DNA from: Mizuhopecten yessoensis
Lineage: Eukaryota
Assembly (NCBI RefSeq): GCF_002113885.1
Contig: NW_018407075.1
Location: 878,385 to 942,384 of the forward strand
Reading direction: 5' to 3'
DNA: 64,000 bases
Shown here piece by piece: positions 1 through 64,000 of the stretch; within the stretch, counting starts at the first letter, position 1, and the number at the start of each line of letters is the position of its first letter. The notes below the pieces were generated by a model. The model made no database searches. It saw nothing but the letters and a program-made list of their open reading frames with translations, and was not told the DNA's origin. Position numbers and translations under genes: made by a program.

Positions 1-834
1 AGTTACATGTATTACAAACCAGTGTCGGAGAAGAAGTACAAGCCGGTCATAAGCATAAGCATAAAGGATATTTTTTTGCCACATTGTTCTTACAGAAGAT
101 CTTACTGTGTTGCTACCAATACGCATGCTTATGTATAATTCAACTGTATCTAAAATAAGGTGTTGATGTTTCCGTTTTTAGCTCTAAAAAAATTACTAGA
201 AAGGTAGGTATAGGTTAAGTCATATATTCTACTATTTTTTGTTAGCATTAGTTATATATAGACAGCCATTAGACGTTAACAGTGCTTGTTTTAAATTAAC
301 CGTGAAAAAAACCCTGAGATAGGCTCTAATAATAGATTAGATAGGGAAAGTGGAACCTATTTGTTGTCTTGTTCTAAGGGAAGGTTCGACTGTATTCCAT
401 ATTGTAGAAATCAGTAACATTTGACCTCTGTGACCTCTACTTCTACCTACCTGTGGTTAATCATTCGAGCAGTTTATCATTCCCTAATTAAGTGTCGAAG
501 TACCACACAGACGAAATTGTCCATTAAACACCTACACTGGCCATTAGTGATTTTCACTCGTTGTTTACCAATCTAAATGACTGGGTGCCTTATCCAGAAG
601 TTAAGTGGGCGAGTACGATAATGGACTCACTGGTACGCCTACAGTAGATGTCAGTAAATATGTGACGTTATACTAACACGATCTTCCCTCGCTATCGCCC
701 AGAGTTCAGCTGGTACCTGCTTGTACATGGTAGCTGTCTACAAATGATTAGCGTCCAAATTATATTACATACATATTGAACATGTAGTCTCCATCCCCTT
801 CACCCATAGTTCATCAAACTGGAGTACTTGCTAC

Positions 835-2560
835 GGTAAATATCAGCAAATGGTAGTAAATATCAGCAAATGGTAGCGACAGTAAATATCAGCAAATGGT
901 AGCGATGGTAAATATCAGCAAATGGTAGCGAAGGTAAATATCAGCAAATGGTAGTTACGGTAAATATCAGCAAATGGTAGCGACGGTAAAAATCAGCAAA
1001 TGGTAGCGACGGTAAATATGAGCAAATGGTAACGACGGTAAATATCAGCAAATGGTAGAGAAGGTAAATATCAGCAAATGGTAGTGATGGTAAATATCAG
1101 CAAATGGGAGCGACGGTAAATATCAGCAAATGGTAGTAAAGATCAGCAAATGGTAGCGACAGTAAATATCAGCACATGGTAGCGATGGTAAATATCAGCA
1201 AATGGTAGCGACGGTTAATATCAGCAAATGGTAGCGACAGTAAATATCAGCACATGGTAGCGATGGTAAATATCAGCAAATGGCAGCGAAGGTAAATATC
1301 AGCAAATGGTAGTAAATATCAGCAATTGGTAGCGACAGTAAATATCAGCAAATTGTAGCGATGGTAAATATCAGCAAATGGTAGCGAAGGTAAATATCAT
1401 CAAATGGTAGTGACGGTAAATATCAGCAAATGGTAGTAAATATCAGCAATTGGTAGCGACAGTAAATATCAGCAAATGGTAGTAAATATCAGCAATTGGT
1501 AGCGACAGTAAATATCAGCAAATGGTAGCGACAGTAAATATCAGCACATGGTAGCGATGGTAAATATCAGCAAATGGCAGCGAAGGTAAATATCAGCAAA
1601 TGGTAGTAAATATCAGCAATTGGTAGCGACAGTAAATATCAGCAAATTGTAGCGATGGTAAATATCAGCAAATGGCAGCGAAGGTAAATATCAGCAAATG
1701 GTAGTAAATATCAGCAAATGATAGCGACAGTAAATATCAGCAAATGGTAGCGATGGTAAATATCAGAAAATGGTAGCGAAGGTAAATATCAGCAAATGTT
1801 AGTGACGGTAAATATCAGCAAATGGTAGTAAACATCAGCAAATGGTAGTGACGGTAAATATCAGCAAATGGGAGCGAAGGTAAATATCAGCAAATGGTAG
1901 TTACGGTAAATATCAGCAAATGGTAGCGACGGTTAATATCAGCAAATGGTAGCGACAGTAAATATCAGCAAACGGTAGCGATGGTAAATATCAGCAAATG
2001 GCAGCGAAGGTAAATATCAGCAAATGGTAGCGAAGGGAAATATCAGCAAATGGTAGCGACGGTAAATATCAGCAGATGGTAGCGACGGTAAATATCAGCA
2101 AATGGTGGGGACGGTAAATATCAGCAAATGGTAGCGAAGGAAAATATCAGCAAATGGTAGCGACGTTAAATATCAGCAAATAGTAGCGACGGTAAATATC
2201 AGCAAATGGGAGCGACGGTAAATATCAGCAAATGGTAACGACGGTAAATATCGTACATGGTAGCTGTCTACAAATGATTAGCGTCCAAATTATATTACAT
2301 ACATATTGAACATGTAGTCTCCATCCCCTTCGCCCAAAGTTCATCAAACTGGAGTACTTGCTACGGCAAATATCAGCAAATGGTAGTAAATATCAGCAAA
2401 TGGTACCGACAGTAAATATCAGCAAATGGTAGCGACGGGAAATATCAGCAAATGGGAGCGACGGTAAATATCAGCAAATGGTAGGGGCGGTAAATATCAG
2501 CAAATGGTAGCGAAGGGAAATATCAGCAAATGGTAGCGACGGTAAATATCAGCAAATGGT
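835..2560. repeat. 26-bp minisatellite (GGTAAATATCAGCAAATGGTAGCGAC) with 20-bp short variants
   Basis: Dozens of direct tandem copies, interrupted at 2253-2364 by a copy of the left flank 723-834. Confidence 0.95.
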
Positions 2561-2639
2561 AGATAACAGCAAACTTGCTATGGTAGATGTCAGCAGTAGA
2601 TATATAATGGTTGATAGCCAAGTTATGCTACATAGTATA

Positions 2640-3050
2640 TACCGCATATTTGAGCTAATAAGTGCATCTGCCCCTATGAACGCACCCCCAACTTTTATTT
2701 TGGAAAAGAGGATAAATGAGCTTAATCAAAACCCCTTAAAATGTTGCTTACTTTACTGATGTGCCAAAATAATCTTCAGCCTTTTGACCAAAGACTTTGT
2801 GCCCTTTTACTGCTTTATGAAGGCAATGTAAACCAATGGACCAGCATCATTTTCTGATTAAAGATTAGGCCATTTGTCTCCGTAAAGCTATTTGATTCCT
2901 CTTTTACAATTTTACACAAATGTTTTGGAGGTCAGTTTGAACACGTACGGACACGATCAGTTTGAGCAATCAGCTTGATAGGGGATTTGTTGTGTGCCCC
3001 CTCCTTGTGTTTATGTAAGCCACAGTGCGCTTATTAGGTTGAATACAGTA
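2640..3050. mobile_element. Degenerate Tc1/mariner-pogo-type MITE
   Basis: Imperfect terminal inverted repeats taccgcatatttgagctaataagtgca / tgcgcttattaggttgaatacagta with TA at both ends; related TIR pair at 21812-21994. Confidence 0.45.
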
Positions 3051-6000
3051 TATCTGTATTGAACATATAGTCTTCTTCCCCCTCTCCCAAAGTACATGTC
3101 AGCAAATCAGTTGATGTCCAAAATGTATAACATATATATTGAACATATAGTCTCCTTCACTGTCTCACCATCTTCAGGAATACATGTACAATAAAAAATA
3201 GGTAACAGCAAGGGTAGATATCAGCAAGAAATTTGCTAGACCAATTGCTAGGCTAATACCTGTTCTTTGAAGATAACAGAGGAGCGACAATCAACTTTAA
3301 TTACGCCATTATAGTGCGGCCATTATAGTGCCGTGCAATTCTTTTGATGTACATCAAAGGATCAAACTGGTCGTCTTGTATCATCCACCAGGTGGTGTAC
3401 ACTAATCCTTTGATTATCTCATGACATGTCCAATGGGTGCAGCGTAACCCCTGGAGTAATGAGGACCGTGTTGGGTATATAAAGGTATCTGTGTACTGTC
3501 CCCTACCATCAGGATTCATTGTTATGGCTCTACTAACTTAATTTCTCAACAGATTTTCATCAAAGTTTATACAAATGGTCAAGTATTATAATACCTTGAA
3601 TAAGTTTGTATTCTAGGGTCCCAAGGTCAATGTCAAGGTCGCTGTTTCTATTTGCAGGTGAACTATTGCTATTTTGTCAACAAATTGACACCGATTTCAG
3701 GGGCAGAGGCAGGGGGGGGTAGCTTTCATGTCCCTCCTTTCATGTCTTAGAGACTATTTCTAGTTAGACGGGCTATGATTGAATCTTTTAATTTTTAATT
3801 TCTCTGCCAAGTTTTCCTGTTTTGATCTAATAAAAATATGATGTCATTTTGTTGTTTAATGTATCTTTTTACAATACAACAGCTGGATGGGTAAAAGTTT
3901 TTCAAAGTTTATCAAGGGTGACGGCCCTTTCTCAGTATTTCATGTTCTATACATTGCTGAAGCTAACAGTTGGGTTGAAAATCATGATAACAATAGCTGT
4001 TAATGAAACGTAAACACAGAAGGGCGTCCAGAAAAAACTGTGTGTTTGAACTTCAAACTTCCAAAATCATGAGTATAAAAGTAGAATTAAAAGCACATGC
4101 ACATTGAAATCCATGGGTATAGCATCGAAATGAAAAACACATGCACTTTCACTTTTCAAATGTCCATAATGATTTAGACATTTAGATAATAGAGAGTTAG
4201 ATTGGTATTTAAAACAATTTTGTTGTAAGCAATATGCTTCATGCGTCATTACGAGCTCAAAATTTGCACATGGTGGTATACAGCACGCATAGAATTCACA
4301 TGTGAAAAATAAAAATCCTCAAGGCTGAAACATAACAATCAAAATGTAAGTTCCAACATAATGCGATAAGAAGGAGGATTACGTGACGGAAGATATAATC
4401 TAATAAATTAGATTTAATTCCTAAAGGTATTGTTTTCACTGAGTTTATTTGACAGGTCAAGGATTTTAAGCCCATGTCCCTGAATACTCTAGGGAAGAAA
4501 GTTATCCAAATATTAAGTGATATATACTTTTATACCATAGAGAGATAGGAACAATTGGATTATATTGAAATTAGATAATGGTATTGATTAGCAATACATG
4601 GGCAATACATATATAAATTGAGCTCTCAATTGTGTTTAATGTTTAGATAAAAAATGACTTTACAAATTTATTGACTTTAGAATTTTTCAAGTACATTTGA
4701 GATGGTATCAGTCTTCGCTTTTTACAGGATTTTCATTGAATTTCCATTTTGTATATAAATATGCGTAAAAGAGAATTATTTGTTGAAGGAAATTTCTTCT
4801 TAATTATAGCTCGTTCTGAAGGTCATTTGTTGTTATTTATTAGTTGCTGAAGGTTGTTTGAGACAGAAATTTCTTACTCCCCTTTCTTACCCTGTCATAT
4901 TCTCACAGGAATGAGAGAGAAACAAAATGTATGAGAACAAGGCCCCTTTTCGTGTATCCGGTTTAAACGGTTTGTCTGTTTTTAAATGTAACATTTTGGG
5001 AATAAATCCTGGCAGACTGGCAAAAGTTTATGCAGGACTTGCAAAGCTTTGTCAAGGTTTGCCTGGAAGCAGCATCAGATTATTAGGTCTGACCTTATTT
5101 AGTAAACACACAACACTGGTCTTATTGGTTCAACCACTCGTATCGCAATATGGCCCTTTAGGTATGTTGGATATTGTATCTGTAAAACAGTCTGCATGTT
5201 ATAGTGAAACTAACGAAAATTTGGATATACTAGTACATGTATGTAACATATATCATCTCCATTTTACCTGACTGTATAGTAAATCCCGATTAAGATTTCA
5301 CCTAAATAAAAAAAATGTTCTTAAGAACTTGCAACACATGGCATTTGATACTTGTAACACATGGTAACACTACTAAGCTACCAGTCTTACCAGTGTTAAG
5401 TGAATTTGTAGCGTTTAGCTGTGACAGCTTGATCTAATCGCCACATAACATAAAACGTACATTCCAAAAGGCATTTTGTGTTTAATGTCACAAATGTGTC
5501 AACGATTTTAGGTAATTGTCACCTCTTTGCGATTGGTCGTTACATGTAGTAATTGTTTGTAAATGTGACAATTATCTGCTTTTTGTTTGGTTGGTGTCGG
5601 AACATTTACAATTATTTTCTGAAGACCTGACTCGCATACACGCCAACGTTGTAAAGTGCTTTTTCTAGATGGTTTATTGTAAGTAGGGAACGTACTACAC
5701 AGTGCAGTAAGATGACGGTTGGTTATCATACACATAGTGTATTTTATGCGATAGCACTTTGCTTTGACTATTTTGGGAAAAGTTAGAAAAAAATAATATC
5801 ATGAATAAAATAATATTTCTTATTTAATGCAAACTTTACCTCTGAACATTTCTTTGACGAGACATCAGTCAGATTATTAGTCTATATACATTTCTATGAA
5901 GGTAATATGATTTCATATTACCTTTCTGGATCTCATATATGCAGATGACATGAGTTCATATTAACTGTTATAGGTATAAGTACGAAGTCAAGGTAGTTAA

Positions 6001-9000
6001 TAAGAGCCGATTTTACCTGTATATAACCTATGTAAATTTGTTATCATATCCACTCTACAATTGTCAGAGTTATCACCCTTGGCACAAGGTTTTATATTTA
6101 CAGACTGGAATAGCTCGTCTGTTTATATTTACTGCCTGGAGTCACAACATGGAAAATCAAAGCCAAATGATTGACCAATGAAATTCATATGATATTTCCT
6201 TTCCAGTGTGATAATAATATTCATGGTAAAAGTATGATCCCAATTATTTTTTTTCATGGAATTGGAAAATAGAATTGGAGGGAACAACCAATTTTCCATA
6301 TTAGCATGATACAACTTAATGCTTAATATTTGTATAAAATGATATGTGTACATTTAAAAATCAGTGTCTGAATAAACAAATGTTATAATTCCCTTAAATT
6401 CGGACATTGAAAATATTGTCGACTTTGTCTTCTTCGTAATAAGAGGATATTTCAGTTTGTTGATATTTCCATAAAGCGTTGCAGTAGCATACTTAGGTTG
6501 AATGGATCAAGAATATTTTCAATTGATCCACATGTGTACCGTATAATACCTGTATTACATGTAACTACTGTGGCTCAAAATAGGCACTCTTAACTGTGGT
6601 ACATTCAAGTAACTATATATGTGTAAGCTCCAGCATGTACATTCTTTGGTTAAGGATCAAAATTACATCCTTGTAAGCCTGTTGTGTAGGGAAGGGCATT
6701 CTTGTTGTTCAAGTGCTTAGCAGTTGTTCAAGTGGCCCCAAATTACCAACAGATGTACAGAATAAACGTCCAAGTGGGTCCTGTACATTTTTATGTGTCA
6801 TCCGATCACAGAAGCTGATGTAATGAGTACCGGTAACAATATCTGCTCGGTTATGAAGACCGAATAAATATTTGCACACCAGGGTCTGTTGTTAATTTTG
6901 TACGAATCTTTTAATAAACAAACTGAAAATTTTAATGAATAATTCACGTTTGAAGCGACAGTTTATCGTGTATTTTAACAATACAAATGTATATATTTTG
7001 TCTTCTGTTGTTCAGGTTTAAAAAAAGGTCGATTCTACGACTGAAAAGGAAAAGAATCATTTGGCCTTCGGTTAGGTCTGAAAACTTGAACTCTACGATC
7101 GGAAATGAAAGGCATCATTTCACCTTCAGATAGTCTGAAAATAATATCTACTGTTACCCTATAAATATATTCAAGTGTAGCCATAACGGTGTGATGTGAG
7201 ATTTTTCCAGCAGGTTTCAGATGATATTCATTAAAAGGAAACAGATTTGTTTATGGGGATTGGCTTATCTTCAAAGGCCTACTCTAGTACAATATCAGCT
7301 GTATCAGACTCGCTTTGTATGCATAGTGGAGCTGGCTTATCTTTATCCACAGCAATTGGCATCTTTTGTCATAATCAACATACAAATAAACTAGTCCTAT
7401 TGGCCGTAAAAGCCTCAAAGCATTCTATAAATTCAAAATACAAGCACTCCATGATGATGTTATCGTATTTAATCGTCTAAACTCGATCTGGAAGAGGTTT
7501 TATTACTAAAGTCAACTGTACCCATTGATATCAGGAGTAAGACTACCGGTGAAAGTTCAATTGCCGTGGAGTAGTGACGGCTATAAGGAGGGGTGTGGAA
7601 TCATATCTGATAGGCTGTTTAGACTTACGATGCTGTACTCGACAGTAATAAATACATGATGGATGGCAAAATCCCATGTTACTGTGGTTAACTATTGTGA
7701 ATTAAACCAGCGACAGGAAACGAGATCTATTTGAGCCACGTTATGACGGATACAACACAGCAACAGTGAGTGGACACGTGGGAGACGCGTTCTTTCCTTC
7801 CTGTACATCATATATACAGCCACACGTACACTTGGTATTGGCTAATGAGTTTATAGTGTAAAGTTATCTTTCTGTTTTCACTCATAAAGATCAAGGATAA
7901 TCAGATGGATTTATCGGCCATAGCATTGGTAAGTGATACTCTATATAAAGTTCCTGTTGACACAGTGGACTCCTCACAATACAGCCACTACCATTACTGA
8001 CAGGAGTCAGGCTGAGTTGTGAGATGTCGTGGATTACAGGGACAATTTTGTACAGAAAAAAGGCCAATCTGTCCCTTGTTGGATGGTATAAAATTTCAGG
8101 GCTGAATGAGTTAATACAATGTAGTATATAAGAAAACTAATGTAAGAAAAAGAAAAGGAATTCCATAGCTAAGCTTAAGCAAATAATCAGCAACAGCTTG
8201 AATCATAATAAATAACATTTCTGATTCAGAAGATTTATCCAACCCTCAAAAAAAACAAAAAAACAATTTTTTAGCCTAATTTCATGAGAAATTTAATCGA
8301 AATTTAATTAGAATTTAATTAGTGTTAGGAATTCAGTATGACAAATCAAGTCATTACATGATATGATAGTGACCTGTGTATTACAATTGGTTCTGTCTGT
8401 GAGGATTAAGTGGGCACTTCCCTTCGTTAATGTCCTGGTGCTGAGGTAACTAAAGACAGGCCGCTGGCGTTTGGATGAGGGTACTCTGATGATCGCTCTG
8501 TACTCTTAAGTTCGCTTCTGACATCAGGGTTAACGTTACTTTTACAAGATTTTCTCATTATTCAGCATGTGTTGATTGTTGTAGTTGTTTGAAATATTAT
8601 CCTGACAACTGTTGAAGTAAAAGAAAAAGTTTGATGAAAAAAAATTGGCCATTTTTCTTGGGAAAGTTTTGCTAAATTGTCTTTTTTAAGTGAATAATTT
8701 GTTATATTTACATTTGCGCTGCTACCCACTATATGAACATTACCAGCAGAAATGCGTTTCATTTGAGTATGAAAGCTAAAACTCGTGACGTAACACGTGG
8801 TTTACTTATGTCATGGATTAACCTTTTTCAATGAAAGTCTTGTCGCTTCGCTTCAGTTAACATGGAGAATGCCTCTACTTCAAACACTCAAATGACCACG
8901 GTTAATTATTGGCGCCAATTTGATTAGAATAGGGCTGTTTCGCCAATATCTTTTAAAGGACGGCGAATAAACAAAACGCAGTAAATAAATAAATTATTTA

Positions 9001-9360
9001 AGAACAAATAAATGAACTCAAATATTTGATCTATAGTAAAAATGTAAATATATGGATTGAATAGCGTTTTTAAATTTTCATGCAGATGTTTAAAAATGAA
9101 GTCCAAGCGGACTTCACGCAATATGGATGTAACCGATTTGCGTTCATACCGGCATGTAAATTTAAAAACCGCTGTTCAATCCCTATATAAAAGTACGTTC
9201 ATACATGTGAAAACTTCCATGGTAGCTGAAGTTTCATTGTAGAATGTGGCAGATACATGTGTATTGATTCCATCATAAATGTTGGAAAGATGCAATTAAG
9301 AATCCTTGTCCCACTGCCTTGTGGTTTTTTTCCTGTACACAGTTACCTCCCCTTAACTTC

Positions 9361-9553
9361 CATTTAGATATGACTGAAGCACAGTTGGTTCAGGACACTT
9401 CCATCGACCATTTAGATATGACTGAAGCACAGTTGGTTCAGGACACCTCCATTGACCATTTAGATATGACTGTAGCACAGTTGGTTCAGGACACTTCCAT
9501 TGACCATTTAGATATGACTGTAGCACAGTTGGTTCAGGACACTTCCATTGACC
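9361..9553. repeat. 48-bp tandem repeat, 4 copies
   Basis: CATTTAGATATGACTG(A/T)AGCACAGTTGGTTCAGGACACTTCCATTGAC x4; explains ORF 9319-9585. Confidence 0.95.
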
Positions 9554-9792
9554 AGGTAGCCCAGTCGTTTAGAGCGATAGTATAATAATCTGAAGTACAG
9601 GGTTCGAATTCCGGTCTAGTCCCACAAAATGTTACACTCAGAACACTGTTTTTGATTATATTTTGGTTATTTCGTCTTTATTATTCTTTTTATAAAAGTC
9701 CAGCAATGTATGGTTTTCTTTTCAAAAATGGTTTATTAACGATAAAGTCATGCCGGAAAAACAGTTTCTGGCAGTGGTACGGGGATCCTTAA
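9551..9792 (-). mobile_element. Partial TTAA-type MITE containing a tRNA-like segment (same family as 23680-24049, reverse orientation)
   Basis: tRNA-like A box tagcccagtcgttt and B box ggttcgaattcc at 9551-9622; end cagtggtacggggatccttaa matches the left TIR of 23680. Confidence 0.6.
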
Positions 9793-10114
9793 ATCCTGAA
9801 ACATTCCGCTGGAGGTTTGAGAGCAGAGCACGAAAAGACAACACATCTATACTGAACTCTAGTGTACTTAGAATTATTAAAACAATCGGTACGTACCGAC
9901 ATATTCCTGATGTTGACTAACATTTCACGCGAACCACAGGAGATTAATCGTAATCAATAAAACATGGATTAACAGATCCTTGTCGGAATACATGTAACAA
10001 TAATAACCAACGATATGTTTGTCTGCTGCGAATGAAAATTGTTTCATCTACAGGAAAATTGTGGGTACAGTTTATAGTGTCTGATAAATTGGTAACGCCG
10101 ACTCACGCCAGATN

Positions 10115-10415
10115 CCCTGTGTAGTCAGTGTAATACAATTCAGCCCCCTGCCCCTGTGTAATCAGTGTTATACAATTCAGCCCCCCCCCTTCGTAATCAG
10201 TGTTATACAATTCAGCCCCCACCCCGTGTAATCAGTGTAATACAATTCAGCCCCCACCCTGTGTAGTCATTTATATACAATTCAGCCCCCTGTCCCTGTG
10301 TAGTCAGTTATATACAATTCAGCCCCCTGTCCCTGTGTAGTCAGTGTTATACAATTCAGCCCCTGTCCCTGTGTAGTCAGTGTTATACAATTCAGCCCCC
10401 TGTCCCTGTGTAGTC
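10115..10415. repeat. Fragment of 37-bp satellite bounded by single N bases
   Basis: Same unit as 11105-13430; N at 10114 and 10416. Confidence 0.85.
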
Positions 10416-11104
10416 NTCCCAGCAAGTGCTTGTTATAATATGTCAATTGTCGACTGCTCCAAGGGAAGATCTCTCAGGCTGGCTCGTACGGAGTTGGTCT
10501 ATAATAACGAGCATGGAACCCATGATCAGGAAATGTCCGACCAATATTTCTACATCTGTGTGTCTAGACAAGTCTGTTTCCTGTGTCAATGTGATGTAAT
10601 TTGACTGGAGATATCTTTGGAGGGTCCTGCTCCTTTGTTTTGGAGTGTATCTTTTATCTTTTATTTCACAAGAGTTTCACTTTCATTTGCAAGAAGAATG
10701 ATGAAGTGATGAGTAATATTGATTCTGCATGTTGTCATTTCTTAGTTTGTAAGTTCAGAATAGTGCTTAAAAGTTGTTTTAATCATAGTGATTTACAGGA
10801 TATGGAGATTTATTTTTTCTAATACCTACCCTTTGGTATTGGTGTTGAGCATTCCACTTTGAGTAAGGGTTCTGTAAGGGTTCTGTCCCTTAAAATCAGT
10901 ATTTTGTAGCTCCCTGCAGCAGGTTTTCTGTTGTGGTCTTACAAAAGAGGTGGTCTCTCAATTCAGGGTCTTCCAAGCGTTTAGAATAATTCTTATCATA
11001 AAATTGAACTGTCCGCACATGTTTATTAAAGTTTTATACAGTATAATTGAGTGTAGTACACACATATTTCTAAACAGTAAAAGGAAAATGTATATATATA
11101 ACGT

Positions 11105-13972
11105 TTTACAATTCAGCCCTCTGTCCCTGTGTAGTCAGTGTTATACAATTCAGCCTTCTGTCCCTGAGTAGTCAGTGTTATACAATTCAGCCCTCTGTCC
11201 CAGTGTAATCAGTGTTATACAATTCAGCCCTCTGTCCCTGTTTAGTCGGTGTTATACAATTCAGCCCTCTGTCCCTGTGTTATCAGTGTTATACAATTCA
11301 GCTCTCTGTCCCGGTGTAGTCGGTGTTAAAACAATTCAGCCCTCTGTCCCTGTGTAGTCAGTGTTATAAAATTCAGCCCCCTGTCCCTGTGTAGTCGGTG
11401 TTATACATTTCAGCCCCCTGTCCCTGTGTAGTCAGTGTTATTCAATTCAGCTCTCTGACCTTGTGTAGTCAATGTTAAAGCAATTCAGCCCTCTGTCCCT
11501 GTAAAGTCAGTTTTATACAGTTCAGCCCCCTTGCCCTGTGTAGTCAGTGTTATACATTTCAGCCCCCTGTCCCTGTGTAGTCAGTGTTATTCAATTCAGC
11601 TCTCTGACCTTGTGTAGTCAATGTTAAAGCAATTCAGCCCTCTGTCCCTGTAAAGTCAGTTTTATACAATTCAGCCCCCTTGCCCTGTGTAGTCAGTGTT
11701 ATACATTTCAGCTCCCTGTCCCTGTGTTATTGAAGACTTACAGATGGTTCCCCCTGTCCCTGTGTTATTGGAGACTTACAGATGGTTCCCCCTGTCCCTG
11801 TGTTATCGGAGACTTACAGATGGTTCCCCCTGTCCCTGTCCCCCTGTCCCTGTGTAGTCGGTGTTATACATTTCAGCCCCATGTCCCTGTGTAGTCAGTG
11901 TTATACAATTCAGCTCTCTGTCCCTGTGTAGTCAGTGTTATACAATTCAGCTCCCTGTCCCTGTGTAGTCAGTGTTTAACAATTCAGCCCTCTGTCCCTG
12001 TGAAGTCAGTGTTATACAATTCAGCCCTCTGTCCCAGTGTAATCAGTGTTATACAATTCAGCCCTCTGTCCCTATGTAGACAGTGTTATACAATTCAGCT
12101 CTCTGTCCCCGTGTAGTTGGTGTTATACAATTCAGCCCTCTGTCCCTGTGGAATCAGTGTTATACAATTCAGCTCTCTGTCCCTGTGTAGTCGGTGTTAT
12201 ACAATTCAGCCCCCTGTCCCTCTGTAGTCGGTGTTATACAATTCAGCCCCCTGGCCCTGTGTAGTCAGGGTTATACAATTCAGCCCCCTGTCCCTGTGTT
12301 ATCAGTGTTATACAATTCAGCTCTCTGTCCCGGTGTAGTCGGTGTTAAAACAATTCAGCCCTCTGTCCCTGTGTAGTCGGTGTTATACCATTCAGCTCTC
12401 TGTCCCTGTGTAGTCAGTGTTATACAATTCAGCTCTCTGTCCCTGTGTAGTCGGTGTTAAACCAATTCAGCCCCCTGTCCCTGTGTAGTCAGTGTTAGAC
12501 AATTCAGCCCCCTGTCCCTGTGTTATCAGTGTTATACAATTCAGCTCTCTGTCCCTGTGTAGTCGGTGTTATACAATTCAGCCCTCTGTCCCTGTGGAAT
12601 CAGTGTTATACAATTCAGCTCTCTGTCCAGTGTAATCCGTGTTATACAATTCAGCTCTCTGTCCCTGTGTAGTCAGTGTTATACAATTCAGCTCTCTGTC
12701 CCTGTGTAGTCAGTGTTATACAATTCAGCTCCCTGTCCCTGTGTAGTCAATGTTATACAATTCAGCCCTCTGTCCCTGGGTAGTCGGGGTTAAGACAATT
12801 CAGCCCTCTGTCCCTGGGTAGTCAGTGTTATACAATTCAGCCCCCTGTCCCTGGGTGGTCAATGTTATACAATTCAGCCCTCTGTCCCTGGGTAGTCGGG
12901 GTTAAGACAATTCAGCCCTCTGTCCCTGGGTAGTCAGTGTTATACAATTCAGCCCCCTGTCCCTGGGTGGTCAATGTTATACAATTCAGCCCTCTGTCCC
13001 TGGGTAGTCGGGGTTAAGACAATTCAGCCCTCTGTCCCTGTGTAGTCAGTGTAATACAATTCAGCCCCCTGTCCCTGTGTAGTCGGTGTTATACAATTCA
13101 GCCCTCTGTCCCTGTGTAGCCGGTGTTATACAATTCAGCCCCCTGTCCCTGTGTTATCAGTGTTATACAATTCAGCTCTCTGTCCCTGTGTAGTCGGTGT
13201 TATACAATTCAGCCCTCTGTCCCTGTGTAGTCAGTGTTATACAATTCAGCCCTCTGTCCCTGTGTAATCAGTGTTATACAATTCAGCTCTCTGACCTTGT
13301 GTAGTCAATGTTAAAGCAATTCAGCCCTCTGTCCCTGTAAAGTCAGTTTTATACAGTTCAGCCCCCTTGCCCTGTGTAGTCAGTGTTATACATTTCAGCC
13401 CCCTGTCCCTGTGAAGTCAGTGATATTCATTTCATCCCCCTGTCCCTGTGTTATTGGAGACTTACAGATGATTCCCCCTGTCCCTGTGTTATTGGAGACT
13501 TGCAGATGGTTCCCCATGTCCCTGTGTTATTGGAGACTTACAGATGGTTCCCCCTGTCCCTGTGTTATTGGAGACTTATAGATGATTCCCCCTGTCCCTG
13601 TGTTATTGGAGACTTATTGATGATTCCCCCTGTCCCTGTGTTATTGGAGACTTATAGATTGTTCCCCCTGTCCCTGTGTTATTGAAGACTTACAGATGGT
13701 TCCCCCTGTCCCTCTGTTATCGGAGACTTACAGATGGTTCCCCCTGTCCCTGTGTTATTGGAGACTTATAGATGGTTCTCCCTGCCCCTGTGTTATTGGA
13801 GACTTATAGATGGTTCCCCCTGTCCCTGTGTTATTGGAGACTTGTAGATGGTTCCCCCTGTCCCTGTGTAGTCGGTGATATACAATTCATCCCCATGTCC
13901 CTGTGTTATTGGAGACTTATAGATGGTTCCCCCTGTCCCTGTGTTATTGGAGATTTATAGATGGTTCCCCCT
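11105..13972. repeat. Satellite of a 37-bp unit (TACAATTCAGCCCTCTGTCCCTGTGTAGTCAGTGTTA) with blocks of a related 38-bp unit (CCCCCTGTCCCTGTGTTATTGGAGACTTACAGATGGTT)
   Basis: Direct tandem copies; 38-bp blocks at about 11715-11830 and 13435-13972. Confidence 0.95.
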
Positions 13973-14125
13973 TGGACTTATCAGTAAACAAGTAGGGCCT
14001 TCCTGTCCTGTAACAACATGATAATGAAACAACTACAAGTGTCATCAGCATGCTACACCTTAAACTTTAAGGAAGCTAGGACCGGTGTTTCTGCTTTTAA
14101 GGATCCTTGTGTCAAGGGGAATGTG

Positions 14126-14216
14126 ATAACTCATTTACCCCTGAAGACACACTTGAACTCTTCCAATTCAAAAGTTGGAATAGTTCATTATGAAATTTCA
14201 GGGGTGAATGAGTTAA
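14126..14216. mobile_element. About 90-bp palindromic MITE with TTAA-like flanks (piggyBac-like)
   Basis: TIR (t)aactcatttacccctgaa / ttcaggggtgaatgagttaa; second copy at about 18897-18980 and a right end at 8091-8114. Confidence 0.65.
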
Positions 14217-14700
14217 TAGAAATGTCATAATTGTTTAAGGTTTAGATCTGAAACGGTAATCAAATGGTGTATTCTTTTAATTCTGAAAATAAGTTTTGAC
14301 AATATGCAAGACAAAGTCATTTTCTATTGATCTCATATTTGAACATCTGGAATACTGATGATTAAAAATGGAATTTTATTTGATTGTTTAAAAACCATGT
14401 TTTTCAGTCAAGTATAATCACATGAACAGTATAATACTGAGAATTGCTGAGTGGAACATATGGCATGGTTCATAAAATATTGACAGATTTGTAATAAAAT
14501 ACAAACTTCAATGTTCTTTTTGAGAGAATTTCTATTACTTAAAATTCAGATCAAAGAGAAATTGATCCGCCTATTTAGAATGGCTTGTGACATTGCTCAG
14601 CTGAAACGGCAGATAGTCACGGTTACTCTAAGTAGTGTGTTGTAACACCAATGTAGAATTTGGCTGAAGGTTTGTAACCATAAATTTGTCACTTTTCGTG

Positions 14701-14900
14701 TTAAGGATCCCCGAACCCCCAAAACTGTAACTTAGTATTGAAAACTAAATTGCTCTAGCTTAGATAAATCATTTCTGAAAAGAAAATTATAACTTGCGGG
14801 ACCTTTATCAGAAATAATAAAGATAAAAAATTAAAATATCAACAACAGTATTCTGAGAGTAAAACATTGAGCTGGGCTATAATTCTGACATGTTATTCCC
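14701..14900 (+). mobile_element. Left part of TTAA-type MITE (family of 23680-24049)
   Basis: ttaaggatccccgaacccccaaaactgtaact...catttctgaaaagaaaa aligns with 23680-23790; right end approximate. Confidence 0.55.
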
Positions 14901-15571
14901 CCCATGTTATTATATCTGTGAAATCTGTCTCTCAATATTCAAAGAAAACCACTTAACATCATTCATATCTGTTAATAACAAATGTTAGATGAAATATAGG
15001 CTTTGACTTTCTAGATATCTGAAATAATGTAGTTTAAATCCTGCTTCAAACAGTTCAAGATCTTTAGCATAGTTGAAACTTTTATAGTGATAATTCTTGA
15101 TGTAATTAGTCATCGTTATTTAATCTTTTAATGATTTTATGGAGGTGGCAATTATAACTTGTTCAAAGAAGCCAAGATATTCAGATGTTTGTTAATTATA
15201 CATGTAAAAAATGAAAACGCGAAAATTGTATGAGTGGTTTAATCATTCAGCTGTGATGCACTTTAAAGAAACGTTTTTTATATCGCTGTGATGCACCCAT
15301 GAATCATTTGTTCTATGATCTGCTGGAACTAGTGTCATGTTGTTGTTATTGGAAACATCATGGGAGTAAGGATCAAATTCTCATCAAAACTTAATGATGC
15401 TTATCTAATCCCACATGGTAATAAATCAGTCATCTTTGAAGTATTGGGTTAGGTGGTTGTGACTCAAAACTATTACTCAACAGAGAGCTTTGAGGTCAAA
15501 TATTAAACATGTTAGAAATGAAAATTCACAAAATCTACCAGATTAGAAAAGTCGTTATCATGCCAAAATTT

Positions 15572-15790
15572 GGGTGCTCTGGTGGTGCAGTGGATAACTT
15601 TTCGCTAAGGTGGCCAGGGTTCGATTCCCCTATCAGACGTGTAAAGGTATGGGGTCACCCCCCCGTCCGCGTGGGTTTTCTCCTGGTACTCCGGTTTCCT
15701 CCTACATTTATATCCCCATAATGCTAACATTAGAGTGATTAGTATAAGTTGTGATAACTTGTTTCATAATTATCGTAAAATAAATGAAGT
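15572..15790 (+). mobile_element. tRNA-derived SINE with V-domain-like core
   Basis: A box tggtgcagtgg, B box ggttcgattccc, core gtgggttttctcctggtactccggtttcctcc. Confidence 0.75.
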
Positions 15791-16635
15791 TTATATTTTA
15801 AAGACTATCATTAAGATCTAGACAAATGTACAAGCTCAATATTTCATAATAGTTTTTATTACCGCTTTATCACAAAGACCTTATCCCACTGGCTTGAACT
15901 GATATATTACTGTTCTATGTATATTACATACTACAGTTTATGGAAGGCCTGGATTTTAAATGTCCCATTTGATAGACTTTATCAGCAGTTTAGTGGTTTA
16001 TTTAAAGCTCATTCACACCAATTTATATACTTCGACTTGGGAGATATCTCACAAAAGATAATTAATATGTTGAGCACCCATCTTATCAGACATTAAACAA
16101 TCATTTTGGTGTTGAAGTAAGATTAAGTGTATTTTGAAGCATTTACTGCTTGAAATGTTGAGGCAACATAGATGTCCCATAAAAAAAATCACCATCATAA
16201 ACAAGCACTAGTCATTTTTAAAGGGACATTTTTCCTGAAAATTGAATACTTTTAGCCTGCTCAATATATACTTCTGTTTTGGTGCAGGCGAGAGGTCTGC
16301 CCTTCATTGTCAATATGTATCACTGAGGGTCATTGTCAATAGTGTTTCTTAAAAATTTATGTCAACGGCTTTTCTATCAATAGAATTCTATAAATACACG
16401 TCTATAATGCATGCAGTCATGGCTGGTAATGGTATTTTTCATGTAAATTAGAAGAAGCCAGATGTAAGCCAGCAAAACAGCCCTTTAACATCTTAATCTA
16501 AAGGTTGTACCAACATCTTAATCTAAACAGGCCCAGTGAGCCTTTTGATATGTATTAACCACCATCTGGCTCCAGGCTGATGTTTAGAAGTGCCCTACAC
16601 ATTGATGTAGCTGACCTTTACCTTTCCTGTTTCAG

Positions 16636-16727
16636 ATGTAATTGAGTAGTAACCGCTGAGTGACAGACAGGACAGACAGGCCTAACATAGCAGTCCTACA
16701 AACAGTCTGGTGACCCAGACACAAAAA
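16636..16727 (+). other. TNFAIP8: Probable 5' exon of the TNFAIP8-like gene, supplying the A of a split ATG
   Basis: Strong acceptor tttcctgtttcag and consensus donor gtaagt; joining to 22174 gives ACAAAAA|TGGCA, a good initiation context in frame. Confidence 0.6.
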
Positions 16728-17028
16728 GTAAGTAGCAAAACAACACATGCTCATGTAATCTGTGTCATTAGCAAGCTTCTCCACCTGCTTTGTAATACAG
16801 AAAATTCAACAACATGATAAATTTAATAGGGTTAGTGTGCGATGATTTAACATTGTAATTAAATTGTGTATAGTATACATAAAATATATATCATATTTAC
16901 ATATCATATTCAAGATATACCGAATAGAAAGTCATTAACACAAGCTTATAGGCCAGAAAATTTATTATTTTAATTAGAAGAAATTAGATAGTAATGAAGA
17001 AGTTAATTGTGTTGCACTCAATCAAAAC

Positions 17029-18049
17029 TTAAGGATGTACTCTTCTGAGGTTTAAGTCAAGTTCAAGTCTCGTTTTCATCTGGTGTAATGGGTTTTTGTA
17101 ATATTAAACAAATTATGATCAAGTTTATTAGCAAACACGCATCTGAATAATATGTCAAAAAACTAGATGCCTGTTGTTTGTAGAACTTTTTTTACAAGAA
17201 TTTAAAAAAAATACAAATTCGGTGGCCATCTTGAAAATGTGTATTCATGTGTATTTCTTGCGCTTAAAAAAAAGGCCAACATTTCACCTTTTTTGACACT
17301 AAATTGATCACTTAAATTGTCATTGTATCGTCATTTTTAATTGTAGCAGGTTCATTTTTTTCTGTACAACTTTATAAAGTTCAATATGATAAAAATAATA
17401 TGCAACAAACTGGAAAATATACATTATTGATATTTATTTTACATATTTAGTGTACTTGAAGCACTTTGATTTTTGACCCCAAAAAGGTAAAAAATAACAT
17501 AAATGATAATGGGACAAAATAAGAAGCACACTGACCCCCCATTTTTGTAGATGTTTTAGAAAGAGAAACTCATTTTCATTTAATTCATTAAATATTAAAA
17601 AAAGTTTAATAGCAGAACTTTTTATATCAAGCATTTAATCTGCAAAAACTGTTAAAAAATTAGTATTTTTTCATTAAAAAATATGGGGTAGGGGTAACTA
17701 AAATCGGTTTTCTGAGTCAAAAGAATAAGATTAAGAAATTTTACTTCCATAATTTAAAAGAAAATAATATTTTCATCAATTCTACAAACATTCATACATA
17801 TCTAATAACACACTTGGAAGAAATTATATGAATTTGTTCTGCAAATGATCAAAATCCAAAAAATCACCTAAAATCACATGTTGTGTTAAATTGGTATGTT
17901 TGACAGATCAAAGCACAAAAACGAACACACGGACATATATATTCTTTTGGATTTTTTACTATGCCATGAACTCCTTTTTCCAAAAATCCATATGAGAAAA
18001 AAGGTTAAATACAGGAAATTTTCGACTTCTCAGAGGTGTACATCCTTAA
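17029..18049. mobile_element. About 1-kb non-autonomous DNA transposon with TTAA flanks (Kolobok-like)
   Basis: TIR ttaaggatgtactcttctgag / ctcagaggtgtacatccttaa; no long ORF. Confidence 0.7.
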
Positions 18050-18110
18050 TTAAACAAACAGGTAAAGAAAGTTGACATATTTTCAGCGTTTGGAATTAAC
18101 CTTTGTATAC

Positions 18111-18367
18111 CATACTTGCCAACTTTTTAAAATTTCCTCGGGGGAGATTCTGCATCCTTAAAAATTAAAACCTAAATAAAATCTGTGTACACACCCCCTA
18201 GAGACAGAATGACCCTTTAAATGACACATTTTGAGTTGGTCTTTCAGATGAAATCATCAGATCTTTCAATATAGGAATAGTTTTAGTTTTACCCTGGTTG
18301 AAAATGCTAAATTTTCGGGTCCAAATTCGGGAGTCTCCCGCCAAAATAGGGAGGGTTGGCAAGTATG
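18111..18367. mobile_element. MITE with 13-bp perfect TIR CATACTTGCCAAC
   Basis: catacttgccaac ... gttggcaagtatg; no clear target-site duplication. Confidence 0.65.
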
Positions 18368-18945
18368 ATGTCCTATAACAGTTGTGCCAATAATACTCGA
18401 GATTGATCTTTTTAATATGCAATGAAGCAGTAAAATCGTAACCTCAATATTTGTGTTTTTAAGACTTGATGTGATTTTGTTTTTTTTAGCAGTATGACTT
18501 CACACAGTTCTGATGAAGATGATATAACTAAGGGTGGGCTGGTGTTTTGTGTGCACTACGTATACTGTGTCAGCATATAGCAAATATATATATACTGCCT
18601 ATTAATCACATACAAAAGTCATATTATTTTACTTGTAGTTCTTGTTAATCCTAGTACTGTATGTTATGTATAATTTTAACCATCAACATTTGTACTTACT
18701 TACATGGTAATATTTATGTATTTTATGTATCACTAAATTTTGTTAATTTACTAGACAATGATACGGTGTGGCTTCTATGTACTGACTATTCTCATTTTCA
18801 TTGGCATCTTTATCACTTAAATTTTATTTTTGTATTTTAAGTTTAAATGAAAGGTCAAGGTCACATTGAGGTCAATTTAGTCCTTTCATTATCCTTTACC
18901 TCATTCACCCCTGAAGACACATTTGAACTCTTCCAATTCAAAGGT

Positions 18946-19059
18946 TGGAATAGTTCATGATGAAATTTCCGGGGCAGATGAAGATAACTTGTTTAACTAA
19001 TATGGAATAGTTCATGATGAAATTTCCGGGGCAGATGAAGATAACTTGTTTAACTAATA
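18946..19059. repeat. Exact 57-bp tandem duplication
   Basis: tggaatagttcatgatgaaatttccggggcagatgaagataacttgtttaactaata x2. Confidence 0.9.
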
Positions 19060-20212
19060 TAAAGAGATTTAATAGGTTTTGAAAATTATGTCAATCAGAA
19101 AGATTAATTGGAACCCTAAAAAGAAAATTGATTGAAGTTAAGTCAAGAGCGGTGACCTCAAAGAAACTTTGGTCAAGTGGAATGCACTTTATATGTAACT
19201 TTATTGTCAACGCATGTAATGTCTAGTTTAAGGAAATATGCTTCCATTGTCTGACATAAAAATCTCCTTGCTAAAGAGTTCCACAGTAAAGCAATTAAAT
19301 CTTTTTAATATCTTTAATGGCCATTATTTCCAGTTTGGTTAATTAATAGAATGAAATCATCATAAACACCCCAGCTAGTCCGAATTGTTTAGAAAACATG
19401 AAATAGATGATTTCAAGGGAGGCAACTTGAGTATAATTCTCAGGTAAAACATGTAACAGACCGAGCACAGTAAAAAAAAGCATATTAAAAAAAATTGAAT
19501 GAAGAATAGTAATAAGTAGTGCACTAAAGAATATTTTCTACTTAGCTTTAAAATTGAATAAAGGAAACCTATATATTTATTTACATACCAAGGTAAGCAT
19601 ATTTAAAAAGATGCTGACTGAATTTGTTTCACAGCTGGACAAAGATTTATATAAAGTCAATACAAAGGAATAACAGTTGTGTCATTTCAAAAATGTGTTT
19701 GATATCCAAGTTCTATGAACCTTGTATGCATAATTGAAAGTTACATGTTTATTTTCTTTTTCCATTCTTCATTGATCGGTCATATTGACACAGGATTGAT
19801 ATGTAATGACAAATAAATAGATTCCTGGTGTTCCATATATAGACTTGAGCTAGTGTTTCAGGAACAAAACCCTTGTAATAACTCAGTTTATAATGCATCA
19901 CGATCTTTAATTATCAAGCCTTTTTTTATGTTTCATATATAATTATAACATAATAATTTGATCTTCTTTAAAGCTGTATTACATTTCCTGTCTAAATATA
20001 ACATCTTTTTGATCCGTATTTAGCAGTGTCTGGTGTGGCCACTGACATGTGATGTTTCCATCTATCCTCGTAATCTCGTTTGTAAATACAACCGCACCCC
20101 TTTACTATATATACACAAACACATAGAGAAATAACAAATTAATTGATATCATCTTTCCATCTGTCTGCATTTATCATTAGATAATTACTGCGGTGGTCTT
20201 AGAGGAACATGT

Positions 20213-20964
20213 CCCACTTTCAAGATCACAGGGGTAAAATGTCGTAAAATCTTCAAACGACTTCTTCTGAATAACCAAAAGGCCCAAGGTACTGATATTG
20301 GTCCTGTAGCATGCTCGGATGAAGGGTTACCAAGTTTGTTCAAATGAATTACCTTGATGAACTTTCAAGGTCACAGGGGTCAAATGTCGTAAATTCTTCA
20401 AACGACTTCTTTTAATAATCGAAAGGTCCAGGGTACTGATATTGGGCCTGAAGCATGCTGGGATGAAGGGCTACCAAGTTTGTTCAAATGAATGACCTTG
20501 ACCCACTTTCAAGGTCACAGGGGTCAAACATGTTAAAATTTTCAAACAACTTCTTTTCAATAACCAAAAGGCCCAGGGTACTGATATTGGGCCTGTAGCA
20601 TGCTTGGATATTTGTTCAAATAAATTACCTTGACCAACTTTCAAGGTGACAGGGGTCAAATGTCTTAACATCTTCAAACAACTTCTTCTCAATGACCAAA
20701 GGCCGAGGGTACTGATATTGTGCCTGGAGCATGCTGGGATGAAGGGCTACCAAGTTTGTTCAAATGAATGTCCTTGACCCACGTTCAACCTAATGTCCTT
20801 GTTCGACATTCATGGTCACAGGTGTCATATGTTTAAATCTTTTAATAGGTTCTTATGAATCAAACACTGATATTCTGCCTGTAGCTGTATTTTAGTCCAC
20901 TTTTAAGATTACAAGTGTGAAATTAATACCAGTTGAGTGATGCAGGCCCATTTTGCCTCTTGTT
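20213..20964 (+). mobile_element. 5'-truncated Helentron/HINE-like element with about 144-bp internal tandem repeats
   Basis: About 4 repeats containing caaggtcacaggggtcaaa; 3' end cagttgagtgatgcaggcccattttgcctcttgtt resembles the ends at 41046 and 58900. Confidence 0.7.
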
Positions 20965-21331
20965 TCAAACTTAAAGTCCAGTTCTACTTGGCCGATTTAG
21001 CTAAAACTTGGTAGGAATGATCCATTCATGGTCCTGGCAAAGTTTCCTTTTTTTCCCCGGCTGATCAAAAATCTAATATGGCCGCTTCAGCTATCATTTT
21101 TGGGGGGAAAAAATTCAAACTCAAAATCAAGTTCAAATAGGCCGATTTAACTGAAACTCGGTCTAGGAATGATCATCTCATGGTCCTGACAAACTTAACT
21201 TAATGTTATACTTTACTTTTTTTAATCAAATTGGTAGGGATGATTGACATCATTATCTCCACTTCATATTTCAACAACAAAAATAAATACTGTAGGACTC
21301 AGGTGACCGTTAAGGCCCATGGGCCTCTAGT
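20965..21331 (+). mobile_element. Second HINE-like fragment
   Basis: Two internal repeats (ggccgattta...atggtcctg) and 3' hairpin end caggtgaccgttaaggcccatgggcctctagt. Confidence 0.55.
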
Positions 21332-21811
21332 CGCATTTAGCTCTATTTCGATCAAAGCATGAGAGGGAGCATGTTTTACAAACATTTTAAAGATCATTGC
21401 CAGCTAAAAAAAATTTTTTAAACTTTGAATCTTTGTAACCATACAGATCTTTTTACAGTGAATATCATTATTGTTATGCAAATGTATGTCACAGTATGCT
21501 GGTGGCTTTTTGTATGGTTTTGGCTTCATAAGTTTTGAATGAAGTTCTGTAGAAAATATGCTGGCAGACAATATAACTACTAGTTAGATAAATTCAGTGT
21601 CATTTCACCTGATTACTTTTTGGTCAATTCTTAGAATCGTTACGCGATTGTTATTTGCACTGACTTTGTGTTTTGAAAAACTGTTACTTCAGAAGAAGAA
21701 AAAATTGTCATTGTGTAAAAAAGTGTTTTTTTTGTCATCTGTACAATAAAATATGTAATTCCAATCCTTAACATAACCTGTAACGAAGACCTCATCTCTG
21801 AGGATAGATAA

Positions 21812-21994
21812 CGTATTTACCTTAATAAGTGCCCTGGGTGCTGAGCAATTTCAAAGAGTATGAATGATTTTAAAATTCTCCAAAAAAACCAAAGTAAATG
21901 CTTTTTTGAAGAAAGTCATTAAATTTTTGTGAAAGAATTTGTAGGGTGCTTTGACTAGAATAATGATAAAGGGGCACTTATTAGGACAAATATG
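21812..21994. mobile_element. Short degenerate MITE
   Basis: TIR cgtatttaccttaataagtgccc / gggcacttattaggacaaatatg. Confidence 0.5.
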
Positions 21995-22173
21995 ATATAT
22001 TTTTATATACAATTTTCTATTTTAAGATACTGTAAATACATAACACTTTGATACATTTATTGAATGATCTATAAAACAGATATTTTTGCTCTCTTGCCAA
22101 AATTTAGTGGCAGTGGTAATTAATAAGAATGGTGATATATCGTTTAATAATGACATGGTTTTGTGTGTTTCAG

Positions 22174-22742
22174 TGGCAGAGCCAGGGGCTGGCTTTGACT
22201 CCCGAGGAGTGGGTCTCAAGATCCAGAAGAAACTCCTTGGAAAAATGTCAAGCAAGTCGATCGCAAAACACTTTATTGATGACACCACAAGTAAAGTTTT
22301 AGATGCAGCCTACAAAATCATCAAGGAATATTCGAACAAAAAAGACGCCGAGAAGATGATGAAATATCTCATCAAAATTGTCGTAAAAGTTGGAATATTG
22401 TATCGAAATGACCAATTCAATGCAGAAGAGCTGGCAATGGCCGATTCATTCAAGAAAAAATTCCATTCATTATCTATGACAGTCATTAGTTTTCACGAAG
22501 TGGAGTTTACATACGACTCAGTCTTTCTGAAGTCGAGCGTTGAAGAGTGCAGACAAATGCTTCAGACTCTGATAGAGCGTCATTCAACAGACAAGACGAA
22601 AGGACGGGTAGACCATGTGTTCCATTCGTTTTGTGACGAGAGTCTAATGGATGTGATTTTCGCACCTGAAGGAAAATGCCGCGATTTAATGGAGAGTATA
22701 GTGACAAATTTACGAAAAATGATGGACGAAGGAAATTTATGA
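22174..22742 (+). CDS. TNFAIP8: TNF-alpha-induced protein 8 (TIPE) family protein, main coding exon (189 aa with the split ATG)
   Basis: Hallmark motifs QKKLLGKM, FIDDT, LIKIVVKVGILYRNDQF, MTVISFHEVEFTYD, KGRVDHVF and C-terminal KMMDEGNL; acceptor gtgtttcag ends at 22173, phase 1. Confidence 0.95.
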
Positions 22743-23679
22743 TAACTTCATCACCCAAGTTATCATCACCCTGACTGATCAATACACGCTAGAGACTTCA
22801 CCGTTTTACAAAAGATTGTCTGCAATCACCAATTTCATTTGTACAAATGTATACAAGATATATGAAATAGGTTTGTGTATGAATAGCAAATAATTGACCA
22901 TTCCAGGCACGGAAATAATAAAAACCGTGTAGAGCTTGAAATATACATGAATGACGCTCTCCCTTCCCATCACTTATGTCCCCCTCGTCTCTCTTTTTTG
23001 TGAGTTATCTCCCTTTATTTCAACAAGTATTCTTTGGATGTGTTCATTGTCATTTTCTATGTCTCTCCAAGTATAATGTATAACAATTGTAGAGGTGTAG
23101 ATATATATTGTGAAACTAATTTTATTGCTTATTCCTAATGTCATTCACTAGCTATTAAGATATGCAAAATCCCATGCTGTTTGATCAAGTCTATCAGAAA
23201 ATCGTGTTTATTTCATGTTTTGTATTATGACCAAGGTCAAGGTATTTGGATTCTATTTAAAGAAACATTGATGTTTAAATTGGCAGCATCATCCAGAAAT
23301 TTTATGAAATCAATATAGTGAATATCATGAATGCTTTCAAATTAACTCAATTTGTTTTTAATTCATATTACATTTATGCAATAAAAAACAATGATTTTGA
23401 ATTAATGCTTTCAATACTGTCAGACAAAAACAGAAATCGATATTTGTGGTGCCGAGGATCGAGCCCTTCATTTTGAGTTATTTATGAGTGTCTCTGACTA
23501 TACATGTTTCCATAAACACACAATGTGTTTGTTTGTCATCAGTAGATACATAATGCAGTAAAATAAAATACACTAAATTCTTTGCATGATAATTCAAACA
23601 TTAAAAGCAATTTTCAATAAATGTTGCTGTGGTGGATTTAAATGGGAAATAAATCATACCAACATTTTCAAAAAAGTAG

Positions 23680-24049
23680 TTAAGGAACCCCGTACCACTG
23701 CCAAAAACTGTAACTACACAGTGAAACTGATTTCCAGTCATTCCAATAGTTATGATAAAACATTTCTGAAAAGAAAACCATACCTTGCGGAAATTTGATG
23801 AAAAATGATATAGAGATAGATTTAACAAAAGTACTCAATAACAGTTTCAGAGTATAAATAAAGTATGTGGCCAATCAGGAGTCGAACCTTAATCGACTTC
23901 AGATTGTTATACTGTCGCTCAAACTGACTGAGTTACACGGTCAACAGGAAGTGCTCTGGCCCAGCAGTATTACAGTTATCGACAAAACGAAATTAAGGGG
24001 AGGTTACTCTATACATGAAAAACCAGAGTGCAGTGGGACGGATCCTTAA
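23680..24049 (+). mobile_element. TTAA-flanked MITE (Kolobok-like) carrying an antisense tRNA-like segment at about 23866-23941
   Basis: TIR ttaaggaaccccgtaccactg / cagtgggacggatccttaa; internal segment is the reverse complement of a tRNA-like sequence matching 9552-9625. Confidence 0.7.
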
Positions 24050-27000
24050 ATGATAGCAATCTGGCCATTCACTGCACGCACATTTTGTACCCCCTGTCAA
24101 AATATGATCCTCAGTGTGCCTTGTGTATCATTTTCCTAGATGAGTTGGACACTGTGAGACCTGTATTCAATCTTTTATGTGTGGTGATGATTGGTACTTA
24201 ACTATTGATTGACTGCACATTTAGAATGAATACAAGAATGCATGAAACTATAAAATTAAGTAAAAGAGTGCTATAGAGAAGGGCAGATAACTCTAATTCA
24301 AATTACAAATATAATGTGTAATGTAGCATGTATCCTTAATGAAATGACTTTTAAGGCTCCAAAAGCTCTTGGCCTCTGTCCACGTCAGGGATTGACAATT
24401 ATGTAGCCATATTTTGTAATGATTAGCTTGTATTTTTTTTCTTTTCATTTTTTTTTTTTTTTCATGTCATATAATTATGTAAGTAAAGGAAATCAAGTAC
24501 TTCAAACATGTAACTGGTTTGCCATGTTTGTACTTTCTTTAAATGTATTTATGACACAAATTCAGATCTGAAAATAAGTGACTAGTGCACAATCAAGTGG
24601 ATTAAGTCAATTCCATTGTTGCCTTATTTTAAAAGAATTTTATTTTGTCTAGGCTCCCAAGTGCTTTAAACTTTCTGTAAAAAAAAACACCCAATGCAAA
24701 TTCAAATTGAAATGAAAAGTTTTGATATTGTTCCATTATCTGTAGACTGGTATAGTAATATCATTTATCTCTGAGGGTGATTTTTATTACCGTCTTCAGA
24801 CCAGATATAAACTCCTACCCGAGGGTATTGCTGTAAAATCTCGTGTAATTTTACACATTATCTAGTTGAAAGTATAAGTCAATGTTACGGTTGTGTTAAA
24901 CATCTATTGGTACGACTATTTAACAACAATTTAACCTTGAAACCAGGTATTTTCCAGCAAATTTTGCTACGGAATAAGGTATATCAAGCAATTTTACCTA
25001 AAGTAAAATGTTTTTCCTTCAATTTTGCTTCAGAATAATTACCATATTACAAAAAGGATTTTACCTCAGAATAAGGCATATTCTAATAAGTTTTTCTTTA
25101 GAATCAGGTGTTTTCCGGTAACTTCACCTGAGATTAAAGGTATTTTCAGTCATTTTACTCTTGAGTTCTATACCTGCCTTATACGTGTATGTGCAATGAT
25201 ATACGTGGGATTTTATGGACAGCCTATATATAGGGTAGAAGTGGTCTACAGTGGTGTTACGTTACAGTGTACAGGGTGATAATTACTGTTCTATGAAATA
25301 TAACAACGATATATGGCAGTCACAATATTGGCTTGATGTAACATTTACAGACATTTTGTATCATTGGTCTGCAGGGTTTTTGTCTAAATAGAATTGTCAT
25401 TTGTATTATTTTCAGCATGTTCTACAAAGTCCTTCTCTTTGCTGATATTATCGTAGACTTTTCTGTTTTTACTCCAGTGTGATCAAATATTGCTTTTGTG
25501 CTGACATAATTGTCATTAATTCCTCAAAGAATGTCAAATTGTGGAGAGTTTAAAAGAGGTTGGTCTGGGTTTTAAGACCAGATCAAGAACAAATGTTATC
25601 TATTAACTGGCAATAAAACCACAGGTTTAATTAAGTATGGTTTGACAGCCATGGGTATAGCTGGCTATTCAATGTTATATTATCTCTGTATGATATGTGG
25701 CAGATCCTTCGGAGATCATTTTACAAAAAAGAAACAATCATTTGTTATACACACAAAATTGTTATTTCCAATTTTAACAATGTTTAAGGAAATTGATGAA
25801 AAACTATTTGCTACTCAAAGGGGAATAACTCCTGTACATACAAGCACAAATATCTACTGCTATTATTTCTTAAATAAATTATCCTCATTTATGTCATCTT
25901 TACTTAAGTATTACGTCTTTTGTAGAATAGTTTTCCTTTTAATCAAACTACAAATTGAAAATGCTTACTGTACACAGCAAGAACAAGAAACCTTATATAA
26001 AATATCCCGTTTTTTATACATGTACAAGTTAGAACACTTTCTCATACTTATATTCCATGCAATATGTAATATATTTACACACTGTATATGTAAAATTAAT
26101 TCGACTTTTCTGTTCTGTTAATTTCTTGAGTGATATTAAATGTACCTGGTATTGTTTCATTTGAAAGTTACACACATCAGAAACCTGTAATCGTTTAACT
26201 TGTACTACCAGTAATATCACAAGAATCTCAAAACGTTTTGAAGTTTTATTTTTGTTCAAGATGATGAAAATGGTTCGATAAATATAATGGGAACAGCCAG
26301 GTAGTCAGATAGATGTTGTAAAACACCTCATGTCATGGCTTGCCAGACCTTTGATGACTGATTTACAACCAAAAAAGTTGTTTCCAGTATACAGCTTATT
26401 TTATAGTAGTCTTGATTGTCCTGTTTTTGTCACATGACAGTGGTGATCAACATATTTCTGTCATATCATGTTATCGGGGATTTTCAGAACACTTATAATT
26501 TACATCCATCCTTTAGGTCATGTTGTTGTATTGTTTTGATAGAGAGGAATCTTTTTTTACCTATGAATAACTGGATGAAAGTTTGTTAAAAATCAAATTG
26601 TAACGACAAAAAGAATATGTGTGAGTGTTCATTTGATCAATCCTGATATAAAAAGTCCTTAGTTCAACCTGGCCGGGAACATTTTGGTTTCTGTTTAAAT
26701 TTTTCTCAGAGCATCTAAATTCTGAAAAAAAAAAATCTGTAAAAAACATTGGAAGTTGTGATTTGAACACATCTGTAAAAAATGACAAACTAACATTTTA
26801 TATTAGTGGCATCATTAATTTTGGCCCGATGGAACTCTTCACCTGGACATACCATATTTATCCCGCAAAAAACCCCAAGGAGGGCAACATGTAATCTCTT
26901 ACTCCAAGTAAGGGTGGGCTTATTGCAAGACAGTAAAATATATAATTTGTCAGTGTTTCTTTTTTAGTCTTTTTTACAGGGGTGGGCTTATTACCAGGCA

Positions 27001-28269
27001 TGGGCTTATTTCCGAATAAATACAGTATGCTATTGGTCAGCTTACAAAACATATTAAATCTGTGGGAAAACTATGTTTTGTGGCAGTTTGTATGCATGAG
27101 AACTTACTCCAGCTGTGTCATCATGGCACATTCATGCTGTAGACGAGTTTGTTAAAAAAAAAAAGAAATGTTATTATCTCATTTTTTTGCTGTAATAGGT
27201 AATGATGGAGATGTGCAATTTATTAATACAATATAGTGTGTAGTGTTTCTTACAGACCAAGTTTAATGTGAAATGTTAATACAGACAATTTAGGATATAA
27301 GGTAAAATCTTTTTCGATACACATGTATATGCATGGTTATGTAAAAAGTGATCAACTAAATACCTGAAGTTTAGGGGTTGGCAATAATATTGCAATATTT
27401 GTCTAGCAATATATATATATATATTGTAGTAGGATTTTGAAATGGCAGTATATTGCATTATTTCTTCAGCTAATTATTTGAAATAACTTGACAGAATTTT
27501 TGTTCAGATCAATATTATCCAAACCATGTTTATTTGGTGTGATAAATTAGAAAACGATATGAAACAGTATTCAATTAACATTAAAGCTTGCTGAACTGCA
27601 TGCTCAACTCTTGTATTTTCTATATAAAACCATTATAAACACACTGCATTTCAAAAAGTACAAATATGTTGTGCTAATGATAAGTGCTTACAATACCCAA
27701 CCCTATCGGAGGTTCACAGTGTGGTGATAGACAAGTCAGAATTTAATCAAATCAGGAATCAGTCACAGATCATTAAGATTGGTTCTTGAATTAATTTGAT
27801 AAACCTGTTCAGTTGTGGTAGAGTTTTTTATACACTTCAAAAGTATGTGCCGATACATAGATAGAAGTTGAACATGGCAATATTTATTGTTTAGATATTA
27901 TGTTTACAGAAAATTTGAAATAATTTCTTCCACAATAATAATATTTTAAGTTGAGTCTGGATTATCAAATTACACCATAGCACAGCTGTTCATGGAACAG
28001 CATTGTCTGTTATTGTATTTTGTCCGAAATCAACCCATAATTGTCAAAAGGTGGAGATGAACCAAATATATTGTGTATCTGTATACATGATGATTGATTT
28101 GACTTAAATATTATAATTATCTAAATACAAGCCCCTGGCAGACTTCAGATTTGTCTGGAATTTATTATTTTCAAAAGCAAATACATCTACCAGATTTGGT
28201 CAAGCTCAAAACACTGACCAGAACCATTCACACATCATTGAGCTATTGGCAATACAATATCTGATTGAC

Positions 28270-31200
28270 ACACATCAGAGAATGGCTGTCCACTAAGATG
28301 CAACAGAGAATGACTGACTATAAGATATGTTAGAGAATGACCAATTCCCTGAGACACAACAGAGAATGGCTGTCCATAATGTCCCACTAAGACACAACAG
28401 AGAATGGCTGTCTATTACATGTCCCACTAAGACACAACAGAGAATGGCTGTCTATTACATGTCCCACTAAGACACAACAGAGAATGGCTGTCCATAATGT
28501 CCCACTAAAACACAACAGATAATGACTGTCTATTACATGTCCCACTAAGACACAACATAGAATGACTGTCTATTACATGTCTCCCTAAGACACAACAGAG
28601 AATGACTGTCTATTACATGTCCCACTAAAACACAACAGATAATGACTGTCTATTCCATGTCCCACTAAGACACAACAGAGAATGACTGGCTATTACATGT
28701 CTCCCTAAGACAACAGAGAATGGCTGTCTATAATGTCCCACTAAGACACAACAGAGAATGGCTGTCTATTTCATGTCCCACTAAGACACAACATAGAATG
28801 ACTGTCTATTACATGTCTCCCTAAGACACAACAGAGAATGACTTTCTATTACATGTCCCACTAAAACACAACAGATAATGACTGTCTATTCCATGTCCCA
28901 CTAAGACACAACAGAGAATGACTGGCTATTACATGTCTCCCTAAGACAACAGAGAATGGCTGTCTATAAGATATGTTAGAGAATGACCTATTCCCTGAGA
29001 CACAATAGAGAATGGCTGTCCATAATGTCCCAATAAGACACAACAGAGAATGGCTATCTATTACATGTCCCACTAAGACACAACAGAGAATGGCTGTCCA
29101 TAATGTCCCACAATGACACAACAGCGAATGACTGTCTATTACATGTCCCACTAAGACACAACAGAGAATGACTGGCTATTACATGTCTCCCTAAGACAAC
29201 AGAGAATGGCTGTCTATAATGTCCCACTAAGACACAACAGAGAATGGCTGTCTATTTCATGTCCCACTAAGACACAACATAGAATGACTGTCTATTACAT
29301 GTCTCCCTAAGACACAACAGAGAATGACTTTCTATTACATGTCCCACTAAAACACAACAGATAATGACTGTCTATTACATGTCCCACTAAGACACAACAT
29401 AGAATGACTGTCTATTACATGTCTCCCTAAGACACAACAGAGAATGGCTGTCTATAAGATGATGTCCCACTAAGACACAACAGAGAATGACTGGCTATTA
29501 CATGTCTCCCTAAGACACAACAGAGAATGGCTGTCTATAAGATGATGTCCCACTAAGACACAACAGAGAATGACTGGCTATTACATGTCCCACTAAGACA
29601 CAACAGAGAATGACTGGCTATTACATGTCTCCCTAAGACACAACAGAGAATGACTTTCTATTACATGTCCCACTAAAACACAACAGATAATGACTGTCTA
29701 TTACATGTCCCACTAAGACACAACATAGAATGACTGTCTATTACATGTCTCCCTAAGACAACAGAGAATGGCTGTCTATAATGTCCCACTAAGACACAAC
29801 AGAGAATGGCTGTCCATAATGTCCCACAATGACACAACAGAGAATGACTGTCTATTACATGTCCCACTAAGACGCAACAGAGAATGACCGATTCCTTGAG
29901 ACACAACAGAGAATGGCTGTCCATAATGTCCCACAATGACACAACAGAGAATGACTGTCTATTACATGTCACACTAAGACACAACAGAGAATGACTGTCT
30001 ATTACGTGTCCCACTAAGACGCAACAGAGAATGGCTGTCCATAATGTCCCACTAAGGCACGTCAGAGAATTACTGTCTATTACATGTCCGACTAAGACAC
30101 AACAGAGAATGGCTGTCTATTACATGTCACACTAAGACACAACAGAGAATGACTGTCTATTACGTGTCCCACTAAGACGCAACAGAGAATGGCTGTCCAT
30201 AATGTCCCACTAAGGCACGTCAGAGAATTACTGTCTATTACATGTCCGACTAAGACACAACAGAGAATGGCTGTCTATTACATGTCACACTAAGACACAA
30301 CAGAGAATGACTGTCTATTACATGTTCCTCTAAGACGCAACAGAGAATGGCTGTCCATAATGTCCCACTCACAACAGAGAATGACTGGCTATTACATGTC
30401 TCCCTAAGACAACAGAGAATGGCTGTCTATAAGATATGTTAGAGAATGACCTATTCCCTGAGACACAATAGAGAATGGCTGTCCATAATGTCCCAATAAG
30501 ACACAACAGAGAATGGCTATCTATTACATGTCCCACTAAGACACAACAGAGAATGGCTGTCCATAATGTCCCACACTGACAAAACAGAGAATGACTGTCT
30601 ATTACATGTCCCACTAAGACACAACAGAGAATGACTGTCTATTACATGTCCCACTAAGACGCAACAGAGAATGGCTGTCCATAATGTCCCACTAAGACGC
30701 AACAGAGAATGACTGACTATAAGATATGTTAGAGAATGACCAATTCCCTGAGACACAACAGAGAATGGCTGGCTATAAGATGATAGAGAATGACCGATTC
30801 ATTGAGACACAACAGAGAATGGCTGTCTATTACATGTCTCCCTAAGACTCAACAGAGAATGACTGACTATTACATGTCCCACTAAAACACAACAGATAAT
30901 GGCTGTCTATTACATGTCTCCCTAAGACTCAACAGAGAATGACTGACTATTACATGTCCCACTAAGACACAACAGATAATGGCTGTCTATTACATGTCTC
31001 CCTAAGACACAACAGAGAATGGCTGTCTATAAGATGATAGAGAATGACCGATTCCTTGAGACACAACAGAGAATGGCTGTCCATAATGTCCCACTTAGAC
31101 ACAACAGAGAATGACTGACTATTACATTTCCCACTAAAACACAACAGATAATGGCTGTCTATTACATGTCCCACTAAGACACAACAGAGAATGGCTGTCT

Positions 31201-31450
31201 ATTACATGTCCCACTAAGACACAACAGAGAATGGCTGTCCATAATGTCCCACTAAGACACAACAGAGAATGACTGTCTATTACATGTCTCCCTAAGACAA
31301 CAGAGTATGGTTGTCTATAAGATATGTTAGAGAATGACCAATTCCCTGAGACACAACAGAGAATGTCTGTCAATAATGTCCCATTAACACACATCAGAGA
31401 ATGACTGTCTATTACATGTCCCACTAAGACACAACAGAGAATGACTGACT
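28270..31450. repeat. Satellite subfamily 1, about 40-bp unit TAAGACACAACAGAGAATGACTGTCTATTACATGTCCCAC
   Basis: Direct tandem copies with recurring variant orders. Confidence 0.95.
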
Positions 31451-33240
31451 ATACCATATCCCATTGAGACATATCATAGAATGACTGACCATGAGATATC
31501 CCATTGAGACATATCATAGAATTACTGACCATGAGATATCCCATTGAGACATATCATAGAATGATTGACTATGAGATATCCCATTGAGACATATCATAGA
31601 ATGACTGAGTAACAGATATCCAATTGAGAAACGTCAGAAACGGTTGACTATAAGATATCCCCTTGAGACATATCATAGAATGACTGACTATAAGATATCC
31701 CATTGAGACATATCAGAGAATGACTGACTATGAGATATCCCATTGAGACATATCAGAGAATGACTGACTGAGATATCTCATTGAGACATATCAGAGAATG
31801 ACTGAGTATCAGATATCCCATTGAGAAACGTCAGAAACGGTTGACTATAAGATATCCAATTGAGACATATCAGAGAATGACCGACTATAAGATATCCCAT
31901 CGAGACATATCAGATAATGACTGAGTATCAGATATCCCATTGAGAAACATCAGAAACGGTTGACTATAAGATATCCCATTAAGACATATCAGAGAATGAT
32001 TGACTATGAGATATCCAATTGAGACTAATCAGAGAATGACTGAGTATAAGATATCCAATTGAGACATATCAGAGAATGACTGAGTATCAGATATCCCATT
32101 GAGAAATGTCAGAAACGGTTGACTATAAGATATCCCATTGAGACATATCAGAGAATGAGTGACTATGAGATATCCCATTGAGACATATCAGAGAATGACT
32201 GAGTAACAGATATCCAATTGAGACATATCAGAGAATGACTGAGTATCAGATATCCCACTGAGAAACGTCAGAAACAACTGACTATAAGATATCCAATTGG
32301 GACATATCAGATAATGACTAAGTATCAGATATCCCAGTGAGAAACGTCAGAAACGACTGACTATAAGATATCCAATTGAGACATATCAGAGAATGACTGA
32401 GTATCAGATATCCCACTGTGAAACGTCAGAAACAACTGACTATAAGATATCCAATTGGGACATATCAGATAATGACTAAGTATCAGATATCCCATTGAGA
32501 AACGTCAGAAACGGTTGACTATAAGATATCCCATTGAGACATATCGGAGAATGACTGAGTATAAGATATTCCATTGAGACATATCAGAGAATGATTGACT
32601 ATGAGATATCCCATTGAGACATATCATAGAATGACTGAGTAACAGATATCCCATTGAGCCATATCAGAGAATGACTGAGTATCAGATATCCCACTGAGAA
32701 ACGTCAGAAACGACTGACTATAAGATTTTCCACTGAGACATATCAGAGAATGACTGAGTAACAGATATCCCATTGAGAAACGTCAGAAACGACTGACTAT
32801 AAGATATCCCACTGAGAAACGTCAGAAACGACTGACTATAAGATATCCCATGAGACATATCAGAGAATGACTGAGTAACAGATATCCCATTGAGACATAT
32901 CAGAGAATGACTGAGTATCAGATATCCCACTGAGAAACGTCAGAAACGACTGACTATAAGATATCCAATTGAGACATATCAGAGAATAACTGACTGTAAG
33001 ATATCCCAATGAGACACATCAGAGAATGACTAACTTTAAGATATCCCATTGAGACATATAGAATGACTGACAATAAGATATCCCATTGAGACATATAGAA
33101 TGACTGACTATAAGATATTCCACTAAGACACATCAGAGAATGACTGACAATAAGATATCCCATTGAGACACGTCAGAGAATGGCTTACCCAAAGATTTTC
33201 CACTGAGACATGTCGGAGAATGACTTACTATAAGATCTAG
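31451..33240. repeat. Satellite subfamily 2, 40-bp unit GAGACATATCAGAGAATGACTGACTATAAGATATCCCATT
   Basis: Direct tandem copies. Confidence 0.95.
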
Positions 33241-33639
33241 CTCCCAAAGTCAGACACCTCATAGGATGACTGACTATAAGATATTCCACTGAGACATGTT
33301 GGAGAATGTCTAACTATAAGATAAACCACTGACAAAAGTGTTCCATTTGATATACACGAGAGAATTACTTACTGTAAGATATCCAACTGAGTATGGTGAA
33401 CTATAAGATATCCCACAGAGACACTTAAGATAATTGCTGATTACAAGATATCCAGTTGACACATCAGAGATTTACTAAGTATAAGATATCCCATTGATGT
33501 ACGTACAAGATATTGGCTGGCTATAAGATATCCGATAGGCACAAATCAGAAATCGATATAAGACATAAAGAAGAGAATGAATGGCTAAGATTTTCATTGA
33601 TATACAGTAGAGAATGACCTGCTATAAATCCTGGATTTC

Positions 33640-34745
33640 CCATTGACAAATATGATGGAGTGAATGGCTGGCTATTAGATTTCTCATCAAGTTGACATAC
33701 ATGATCGTATGAATGGCTAGATATAAGATTTACCATTGACATACATGATCGAGTGAATGGCTGGTTATTAGATTTCTCATTGACATACATGATCGAGTGA
33801 ATGGCTTCCTATTAGATTTCTCATTGACATACATGATCGAGTGAATGGCTGGCTATTAGATTTTTCATTGACATACATGATCGAGTGAATGGCTGGCTAT
33901 TAGATTTCTCATTGACATACATGATCGAGTGAATGGCTGGCTATTAGATTTCTCATTGACATACATGATCGAGTGAATGGCTGGCTATTAGATTTCTCAT
34001 TGACATACATGATCGAGTGAATGGCTGGCTATTAGATTTCTCATTGACATACATGATCGAGTGAATGGCTGGCTATTAGATTTCTCATTGACATACATGA
34101 TCGAGTGAATGGCTGGCTATTAGATTTCTCATTGACATACATGATCGAGTGAATGGCTGGCTATTAGATTTCTCATTGACATACATGATCGAGTGAATGG
34201 CTGGCTATTAGATTTCCCATTGATATACATGATCGAGTGAATGGCTAGATATTAGATTTCCCATTGACATACATGATCGAGTGAATTGCTAGATATAAGA
34301 TTTCCCATTGACATACATGATCGAGTGAATTGCTAGATATAAGATTTCCCATTGACATACATGATCGAGTGAATTGCTAGATATAAGATTTCCCATTGAC
34401 ATACATGATCGAGTGAATTGCTAGATATAAGATTTCCCATTGACATACATGATCGAGTGAATTGCTAGATATAAGATTTCCCATTGACATACATGATCGA
34501 GTGAATTGCTAGATATAAGATTTCCCATTGACATACATGATCGAGTGAATGGCTAGATATAAGATTTCCCATTGACATACATGATCGAGTGAATGGCTAG
34601 CTATAAGATTTCCCATTGATATACATGATCGAGTGAATGGCTAGATATAAGATTTCTCATTGACATACATGATCAAGTGAATGGCTGGATTTCTCATTGA
34701 CATATATAATCGAGTGAAAGGCTAGATATAAGATTTCCCATTGAC
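33640..34745. repeat. Satellite subfamily 3, 44-bp unit GACATACATGATCGAGTGAATGGCTGGCTATTAGATTTCTCATT
   Basis: Highly homogeneous tandem copies. Confidence 0.95.
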
Positions 34746-35089
34746 ATCAACGAAAGAATGTCTGGTTATAAGATATCATATCAAAACAAACAAGGTAATA
34801 CTAATAGTCTTGTTTGGATACGAAAGAGAATGGCTTACTATAATATTCCTTTTTTCATACACGATAAATGACCAACTGTAAAATTTACATTTGGCATGCA
34901 CGCGAAACATAAAATCATCTCATTGACTTTCACAAGAAAATGGCTTGGTTGAAATAATCCCATTGACAAAAACAAGAGAATGGATCGGTTTACAATATCC
35001 TTCTGACAAGAGATCAGAGCAAAGCTGCCTATAAAATTATCTCTGATAGACAACACACAAGAGAATGGTTCATAGGAAGATATCCTATT

Positions 35090-36870
35090 GACACATCAGA
35101 GAATGGCTGTCAGTCAGCTTTCCATATGACAAAACATCAGAGAATGGCTGTCAGTCAGCTTTCCCATTGACAAAATATCAGAGAATGGCTGTCAGTCAGC
35201 TTTCCCATTGACAAAACATCAGAGAATGGCTGTCAGTCAGTTTTCCCATTGACAACACATTAGAAGATGGCTGTCAATTAGCTTTCTCATTGACAAAACA
35301 TCAGAGGATTTCTGTCAGTCAGCTTTCCCATTGACAAAACATCAGAGGATGGCTGTCAGTCAGCTCTCCCATCGACAACACATCAGAGGTAGCTGTCAGT
35401 CAGCTTTCCCATTGACTTCACTTCAGAGGATGGCTGTCAGTCAGCTTTCTTATTGACAAAACATTAGAGAATGGCTGTAAGTCAGCTCTCCTATTGACAA
35501 CACATCAGAGAATGGCTGTCAGTCAGCTTTCCCATTGCTTACACATCAGAGGATAGCTGTCAGTCAGCTTTCTTATTGACAAAGCATTAGAGAATGGCTG
35601 TAAGTCAGCTCTCCTATTGACAACACATCCGAGAATGGCTATCAGTCAGCTTTCCCATCGACAACACATCAGAGGATGTCTGCCAGTCAGCTTTCCCATT
35701 GACAACACATCAGAGAATGGTTGTCAGTCAGCTTTCCCATTGACAAAACATCAGAGAATGGTTGTCAGTCAGCTCTCCTATTGACAACACATCAGACGAT
35801 GGCTGTCAGTCAGCTTTTCAATTGACAAAACATCAAAAGTTGGCTGGCTGTCAACTTTTCCTTTGACAAAACATCAGAGGATGGCTGTCAGTCAGCTTTC
35901 TCATTGACAAAACATCAGAAGATGGCTGTCAGTCAACTTTCCCATTGACAAAACATCAGAGAATGGCTGTCAATCAGTTTTCCCAATTGACAAAACATCA
36001 GAAGATGGCTGTCAATCAGCTTTCCCATTGACAACAGATCAGAGGATGGATGTCTGTCAGCTTTCCCATTGCTTACACATCAGAGGATGGCTGTCAGTCA
36101 CCTTTCCCATTGACAACAAATCAGAGGATGGCTGTCAGTCAGCTTTCCCATTGACAACACATTAGACGATGGCTGTCAGTCAGCTTTCCCACTGACAACA
36201 GATCAGAGGATGGCTGTCAGTCAGCTTTCCCATTGACAACACATCAGACGATGGCTGTCAGTCAGCTTTCCAATTGACAAAACATCAAAAGATGGCTGTC
36301 TGTCAACTTTCCCATTGACAAAACATCAGAGGATGGCTGTCAGTCAGCTTTCTCATTGAAAAAACATCAGAAGATGGCTGTAGTCAGCTTTCCCATTGAC
36401 AAAACATCAGAAGATGGCTGTCAATCAGCTTTCCCATTGACAACACATCAGAGGATGGATGTCACTCAGTTTTCCCATTGCTTACACATCAGAGGATGGC
36501 TGTCAGTCAGCTTTCCCATTGCTTACACATCAGAGGATGGATGTCAGTCAGCTTTCCCATTGCTTACACATCAGAGGATGGCGGTCAGTCAGCTCTCCCG
36601 TTGACTACACATCAAAGGATGACTGTCAGTCAGCTTTCCCATTGACAACACATGAGACGATGGCTGTCAGTCAGCTTTCTGATTGACAAAACATCATAAG
36701 ATGGCTGTCAATCAGCTTTCCCATTGACAACACATCAGAGGATGGATGTCAGTCAGCTTTCCCATTGCTTACACATCAGAGGATAGCTGTCAGTCAGCTT
36801 TCCCATCGACAACACATCAGAGGATGGCTGTCAGTCAGCTTTGTCTTTGACAACATATCAGAGGTTTGAG
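35090..36870. repeat. Satellite subfamily 4, 41-bp unit GACAAAACATCAGAGAATGGCTGTCAGTCAGCTTTCCCATT
   Basis: Direct tandem copies. Confidence 0.95.
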
Positions 36871-37059
36871 GGTTAGAAGATTTCCCATTGATACTTAGAG
36901 AGAAATGTTTGCTTTAAGGTTTTCTTCGAACCACCAGATTATGGTTGGTTATATACTATCTGATTGACATATCAGAGTACTGCTGACTATTAAATGTCAT
37001 ATTTACAGAAATAATTGAATGGCTGGCTGTTGGATATCTCATATAAAGGCATTTGAAAA

Positions 37060-38140
37060 TGGCTATAAGATATCCAATTAAAACATCATAGGATGGTTGG
37101 CTATTAGATATCCCATTAAAACATCATAGGATGGCTGACGATAAGATTTCCCATTGAAACATCATAAGATGACTGGCTATAAGATATCCAATTAAAACAT
37201 CATATGATGGTTGGCTATAAGATATCCAATTAAAACATCATATGATGGTTGGCTATAAGATATCCCATTAAAACAGCAAAGGCTGGTTGGCTATAAGATA
37301 TCCCATTAAAACATCATAGGATGACTGGCTATAAGATATCCCATTGAAACATCATAGGATGGCTGGCTATAAGGTATCCCATTAAAACATCATAGGCTGG
37401 TTGGCTATAAGATATCCCATTAAAACAGCATAGGATGGTTGGCTATAATATATCCCATTAAAACATCAGAGGATGGCTGGCTATAAGGTATCCCATTAAA
37501 ACATCATAGGCTGGTTGGCCATAAGATATCCCATTAAAACAGCATAGGATGGTTGGCTATAAGATATCCCATTAAAACATCATAGGCTGGTTGGCTATAA
37601 GATATCCCATTGAAACATCATAAGATGACTGGCTATAAGGAATCCCATTAAAACATCATATGATGGTTGGCTATAAGGTATCCCATTGAAACATTACAGG
37701 ATGACTGGCATTGAAACATCATAGGATGGCTGGCTATAAGATATCCCATTAAAACAGCAAAGGATGGTTGGCTATAAAATATCCATTAAAACATCATAGG
37801 ATGGCTGGCTATAAGATATCCCATTAAAACATCATAGGGGCTGGCTATAAGGTATCCCATTGAAACATTACAGGATGACTGGCATTGAAACATCATAGGA
37901 TGGCTGGCTATAAGATATCCCATTAAAACATTAAAGGATGGCTGGCTTTAAGATATCCATTTGAAACATTACAGGATGGCTGGCATTGAAACATCATAGG
38001 ATGGCTGGCTATAAGGTATCCCATTAAAACATCATATGATGGCTGGCTATAAGGTATCCCATTAAAACATCATATGATGGTTGGCTATAAGATATCCCAT
38101 TAAAACATCTTATTATGACTGGGTATAAGATATGCCTTAG
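37060..38140. repeat. Satellite subfamily 5, 38-bp unit AAAACATCATAGGATGGCTGGCTATAAGATATCCCATT
   Basis: Direct tandem copies. Confidence 0.95.
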
Positions 38141-38757
38141 AAAACCATTTTAGAATGACAACACATCTAAGAACTGTTTGCTATGTGATATCTTATTCAC
38201 ATACAGAAGAGAGTTGTTTATAAGAACTTCCATTGACACATACAAGGATGTCCAATTGACAAATCAAGAGGATGACTGGCCATGAGATATTTGTATTCTG
38301 ACATTTAAGAATTGTTTGCTATGCAATGTCCCTCATCCCTCGAAATTCTAGGGGTTGCGTTCGCTTACTTTCTCTCCACCGTTGATGATTTTATAACAAA
38401 CTGAAAAGCATGTGGTTAGTTATTCCATTGGTTCCAGGTAAAAACAAAAACACCAGAGCAAGATTACAGGGTAGTTACACCAGTGTTCAAAGCTGGTCAA
38501 TTTTACCGTTGCTCTGCAACATGCTTCTGTTGATGTACATCCGATTGGATGTCCCATTGACACACATCAGAGAATGGCTTAATACAAGATATCACCTTGA
38601 CAAATGTGCTCGCTATAATATATTCCCTTTGAAACATCAGAACCAGTATACTTGTCACCCACAACTAGATTTTACCCATGTCAGTCTTGTGTACGTACAT
38701 CCTAGCAATTAAACTTCTCATCTCGAAAGGTGCTACATCTGTGACAATTATAACGAA

Positions 38758-38881
38758 TAGTCCGAATTATTCTGACGTTTTTATCGACTCTTTTCATATC
38801 GGTCTGTCGTCGATTAACGTCGTTAATCGACGACAGACCGATATAAAAAAGGTTGATAAAACGTCAGAATAATTCGGACTA
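38758..38881. mobile_element. 124-bp fully palindromic MITE with 9-bp target-site duplication (Mutator-like)
   Basis: Near-perfect inverted repeat centred on 38820; TATAACGAA at both 38749-38757 and 38882-38890. Confidence 0.85.
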
Positions 38882-41045
38882 TATAACGAAGTGACATAAC
38901 AATGTACAAATGACAGTTCAAAATTATGAAAATATGTGTTATTGGGAGCATATCTGTCCATATCATGATTTGAATTGAGAAAGATGTTTATTTAACATTC
39001 TACGATCTAACAGGCTGGCAGTTTCCCAAAATAACTATTTAATTATTAAATATGACAGGATTCCGATGAAACTTCAACAACATCGATGTCATTCTGTTAC
39101 ACAAATGCATCTGACGGATCGAAGTATATGAATAAGATCATGTCGCTTTGCTATGCAAGGAGTCCACGTGAATGATACATGTCATGCGAGGAACTTATCT
39201 ATGCTATCATATCCTCCATCAGTCTTTCTATAACACTCTCTTTTGAGTGCAATAAGTCAACAGTTTTAAACCAAGTGTTAATATAAAGTGTATCACAGGT
39301 ATCTGATGAATCTTCTTATGGGCGTAACTAGTCCCAGTTTTTAACGGAATGTTATGAAACGTTGCATACGTCAGTTATCATATGAAGATTTGCATTTGGT
39401 GAAAGCAGGACGTATACTTGCTTCATTTTTTACAAACGTTTAGGCTCGTTGAACTTAGTAAGTTTCTTGTGCGTGTAATTTGCTGATTTGTTTAAAGAAT
39501 TATTGCCCATTTAAACTTAAGATTTTTCTGGTGAGTGAAACTATTCCCAACAGTTTCAAACCAAATAACACAAATGTTTGTATGTACGTGTCAGGGGTAT
39601 CGTATGAAAAGTTGCAAATCATAATATCAGGACATTTTTTGTGGCATTTCGCAATTTATATTAATTTCCTTTAGTCCCACAGGAAAACTTAATAAGTCGC
39701 AGAGACAAATATAAATTGGTAACATCAATTCATTAATTGTAATACCATTTCGTAATCGTTCCATAAATACTGAAATACATAGGCCTAGGTCCATGTTTCT
39801 TTTTTCCAAACATATCTTTACTTTCCTGTACGTTTTTCCATCAATATTTCGCGCGTGTATAATGCTCCTCTCGCGGTGCTCGTTTTATAGGTCAAAATCA
39901 TATTTTCAAGCCCCTCATCTGCATTATGACAGATCAGATAAGATAATTGTGGCTTTTCTTCCCCTGTCAAGATGGCATGCCTGTGTATGTGCATTAGATT
40001 TGAAAGTTCAGATAAATGGTTCTGGAGTTGGTTGATGCACTGTTGTTGTCTATAAACTCAAATACTATGTACATACCCTACAATATATTGGTGCTGTGAC
40101 CAGGATTCAAACTTGAGTATGTCCTACAATACCTCATCGTCAACACATTCTAGTATAACAATGGCTCTGTCTTCTTTGGGTCCTACCTTGAAGTTTTCTA
40201 GTGCAACATTGATTTTGCCCTGTGTGGTCCATGTTAAAAAGAATCTGGTGAAACAGTAATTCTGCCTTCCACGAGATTCTTGCAAAGCTGTGTAAGTTTA
40301 ACATATATTATGCCCTCTGGGGTCCTTGTTTAGATGTTTTCCAGTGTATCTTTGATACTGCCTTTTGTGGTTGTATCCGTAGTAATAACTAATGTTGTTC
40401 TTCCTTCTGTCGGGTCCTTTTATAATGTAAATAACCCTCACTTTACTTTCTCTGTGGTCGTTGCCTTATGGAAGTTATTTAGATGTAATAGAGCTACAAT
40501 ACCAAACACACTGACTATGACACCATGTTCAAAGGTACAATGAACATATTTTGATTATCAAGAACCAATATTTACCATAATTTTCATGTGTCTGCAACCT
40601 TACGACAATTGGCAACAAATTTCAGAATTGTATAGGTGCAATCACGATCATGTCACGTGTTTATAGTAGCAGGCTCTGTAGGTGGAATTCCTAGTCTCGA
40701 AGGTTTGCTGGAATTTTTCGTATGTATATACCCAACTCGTTCTTAATTTGAAGTTTACCAGTTCTACCCTTATTTTTGTAATTCGTGTAGTTGAGAGCTT
40801 TTATGCACATCTCCTTGTTCAGACGTAACTTTAAGACGGATCTAATTTGGATGTGGAACTTTTTCGTCCCTAGTATGACAGGAATCCCAAAAGGACGAAA
40901 CGGCTGCATGGCACAGTGCATTTCATTTTTGGCAAATTGCATCTTACCAATTTTTTTATGGTGTGTCTTGTGTTTGTCTGCAACATCTGAATGTATCAGT
41001 ACACAAAAGATGGCTTATAAGACGATCATTTCACTGTTAATAAAG

Positions 41046-41735
41046 ACAAGAGGCCCAAAGGGCCTGTATCGCTCACCTGGACATTTGAGCAATCATGGAG
41101 AAATATTCTCAATAAAAGTACTTTTGCAAATATTTCCATATAACGGAGTCTCCTTTGCTTTAGAATGTTCCTGACCGAGTGCTTTTTTTTTTACTACTCT
41201 ATGCCTCCTGGTATCGCAGAAGTATTAACACATTTGATCCCTGTGACCGTGAAAGTAGGTCAAGGTCATTTATTTCAGGAAACTTGATAGCACTCTATCC
41301 CAGGTACCTACTGGCCAAATATTACTCTGGGCCTCCTGGTTATTCAGATATTTAACGGTTTTTATCATTTTGAATCCTGTGACCTTGAAAGTAGGTCAAG
41401 GTCATTTATTTGAGAAAATTTTGTAGCACTTCATACCAGGTAACTACTGGCAAAGTATTATTGCCCTTGGCCCTTTGTTATTCAGAAGACGTTCAAAGGT
41501 TGTTACACATTTGACCCCTGCGACCTTGAGAGTAGGTCAAGGTAATTTATTTGAGGAAACTTAATAACACTTATGCCAGGTACCTACTGTCCAAGTATTA
41601 TTACTCTGGGCCTCCTGATTATTCAGGTGTTGTTTAAAGGCTGTTACATGTTTAACCCTGTGACCTTGAAGCTGAAAGTAAGGTAAAGGTCATTTATTTG
41701 AAGAAACTTCACTCTGTCCAAGGTGAGCTAAAAAA
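41046..41735 (-). mobile_element. Helentron/HINE-like non-autonomous element with about 140-bp internal repeats
   Basis: Minus-strand 5' end tttttagctcaccttgg; 3' end ccaggtgagcgatacaggccctttgggcctcttgt (sub-terminal IR plus hairpin); 4 repeats of tgaccttgaaagtaggtcaagg. Confidence 0.8.
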
Positions 41736-42643
41736 GCAGAATCAGTTACAAATATTGTTACAGAAGGATCTTCTTTGTAAAACCATATCATTGACATTTA
41801 AATATGGTCACTTTCGGGTTTTGACATCTGAAATGGTCAGAAAAACATGTTTTCTCTATAGGTCATGCTCCAGTTAATACCATGTTTTCCCCTGACAAAT
41901 GAGAAGTGATATTAAGCAAAATCGTCTGTATTAAGAAAAGGTATAAATCCTAGACCAACTTAACTTGCCCCATATACACATACATTACACCTATTTTAAG
42001 CACAGACTCTGCAAGGGTCCTAGCTTTGTATGGTCAAGCAACAATTCCTTGTTTACGGTATGTTCAGTTTCTTGTGTCAAACTTCGTTTTTCCTAAAATA
42101 TGAATGTAGGATCAAATGGCCCACAAGATTTAGGTTTCACCAATAATTCTGCACACATGACTGGCAGTATGAGATTGTTTAAGTGCCCCAGATATGGATT
42201 ACAAACCCATCAGCATGATGAAGTGATCCATTGCTATCAAGTACAAATGTAGTATCCTAGTACACAGCCAAATACAAACAATTTAACATTGTGGTGGGTG
42301 GTGTAACAGTTGCTTGACCAGGAAATGCAAGCCACATACAGTATTTGATGCACATGCATGGACCATAATTTAGAAGCTCGGGAGCAATTCATGGCCCAAA
42401 TTTAGTGCTTCAGCACTTATACCCATACATGTGTTGCTAACTTCTAAAGATGGAATTTTACAACATTTCTCTCTCTCTAGTTTATACGAATTCGATCTAC
42501 AACCCCTCCCCTTGTTCAAATTCATCTGTCTAACAAATTTATGTGTTTTTAATTCGATTTTTTTTTAAGAAACCTTCAATCAGAGAGTTACTAAGCTCAT
42601 TTTCATTAAAGAACAAGCCAAACACACAACACAGGTTTTTTTC

Positions 42644-42649
42644 TTTATT
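42644..42649 (-). terminator. RPS6: Polyadenylation signal AATAAA of RPS6
   Basis: AATAAA 40 nt after the stop codon; short 3' UTR typical of ribosomal protein mRNAs. Confidence 0.75.
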
Positions 42650-42689
42650 TTTTTGCACCTTCACTGTACAGCCACAGTCAATAGTCCAT

Positions 42690-42916
42690 TTACTTGGAGG
42701 TGGAGGCAGACATTGATGTACGACTTCCGGACCGGCTACGTTTCCTCTCCTTAGCCTCCTTCATACGCATAGCCAACAACTTAGCATAATCCGCAGCATC
42801 TTCACGCTTCTTGGATGCCCTTTTCCTCTTAAGAGCGACCTTGTGGCGTTTGCGCTGAAGCACAACTGGAGTCACAAGTCGCTGGATCTTGGGGGCCTTT
42901 GTTTTGGCCTTCTTGC
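42690..42916 (-). CDS. RPS6: 40S ribosomal protein S6, coding exon 5 (last)
   Basis: (G)[24 protein letters not shown]...[13 protein letters not shown]...ASTSK*; acceptor atctgcag, phase 1. Confidence 0.97.
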
Positions 42917-43329
42917 CTGCAGATAAAGGAAGTTAAGCTCAAATTGATTCGGTATTTACAACAACTTGCCCGATTTATCATCACTTTTACTAGCAAAATA
43001 TAAACATGAAATATTCTTAGCAACTCTTATCTCATTACATGTGGTATTTTTATCTGAATTAAAAACATGAAGTTAAGATCTTGGCTTCTGTTTTCAGTTG
43101 CCCAGGACCTTTTGTCCCGAGTTGACAAAAACATGTTTATAGGTTAAATCCAATTTTACAAAACCTACCTTTACTGCTTCATATAAACATATTGTTTGTA
43201 TTTCTTTTTTGAATATTGGACAGACAAGTAAAATGTCTGTTGCCTATTGGAACCAAAGAAGACATCGTAATGCTTTCTTTGACATACTGAAATATATTTA
43301 TAGACTAGAGAGACTCCGTATAAACGTAC

Positions 43330-43479
43330 CCTCTTTCTGTGGAAGTGGTCGCCTTACGACGTACTGGCGGACATCATCCTCCTTTGTTAAGTTAAAAAGC
43401 TTCCTGATCTTGCTAGCCCTTTTGGGTCCCAGCCTCCTGGGGACGTTGGTGTCGGTCAAGCCTGGGATGTCCTGCTCAC
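43330..43479 (-). CDS. RPS6: 40S ribosomal protein S6, coding exon 4
   Basis: [31 protein letters not shown]...; tttgcag acceptor, gtacg donor, 150 nt. Confidence 0.97.
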
Positions 43480-44217
43480 CTGCAAATTGGGAACACATGG
43501 TACATCAAAGAATATTTACATTTCTACTGAACTTGGACTCAATATACCTACTTAACATTTTAAAGGTTATTTTTCAATGAACTTTTCAGTTGGCATATGA
43601 ATACATCAGCATATTATCAACCTAATATCTCTGTTATTCCGCGGAGCGCGGGAAGTAGTTCCATCAATAGATTGTTTTCAATTTGTTGTTTTAAAAATAA
43701 TTTACATCTTAGTTTGCTTATTCATCTTAACAGGACGACGTCTCACAGTGAGTGATGACGTCATAAGTTTTTATACCCCATAAACCTCAACAAAACAGAA
43801 TTCAATCCTTAATTATCCATTAATTAATTTGTGTATTAATTTTATTACATGTTAATATTTACTATAACCACATATCATATCACGGTGCTCAGGTTTTTCT
43901 GGAGGAAACTGCTCCAAATCTGTTATTAACACACAAGGTTGCTTCAATTTTCCCATTGTATCAAAACTCAACTCCCAATATTTGGACCTGCTTTGGCTCA
44001 ATTTAGATATATAGCAGAGGTGAAAACGGACTCCAAGCAATTGTGTTGCAATCCTGGTCTCCATAGAAACCTAATAGATAATAGTTTTTTTTTTGATTTT
44101 ATGGTATGTTCTCTTATTTTTAGAATTTAATACCTATACCTAATGGTAAACCTGTTAATCTCACTTGGCCCTTTGGACCATGTCAGCTCTAAATTAAATG
44201 ACAGATTTCAGAAACAT

Positions 44218-44303
44218 CACAGTCCTCAGATTTTTCTCTCTTCACAGACCCAATTTGAGTCTCTAAGCGAGCTGGGTGTATAATTGTCATCATTGTAACT
44301 GTG
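44218..44303 (-). ncRNA. SNORD29: Box C/D snoRNA, SNORD29/U29-like, copy 1
   Basis: Terminal stem CACAG/CTGTG, C box ATGATGA, guide ACCCAGCTCGC, D' TAGA, internal hairpin, C' GTGAAGA, D box CTGA; intronic and sense to RPS6. Confidence 0.85.
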
Positions 44304-44950
44304 ATATCAGTTATATATCATAAATGTTGTCAGTTTCCAATTTTAAAGAATAATTTGCTATGTTTCCCCTATTGGGCCCCGCCCCTCAGGCCCCAAGCCA
44401 ACGGTTATTACAAAATTGGTTCCCCTTCACCCAAGGATGCTTCAGACCAAATATGGAACAAATACTTGCATTGCTAAAGAAGAAAAGGATTTTAAAGAAT
44501 TTGGTATATTTCCCCTATTGGGCCCCGCCCCTCAGCCCCACCGTTTATACAAAATTGGTTCCGCTTCCCCCAAGAATGCTTTTAGCAAGTCAAGATGAAA
44601 TAAAGTTTGAATCAAAAGAAAATTTTGTATCTTTTAAAAGGTATTTTGCAATATTCAACATTAGCAATCTTTTGACCAGTTGAGCTGAAACCCAATTTTC
44701 TTTCGTGAATTTCGGCCTATACCTATCAAGTGTGTCCAACACTATAAGGTTTGTTTGCACCACAGTCACAATTTGAGTTTATAAAAGTATTTATTACAAT
44801 GTTACCATAATCATGGAGGGAACAATGTAAACAAGTATCACTTGATTTATTTCATGTATTTAAATGATGTAATAATTTGCAATTGTGGTAAAGCTGACAC
44901 ATAAAAAACTGATTCATCTCGAAATATTGCAAGGTTTTCTAAAAATATCA

Positions 44951-45036
44951 AACAGTCCTCAGATTTTTCTCTCTTCACAGACCCACTTTGAGTCTCTAAG
45001 CGAGCTGGGTGTATAATTGTCATCATTGAAACTGTG
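44951..45036 (-). ncRNA. SNORD29: SNORD29-like snoRNA copy 2
   Basis: All boxes and guide intact. Confidence 0.85.
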
Positions 45037-45500
45037 ATACGTAAGTTTGGCCTTCTTGCCTGAAGATAATAGAAGTTAAGCTTAAACAGTGTAGGGATTT
45101 TCAACAACTTCCAAGACTTTTTAATAGCAAATTTTATCTACTCATATGTAGCATTTTAAATATAATGAAAAATTCGTTTTTTTCTGGAGAAACTACTCCA
45201 AATCTGTTATTAACACACAAGGTTGCTTCAATTTTTCCATTGTATCAAAACTTAACTCCCAATATTTGGACCTGCTTTGGCTCAAGTAAGATATATAGCA
45301 GAGGTGAAAAAGGACTCCCAAGCAATTGTGTTGCAATCCTGGTCTCCATAGAAACCTAATAGATAATAGGCTTTTTTGATTTTATGCTAAGTTCTCTTAT
45401 TTTTAGAATTTAATACCTATACCTAATGGTAAACCTGTTAATCTCACTTGGCCCTTTGGACCATGTCAGCTCTAAATTAAATGACATATTTCAGAAACAT

Positions 45501-45586
45501 CACAGTCCTCAGATTTTTCTCTCTTCACAGACCCAATTTGAGTCTCTAAGCGAGCTGGGTGTATAATTGTCATCATTGTAACTGTG
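45501..45586 (-). ncRNA. SNORD29: SNORD29-like snoRNA copy 3
   Basis: All boxes and guide intact. Confidence 0.85.
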
Positions 45587-45741
45587 ACATCAGTAATATA
45601 TCATAAATGTTGTCAGTTTCAGATTTAATGGTATTTTCTCTTATTTACGGACTAAATACAGATACCTATGTGTATACCTGTTATCTCACTTGGCCCTTTG
45701 GAGCAGGCAAGCTAAAAATTAAACAATTGATTTAGAAACTT

Positions 45742-45827
45742 AACATTCCTCAGATTTTTCTCTCTTCACAGACCCATTTTGAGTCTCTAAGCGAGCTGGG
45801 TGTATAATTGTAATCATTGTGACTGTG
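45742..45827 (-). ncRNA. SNORD29: SNORD29-like snoRNA copy 4 (C box variant, possibly non-functional)
   Basis: C box ATGATTA and weakened terminal stem; guide and D box intact. Confidence 0.65.
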
Positions 45828-46318
45828 ATATAAGTAATAGAACATAAATAGTATCAGTTTCTAGTTTTACTGATTGGGATATTAATAAATGTATAAAGCG
45901 AATCCAGATTATGGAAATTTTGAACCAATAGAAAACTTTGATCTTTTAAAAATCTCTCTTGCAAAGTAAATGAATGGTGTTAGCACACATCTCTTGACCA
46001 GTTGAGTGGCAATTTTCTTGGTACATATCTGGCCTGATCTTGACCTAAAGTCTGTCCAATAAAAAAGATTAATTTGCTTCACAGACCCACTTTGATTCAT
46101 GTCAACAACTATATAAATAATATAAGTGAAGATATTAAGATTAAAGATGGAACGCTGGAAATATATATTATCTTTGAACATTCTACACTGGTATGGTCCA
46201 TCTTTGTGTACCTGGTATTTCAATGATGCAATACTTTGCAACTCTGGTAAAGCCAACAGACCTTTTCAAAAACAATTCATCTTCAGATATTGCAAGTGTT
46301 TTAAAAAAAATGTCCCAA

Positions 46319-46404
46319 CACAATCCTCAGATTTCTCTCTCTTCACAGACTCACTTCGAGTCTCTAAGCGAGCTGGGTGTATAATTGTCATCATTGTGAC
46401 TGTG
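46319..46404 (-). ncRNA. SNORD29: SNORD29-like snoRNA copy 5
   Basis: Boxes intact; internal stem AGACTC/GAGTCT fully Watson-Crick. Confidence 0.85.
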
Positions 46405-46759
46405 ATACTCAAGTTTGGCGTTCTTGCCTGAAGATAGTAGAAGTTAAGCTCAAACAGTGTATTATCACACAAGCTTGCTTCAATTTTCCCATCATATCAA
46501 AACTTAACTCCCAATATTTAGACCTGCTTTGGCCAAAGTTAGATATATAGCAGAGGTGAAAACGGACTCAAAGGAATTGTGTTGCAATCCTGGTCTCCAT
46601 AGAAATCCAATAGATAATAGGCTTTATTTTTGATTTTATGGTATGTTCATTTATTTTTTACAATTTAATGCCTATACCTAATGGTAAACCTGTTAATGAG
46701 TCTCACTAGGCCCTTTGGACCATGTCGGCTCTAAATTAGATGACAGATTTCAGAAACAT

Positions 46760-46845
46760 CACAGTACTCAGATTTTTCTCTCTTCACAGACCCATTTTGA
46801 GTCTCTAAGCGAGCTGGGTGTATAATTGTCATCATTGTGACTGTG
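46760..46845 (-). ncRNA. SNORD29: SNORD29-like snoRNA copy 6
   Basis: All boxes and guide intact. Confidence 0.85.
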
Positions 46846-47508
46846 ATATCAGTAATATATCATAAATGTTGTCAGTTTCCAATTTTAAAGAATAATTTGC
46901 TATGTTTCCCCTTTTGGGCCTCGCCCCCTCAGGCCTCGGGGGGTGGGTGGCCAGACCCACGGTTTATATAAAATTGGTTCCCCTTCACCCAAAGATGCTT
47001 CTGACCAAATATTGAACAAATCCTTGCATTCCTACAGAAGAAAATGATTTTAAAGAATTTGCAATATTTCCCCTGTTGGGCCCCCCAGACCCCTCCGTTT
47101 ATACAAAATTGGTTCCCCTTCACCCAAGAATGCTTTTAGCGAGTCAAGATGACAGAAAGATTGAATCAAAAGAAAATTTTGTATCTTTTAAAAGGTATTT
47201 TGCAATATTCAAAGTTAGCAATCTTTTGACCAGTTGAGCTGAAACCCAATTTTCTTTTGTGTATTTCGGCCTATACCTATCAATTGTGTAGAATACTAAA
47301 AGGTTTGTTTGCACCACAGACGCAATTTGAGTTTATAAAAGTATTTATTACAATGTTACCATAATCATGGAGGGAACAATGTAAACAAGTATCACTTGAT
47401 TTATTTCATGTATTTAAATGATGTAATAATTTGCAATTGTGGTAAAGCTGACACATAAAAAAACCTGATTCATCTCGAAATATTGCAAGGTTTTCTTAAA
47501 ATATCCAA

Positions 47509-47595
47509 CACAGTCCTCAGATTTTTCTCTCTTCACAGACCCACTTTTGAGTCTCTAAGCGAGCTGGGTGTATAATTGTCATCATTGTTACTGTG
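47509..47595 (-). ncRNA. SNORD29: SNORD29-like snoRNA copy 7
   Basis: Boxes intact; 1-nt insertion in the internal loop. Confidence 0.85.
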
Positions 47596-48054
47596 ATACT
47601 CAAGTTTGGCGTTCTTGCCTGATGATAATAGAAGTTGAGCTCAAACTGTGTAGGGATTTTCAACAGCTTCCAAGACTTTTTAATAGCAAATTTTATCTAC
47701 TTATATGTAGCATTTTAAATATAATGTAAAATTCAGGTTTTTCTGGGGGAAACTGCTCCAAATCTGATTAACACACAAGGCAATTTTTCCATTGTATCAC
47801 AACTTAACTCCCAATATTTGGACCTGCTTTGGCTCAAGTAAGATATATAGCAGAGGTGAAAACGGACTCCAAGCAATTGTGTTGCAATCCTGGTCTCCAT
47901 AGAAACCTAATAGATAATAGGCTTTATTTTTGATTTTATGGTATGTTCTCTTATTTTTGCAATTGAGTACCTATACCTAATGGTAAACCTGTTAATCTCA
48001 CTTGGCCCTTTGGACCATGTCGGCTCTAAATTAAATGACATATTTCAGAAACAT

Positions 48055-48140
48055 CACAGTCCTCAGATTTCTCTCTCTTCACAGACCCATTTTGAGTCTC
48101 TAAGCGAGCTGGGTGTATAATTGTCATCATTGTGACTGTG
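48055..48140 (-). ncRNA. SNORD29: SNORD29-like snoRNA copy 8
   Basis: All boxes and guide intact. Confidence 0.85.
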
Positions 48141-48563
48141 ATATCAGCAATATATAATAAATATTGTCCATTTCATCAAGTTATGCTGATTTTGATTTAC
48201 ATAAATGTGTTTAGCGAGTCAAGATGACAGAATTAGCGAGTAAAGATAACAGAAAGTTTGAATCAAAAGAAATTTTGTATCTTTTAAAATGTATTTTGCA
48301 ATATTCAACGTTACCTATCTTTTGACCAGTTGAGCTAAAACCCAATTTTCTTTTGTGTATTTCGGCCTATACCTATCAAGTGTGTCCAATACTAAAAGGT
48401 TTGTTTGCTCAACAGACGCAATTTGAGTTTATAAAAGTATTTATTACAATGTTACCATAATCATGGATGGAACAATGTAAACACGTATCACTTGATTTAT
48501 TTTCATGTATTTAAATGATGTAATAATTATCGAGATATTGCAAGGTTTGCTAAAAAAATATCC

Positions 48564-48649
48564 AACAGTCCTCAGATTTTTCTCTCTTCACAGACCCATT
48601 TTGAGTCTCTAAGCGAGCTGGGTGTATAATTGTCATCATTGTGACTGTG
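48564..48649 (-). ncRNA. SNORD29: SNORD29-like snoRNA copy 9
   Basis: All boxes and guide intact. Confidence 0.85.
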
Positions 48650-48811
48650 ATATCAGTAATATATCATAAATAATATCAGTTTCAGATTTAATGGTATTGT
48701 CTCTTATTTACGGACTAAATACCGATACGTATGTGTATGTATACCTGTTTAATCCCACTTGGCCTTTTGGACCAGGCAAACTAAAAATTAAACAATTGAT
48801 TTAGAAACTTA

Positions 48812-48867
48812 ACAGACCCATTTTGAGTCTCTAAGCGAGCTGGGTATATAGTTGTCATTGTTACTGT
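48812..48867 (-). pseudogene. Truncated SNORD29-like copy
   Basis: C' and D boxes deleted and C box shortened; guide retained. Confidence 0.8.
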
Positions 48868-49369
48868 CATCAGTGATAGAACATACATAGTGACAGTGTC
48901 ATTAACTTAATCTGATTTCTATATAGTATCTTAGCAAGTCAATATTATAGCAAAAATAGAAAAATTGATGTTTTAAAGTCTCTTTTGCAAAAACTAATGC
49001 ATTGTGTCAGCAGACATCTTTTGATCAGTTGAGTTGAACCCAACTTTTGTTGAGTATTTCGGCTACTATCTTTCAAGTGTGTCTTAATACAATATTTTTT
49101 TGCGCTTTCACAGACCCACTTTACGTCGTTACGAGTGTTTATTACAATGAAACCATTATCATGTCCACAACTATACAAACAATAATTGAAGTAGTTCAGA
49201 TTTATGAGGGAACATTGGGAATACATATTACTTCAGAAATTCTACACTTGTACGAGTAATCTTTGTGTATTTCAATTGCAATGATGCAATAATTTGTAGC
49301 TGTGGTATAGTATAGTTATCAGACATTTTCAAGGTTTTCTAAAACACATCCATCAGATTTCGGAAACAT

Positions 49370-49455
49370 CACAGTCCTCAGATTTTTCTCTCTTCACAGA
49401 CCCATTTTGAGTCTCTAAGCGAGCTGGGTGTATAATTGTCATCACTGTGACTGTG
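49370..49455 (-). ncRNA. SNORD29: SNORD29-like snoRNA copy 10
   Basis: C box GTGATGA (still RTGATGA); other elements intact. Confidence 0.85.
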
Positions 49456-49774
49456 ATATCAGTAATATATCATATCATAAAGTATTTAGCGAGTCAAGAT
49501 TACAGAAAGTATGAATGAAAAGAATGTTTTCTCTCTTTTAAAATGTGTTTTGCAATATTCAACGTTACCAATCTTTTGACCAGTTGAGCCGAAACCCAAT
49601 GTTCNAAAGGTTTGTTTGCTCAACAGACGCAATTTGAGTTTATAAAAGTATTTATTACAATGTTACCATAATCATGGATGGAACAATGTAAACACGTATC
49701 ACTTGATTTATTTTCATGTATTTAAATGATGTAATAATTATCGAGATATTGCAAGGTTTGCTAAAAAAATATCC

Positions 49775-49860
49775 AACAGTCCTCAGATTTTTCTCTCTTC
49801 ACAGACCCATTTTGAGTCTCTAAGCGAGCTGGGTGTATAATTGTCATCATTGTGACTGTG
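49775..49860 (-). ncRNA. SNORD29: SNORD29-like snoRNA copy 11 (possible assembly duplicate of copy 9)
   Basis: Intact; lies in the 1211-bp-offset duplication that follows the N at 49605. Confidence 0.7.
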
Positions 49861-50022
49861 ATATCAGTAATATATCATAAATAATATCAGTTTCAGATTT
49901 AATGGTATTGTCTCTTATTTACGGACTAAATACCGATACGTATGTGTATGTATACCTGTTTAATCCCACTTGGCCTTTTGGACCAGGCAAACTAAAAATT
50001 AAACAATTGATTTAGAAACTTA

Positions 50023-50078
50023 ACAGACCCATTTTGAGTCTCTAAGCGAGCTGGGTATATAGTTGTCATTGTTACTGT
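50023..50078 (-). pseudogene. Truncated SNORD29-like copy (duplicate of 48812-48867)
   Basis: Same deletion as 48812-48867. Confidence 0.7.
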
Positions 50079-50580
50079 CATCAGTGATAGAACATACATA
50101 GTGACAGTGTCATTAACTTAATCTGATTTCTATATAGTATCTTAGCAAGTCAATATTATAGCAAAAATAGAAAAATTGATGTTTTAAAGTCTCTTTTGCA
50201 AAAACTAATGCATTGTGTCAGCAGACATCTTTTGATCAGTTGAGTTGAACCCAACTTTTGTTGAGTATTTCGGCTACTATCTTTCAAGTGTGTCTTAATA
50301 CAATATTTTTTTGCGCTTTCACAGACCCACTTTACGTCGTTACGAGTGTTTATTACAATGAAACCATTATCATGTCCACAACTATACAAACAATAATTGA
50401 AGTAGTTCAGATTTATGAGGGAACATTGGGAATACATATTACTTCAGAAATTCTACACTTGTACGAGTAATCTTTGTGTATTTCAATTGCAATGATGCAA
50501 TAATTTGTAGCTGTGGTATAGTATAGTTATCAGACATTTTCAAGGTTTTCTAAAACACATCCATCAGATTTCGGAAACAT

Positions 50581-50666
50581 CACAGTCCTCAGATTTTTCT
50601 CTCTTCACAGACCCATTTTGAGTCTCTAAGCGAGCTGGGTGTATAATTGTCATCACTGTGACTGTG
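50581..50666 (-). ncRNA. SNORD29: SNORD29-like snoRNA copy 12 (possible assembly duplicate of copy 10)
   Basis: C box GTGATGA; intact. Confidence 0.75.
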
Positions 50667-51142
50667 ATATCAGTAATATATCATACATGTTGTCAGTTTC
50701 ATTAAGTTTAAGTTTTGCTGATTTTGATATACATAAAAGTATTTAGCAAGTCAAGATTACAGAAAGTATGAATGAAAAGAATGTTTTCTCTCTTTTAAAA
50801 TGTGTTTTGCAATATTCAACGTTACCAATCTTTTGACCAGTTGAGCCGAAACCCAATGTTCTTTTGTGTATTTCGGCCTATACCTATCAAGTGTGTCCAA
50901 TACTATAAGGTTTGTTTGCTCCACAGACGCAATTTGAGTTTATAAAAGTATTTATTACAATGTTACCATAATCATGGAGGGAACAATGTAAACAAGCATC
51001 ATTTTAGAAATTCAACACCAGTATGATTTATTTTTGTGTATTGAAACTATGTAATAATTTGCAATTGTGGTGAAGCCGACACACATTAAAATAAATATCT
51101 GATTCATCTCGAGATATTGCAAGGTTTTCTAAAAATATTCAA

Positions 51143-51228
51143 CACAGTCCTCAGATTTTTCTCTCTTCACAGACCCATTTAGAGTCTCTAAGCGAGCTGG
51201 GTGTATAATTGTCATCATTGTGACTGTG
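51143..51228 (-). ncRNA. SNORD29: SNORD29-like snoRNA copy 13
   Basis: All boxes and guide intact. Confidence 0.85.
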
Positions 51229-51673
51229 ATATCAGTAATATATCATAAATGTTGTCATGTTTCATTTTGTTTTGCTGATTTTGATATACATAAATGTATT
51301 TAACGAGTCAAGATAACAGAAAGTTTGAATCAAAATCCAATTTTGTATCTTTTAAAATGTATTTTGCAATATTCAACGTTACCAATCTTTTGACCAGTTG
51401 AGCTGAAACCCAATTTTCTTTTGTGTATTTCGGCCTATACCTATCGAGTGTGTCCAATCCTTTAAGGTTTGTTTGCTCCACAGACACAATTTGAGTTTAT
51501 AAAAGTATTTATTACAATGTTACCATAATCATGGAGGGAACAATGTAAACAAGTATCACTTGATTTATTTTCGTGTATTTAAATGATGTAATAATTTGCA
51601 ATTGTGGTAAAGCTGACACATAAAAAAACCTGATTCATCTCGAGATATTGCAAGGTTTTCTAAAAATATCCAA

Positions 51674-51759
51674 CACAGTCCTCAGATTTTTCTCTCTTCA
51701 CAGACCCACTTTGAGTCTCTAAGCGAGCTGGGTGTATAGTTGTCCTCATTGGTACTGTG
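51674..51759 (-). ncRNA. SNORD29: SNORD29-like snoRNA copy 14 (5'-most in the transcript; C box variant)
   Basis: C box ATGAGGA; guide, D', C' and D intact. Confidence 0.7.
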
Positions 51760-52166
51760 TTTGCTAAGTTAGCTTACAAGTTGCATCTATTATACATGTC
51801 ATTGTTACCAAAACTATCCAGAAAGTTGATATCTATGATTATTATTTTTAGATCCCACTACACATCAGCAATAAGTGCCCCCCTGCTCTCCATATTTTCA
51901 CAAACAGAATAGCCCTATGGACATTACCAGGTAAAACATTTGCGTTTGCATTTTTTTGTTATAACACTAAGCCAAGAATTAAAAACCAACCTAAGTACAG
52001 GATATTATTCAGGGCAAGTACATGTAGTAACTGCAGAACATGCAAGATACTTGCCCCATACGATTAACTCTTTTGTTCATTTGCTAGTAATATTTGATTT
52101 CATTTAAAAAGGTGCACTATGTTATGCATATATGTAATATTTCTGTTAGTACTAACAGCAGCGTAC

Positions 52167-52377
52167 CTTTTTTGACAATAGACATAGACAGAACACTCAG
52201 GTTACTGTCTACGATGCAGCCCCTGACAGACTTCCTGCGCCTCTCGCCACTCCTCCTGGGTCTGAAGCAAGAGTGACCTTTGCTCAAAAGAAGACGCACT
52301 CTGCCATTGGTGAGAATTCCCTGTTTCATTGGGAACCCCTGCTTGTCGTTACCTCCCGTTATCCTCAGAATGTAACC
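52167..52377 (-). CDS. RPS6: 40S ribosomal protein S6, coding exon 3
   Basis: [31 protein letters not shown]...[10 protein letters not shown]; 211 nt; ttttacag acceptor, gtacg donor. Confidence 0.97.
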
Positions 52378-53029
52378 CTGTAAAACATGATAAGCGTTAC
52401 TTTAAATTTCTTACAATGAAGCCATCAGATCAAATACAGCACTAGCTCCTATCTATGATAATAAAGGTATGGTCTATTAGATTAATTTTATAGACGGGTA
52501 AGTATTATTAAATTCACAAAAAAATATCCAGCCTTCTTTTAACATGTCTATAAGATTTCACTTTTTTCAAATTTCTACTTCTCATCTGTAGGTAAGCTTG
52601 GTACATAATTGAACAGTGATAAATCTACATGCGAGTCCTGTACCAATAGAATTTTGATCTGACTCATAGAATTTCTGAAATACTGAAATTTAACATGTCG
52701 GGGTCAGGACCCATATCTTGACCATCCAGTGGAAAAAGACCCATACAAACTATTTGTAGATTGATCACTGTAATTGTCATCCTAGTGACCAGATTTGTTC
52801 CCCGTTAATTTGTGAAATTTGTGCAACTTAATCTGAATATAATACTGACCAAGACGTTTTATCTTAACAAACATCCAAATCGGACAATGCTTGTTGTGTT
52901 GCCAATTCCATTTGGACCCAGAGTGAGAACTCACTACTGAATATGAATTTTCTTAAATTTTGCTCTCAAAATCATTGGCTTTCTTGACAACTCTATAGCA
53001 AATATTCCCCCTTTCAAGATTTATTTTAC

Positions 53030-53161
53030 CTTCCATTCATCTCCAAGATGTTCTGCAGAGACCTCAGTTGCAATACGCCGGTCATAAAATGGACGCAACT
53101 TCCTCTCATCATCGACTTCAATTAGTTTTTGACAGCCAGTGGCCGGATATGATATATTCAG
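53030..53161 (-). CDS. RPS6: 40S ribosomal protein S6, coding exon 2
   Basis: [23 protein letters not shown]...LGDEWK; 132 nt; tttacag acceptor, gtaaaa donor. Confidence 0.97.
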
Positions 53162-53885
53162 CTGTAAATAAAAGCAAAATAAATTTAATGTTTGTGAATG
53201 TTTTAAAACTTGTTTTAAAATATACATATTATATCAACAATGGTCAAGATATTTAAACCACATAAAAATGTTGGCAGTTCCATATAATCTGATCAGTTAC
53301 AATTGAAGTGGGCCACACTGTTTGGGAGCCCCCCCCCCCCCAACACACACTCAAGTCCTACACCTAAAATGGAAAAGGTGTTGATGTTTGGAGCTCTACC
53401 ATTAACAAATCTTAGATCCGACCACAGGGCGTTGTGGAGATTGGTTGTCAGATTAAATTAAAGACTGTCGTCATCTTCTAAATAAAACTGTAAACAAGAA
53501 CGTGCGATCTGCCACTGCAGAATTTCCGAAAGGTATGGTATCGCAGAAATACCCATGGCCCGACATGTCTATCATATATTCCTCCATAGCAGACATCACA
53601 AACCTAAACGAGATATGTGATATGGATGCTAACTTTTATATACCATATGCAAAATAAGTATAATAGTACCACATAACTTTATTTACAACATTCATTCTCC
53701 GATCCCATAGACTGGCGTAAAATTGTTTATACATGTGAAGGAAAATCCAACCAATCTAGGTAATATCAGGCATTATATCATCCAATTGTTGCATGGGATA
53801 TTTAGAACTAACATTCATGTCAATATATATGACTTTATTTTTTCAATACATTGCTGTAACAAATGGATAATTAAATATTTTTCAC

Positions 53886-53891
53886 CTTCAT
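53886..53891 (-). CDS. RPS6: 40S ribosomal protein S6, coding part of exon 1 (ATG AAG)
   Basis: ATGAAG|gtgaa completes MKLNIS; total CDS 726 nt = 241 aa plus stop. Confidence 0.9.
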
Positions 53892-53923
53892 GCTGATCGG
53901 TGCCGATCAGTATGGCTACTACC

Positions 53924-53934
53924 GGAAGAAAGGA
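53924..53934 (-). promoter_or_regulatory. RPS6: 5'TOP / TCT initiator pyrimidine tract of RPS6
   Basis: TCCTTTCTTCC about 33-43 nt upstream of the ATG, typical of ribosomal protein genes. Confidence 0.8.
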
Positions 53935-54215
53935 CAACTGAGGAGGTCTCGTTTTCGTACGTTCCCAACGTGACTTCCTGTTCAAGGACTGACAGTGGGT
54001 CGAAAGTGTAAACACAAACATTGGCATGCATTTCCAGCTAGGAAACACGACGGTAATTTAAACGATTACGATTTTAGGGAATTGAATAACAGTAACAGTT
54101 CACATATATAGTATCTAATGTGGCGTTAAAGAAAAGGCCGCACCAAATTTGCTGAAGAGCACAGTGCGTAGTTCGCATAAACTCTAACGCGGGAATTTTA
54201 GAATGTGCAAAATCA
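53935..54215. promoter_or_regulatory. Probable bidirectional promoter shared by RPS6 and the TP53BP1-like gene
   Basis: Locally CpG-richer; ETS-type ACTTCCTG at 53974-53981; E2F-like GCGGGAA at 54189-54195; plus-strand donors after 54052 and 54215 could end a non-coding first exon. Confidence 0.5.
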
Positions 54216-54576
54216 GTAAGTTTCTAAAAATGAAGCTTACTCAATCAATATATGTGGCAACCTTATGCACATCATATTACATAAAGGGAAGCGGATAGTA
54301 TGGGTTACAACAGAATTGAGGTAGTGACTGTTGACAATAGTTAAGGATTACAAGAGCCGGGGACACGCATTTAGCATCAGTCGTCTGTATAATATCGCCT
54401 GGACACTGTTTATTTAACAGCGGATGAGAGTAAGCATTGCATTTCTTAGACAATATTGATTGATTCAAGGACAAATCTATCTTGAATCATGGACACTTCT
54501 TTGCAGGACAACATATATGCTGTCAGACAAGAGATTCAACCTGTCTAGCAGGAAACTAGGACAAATTAAATGCAAA

Positions 54577-54650
54577 GGTCAGACTGAGATTTGAACCCTG
54601 GACCTCCAATTAACTCTAGACAGATGCTGTAACCAATTGAGCTACCTGGT
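54577..54650 (-). mobile_element. tRNA-derived repeat head (SINE-like or pseudo-tRNA)
   Basis: Reverse complement accaggtagctcaattggtt...gggttcaaatctcagtctgacc has A and B boxes; similar to 9552-9620. Confidence 0.55.
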
Positions 54651-55162
54651 TGGTTGAAATTGACCTAATCCAGTCGCCCTAAACTTTAAACAGTCTATTA
54701 TTTATACTGTCTGTACAAAAAAAAATCCATGTACTTTTCTATCTCATATATGGTATTGCTTGAAATCATCTGTTGTTGTTGCACACATGTATATCAACTG
54801 TTATTTACTAACAGTCCTTACAATTTTTAGCTCTGATAGATTGCATGGCTTTGTCTCTTATCTTTCAGGTACTCATTTAGGGGTCTTGCTGGTATCTATC
54901 TGAATCTGTGACTTAATTTTGATGAACAGAGGACAATCATTAAGAAATAATAACATGCATCTTGTTCCCGAGAAATATTCTTGCTATTCAATTTGCTGTA
55001 AAAGTGTCATGTTGTCGAAGTATGGGCAATTGCAATTTTTTGGTATTAATGTGTTGATAGATAGATAGATTCATGCATATGTAACTAAAAACTGTTCATT
55101 TTTTGTTGTTTACAGATTAATTCAGGACAGTGAAAAGCCATAAGCATGAAAAGAAATTAAAT

Positions 55163-55291
55163 ATGGATGATGAATGGAGCATCAATCAGACACAACAGAG
55201 TCAGACAGGCACATCTAAATTTATTGTCCTTGATTCTCAAGAACAGGCTGACGAAATACAGGAAAATTGGCCTGCTCTACAACTTCCAATG
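55163..55291 (+). CDS. TP53BP1: TP53BP1-like protein, first coding exon (exon starts at 55116)
   Basis: MDDEWSINQTQQSQTGTSKFIVLDSQ...; SQ/TQ motifs; FIVLDSQ resembles human LIIEDSQ; acceptor tttacag, donor gtaatg. Confidence 0.7.
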
Positions 55292-55351
55292 GTAATGTCT
55301 AAGTCAAATACTGATGTAATTTGTAGGTGTACCAGTCATCAAAATGGGTCA

Positions 55352-55570
55352 GGGGTGACCAGGTGATTAAGGCGTCAAACATTCTGCTACCACTAGCCCT
55401 CCACCACTCGGGCCCAGGTTCGAGGCCTCTATGAGGCAGTCGCCAGGCACTGGCCGTAGGTCGGTGATGTTCTCTGAGAACTCCGGCTTTCTTCCACCAC
55501 CAAAACCTGGCACATTCTTAATTGACCATAGTTGTTAATAGGACGTAAAAAAACAAACCAAAACCAAACC
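55352..55570 (+). mobile_element. tRNA-derived SINE with V-like core and CAAAC tail
   Basis: B box ggttcgagg, core ttctctgagaactccggctttcttccacc, tail gttgttaataggacgtaaaa caaaccaaaaccaaacc. Confidence 0.7.
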
Positions 55571-55703
55571 TGCCCAATCAAATTGGGTACATACTTTAGT
55601 GTGCTTGGGCTTAAACAATTTTCTATATAAATGCAATGAAAAGTTCTCTGCTATGGTAATTGTATACAATATAGTACATATTTATCTTTCTTTTCAATTT
55701 CAG

Positions 55704-55794
55704 ATGGACTTGCAGTCCAATAATAACATACAGCCAAGCAAGACTAGGCGGTTGGGTCTGATTGGGGACCTCTCTGAAGATGAACGAAAATTAG
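55704..55794 (+). CDS. TP53BP1: TP53BP1-like exon 2
   Basis: tttcag acceptor, phase 0 to 1, open frame MDLQSNNN...EDERKL. Confidence 0.7.
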
Positions 55795-56257
55795 GTGACA
55801 TTTTGAGTACACAGTTATTCTTATTTTTACAAAAATAATATAAGTAAGGATAATACAGGCATTACTTTTTCAACTTCATAGCTTTCTTGAAGAAAGCACA
55901 ACTGTTATAAAATAATTACTCCTTAGTCAACTGCTTTTTTTTTTAGAAATGGACATTTTTTATCTTGCCTTATTGCAAAGGCCTAATGAGTAATGACAAT
56001 TCAAAATTTTTATAGTAATATAATTTTCATTTTTTAATTACCACGTACTAAAGTAACTGATTCTATTTTGTAATGGCATATTTTTTAAGGACAACTGAAA
56101 TAAATAATAATTTTGAATATTGAGGACTGAATATGTTACGATTTGAAAATACATATAATGAATGCTGATGTAAATGGAGCATTCCTTTTACAGTTTGAAG
56201 CTATGTTTTAATTTCAACAGAATTTTCTTGTATAAATATAGAATTCTTTCTGTCCAG

Positions 56258-56348
56258 AAAATGCTGAGGTGTTAGTGCCAGATAGTGAGTTTGAGGGGAC
56301 AAACCTGCACAGACAGAGAAGTTCCAGCAAAGGGTATAGGTTACCAAG
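56258..56348 (+). CDS. TP53BP1: TP53BP1-like exon 3 (alternative in-frame donor after 56333)
   Basis: ctgtccag acceptor, ENAEVLVPDSEFEG..., phase 1 to 2. Confidence 0.65.
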
Positions 56349-56752
56349 GTAAATTTTCAGCAGGGGCACTGGTTACCAAGGTAAAGTTTTAAACAGGGGG
56401 CACTGGTTACCAAGGTAAATTTTCAGCAGGGGCACTGGTTACCAAGGTAAAGTTTAAACAGGAGGCACTGGTTACCAAGGTAAATTTTCAGCAGGGGCAA
56501 TGGTTACCAAGGTAAAGTTTAAACAGGGGGCACAAGTTACCAGAGTTACGTTTCAACAGGGGGTACTGGTTACCAGGGTGAAGATTTAACAGGGGACACT
56601 GGTTACCAAGATAAAGTTTCAACAAGGGGCACTGGTTACCAAGGTAAATTTTCAACAGCGGGTACTGGTTACCAAGGAAGTTCCAACAGGGGGCTTTGGT
56701 TACTATGGTAAAGTTCCAACAGTGGGCACTGGTTCCCAAGGTAAAGTTTCCA
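56325..56752. repeat. About 32-bp minisatellite (GGGGCACTGGTTACCAAGGTAAATTTTCAGCA), about 13 copies
   Basis: Direct tandem copies beginning inside the 3' end of exon 3. Confidence 0.9.
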
Positions 56753-57253
56753 CAGAAAGTGCAGGAAGGTATCAAGATTATTGTTTTCCTATTTTGAATA
56801 TTGTAGTTGAGTGTATGCAGTGCACTAAGTCCCAAAGGATCATATGATTTTCTTGATTCAATGTTTTGGACTTGTAAGTAGCTAGATGTAAGATTATAAG
56901 TAAATTACACTAACTGTAAACAACATCTTACCCTTGTGACGCATACCAGGTAATTTTATTTCTCCTGTTTTGTTATCAAAGCATTTTTAACAACACTGTT
57001 TTTTTCACACATTTCACATGATAGACCTATACAATTAAGGTTAAAAAAATCCTTTTTCAAATATAATTTATGCTAGATAGGATTATTTTCCCTTATCATA
57101 AATCTTGAACAAAAATAATGTGGAAAAAAACATTAAAGAAATCCTAAAATCAAATACAGACTTACTTACTTAATTTGTGCAAATTAAAGATATCATTTTA
57201 GAAGACAATAATCAGGTTAATAACTATCAATAATGTCCTTTGATATTCTCCAG

Positions 57254-57324
57254 TGATGCAGAGGAAGTGATCAGCGAGTCAGAGGACCAGGTTAACGAGA
57301 CTGTCGTGGAAAGGCCCCCAAAAG
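57254..57324 (+). CDS. TP53BP1: TP53BP1-like exon 4
   Basis: ttctccag acceptor, DAEEVISESEDQVNETVVERPPK, gtaaag donor, phase 2 to 1. Confidence 0.7.
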
Positions 57325-57631
57325 GTAAAGTATACCAAAAAAACCCATGTAATTTGCGCACCTATGTACTTTGAGCGGGAAGTTTTTAAGGCTGAAAATC
57401 CCCAAAAAAGCTTCAACTCAAATATTTTGTGCACCAAATTATTTTTGAAAAAAACCCTGAGGTTCAAGTTCCGAAAATCGATCTCTGAATATAAAATATA
57501 CCAGGTATATACTAGTTATTTCAGGTCCTTTGGATAAGATTCAGCAATATTGAAATATTACAATTTACATGGAACTCTGGCAATTTTGCATATCAGAACT
57601 AATCATTCTTATATTGAAAGGATTTACATTA

Positions 57632-58934
57632 TTAGCTCACCTGGTCCAAAGGACCAAGGTGAGCTTATGTCCGTCCGTCGTCCGTCTGTCCGTCAACAAT
57701 TTCTTTAAACGACTTCTTCTTCTTAACCACTGATTGGAATTTAACTGGAAGCATCCCTAAGTGGTGGGGATTCAAAATTGTACAAATGGTGGGGCTGACC
57801 CCCCAGGAGGCTGAGGGGCGGGGCCAAAAGGGGGCAATTTGGCTAAACTGCTTTAAGCGACTTCTTCTCTGGAACCAAGTGATGGATATCAACCATATTA
57901 GACTGGAAGCATCCCTAGGTGGTGGAGATTCAAAATTGTACAAATGGTTGGGCTGACCCCCCAGGGGGGTGAGAGGCGGGGCCAGAAAGGGTAATTTGGC
58001 TATATTTCTATAAACGACTTCTTCTGTAGAACTATGCACTGGATATCGATCATATTTAATCAAAAGCATTCATGGGATGCAGGGATTCAAAATTGTACAA
58101 ATTGTGGGGCTGACTCCCCAGGGGGCTGANNNNNNNNNNNNNNNNNNNNNNNNNNNNNNNNNNNNNNNNNNNNNNNNNNNNNNNNNNNNNNNNNNNNNNN
58201 NNNNNNNNNNNNNNNNNNNNNNNNNNNNNNNNNNNNNNNNNNNNNNNNNNNNNNNNNNNNNNNNNNNNNNNNNNNNNNNNNNNNNNNNNNNNNNNNNNNN
58301 NNNNNNNNNNNNNNNNNNNNNNNNNNNNNNNNNNNNNNNNNNNNNNNNNNNNNNNNNNNNNNNNNNNNNNNNNNNNNNNNNNNNNNNNNNNNNNNNNNNN
58401 NNNNNNNNNNNNNNNNNNNNNNNNNNNNNNNNNNNNNNNNNNNNNNNNNNNNNNNNNNNNNNNNNNNNNNNNNNNNNNNNNNNNNNNNNNNNNNNNNNNN
58501 NNNNNNNNNNNNNNNNNNNNNNNNNNNNNNNNNNNNNNNNNNNNNNNNNNNNNNNNNNNNNNNNNNNNNNNNNNNNNNNNNNNAGACTTAACCCCTGGGT
58601 CATAACTTTGAAACGGTTGAGATCCCCACCCCAAAACTATATATACAAATGCTGGGCAAAAAGAGACAAATGCAGTCATGATATTTGAATTGATCCTGGG
58701 GTCTGGCCACAACCGTAGGGACCTAGTTTCTGAGTCACAGATTGGAAACAGTTGAGATCCCCACCCCATAACCATACATAAAATTGCTGGGCATGAAAAA
58801 TTGAATACAGATATATATGCTACAAGGATTGGCCTTGGGGTCTGGCATATTCCCATGGATCTCATTTGGAGAATATTCTGCCATGATTGCTTAGATATCC
58901 AGGTGAGCGATACAGGCCCTATGGGCCTCTTGTT
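57632..58934 (+). mobile_element. Helentron/HINE-like element with (GTCC)n microsatellite and about 150-bp internal repeats, spanning the assembly gap
   Basis: 5' ttagctcacctggtccaaaggaccaaggtgagc hairpin then gtccgtccgtcgtccgtctgtccgtc; 3' caggtgagcgatacaggccctatgggcctcttgtt. The two ends could belong to different copies because of the gap. Confidence 0.8.
58130..58583. other. Assembly gap (N run)
   Basis: 454 N bases. Confidence 1.
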
Positions 58935-59198
58935 ATGTACAGTCACTGTGTCTTTCCTAAGTTTAATCTAATTCTGATAGCTGGAACCTGTTGATACTTT
59001 TTGAGAATGTATTAATAGGGGAGAGGTAAAAAAATAATTTCTGAGACACCAGCACAGTTGAAATTAAGAAATCGAAATGAAATAAAATATCATTTCCTTT
59101 GCATATGAGTTATCCTAACATACAAACATTTATAAATCAATATGTGTTTAAGTGTTGTGTTTGTATGATTAGTCCTAGATTTTTTTTATTTGGTATAG

Positions 59199-59298
59199 GA
59201 GATGCTAAATCAACAACTGAAGATGATGATGATGATGAAAACCAAGCTGGTGCATCAGGTACCAAGCCAATACAAAGTAGTAATGGCAGCAGCTCAAG
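59199..59298 (+). CDS. TP53BP1: TP53BP1-like exon 5
   Basis: GDAKSTTEDDDDDENQAG...SSS; the donor after 59298 (phase 2) keeps the downstream exons open. Confidence 0.65.
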
Positions 59299-60050
59299 GT
59301 CGGTGTTCAAATCCTCCGTCAATTAATTAACAAAAGGTTGTTAGATTGTTTGTTTATTGTTACTTTTATTATCTATGATACAATAACATTCCAAATGGTG
59401 TTATTGTGTCCGTTACATGGAGAGTAATTCACTTATTAGTGGTATTTCCACTATTGACTAAAATGGGTCAGGTGAATAGATCGACACCCTACCTAATTTT
59501 CACAGTTTGTGCACACACTCTATTGATAGGTGAAGTGGCCTGTAGTGTAGAAATAAAAAAATTAAGAAACAATGAAATTTGCTCACTCTGCCGTCAAAGC
59601 TTGACAAAGAGACTGGTTGGTGTTCAAACATTGCAACACATTTATATACGTACTTTGTTTATCAGAAGTGACTTGTATTTTCTTTGATGGCACAATTTGT
59701 GTTCAGAGCTACGTTTTTATTTTCTCTTCAAAACATACATTTGATTTATGAATCTTACAGTAGCAAAGTATTGATTTGTTCATCCACAATTTTCGAAGAC
59801 ACTCCCATGTAGCCAAAGGCACTCAAATATTTTGCCAAAGTATACTGTAAAATTGTTGTATCAGTATTGTTAGAACAGTCGCCTATTGTGTCCTGAAAAG
59901 AATATAGTTGGGTCAACATCTAAGACTTAATGTTATCAAGTGCAAAAACAAATTTGGTTGCAACATTACAATATTAGAGAAAATATATTGTGCACGGTAT
60001 GCGTAGAAAAAACAAAGCAATTTGTACAGTGATGTTTGCTCTGTTGACAG

Positions 60051-60193
60051 TTTCCACTCCAACAGCAGACAAGGTTTGGGGAGTTACCAACAGGCAGAGA
60101 TATCTCACACCGGACAAGAGCCTAGTGTCCGAGGTCACCGGTTCAAGCTATTCCAGGAGACTCTGTCACAGGACATCTTTCAGGAAGACCAAG
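60051..60193 (+). CDS. TP53BP1: TP53BP1-like exon 6
   Basis: ttgacag acceptor, FHSNSRQG...LFQETLSQDIFQEDQ, gtatgc donor; LSQDIF resembles human STQEDLF. Confidence 0.7.
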
Positions 60194-60506
60194 GTATGCA
60201 GATACATGATTCTGACTCGCTGAGTCCTTATTTTAGGTCTGATTTCACCTAATTATTAAAAGTCCTGTATAGATTGTTGCTTTTCAATTCACTGCTTTAG
60301 TGAGAAGAGAAAAATGGTGGCGGGAGGATTGCCCTAGGGGGGTCTCTTAAGCAGTTTCAATTGTATAACATTATTTGATTTGATGTTGCATAGCAAGGAC
60401 ATTTTCTAGTACCAGGTAATAATATTCCCTGCTATTTTGGGCCAGATTTATTGAAGAGAACAAAGCTCTAAAATAAAATGTTCTTATTAATTTGATTTAT
60501 CTTTAG

Positions 60507-60603
60507 ATGACAATAGAGAATCATCAACCCCATCAGAGTTTATTGGAAGTCTTCAACTGTCTAACCAGTCCATGTTGGTCCCAGAGACAGTTGACGAGGA
60601 TGA
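60507..60603 (+). CDS. TP53BP1: TP53BP1-like exon 7
   Basis: DDNRESSTPSEFIGSLQLSNQSMLVPETVDED resembles recalled human ASTPATTLHLLQLSGQRSLVQDS; gtgagt donor. Confidence 0.8.
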
Positions 60604-61232
60604 GTGAGTACTTTATGGTTGAGAAATTCATAAAGGATATCATTGTATCATTGCTTTTATTGACCGTTCATATTTATTAAAGTCACTTAAAGCATAAAGG
60701 CTGTCCCAGATATGATATATTTAGTAATTTTGTGACTCTTGTCACAAACATCTTTTACCATCATTTTAAACCCCATCATCTGTAATTTCTTGCCCCCCTC
60801 CCTACTCCATTTAGTGTGAGTCACCTAGTGATTTCTCATTCTGCCAATGTGAAAGTGATTCAGTACAAAAATGTTAATTAGTGAAATTAAGTTCCGTTAT
60901 TTACAAGATGTAAGTAATCTGTAGAATCTCTATCAGTTGAAATATTAATTTAATCACTTGCAACATTTGTAAGAAAAATCAAAATATAGAATGACAGCTT
61001 TAAGGAAAATAATGAAAATGAAACATAACTTTGTGTTTGTTGGTGTTCCATTTTTTGGCATATTAATATAAATTTCCATTTTCTTAAATAGAAAAATGGT
61101 GTCTTTCATAAATTCTGCATAGATGCTTTCTTTTCTTCACTGAAACACTTAACAATCATTTACACAGATTATCATGCAATCATGCATTGAGAGCTACAAA
61201 ATCTTTCCATTGATGTTTTTTTTTAACAATAG

Positions 61233-61315
61233 AAATGCAATTCCGCCGTCACCAACCGCATATGGAAATGTTCCAATGATAATTCCATCATCGCCAACAG
61301 GTGACAAAACTACAG
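61233..61315 (+). CDS. TP53BP1: TP53BP1-like exon 8
   Basis: NAIPPSPTAYGNVPMIIPSSPT resembles recalled human LVAPSPDAFRSTPFIVPSSPT; gtaagt donor. Confidence 0.8.
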
Positions 61316-61695
61316 GTAAGTTAATGTTTGATTACCTCTTATATATAGTAACACCTTCATACAATTAATATATTGAGGCTTGTCATCACCCATTGGAGGA
61401 AGCAAAGGGCAATTTCAATATTATACCTTTTGTTCTCTCTGCCATTTTACCCTCTATGTCAGTTCGGTCTCGTTTTATAACACACATAATTCTCTTAACA
61501 GCGAAACCTGAATTATACTGATCTTAGCCCAGACTTAATGCTGTCATATATGACAAAAACACTTTGCGAACAAACAGAGGCCATCAAATTACAGTTAATG
61601 TAAATGAATATGATATCAGCAATATGAGAAAGTTACAAACTTGCAGAGAGTTATTGTGATAGATGAAAAGAAATAATCAATTGGCATTATTTCAG

Positions 61696-61787
61696 ATTCT
61701 GATTTAGAAGACTCTGATGAACTCATTGTGTTCAATCCTGCGGCAGAGAGTACGTTTGCTGATAACCCTCCTGCCCGACTTTCTCAG
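61696..61787 (+). CDS. TP53BP1: TP53BP1-like exon 9
   Basis: tttcag acceptor, DSDLEDSDELIVFNP...RLSQ, gtatgg donor, phase 1 to 0. Confidence 0.75.
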
Positions 61788-62400
61788 GTATGGTCTTCCG
61801 TAGACTTTAGGCACATCAGTATGTTATTTGTATTCAGTAAAGTTTATTGGTTAACATGGCTGTGTTGTTAGATTATTATAGTTACACAGCTGTTCATGTT
61901 CATGTCAGTGAGTTCTGGCAATTTTCATCGCCCAGCAATATGGAGAAAGAGTTTTCCTTTTCAAATTTCAGTCGTTCTGTATGAATGTACAGTTGTCTAT
62001 ACAACATTTTGCTTTGACTTTGCATTCAGCTCTATTACTCAAATATTAGAAGTTAAACAGTTATCAAACTTCATTTTTTGATACATTTTGAATCGTACTA
62101 CACTATTATGTCAAAGTCACTGTGACATATTTTTGTTTGTTTCACTGTCTTTGGTCAGTCTTTGCTATTAGCTCAATTTCAATCAAAGTAATGTTTTACA
62201 AAACTTTTATTCTTATTAAAGTCTGTTTTTATGCATGCTAGTTTCATTGTAAAACTGCAGTGCAAATCCAAAATAACATTTTGTTAATCCATTACTGTTT
62301 CACTGAAGTGATTTGAGTTTGGACTGGATATTTAGAATGTTTTGTATCAGATCCATATATCTGTATGTTACGTACAATATTTCCATTCTGTTTCTTTTAG

Positions 62401-62496
62401 AGTTTGGAGGGAAGTGGTTCAAACAGTAGTGGAAAGTCGGACGAACAGAACGTCACAGTAAAAAGAGTTTCACCAGTAGCTGTTTCATTCAAGGAG
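62401..62496 (+). CDS. TP53BP1: TP53BP1-like exon 10
   Basis: tttcttttag acceptor, SLEGSGSNSSGKSDEQ..., gtaggt donor, phase 0. Confidence 0.75.
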
Positions 62497-63113
62497 GTAG
62501 GTTAAACTCTAACAATTACAATTAAGGTAAAGGCTATTCCATTAATTCGTGTATCCCACCCAGTTCGGCCTCAAGGTTTTGTTTTATAGGGGTACCACCA
62601 AGAGTATTTGATAACTAATTTGCATAGCAGTAATAGGCTGGAATCTCAACCATGGATAGAAGTGAGTCAAGTCGTGAGGTTGGATAGATATTTTGTACTG
62701 GAATAGCCCTACGTAGGGCAATACATTGCTAGAGTAGACGGTATAATTACTAGGTCTTAATTTCACATAAAATTGATGGCTGTACATGTAGATCAGTATA
62801 TGTTTGCCTTTTTTCTTTCTTTGAAAACATATTAACTTAACAAAGTATTGATTTTATCATCATATAGTTTGATATGATACTGATATCAACATATATATAT
62901 ATAGGCCTAGCGGACGATCTGAAAAAATTTTGTTTTTATTCTATATTTTCCTTCGCAAGGACTTATTTATTTATTATCTACTATATATCTTTATATTTTT
63001 TTTTTATTTGAATTGCTGTTGGATCAGTTTCACTGTCTTGAAGTTCATATAAAGACTCCAGAGTGGTCTCCTAGTTGCTTGGTATTTGGAAAATTGTTTA
63101 CTGTACATTACAG

Positions 63114-63227
63114 GGGAGTGAGAATGTACCCGACAAGGTTAAGACGCTGGTGACGGACGATGTGGAAACCTGTGGCGAGTCACTACATCTTCATTACAGT
63201 GCTACAGAATCTCACTCGAACCAGCAG
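63114..63227 (+). CDS. TP53BP1: TP53BP1-like exon 11
   Basis: ttacag acceptor, GSENVPDK...LHLHYSATESHSNQQ, gtttgt donor, phase 0. Confidence 0.7.
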
Positions 63228-63773
63228 GTTTGTGTACAGTCTGGGGCACTGTTTTACAACTCAAAACAAGTATTGTGATTCCTTGTTAAATTTCAATAGT
63301 ACAATGTATTTGAATGCATTGATAAATTTTAAAATGATGGTTTGCACAAATAGTATTTCAATCCATTGACATTTTTTAAAATGATGGTTTGCATTTTTCT
63401 ATGCGAGACATTAAGCTCTCCTGCATGCTAACAGCACGGCCTACAAGAGTGACTGATATAAGTTCTAATAGCTTGTTTCACAATTGTTGTAATGTAAAGC
63501 TTATATAAGTAATGGTACCTTGAAAATGCAAATACACCTGTCACCTAATAAAATTAAGAAATTGCTACCTGTTTACTATTGACTAAGTATCAATTTTGAT
63601 GTATTTGGAAGGATACTGCATATTTATAAAAAGACTGAAAATATCATTACCTTGTGGATATTGACCTCAAAAGCAGGTATTATGATTACAAGTACTCATG
63701 ACCAATTAAATCTGAAATTTATTTTGTTTTTAAAAAAAAATCCAAAATTATTCGTCTATTACCAACTTGATAG

Positions 63774-63891
63774 AGAGAAGAGTCTGTAGAGGTTGTCCAG
63801 GTAGAGGAGAAGAAAGAGGACAGTGTCATCATCATAAGTTTTGATGAAGGCAACAACCAAGAAGATGACCAGGTCACACAGAGAAGTTCAG
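63774..63891 (+). CDS. TP53BP1: TP53BP1-like exon 12 (gene continues beyond the window)
   Basis: gatag acceptor, REESVEVVQVEEKKEDSVIIISFDEG...VTQRSS, gtgtgt donor. Confidence 0.6.
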
Positions 63892-64000
63892 GTGTGTGAT
63901 TCGTAGTAACCAGAGGTGGAAGCCACTAGTGGTTATTGGTGGTGACGGTCACTGCATTGACCGAAGGCGGTGGGTCACTGTAGTGGGAATTGGCGGTCGT

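Follow-up and report, generated by a model that had tools for sequence, protein, structure and literature searches.

A predicted SNORD29-clan box C/D snoRNA amplified in tandem within one RPS6 intron of Mizuhopecten yessoensis

Analysis of a 64,000-nucleotide stretch of the Mizuhopecten yessoensis genome (hereafter the window, whose coordinates are used throughout) identified one RPS6 intron carrying 14 full-length copies of an 86-nt core, which by its sequence features represents a genuine polycistronic tandem set of box C/D snoRNA genes. The explanation that best accounts for the observations as a whole, with a probability of about 0.7, is an array of a SNORD29-clan snoRNA that would have grown by crossing-over, turns over by birth and death of its copies, is released through cuts in the spacers and reflects a habit of this genome. 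A polycistronic array had already been proposed by the sequence-only reading, and was supported here by the sense orientation to RPS6, the confinement to one intron, a credible rRNA guide and the removal of the intron as one unit.

The host intron (43480..52166, minus strand) is 8,687 nt (~8.7 kb) long, with GT at 52166-52165 and AG at 43481-43480, and is flanked by RPS6 introns of about 0.4-0.65 kb, so that its description as oversized and as the host of the array was upheld. Translations of the RPS6 exons match Pfam Ribosomal_S6e (E 1e-32 and 6e-12); the exon upstream of the array intron (52167..52377, minus strand; E 1.3e-32) ends in SIVKK, and the exon downstream (43329..43479, minus strand) has the translation EQDIPGLTD...PLPQKEG. 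The RNA data consisted of contigs from libraries prepared without small-RNA capture. A contig over the downstream exon (43329-43481) reached depths of 2,100-15,700, and an exon-exon junction leading from 43481 to 52167 onward was found in three RNA runs, showing that splicing removes the whole array intron at once. Among the joints listed for the RNA contigs, none was an internal splice junction within this intron.

A BLAST search of the window with one copy, a repeat search and a covariance model agreed on the same set of 14 full-length copies (112-121 bits) and two truncated ones (61 bits each), confirming the earlier count of cores in the assembly and their orientation. Every copy is sense to RPS6, on the minus strand, and falls within 44198-51759; start-to-start distances are 241-806 bp. 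The intact copies, supported by alignment and model, are c1 (44218..44303; 120.8 bits), c2 (44951..45036; outermost stem pair lost, with flanks that extend the stem with a bulge), c3 (45501..45586; identical to c1), c5 (46319..46404; the most divergent of the intact copies), c6 (46760..46845), c7 (47509..47595; a 1-nt loop insertion), c8 (48055..48140), c9 (48564..48649), c10 (49370..49455; C box GUGAUGA) and c13 (51143..51228). Copy c4 (45742..45827) has the C box AUGAUUA, a C-to-A change in the stem and a lost outer pair, and c14 (51674..51759) has the C box AUGAGGA, which is possibly impaired. In the truncated copy t1 (48791..48885), which descends from a c4-like copy, deletions disrupt the C box and 5' stem and remove the D box and 3' stem. 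Copies c11 (49775..49860) and c12 (50581..50666) and the truncated t2 (50002..50096) all fall within the block 49606..50689 (minus strand), a perfect duplicate of 48395-49478 that starts directly after an N at 49605.

The two blocks are 100% identical over about 1,084 bp and hold two full copies and one truncated copy each. By k-mer analysis of an independent DNA run, unique contigs inside the block (48642-48810 and 48816-49289) had depths of 11-13.5 compared to 12 for the exon, so that three of the 16 copies probably reflect either a duplication made during assembly or copy-number variation. Because a block lying beside an N has single-copy depth in another individual, 12 full copies is a safer count than 14, and the number 14 stands for the assembly but probably not for the genome. 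That the array is mostly an artefact of collapsed or expanded repeats, and that the genome has just one or two copies, is the least probable of the alternatives weighed here: it would account for the perfect duplicate next to the N and for two unplaced contigs whose sequence is 100% redundant with it, but at least seven different unique spacers, each flanked by cores, were present at single-copy depth in DNA contigs of an independent 2025 run, and core-flanked unique spacers were likewise present in RNA contigs of other studies. Apart from the array and the two redundant small contigs, no occurrence of the core as a dispersed repeat was found in the 988-Mb assembly.

The core has a terminal stem of 6 bp (CACAGU/ACUGUG), reaching 8-11 bp with the flanks in some copies, a C box AUGAUGA, a D box CUGA, a C'-like GUGAAGA and an internal hairpin of 5-6 bp, in line with the box C/D anatomy, including a D'/C' pair, that had been described from the letters. 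An 11-nt guide, ACCCAGCUCGC, lies upstream of the D' box in each intact copy, and the 26 alignment columns holding the guide, the D' box and the 5' hairpin arm (columns 22-47) are invariant. Substitutions in the C box were seen in two copies, c4 (G-to-U) and c14, and two changes in c5 (hairpin U.G to U-A and stem G-C to G.U) both keep the structure.

The only Rfam similarities of the core were to snR69 and snoR69Y of clan CL00051, aligned via the C box, guide, hairpin and D box, and these features place the snoRNA, at the level of sequence, in the SNORD29 (U29/snR71/snR69) clan. None of the copies reached an Rfam gathering score, with 21-33 bits against family cut-offs of 45-50. Members of CL00051, the SNORD29 clan, guide Am and Cm two bases apart (PMC3511168; PMC10899779). 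As in SNORD29 (U29), snR71, snR69 and snoR69Y, the C/D layout includes a guide upstream of D' that fits the 28S/25S segment GUGAGCUGGGU, here over 11 bp in the 28S rRNA of M. yessoensis itself, whose LSU rDNA reads GTGAGCTGGGTTTAGACC; no second guide match was found elsewhere in the 4.4 kb of LSU. The candidate methylated bases are the A or the C within GUGAGCUGGG of the 28S rRNA. With UAGA as the D' box, the favoured option, the predicted 2'-O-methylation target is the A equivalent to human A4493 and yeast A2946; with CUUA it would be the C two bases downstream, the snR69 site. Whether Am or Cm, the predicted site is one already described in human, yeast and plants. The internal hairpin between D' and C' is shared with snR69 and snoR69Y, whereas a 2-nt insertion relative to snoR69Y moves the register toward the U29-type A site. 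A genome-wide pattern search for the C box, guide and D' in the 988-Mb assembly returned the 12 copies of the array whose C box is intact, a redundant contig and nothing elsewhere, making the RPS6 array the apparent sole genomic source of a snoRNA with these three elements. The signature CCCAGCUCGCU(U/G)AGA was additionally found in three eukaryote-like metagenome contigs. One of these resembles SNHG1, the host of human SNORD29, in being a multi-snoRNA host with SNORD31- and SNORD27-like genes alongside. Compared to the clan, the scallop snoRNA differs in being hosted by an RPS6 intron, not by a noncoding gene with several snoRNAs, and in its 12-14 tandem copies instead of one.

The conservation of the core depends on the age of the copies compared. 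Independent older pairs differed at 19 of 430 core positions (4.4%) versus 104 of 761 positions in homologous flanks (13.7%; Fisher p = 1.6e-7), with identities of 92-95% and 72-80%, respectively, whereas core and flank divergence were not different in recent duplicate pairs (p = 0.39); the claim of a core far better conserved than the spacers therefore holds for the former and not for the latter. At least 19 substitution events were counted, of which the 32 motif positions account for only two (binomial P = 0.010), and motifs were intact throughout in 12 copies. Selection on many copies is indicated by the avoidance of motif positions, but more weakly than originally claimed, given recent duplicates without a core advantage, the two damaged C boxes, one truncated copy and eight decayed relics. 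Amplification for dosage, as put forward by the sequence-only reading, is a hypothesis. These relics belong to one repeat family (44761..44834 on the minus strand, 47315-47388, 48411-48484, 49109-49182, 49622-49695, 50320-50393, 50922-50995 and 51479-51552). The first lacks the guide and D box and had no match to the covariance model, while the other seven of the eight matched weakly at 11-17 bits; alignment to the core covered six of them, all but the duplicates at 49622 and 50320. In the repeat search the relics were 96-100% alike and, together with the recent pairs, this means that much of the uniformity reflects recent duplication or gene conversion.

The same data bear on a neutral amplification, in which one or a few copies supply the snoRNA and the others were carried along by recent segmental duplication and gene conversion in an unstable tandem repeat, with no dosage selection and a copy number that would drift and differ among individuals. 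Such an account fits the equal divergence in recent pairs, the non-functional relics as alike as the cores, the disabling changes in c4, c14 and t1, the block at single-copy depth, mosaic flanks that show crossovers inside cores, and alternative joins in RNA and DNA contigs of other individuals (48500 to 47404; 47732 to 43889). We nevertheless consider it rather unlikely in view of the sparing of motif positions, the older-pair cores, the 12 copies with all motifs intact and the same kind of amplification at a second locus that hosts snoRNAs. Birth and death of copies, not uniform selection, shapes the array. It would have grown by repeated unequal crossing-over with units of about 1.28 and 2.55 kb, and the outcome would be about 10-12 intact copies, two with damaged C boxes, one truncated copy and the eight relics.

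With many copies in one intron, release would need more than trimming from the two intron ends, which agrees with the special route envisaged earlier. After excision of the whole intron, as shown by the junction, the copies would be separated by cuts in the spacers and exonuclease trimming up to each snoRNP. Spacer RNA was present, and its ratio to a satellite repeat does not fit DNA contamination as its source. The 155-nt spacer between c4 and c3 (45587..45741, minus strand) is the shortest of the array, and an RNA contig over it (45550-45772) had depths of 432, 662 and 164, versus 11 in DNA. Other unique spacers had RNA depths of about 10-23 and flanking unique contigs of about 8-50; among the unique spacers in the RNA contigs, this was the only one enriched, by 7-80 times. 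A homologous spacer behind the truncated t1 had an RNA depth of 0-13, and a contig reaching 77 nt into c5 showed background depth only. These contig depths suggest a candidate RNA of ~327 nt bounded by c4 on its 5' side and c3 on its 3' side, which would accumulate where separation across 155 nt seems inefficient. The G-to-U change in the C box of c4, the presumed 5' cap, might make for weaker snoRNP assembly.

The mouse RPL13A SNORD33-SNORD34 sno-lncRNA, of 344 nt (PMC4234469), is similar in having two snoRNAs a short interval apart in one ribosomal-protein intron and enrichment confined between them; the predicted 327 nt, known here from contig depth alone, is close in length, and the weakened C box of the upstream copy is a difference. 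Multi-kb sno-lncRNAs studded with C/D protein-binding sites and acting as a protein sponge were also considered. Many snoRNAs in one intron are the prerequisite for such molecules (PMC4234469), but the unique 356-650-nt spacers between intact copies had depths of about 8-40, the level of the non-array intron and about 0.1% of exon depth. Because spacer RNA sits at this background, no multi-kb sno-lncRNA accumulates, and the proposal is contradicted and highly improbable. In this respect the longer spacers of the RPS6 intron, which are not stabilised, differ from the kilobase-long human Prader-Willi sno-lncRNAs.

Other elements in the intron raised the question of splicing-assisted release. A copy of the RPS6 intron-4/exon-5 splice acceptor (45046..45110, minus strand; BLAST 83% over 65 nt, E 1e-15) ends 9 nt upstream of c2, and BLAST and the aligned flanks placed equivalent copies upstream of c5 (about 46414-46478) and c7 (about 47605-47669). 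The true acceptor at 42903-42967 has a polypyrimidine tract and CAG followed by GCAAGAAGGCCAAA. If nested or recursive splicing used the three copies as internal 3' splice sites, the 8.7-kb intron would be broken up into shorter lariats, which would help to free the snoRNAs; each copy is complete (branch-like CTTAAC, polypyrimidine tract, CAG) and 9 nt from a snoRNA 5' end, and the upstream exon end AAG joined to GCAAGA would remake a GC-type donor-like sequence. However, the joints and loose ends listed for three RNA runs included none at the acceptor copies, the main junction bypasses the entire intron, several snoRNAs would remain in each sub-intron, and the copies could be a mere scar of an old duplication, leaving this route very unlikely. 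Two monomers of a ~155-bp satellite-like dispersed repeat (44340..44581) are inserted in the c1-c2 spacer, and the repeat recurs at about 46891-47140 inside a duplicated super-unit. Its DNA contig depth is 154,000 versus 12 for single copy, and more than 100 scored matches occur genome-wide in short tandem runs.

Local tandem amplification of one C/D snoRNA is also known from mammalian SNORD115/116, SNORD113/114 and rat Bsr, where non-allelic recombination and conversion lead to copy gain and loss and to flank-defined subfamilies (PMC11028025). Those snoRNAs are orphans (PMC11028025), whereas a canonical rRNA target is predicted here, and all copies of the RPS6 array share one intron of a protein-coding gene with no exons between them according to the RNA data. 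PMC2780460 cites intronic snoRNA gene clusters in rice (Liang et al. 2002) and in Drosophila (Huang et al. 2005), the fly clusters being H/ACA according to PMC3089462. As far as the citing paper describes them, these share several snoRNA genes per intron, a protein-coding host and the sense strand, which implies polycistronic-intron processing (PMC2780460), whereas the scallop intron, within a ribosomal-protein gene, holds 12-14 copies of one C/D snoRNA. With 12-14 intact copies, and with rice and flies judged through that paper, the RPS6 array would be an unusually large version of a layout already known from them. Within the same genome, an RPL7A-like locus holds eight SNORD36 copies (30-78 bits), four of them between two L7Ae exon matches, together with SNORD24- and SNORD15-like repeats. 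Altogether, the amplified snoRNA layout is a habit of this genome, of which the RPS6 array is one instance.

A BLAST search of the whole window with a single copy of the 86-nt core and its flanks as the query returned 16 matches, all on the minus strand and all within 44198-51759. Full length was reached by 14 of these, while the truncated pair (t1 and t2) was located at 48808-48885 and 50019-50096. A repeat search concurred, with 241-806 bp from one copy start to the next, and a covariance model built from the 14 full-length copies (c1-c14, numbered by rising window coordinate) scored these at 112-121 bits and the truncated copies at 61 bits, with nothing comparable detected elsewhere in the window. 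RPS6 was placed on the minus strand through exon translations matching the Pfam domain Ribosomal_S6e (E 1e-32 and 6e-12). The host intron (43480-52166) has GT..AG ends, is adjoined by RPS6 introns of ~0.4-0.65 kb, and has the layout of an intronic snoRNA cluster, with its snoRNA genes sense to the host and no exon between them among the RNA joints listed. The layout described in the sequence-only reading, including an orientation sense to RPS6, was confirmed by the BLAST, repeat, covariance model and Pfam results.

The count of 14 full-length copies was also reproduced in the assembly by BLAST and the covariance model, but 12 is the safer figure. The stretches 48395-49478 and 49606-50689 are 100% identical over 1,084 bp, and a lone N at 49605 falls exactly on their boundary. 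In an independent DNA run, contigs unique to the duplicate block (48642-48810 and 48816-49289) had k-mer depths of 11.3 and 13.5, compared with 12.1 for the RPS6 exon and 15 for another unique spacer. Since these depths match that of the RPS6 exon, the block is single-copy in that animal, and two full copies and one truncated copy in the assembly are probably an assembly (gap-closing) duplicate or a copy-number variant. Additionally, alternative joins between units were present in RNA and DNA contigs from other individuals and hint at structural polymorphism.

Across the 988-Mb genome assembly, the core was found at this locus alone and in two tiny unplaced contigs, C44673 (343 bp, matching window positions 47503-47845) and C35992 (290 bp, matching 48103-48392). 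With 100% identity to the window, both are redundant array fragments left by the assembler. Confinement of the core to this locus ruled out its origin as a dispersed repeat or SINE.

From 5' to 3', the unit consists of the terminal stem strand CACAGU, the C box AUGAUGA, a spacer, the guide ACCCAGCUCGC, the sequence UUAGA that contains the D' box, a hairpin (GACUC-AAAAU-GGGUC), the C'-like GUGAAGA, nine A-rich bases, the D box CUGA and the stem strand ACUGUG. The C box takes the form AUGAUGA or GUGAUGA, in agreement with the consensus RUGAUGA, in 12 of the 14 copies, the deviants being c4 (AUGAUUA) and c14 (AUGAGGA), while the D box CUGA is present in all 14. The terminal stem CACAGU/ACUGUG has 6 bp, extended by the flanks to 8-11 bp in one flank class; c4 has lost one of the pairs, and c5 has a G.U in place of another base pair. 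No compensatory pairs were counted in support of this structure amongst the copies, which are too alike for a covariation test.

No copy matched an Rfam family at gathering thresholds. At relaxed thresholds, every copy matched snR69 or snoR69Y of clan CL00051 with 21-33 bits against cut-offs of 45-50, the best scores being 33.1 bits vs 50 and 29.6 vs 45 (snosnR69, RF00475, and snoR69Y, RF01198). The Rfam comparison therefore supports a clan likeness but not membership, and with scores below the gathering thresholds the array snoRNA is, as judged from its sequence, kin to RF00475 and RF01198 in predicted function and clan without being filed in either family. CL00051 is the SNORD29 clan, whose members act on one rRNA segment: U29/snR71 guide an Am there, and the Cm guided by snR69/snoR69Y lies two bases further downstream (PMC3511168; PMC10899779).

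The target was examined in the LSU rDNA of this genome, the identity of which was confirmed with RF02543 and which reads GUGAGCUGGGUUUAGACC at this position. The guide and the LSU rRNA sequence GUGAGCUGGGU form an 11-bp duplex with one G.U pair, and this match is unique within 4.4 kb of LSU. The antisense element is at least 10 nt long, lies directly upstream of D' and faces an rRNA region in which methylation is known, with the candidate target A and C both falling in the 28S rRNA segment GUGAGCUGGG. The fifth nucleotide upstream of D' corresponds to an A or a C that is methylated in yeast (PMC10899779), depending on how D' is read. If D' is UAGA, this nucleotide pairs with the A of GUGAGC, as in the U29 type; with CUUA (or CUGA) as D', the C would be targeted, the CUUA reading being of the snR69 type. 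The UAGA reading is favoured because the GA dinucleotide is invariant in homologues (UAGA or GAGA in all four taxa compared), whereas the G of the putative CUGA is not; in human U29, the guide register puts the A of GUGAGC at this fifth position. For the nine bases that precede the D box, no LSU match of at least 8 bp was found in the 4.4 kb searched, and the snoRNA is for this reason probably single-guide. In a genome-wide search, the pattern of C box, guide and D' was recovered only from array copies, namely the 12 whose C box is intact, which makes the array the sole detectable source of this guide.

The homologues were sought in metagenome contigs, where an exact core 21-mer had no match and a degenerate core pattern retrieved six contigs. 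Three of these (L023, L026 and L027), eukaryote-like in character, carry real snoRNA homologues with the guide/D' signatures CGCUUAGA, CGCUUAGA and CGCUGAGA, and none of the three contains RPS6 exons. The other three contigs (GC 60-64%) look like chance matches. On L027 (JACCDP010234942.1), two U29-like copies with an apparent short exon between them lie at 800-1150 on the minus strand, and SNORD31- and SNORD27-like genes nearby identify this contig as a multi-snoRNA host. These two snoRNAs accompany U29 in human SNHG1 as well, and the gene organization predicted for L027 is SNHG1-like, each intron having a single snoRNA.

The substitutions amongst the copies were then compared with the proposal that selection acts on many of them. 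There are 11 distinct sequences among the 14 copies, accounted for by at least 19 substitution events, only two of which affect the motifs (C, guide, D', C' and D, 32 positions in all; binomial P = 0.010); two changes in the stems leave pairing intact (U.G to U-A and G-C to G.U). Five independent pairs of moderate age had 19 mismatches in 430 core positions vs 104 in 761 for the homologous flanks (Fisher p = 1.6e-7), while in the youngest pairs the divergence of core and flank was no different (p = 0.39). The claim that the core is better conserved than the spacers thus stands for the older pairs but not for the youngest, and selection is visible in the avoidance of substitutions by the motifs but is not demonstrable on every copy.

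Decay is also evident in the intron, beginning with the C-box substitutions of c4, which has a broken stem pair as well, and c14. The truncated copy lacks the D box and part of the C box, and eight relics in the spacers can still be aligned to the core, with guide and D box lost. The relics are 96-100% alike because they were carried on recently duplicated units. Flanks are mosaic, with the upstream flank of c3 being that of c9 and its downstream flank that of c8, which indicates crossovers within cores. Altogether, the array has evolved by birth-and-death, with units of ~1.28 and 2.55 kb and with purifying selection visible on the motifs. A weak match to the model (12 bits, E ~2) was also noted at 52725-52793 on the minus strand, in the next RPS6 intron upstream; it has GAUGACAAUUA and AUGGGUCU in common with the core and could represent either the remnant of an ancient copy or a chance resemblance.

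Other elements are interspersed with the copies. A 65-nt copy of the RPS6 intron-4/exon-5 acceptor (83% identity, E 1e-15) lies 9 nt upstream of c2, c5 and c7, and the simplest explanation for it is an old duplication that left a scar; none of the RNA joints listed used these acceptor copies as internal splice sites. Two spacers contain, at 44340-44581 and ~46891-47140, two monomers each of a ~155-bp satellite-like repeat that occurs in short tandem runs at many genomic loci and has a DNA k-mer depth of ~154,000 vs 12 for single-copy sequence. ORF translations suggest that this repeat is also present at 57.6-58.9 kb, near a 454-N gap (58130-58583). Antisense to RPS6, a conserved AAUGAUGUAAUAAUUUG...GCUGACACA element was observed at 44850-44908 (plus strand) and at eight related sites. 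It is closed by a 4-bp stem and carries motifs resembling a C box and a D box, the latter missing from several copies; its length of ~50 nt falls short of a typical snoRNA. Elsewhere in the window, a single-exon TNFAIP8-like (TIPE) gene is located at 22086-22742 on the plus strand (Pfam PF05527, E 3e-67).

Transcription of the intron was assessed with contigs from three RNA runs (two studies) and the one DNA run, placed over a 6-kb stretch ending at 49289. The RPS6 exon depth was 8,072, 15,691 and 2,101 in the three RNA runs, and the junction 43479-52167 was found in all of them, which indicates that the 8.7-kb intron is spliced out whole. Unique spacers had RNA depths of ~8-40, or ~0.1% of exon depth, a level shared by the rest of the intron outside the array. 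The depth ratio of spacer to satellite (~12,000 copies) in RNA was far from that in DNA, so that DNA contamination alone does not account for the spacer reads. No internal GT-AG junction was found among the joints listed for the three RNA runs. With the long spacers at intron background and no such junction listed, multi-kb snoRNA-capped RNAs do not accumulate, which speaks against the earlier suggestion that the array is a source of multi-kb sno-lncRNAs.

A different result was obtained for the shortest spacer of the array, the 155-nt spacer (45587-45741) between c4 (45742-45827) and c3 (45501-45586). The contig 45550-45772, which spans it, had RNA depths of 432, 662 and 164 vs 11 in DNA, and stood at 7-80x background. 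The unique contigs that adjoin the pair, upstream of c4 and downstream of c3, were at background depth, and the homologous spacer after t1, which lacks a D box, had a depth of 0-13. A contig reaching 77 nt into c5 was at background depth in these long-fragment RNA libraries, beyond whose reach mature snoRNA levels lie. The c4-c3 enrichment fits a putative species of ~327 nt that would be shielded at both ends by snoRNPs, although the C box of c4 is imperfect. Folding c4, the spacer and c3 together gave no exceptional stability (z = -1.4), and the spacer matched no Rfam family. The candidate species resembles the SNORD33-SNORD34 sno-lncRNA of mouse RPL13A, which is 344 nt (PMC4234469).

A second amplified locus was identified in the 988-Mb assembly (G000). 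The RPL7A-like locus L068 (G000:C5240:1343001-1353000), on the minus strand, has two Ribosomal_L7Ae exon matches and eight SNORD36 copies (30-78 bits, the gathering score being 30). Four of these copies are flanked by the exon matches. The locus further carries a SNORD24-like unit in three identical copies and a ~125-nt SNORD15-like unit in six or seven, all on the strand of the gene. As human RPL7A hosts SNORD24 and SNORD36, this host relationship may be ancient. The presence of tandem snoRNAs at this locus makes the RPS6 array one case of a genome-wide habit. A 32-bp-period minisatellite of at least 75 units, at 7303-9900 of locus L069 (G000:C1201), adjoins another L7Ae-domain gene.

Intronic snoRNA clusters are known in rice and Drosophila (PMC2780460), and those of flies are described as H/ACA (PMC3089462). 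Large tandem C/D arrays are found in mammalian imprinted loci, where the snoRNAs are orphans, whereas the RPS6 array encodes a canonical rRNA guide. Likewise, SNORD115/116 are spread over the repeated introns of a noncoding host, each intron bearing one, in contrast to the RPS6 copies, all of which lie in a single intron of a coding host; with this location and an rRNA target, the array is not of the imprinted SNORD115/116 type. A recent review explicitly expected new tandem arrays in understudied genomes (PMC11028025). As both intronic clusters and tandem C/D arrays are already known, the array is moderately interesting rather than surprising; what is novel is the combination of a homogeneous 12-14-copy array, a canonical rRNA guide, one ribosomal protein intron and a mollusc-like animal.

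On the prevailing view, animals free their intronic snoRNAs chiefly through exonuclease trimming once the intron is debranched, a model that explains both the usual limit of a single snoRNA per intron and the sno-lncRNAs that arise where an intron has two. The RPS6 intron, with a dozen intact copies of one canonical rRNA guide, is a natural test case for another release route; its long spacers do not accumulate, and the shortest alone does. Release would proceed by cleavage in the spacers followed by exonuclease trimming. We tentatively propose, with a probability of about 0.3, that this lineage abandoned the one-snoRNA-per-intron rule genome-wide, with canonical rRNA-guide C/D snoRNAs tandemly amplified in single introns of several housekeeping genes (RPS6, RPL7A-like), efficient endonucleolytic release being needed and short-spacer pairs persisting as snoRNA-capped dimers.

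The array is in any case a compact example of birth-and-death of a noncoding gene, in which intact, damaged, truncated and decayed copies lie side by side as internal controls. If the proposal is true, endonucleolytic release of snoRNAs from spliced introns would be needed, as in plants or yeast, which to our knowledge has not been described in animals, and short-spacer pairs would escape cleavage and last as snoRNA-capped dimers.
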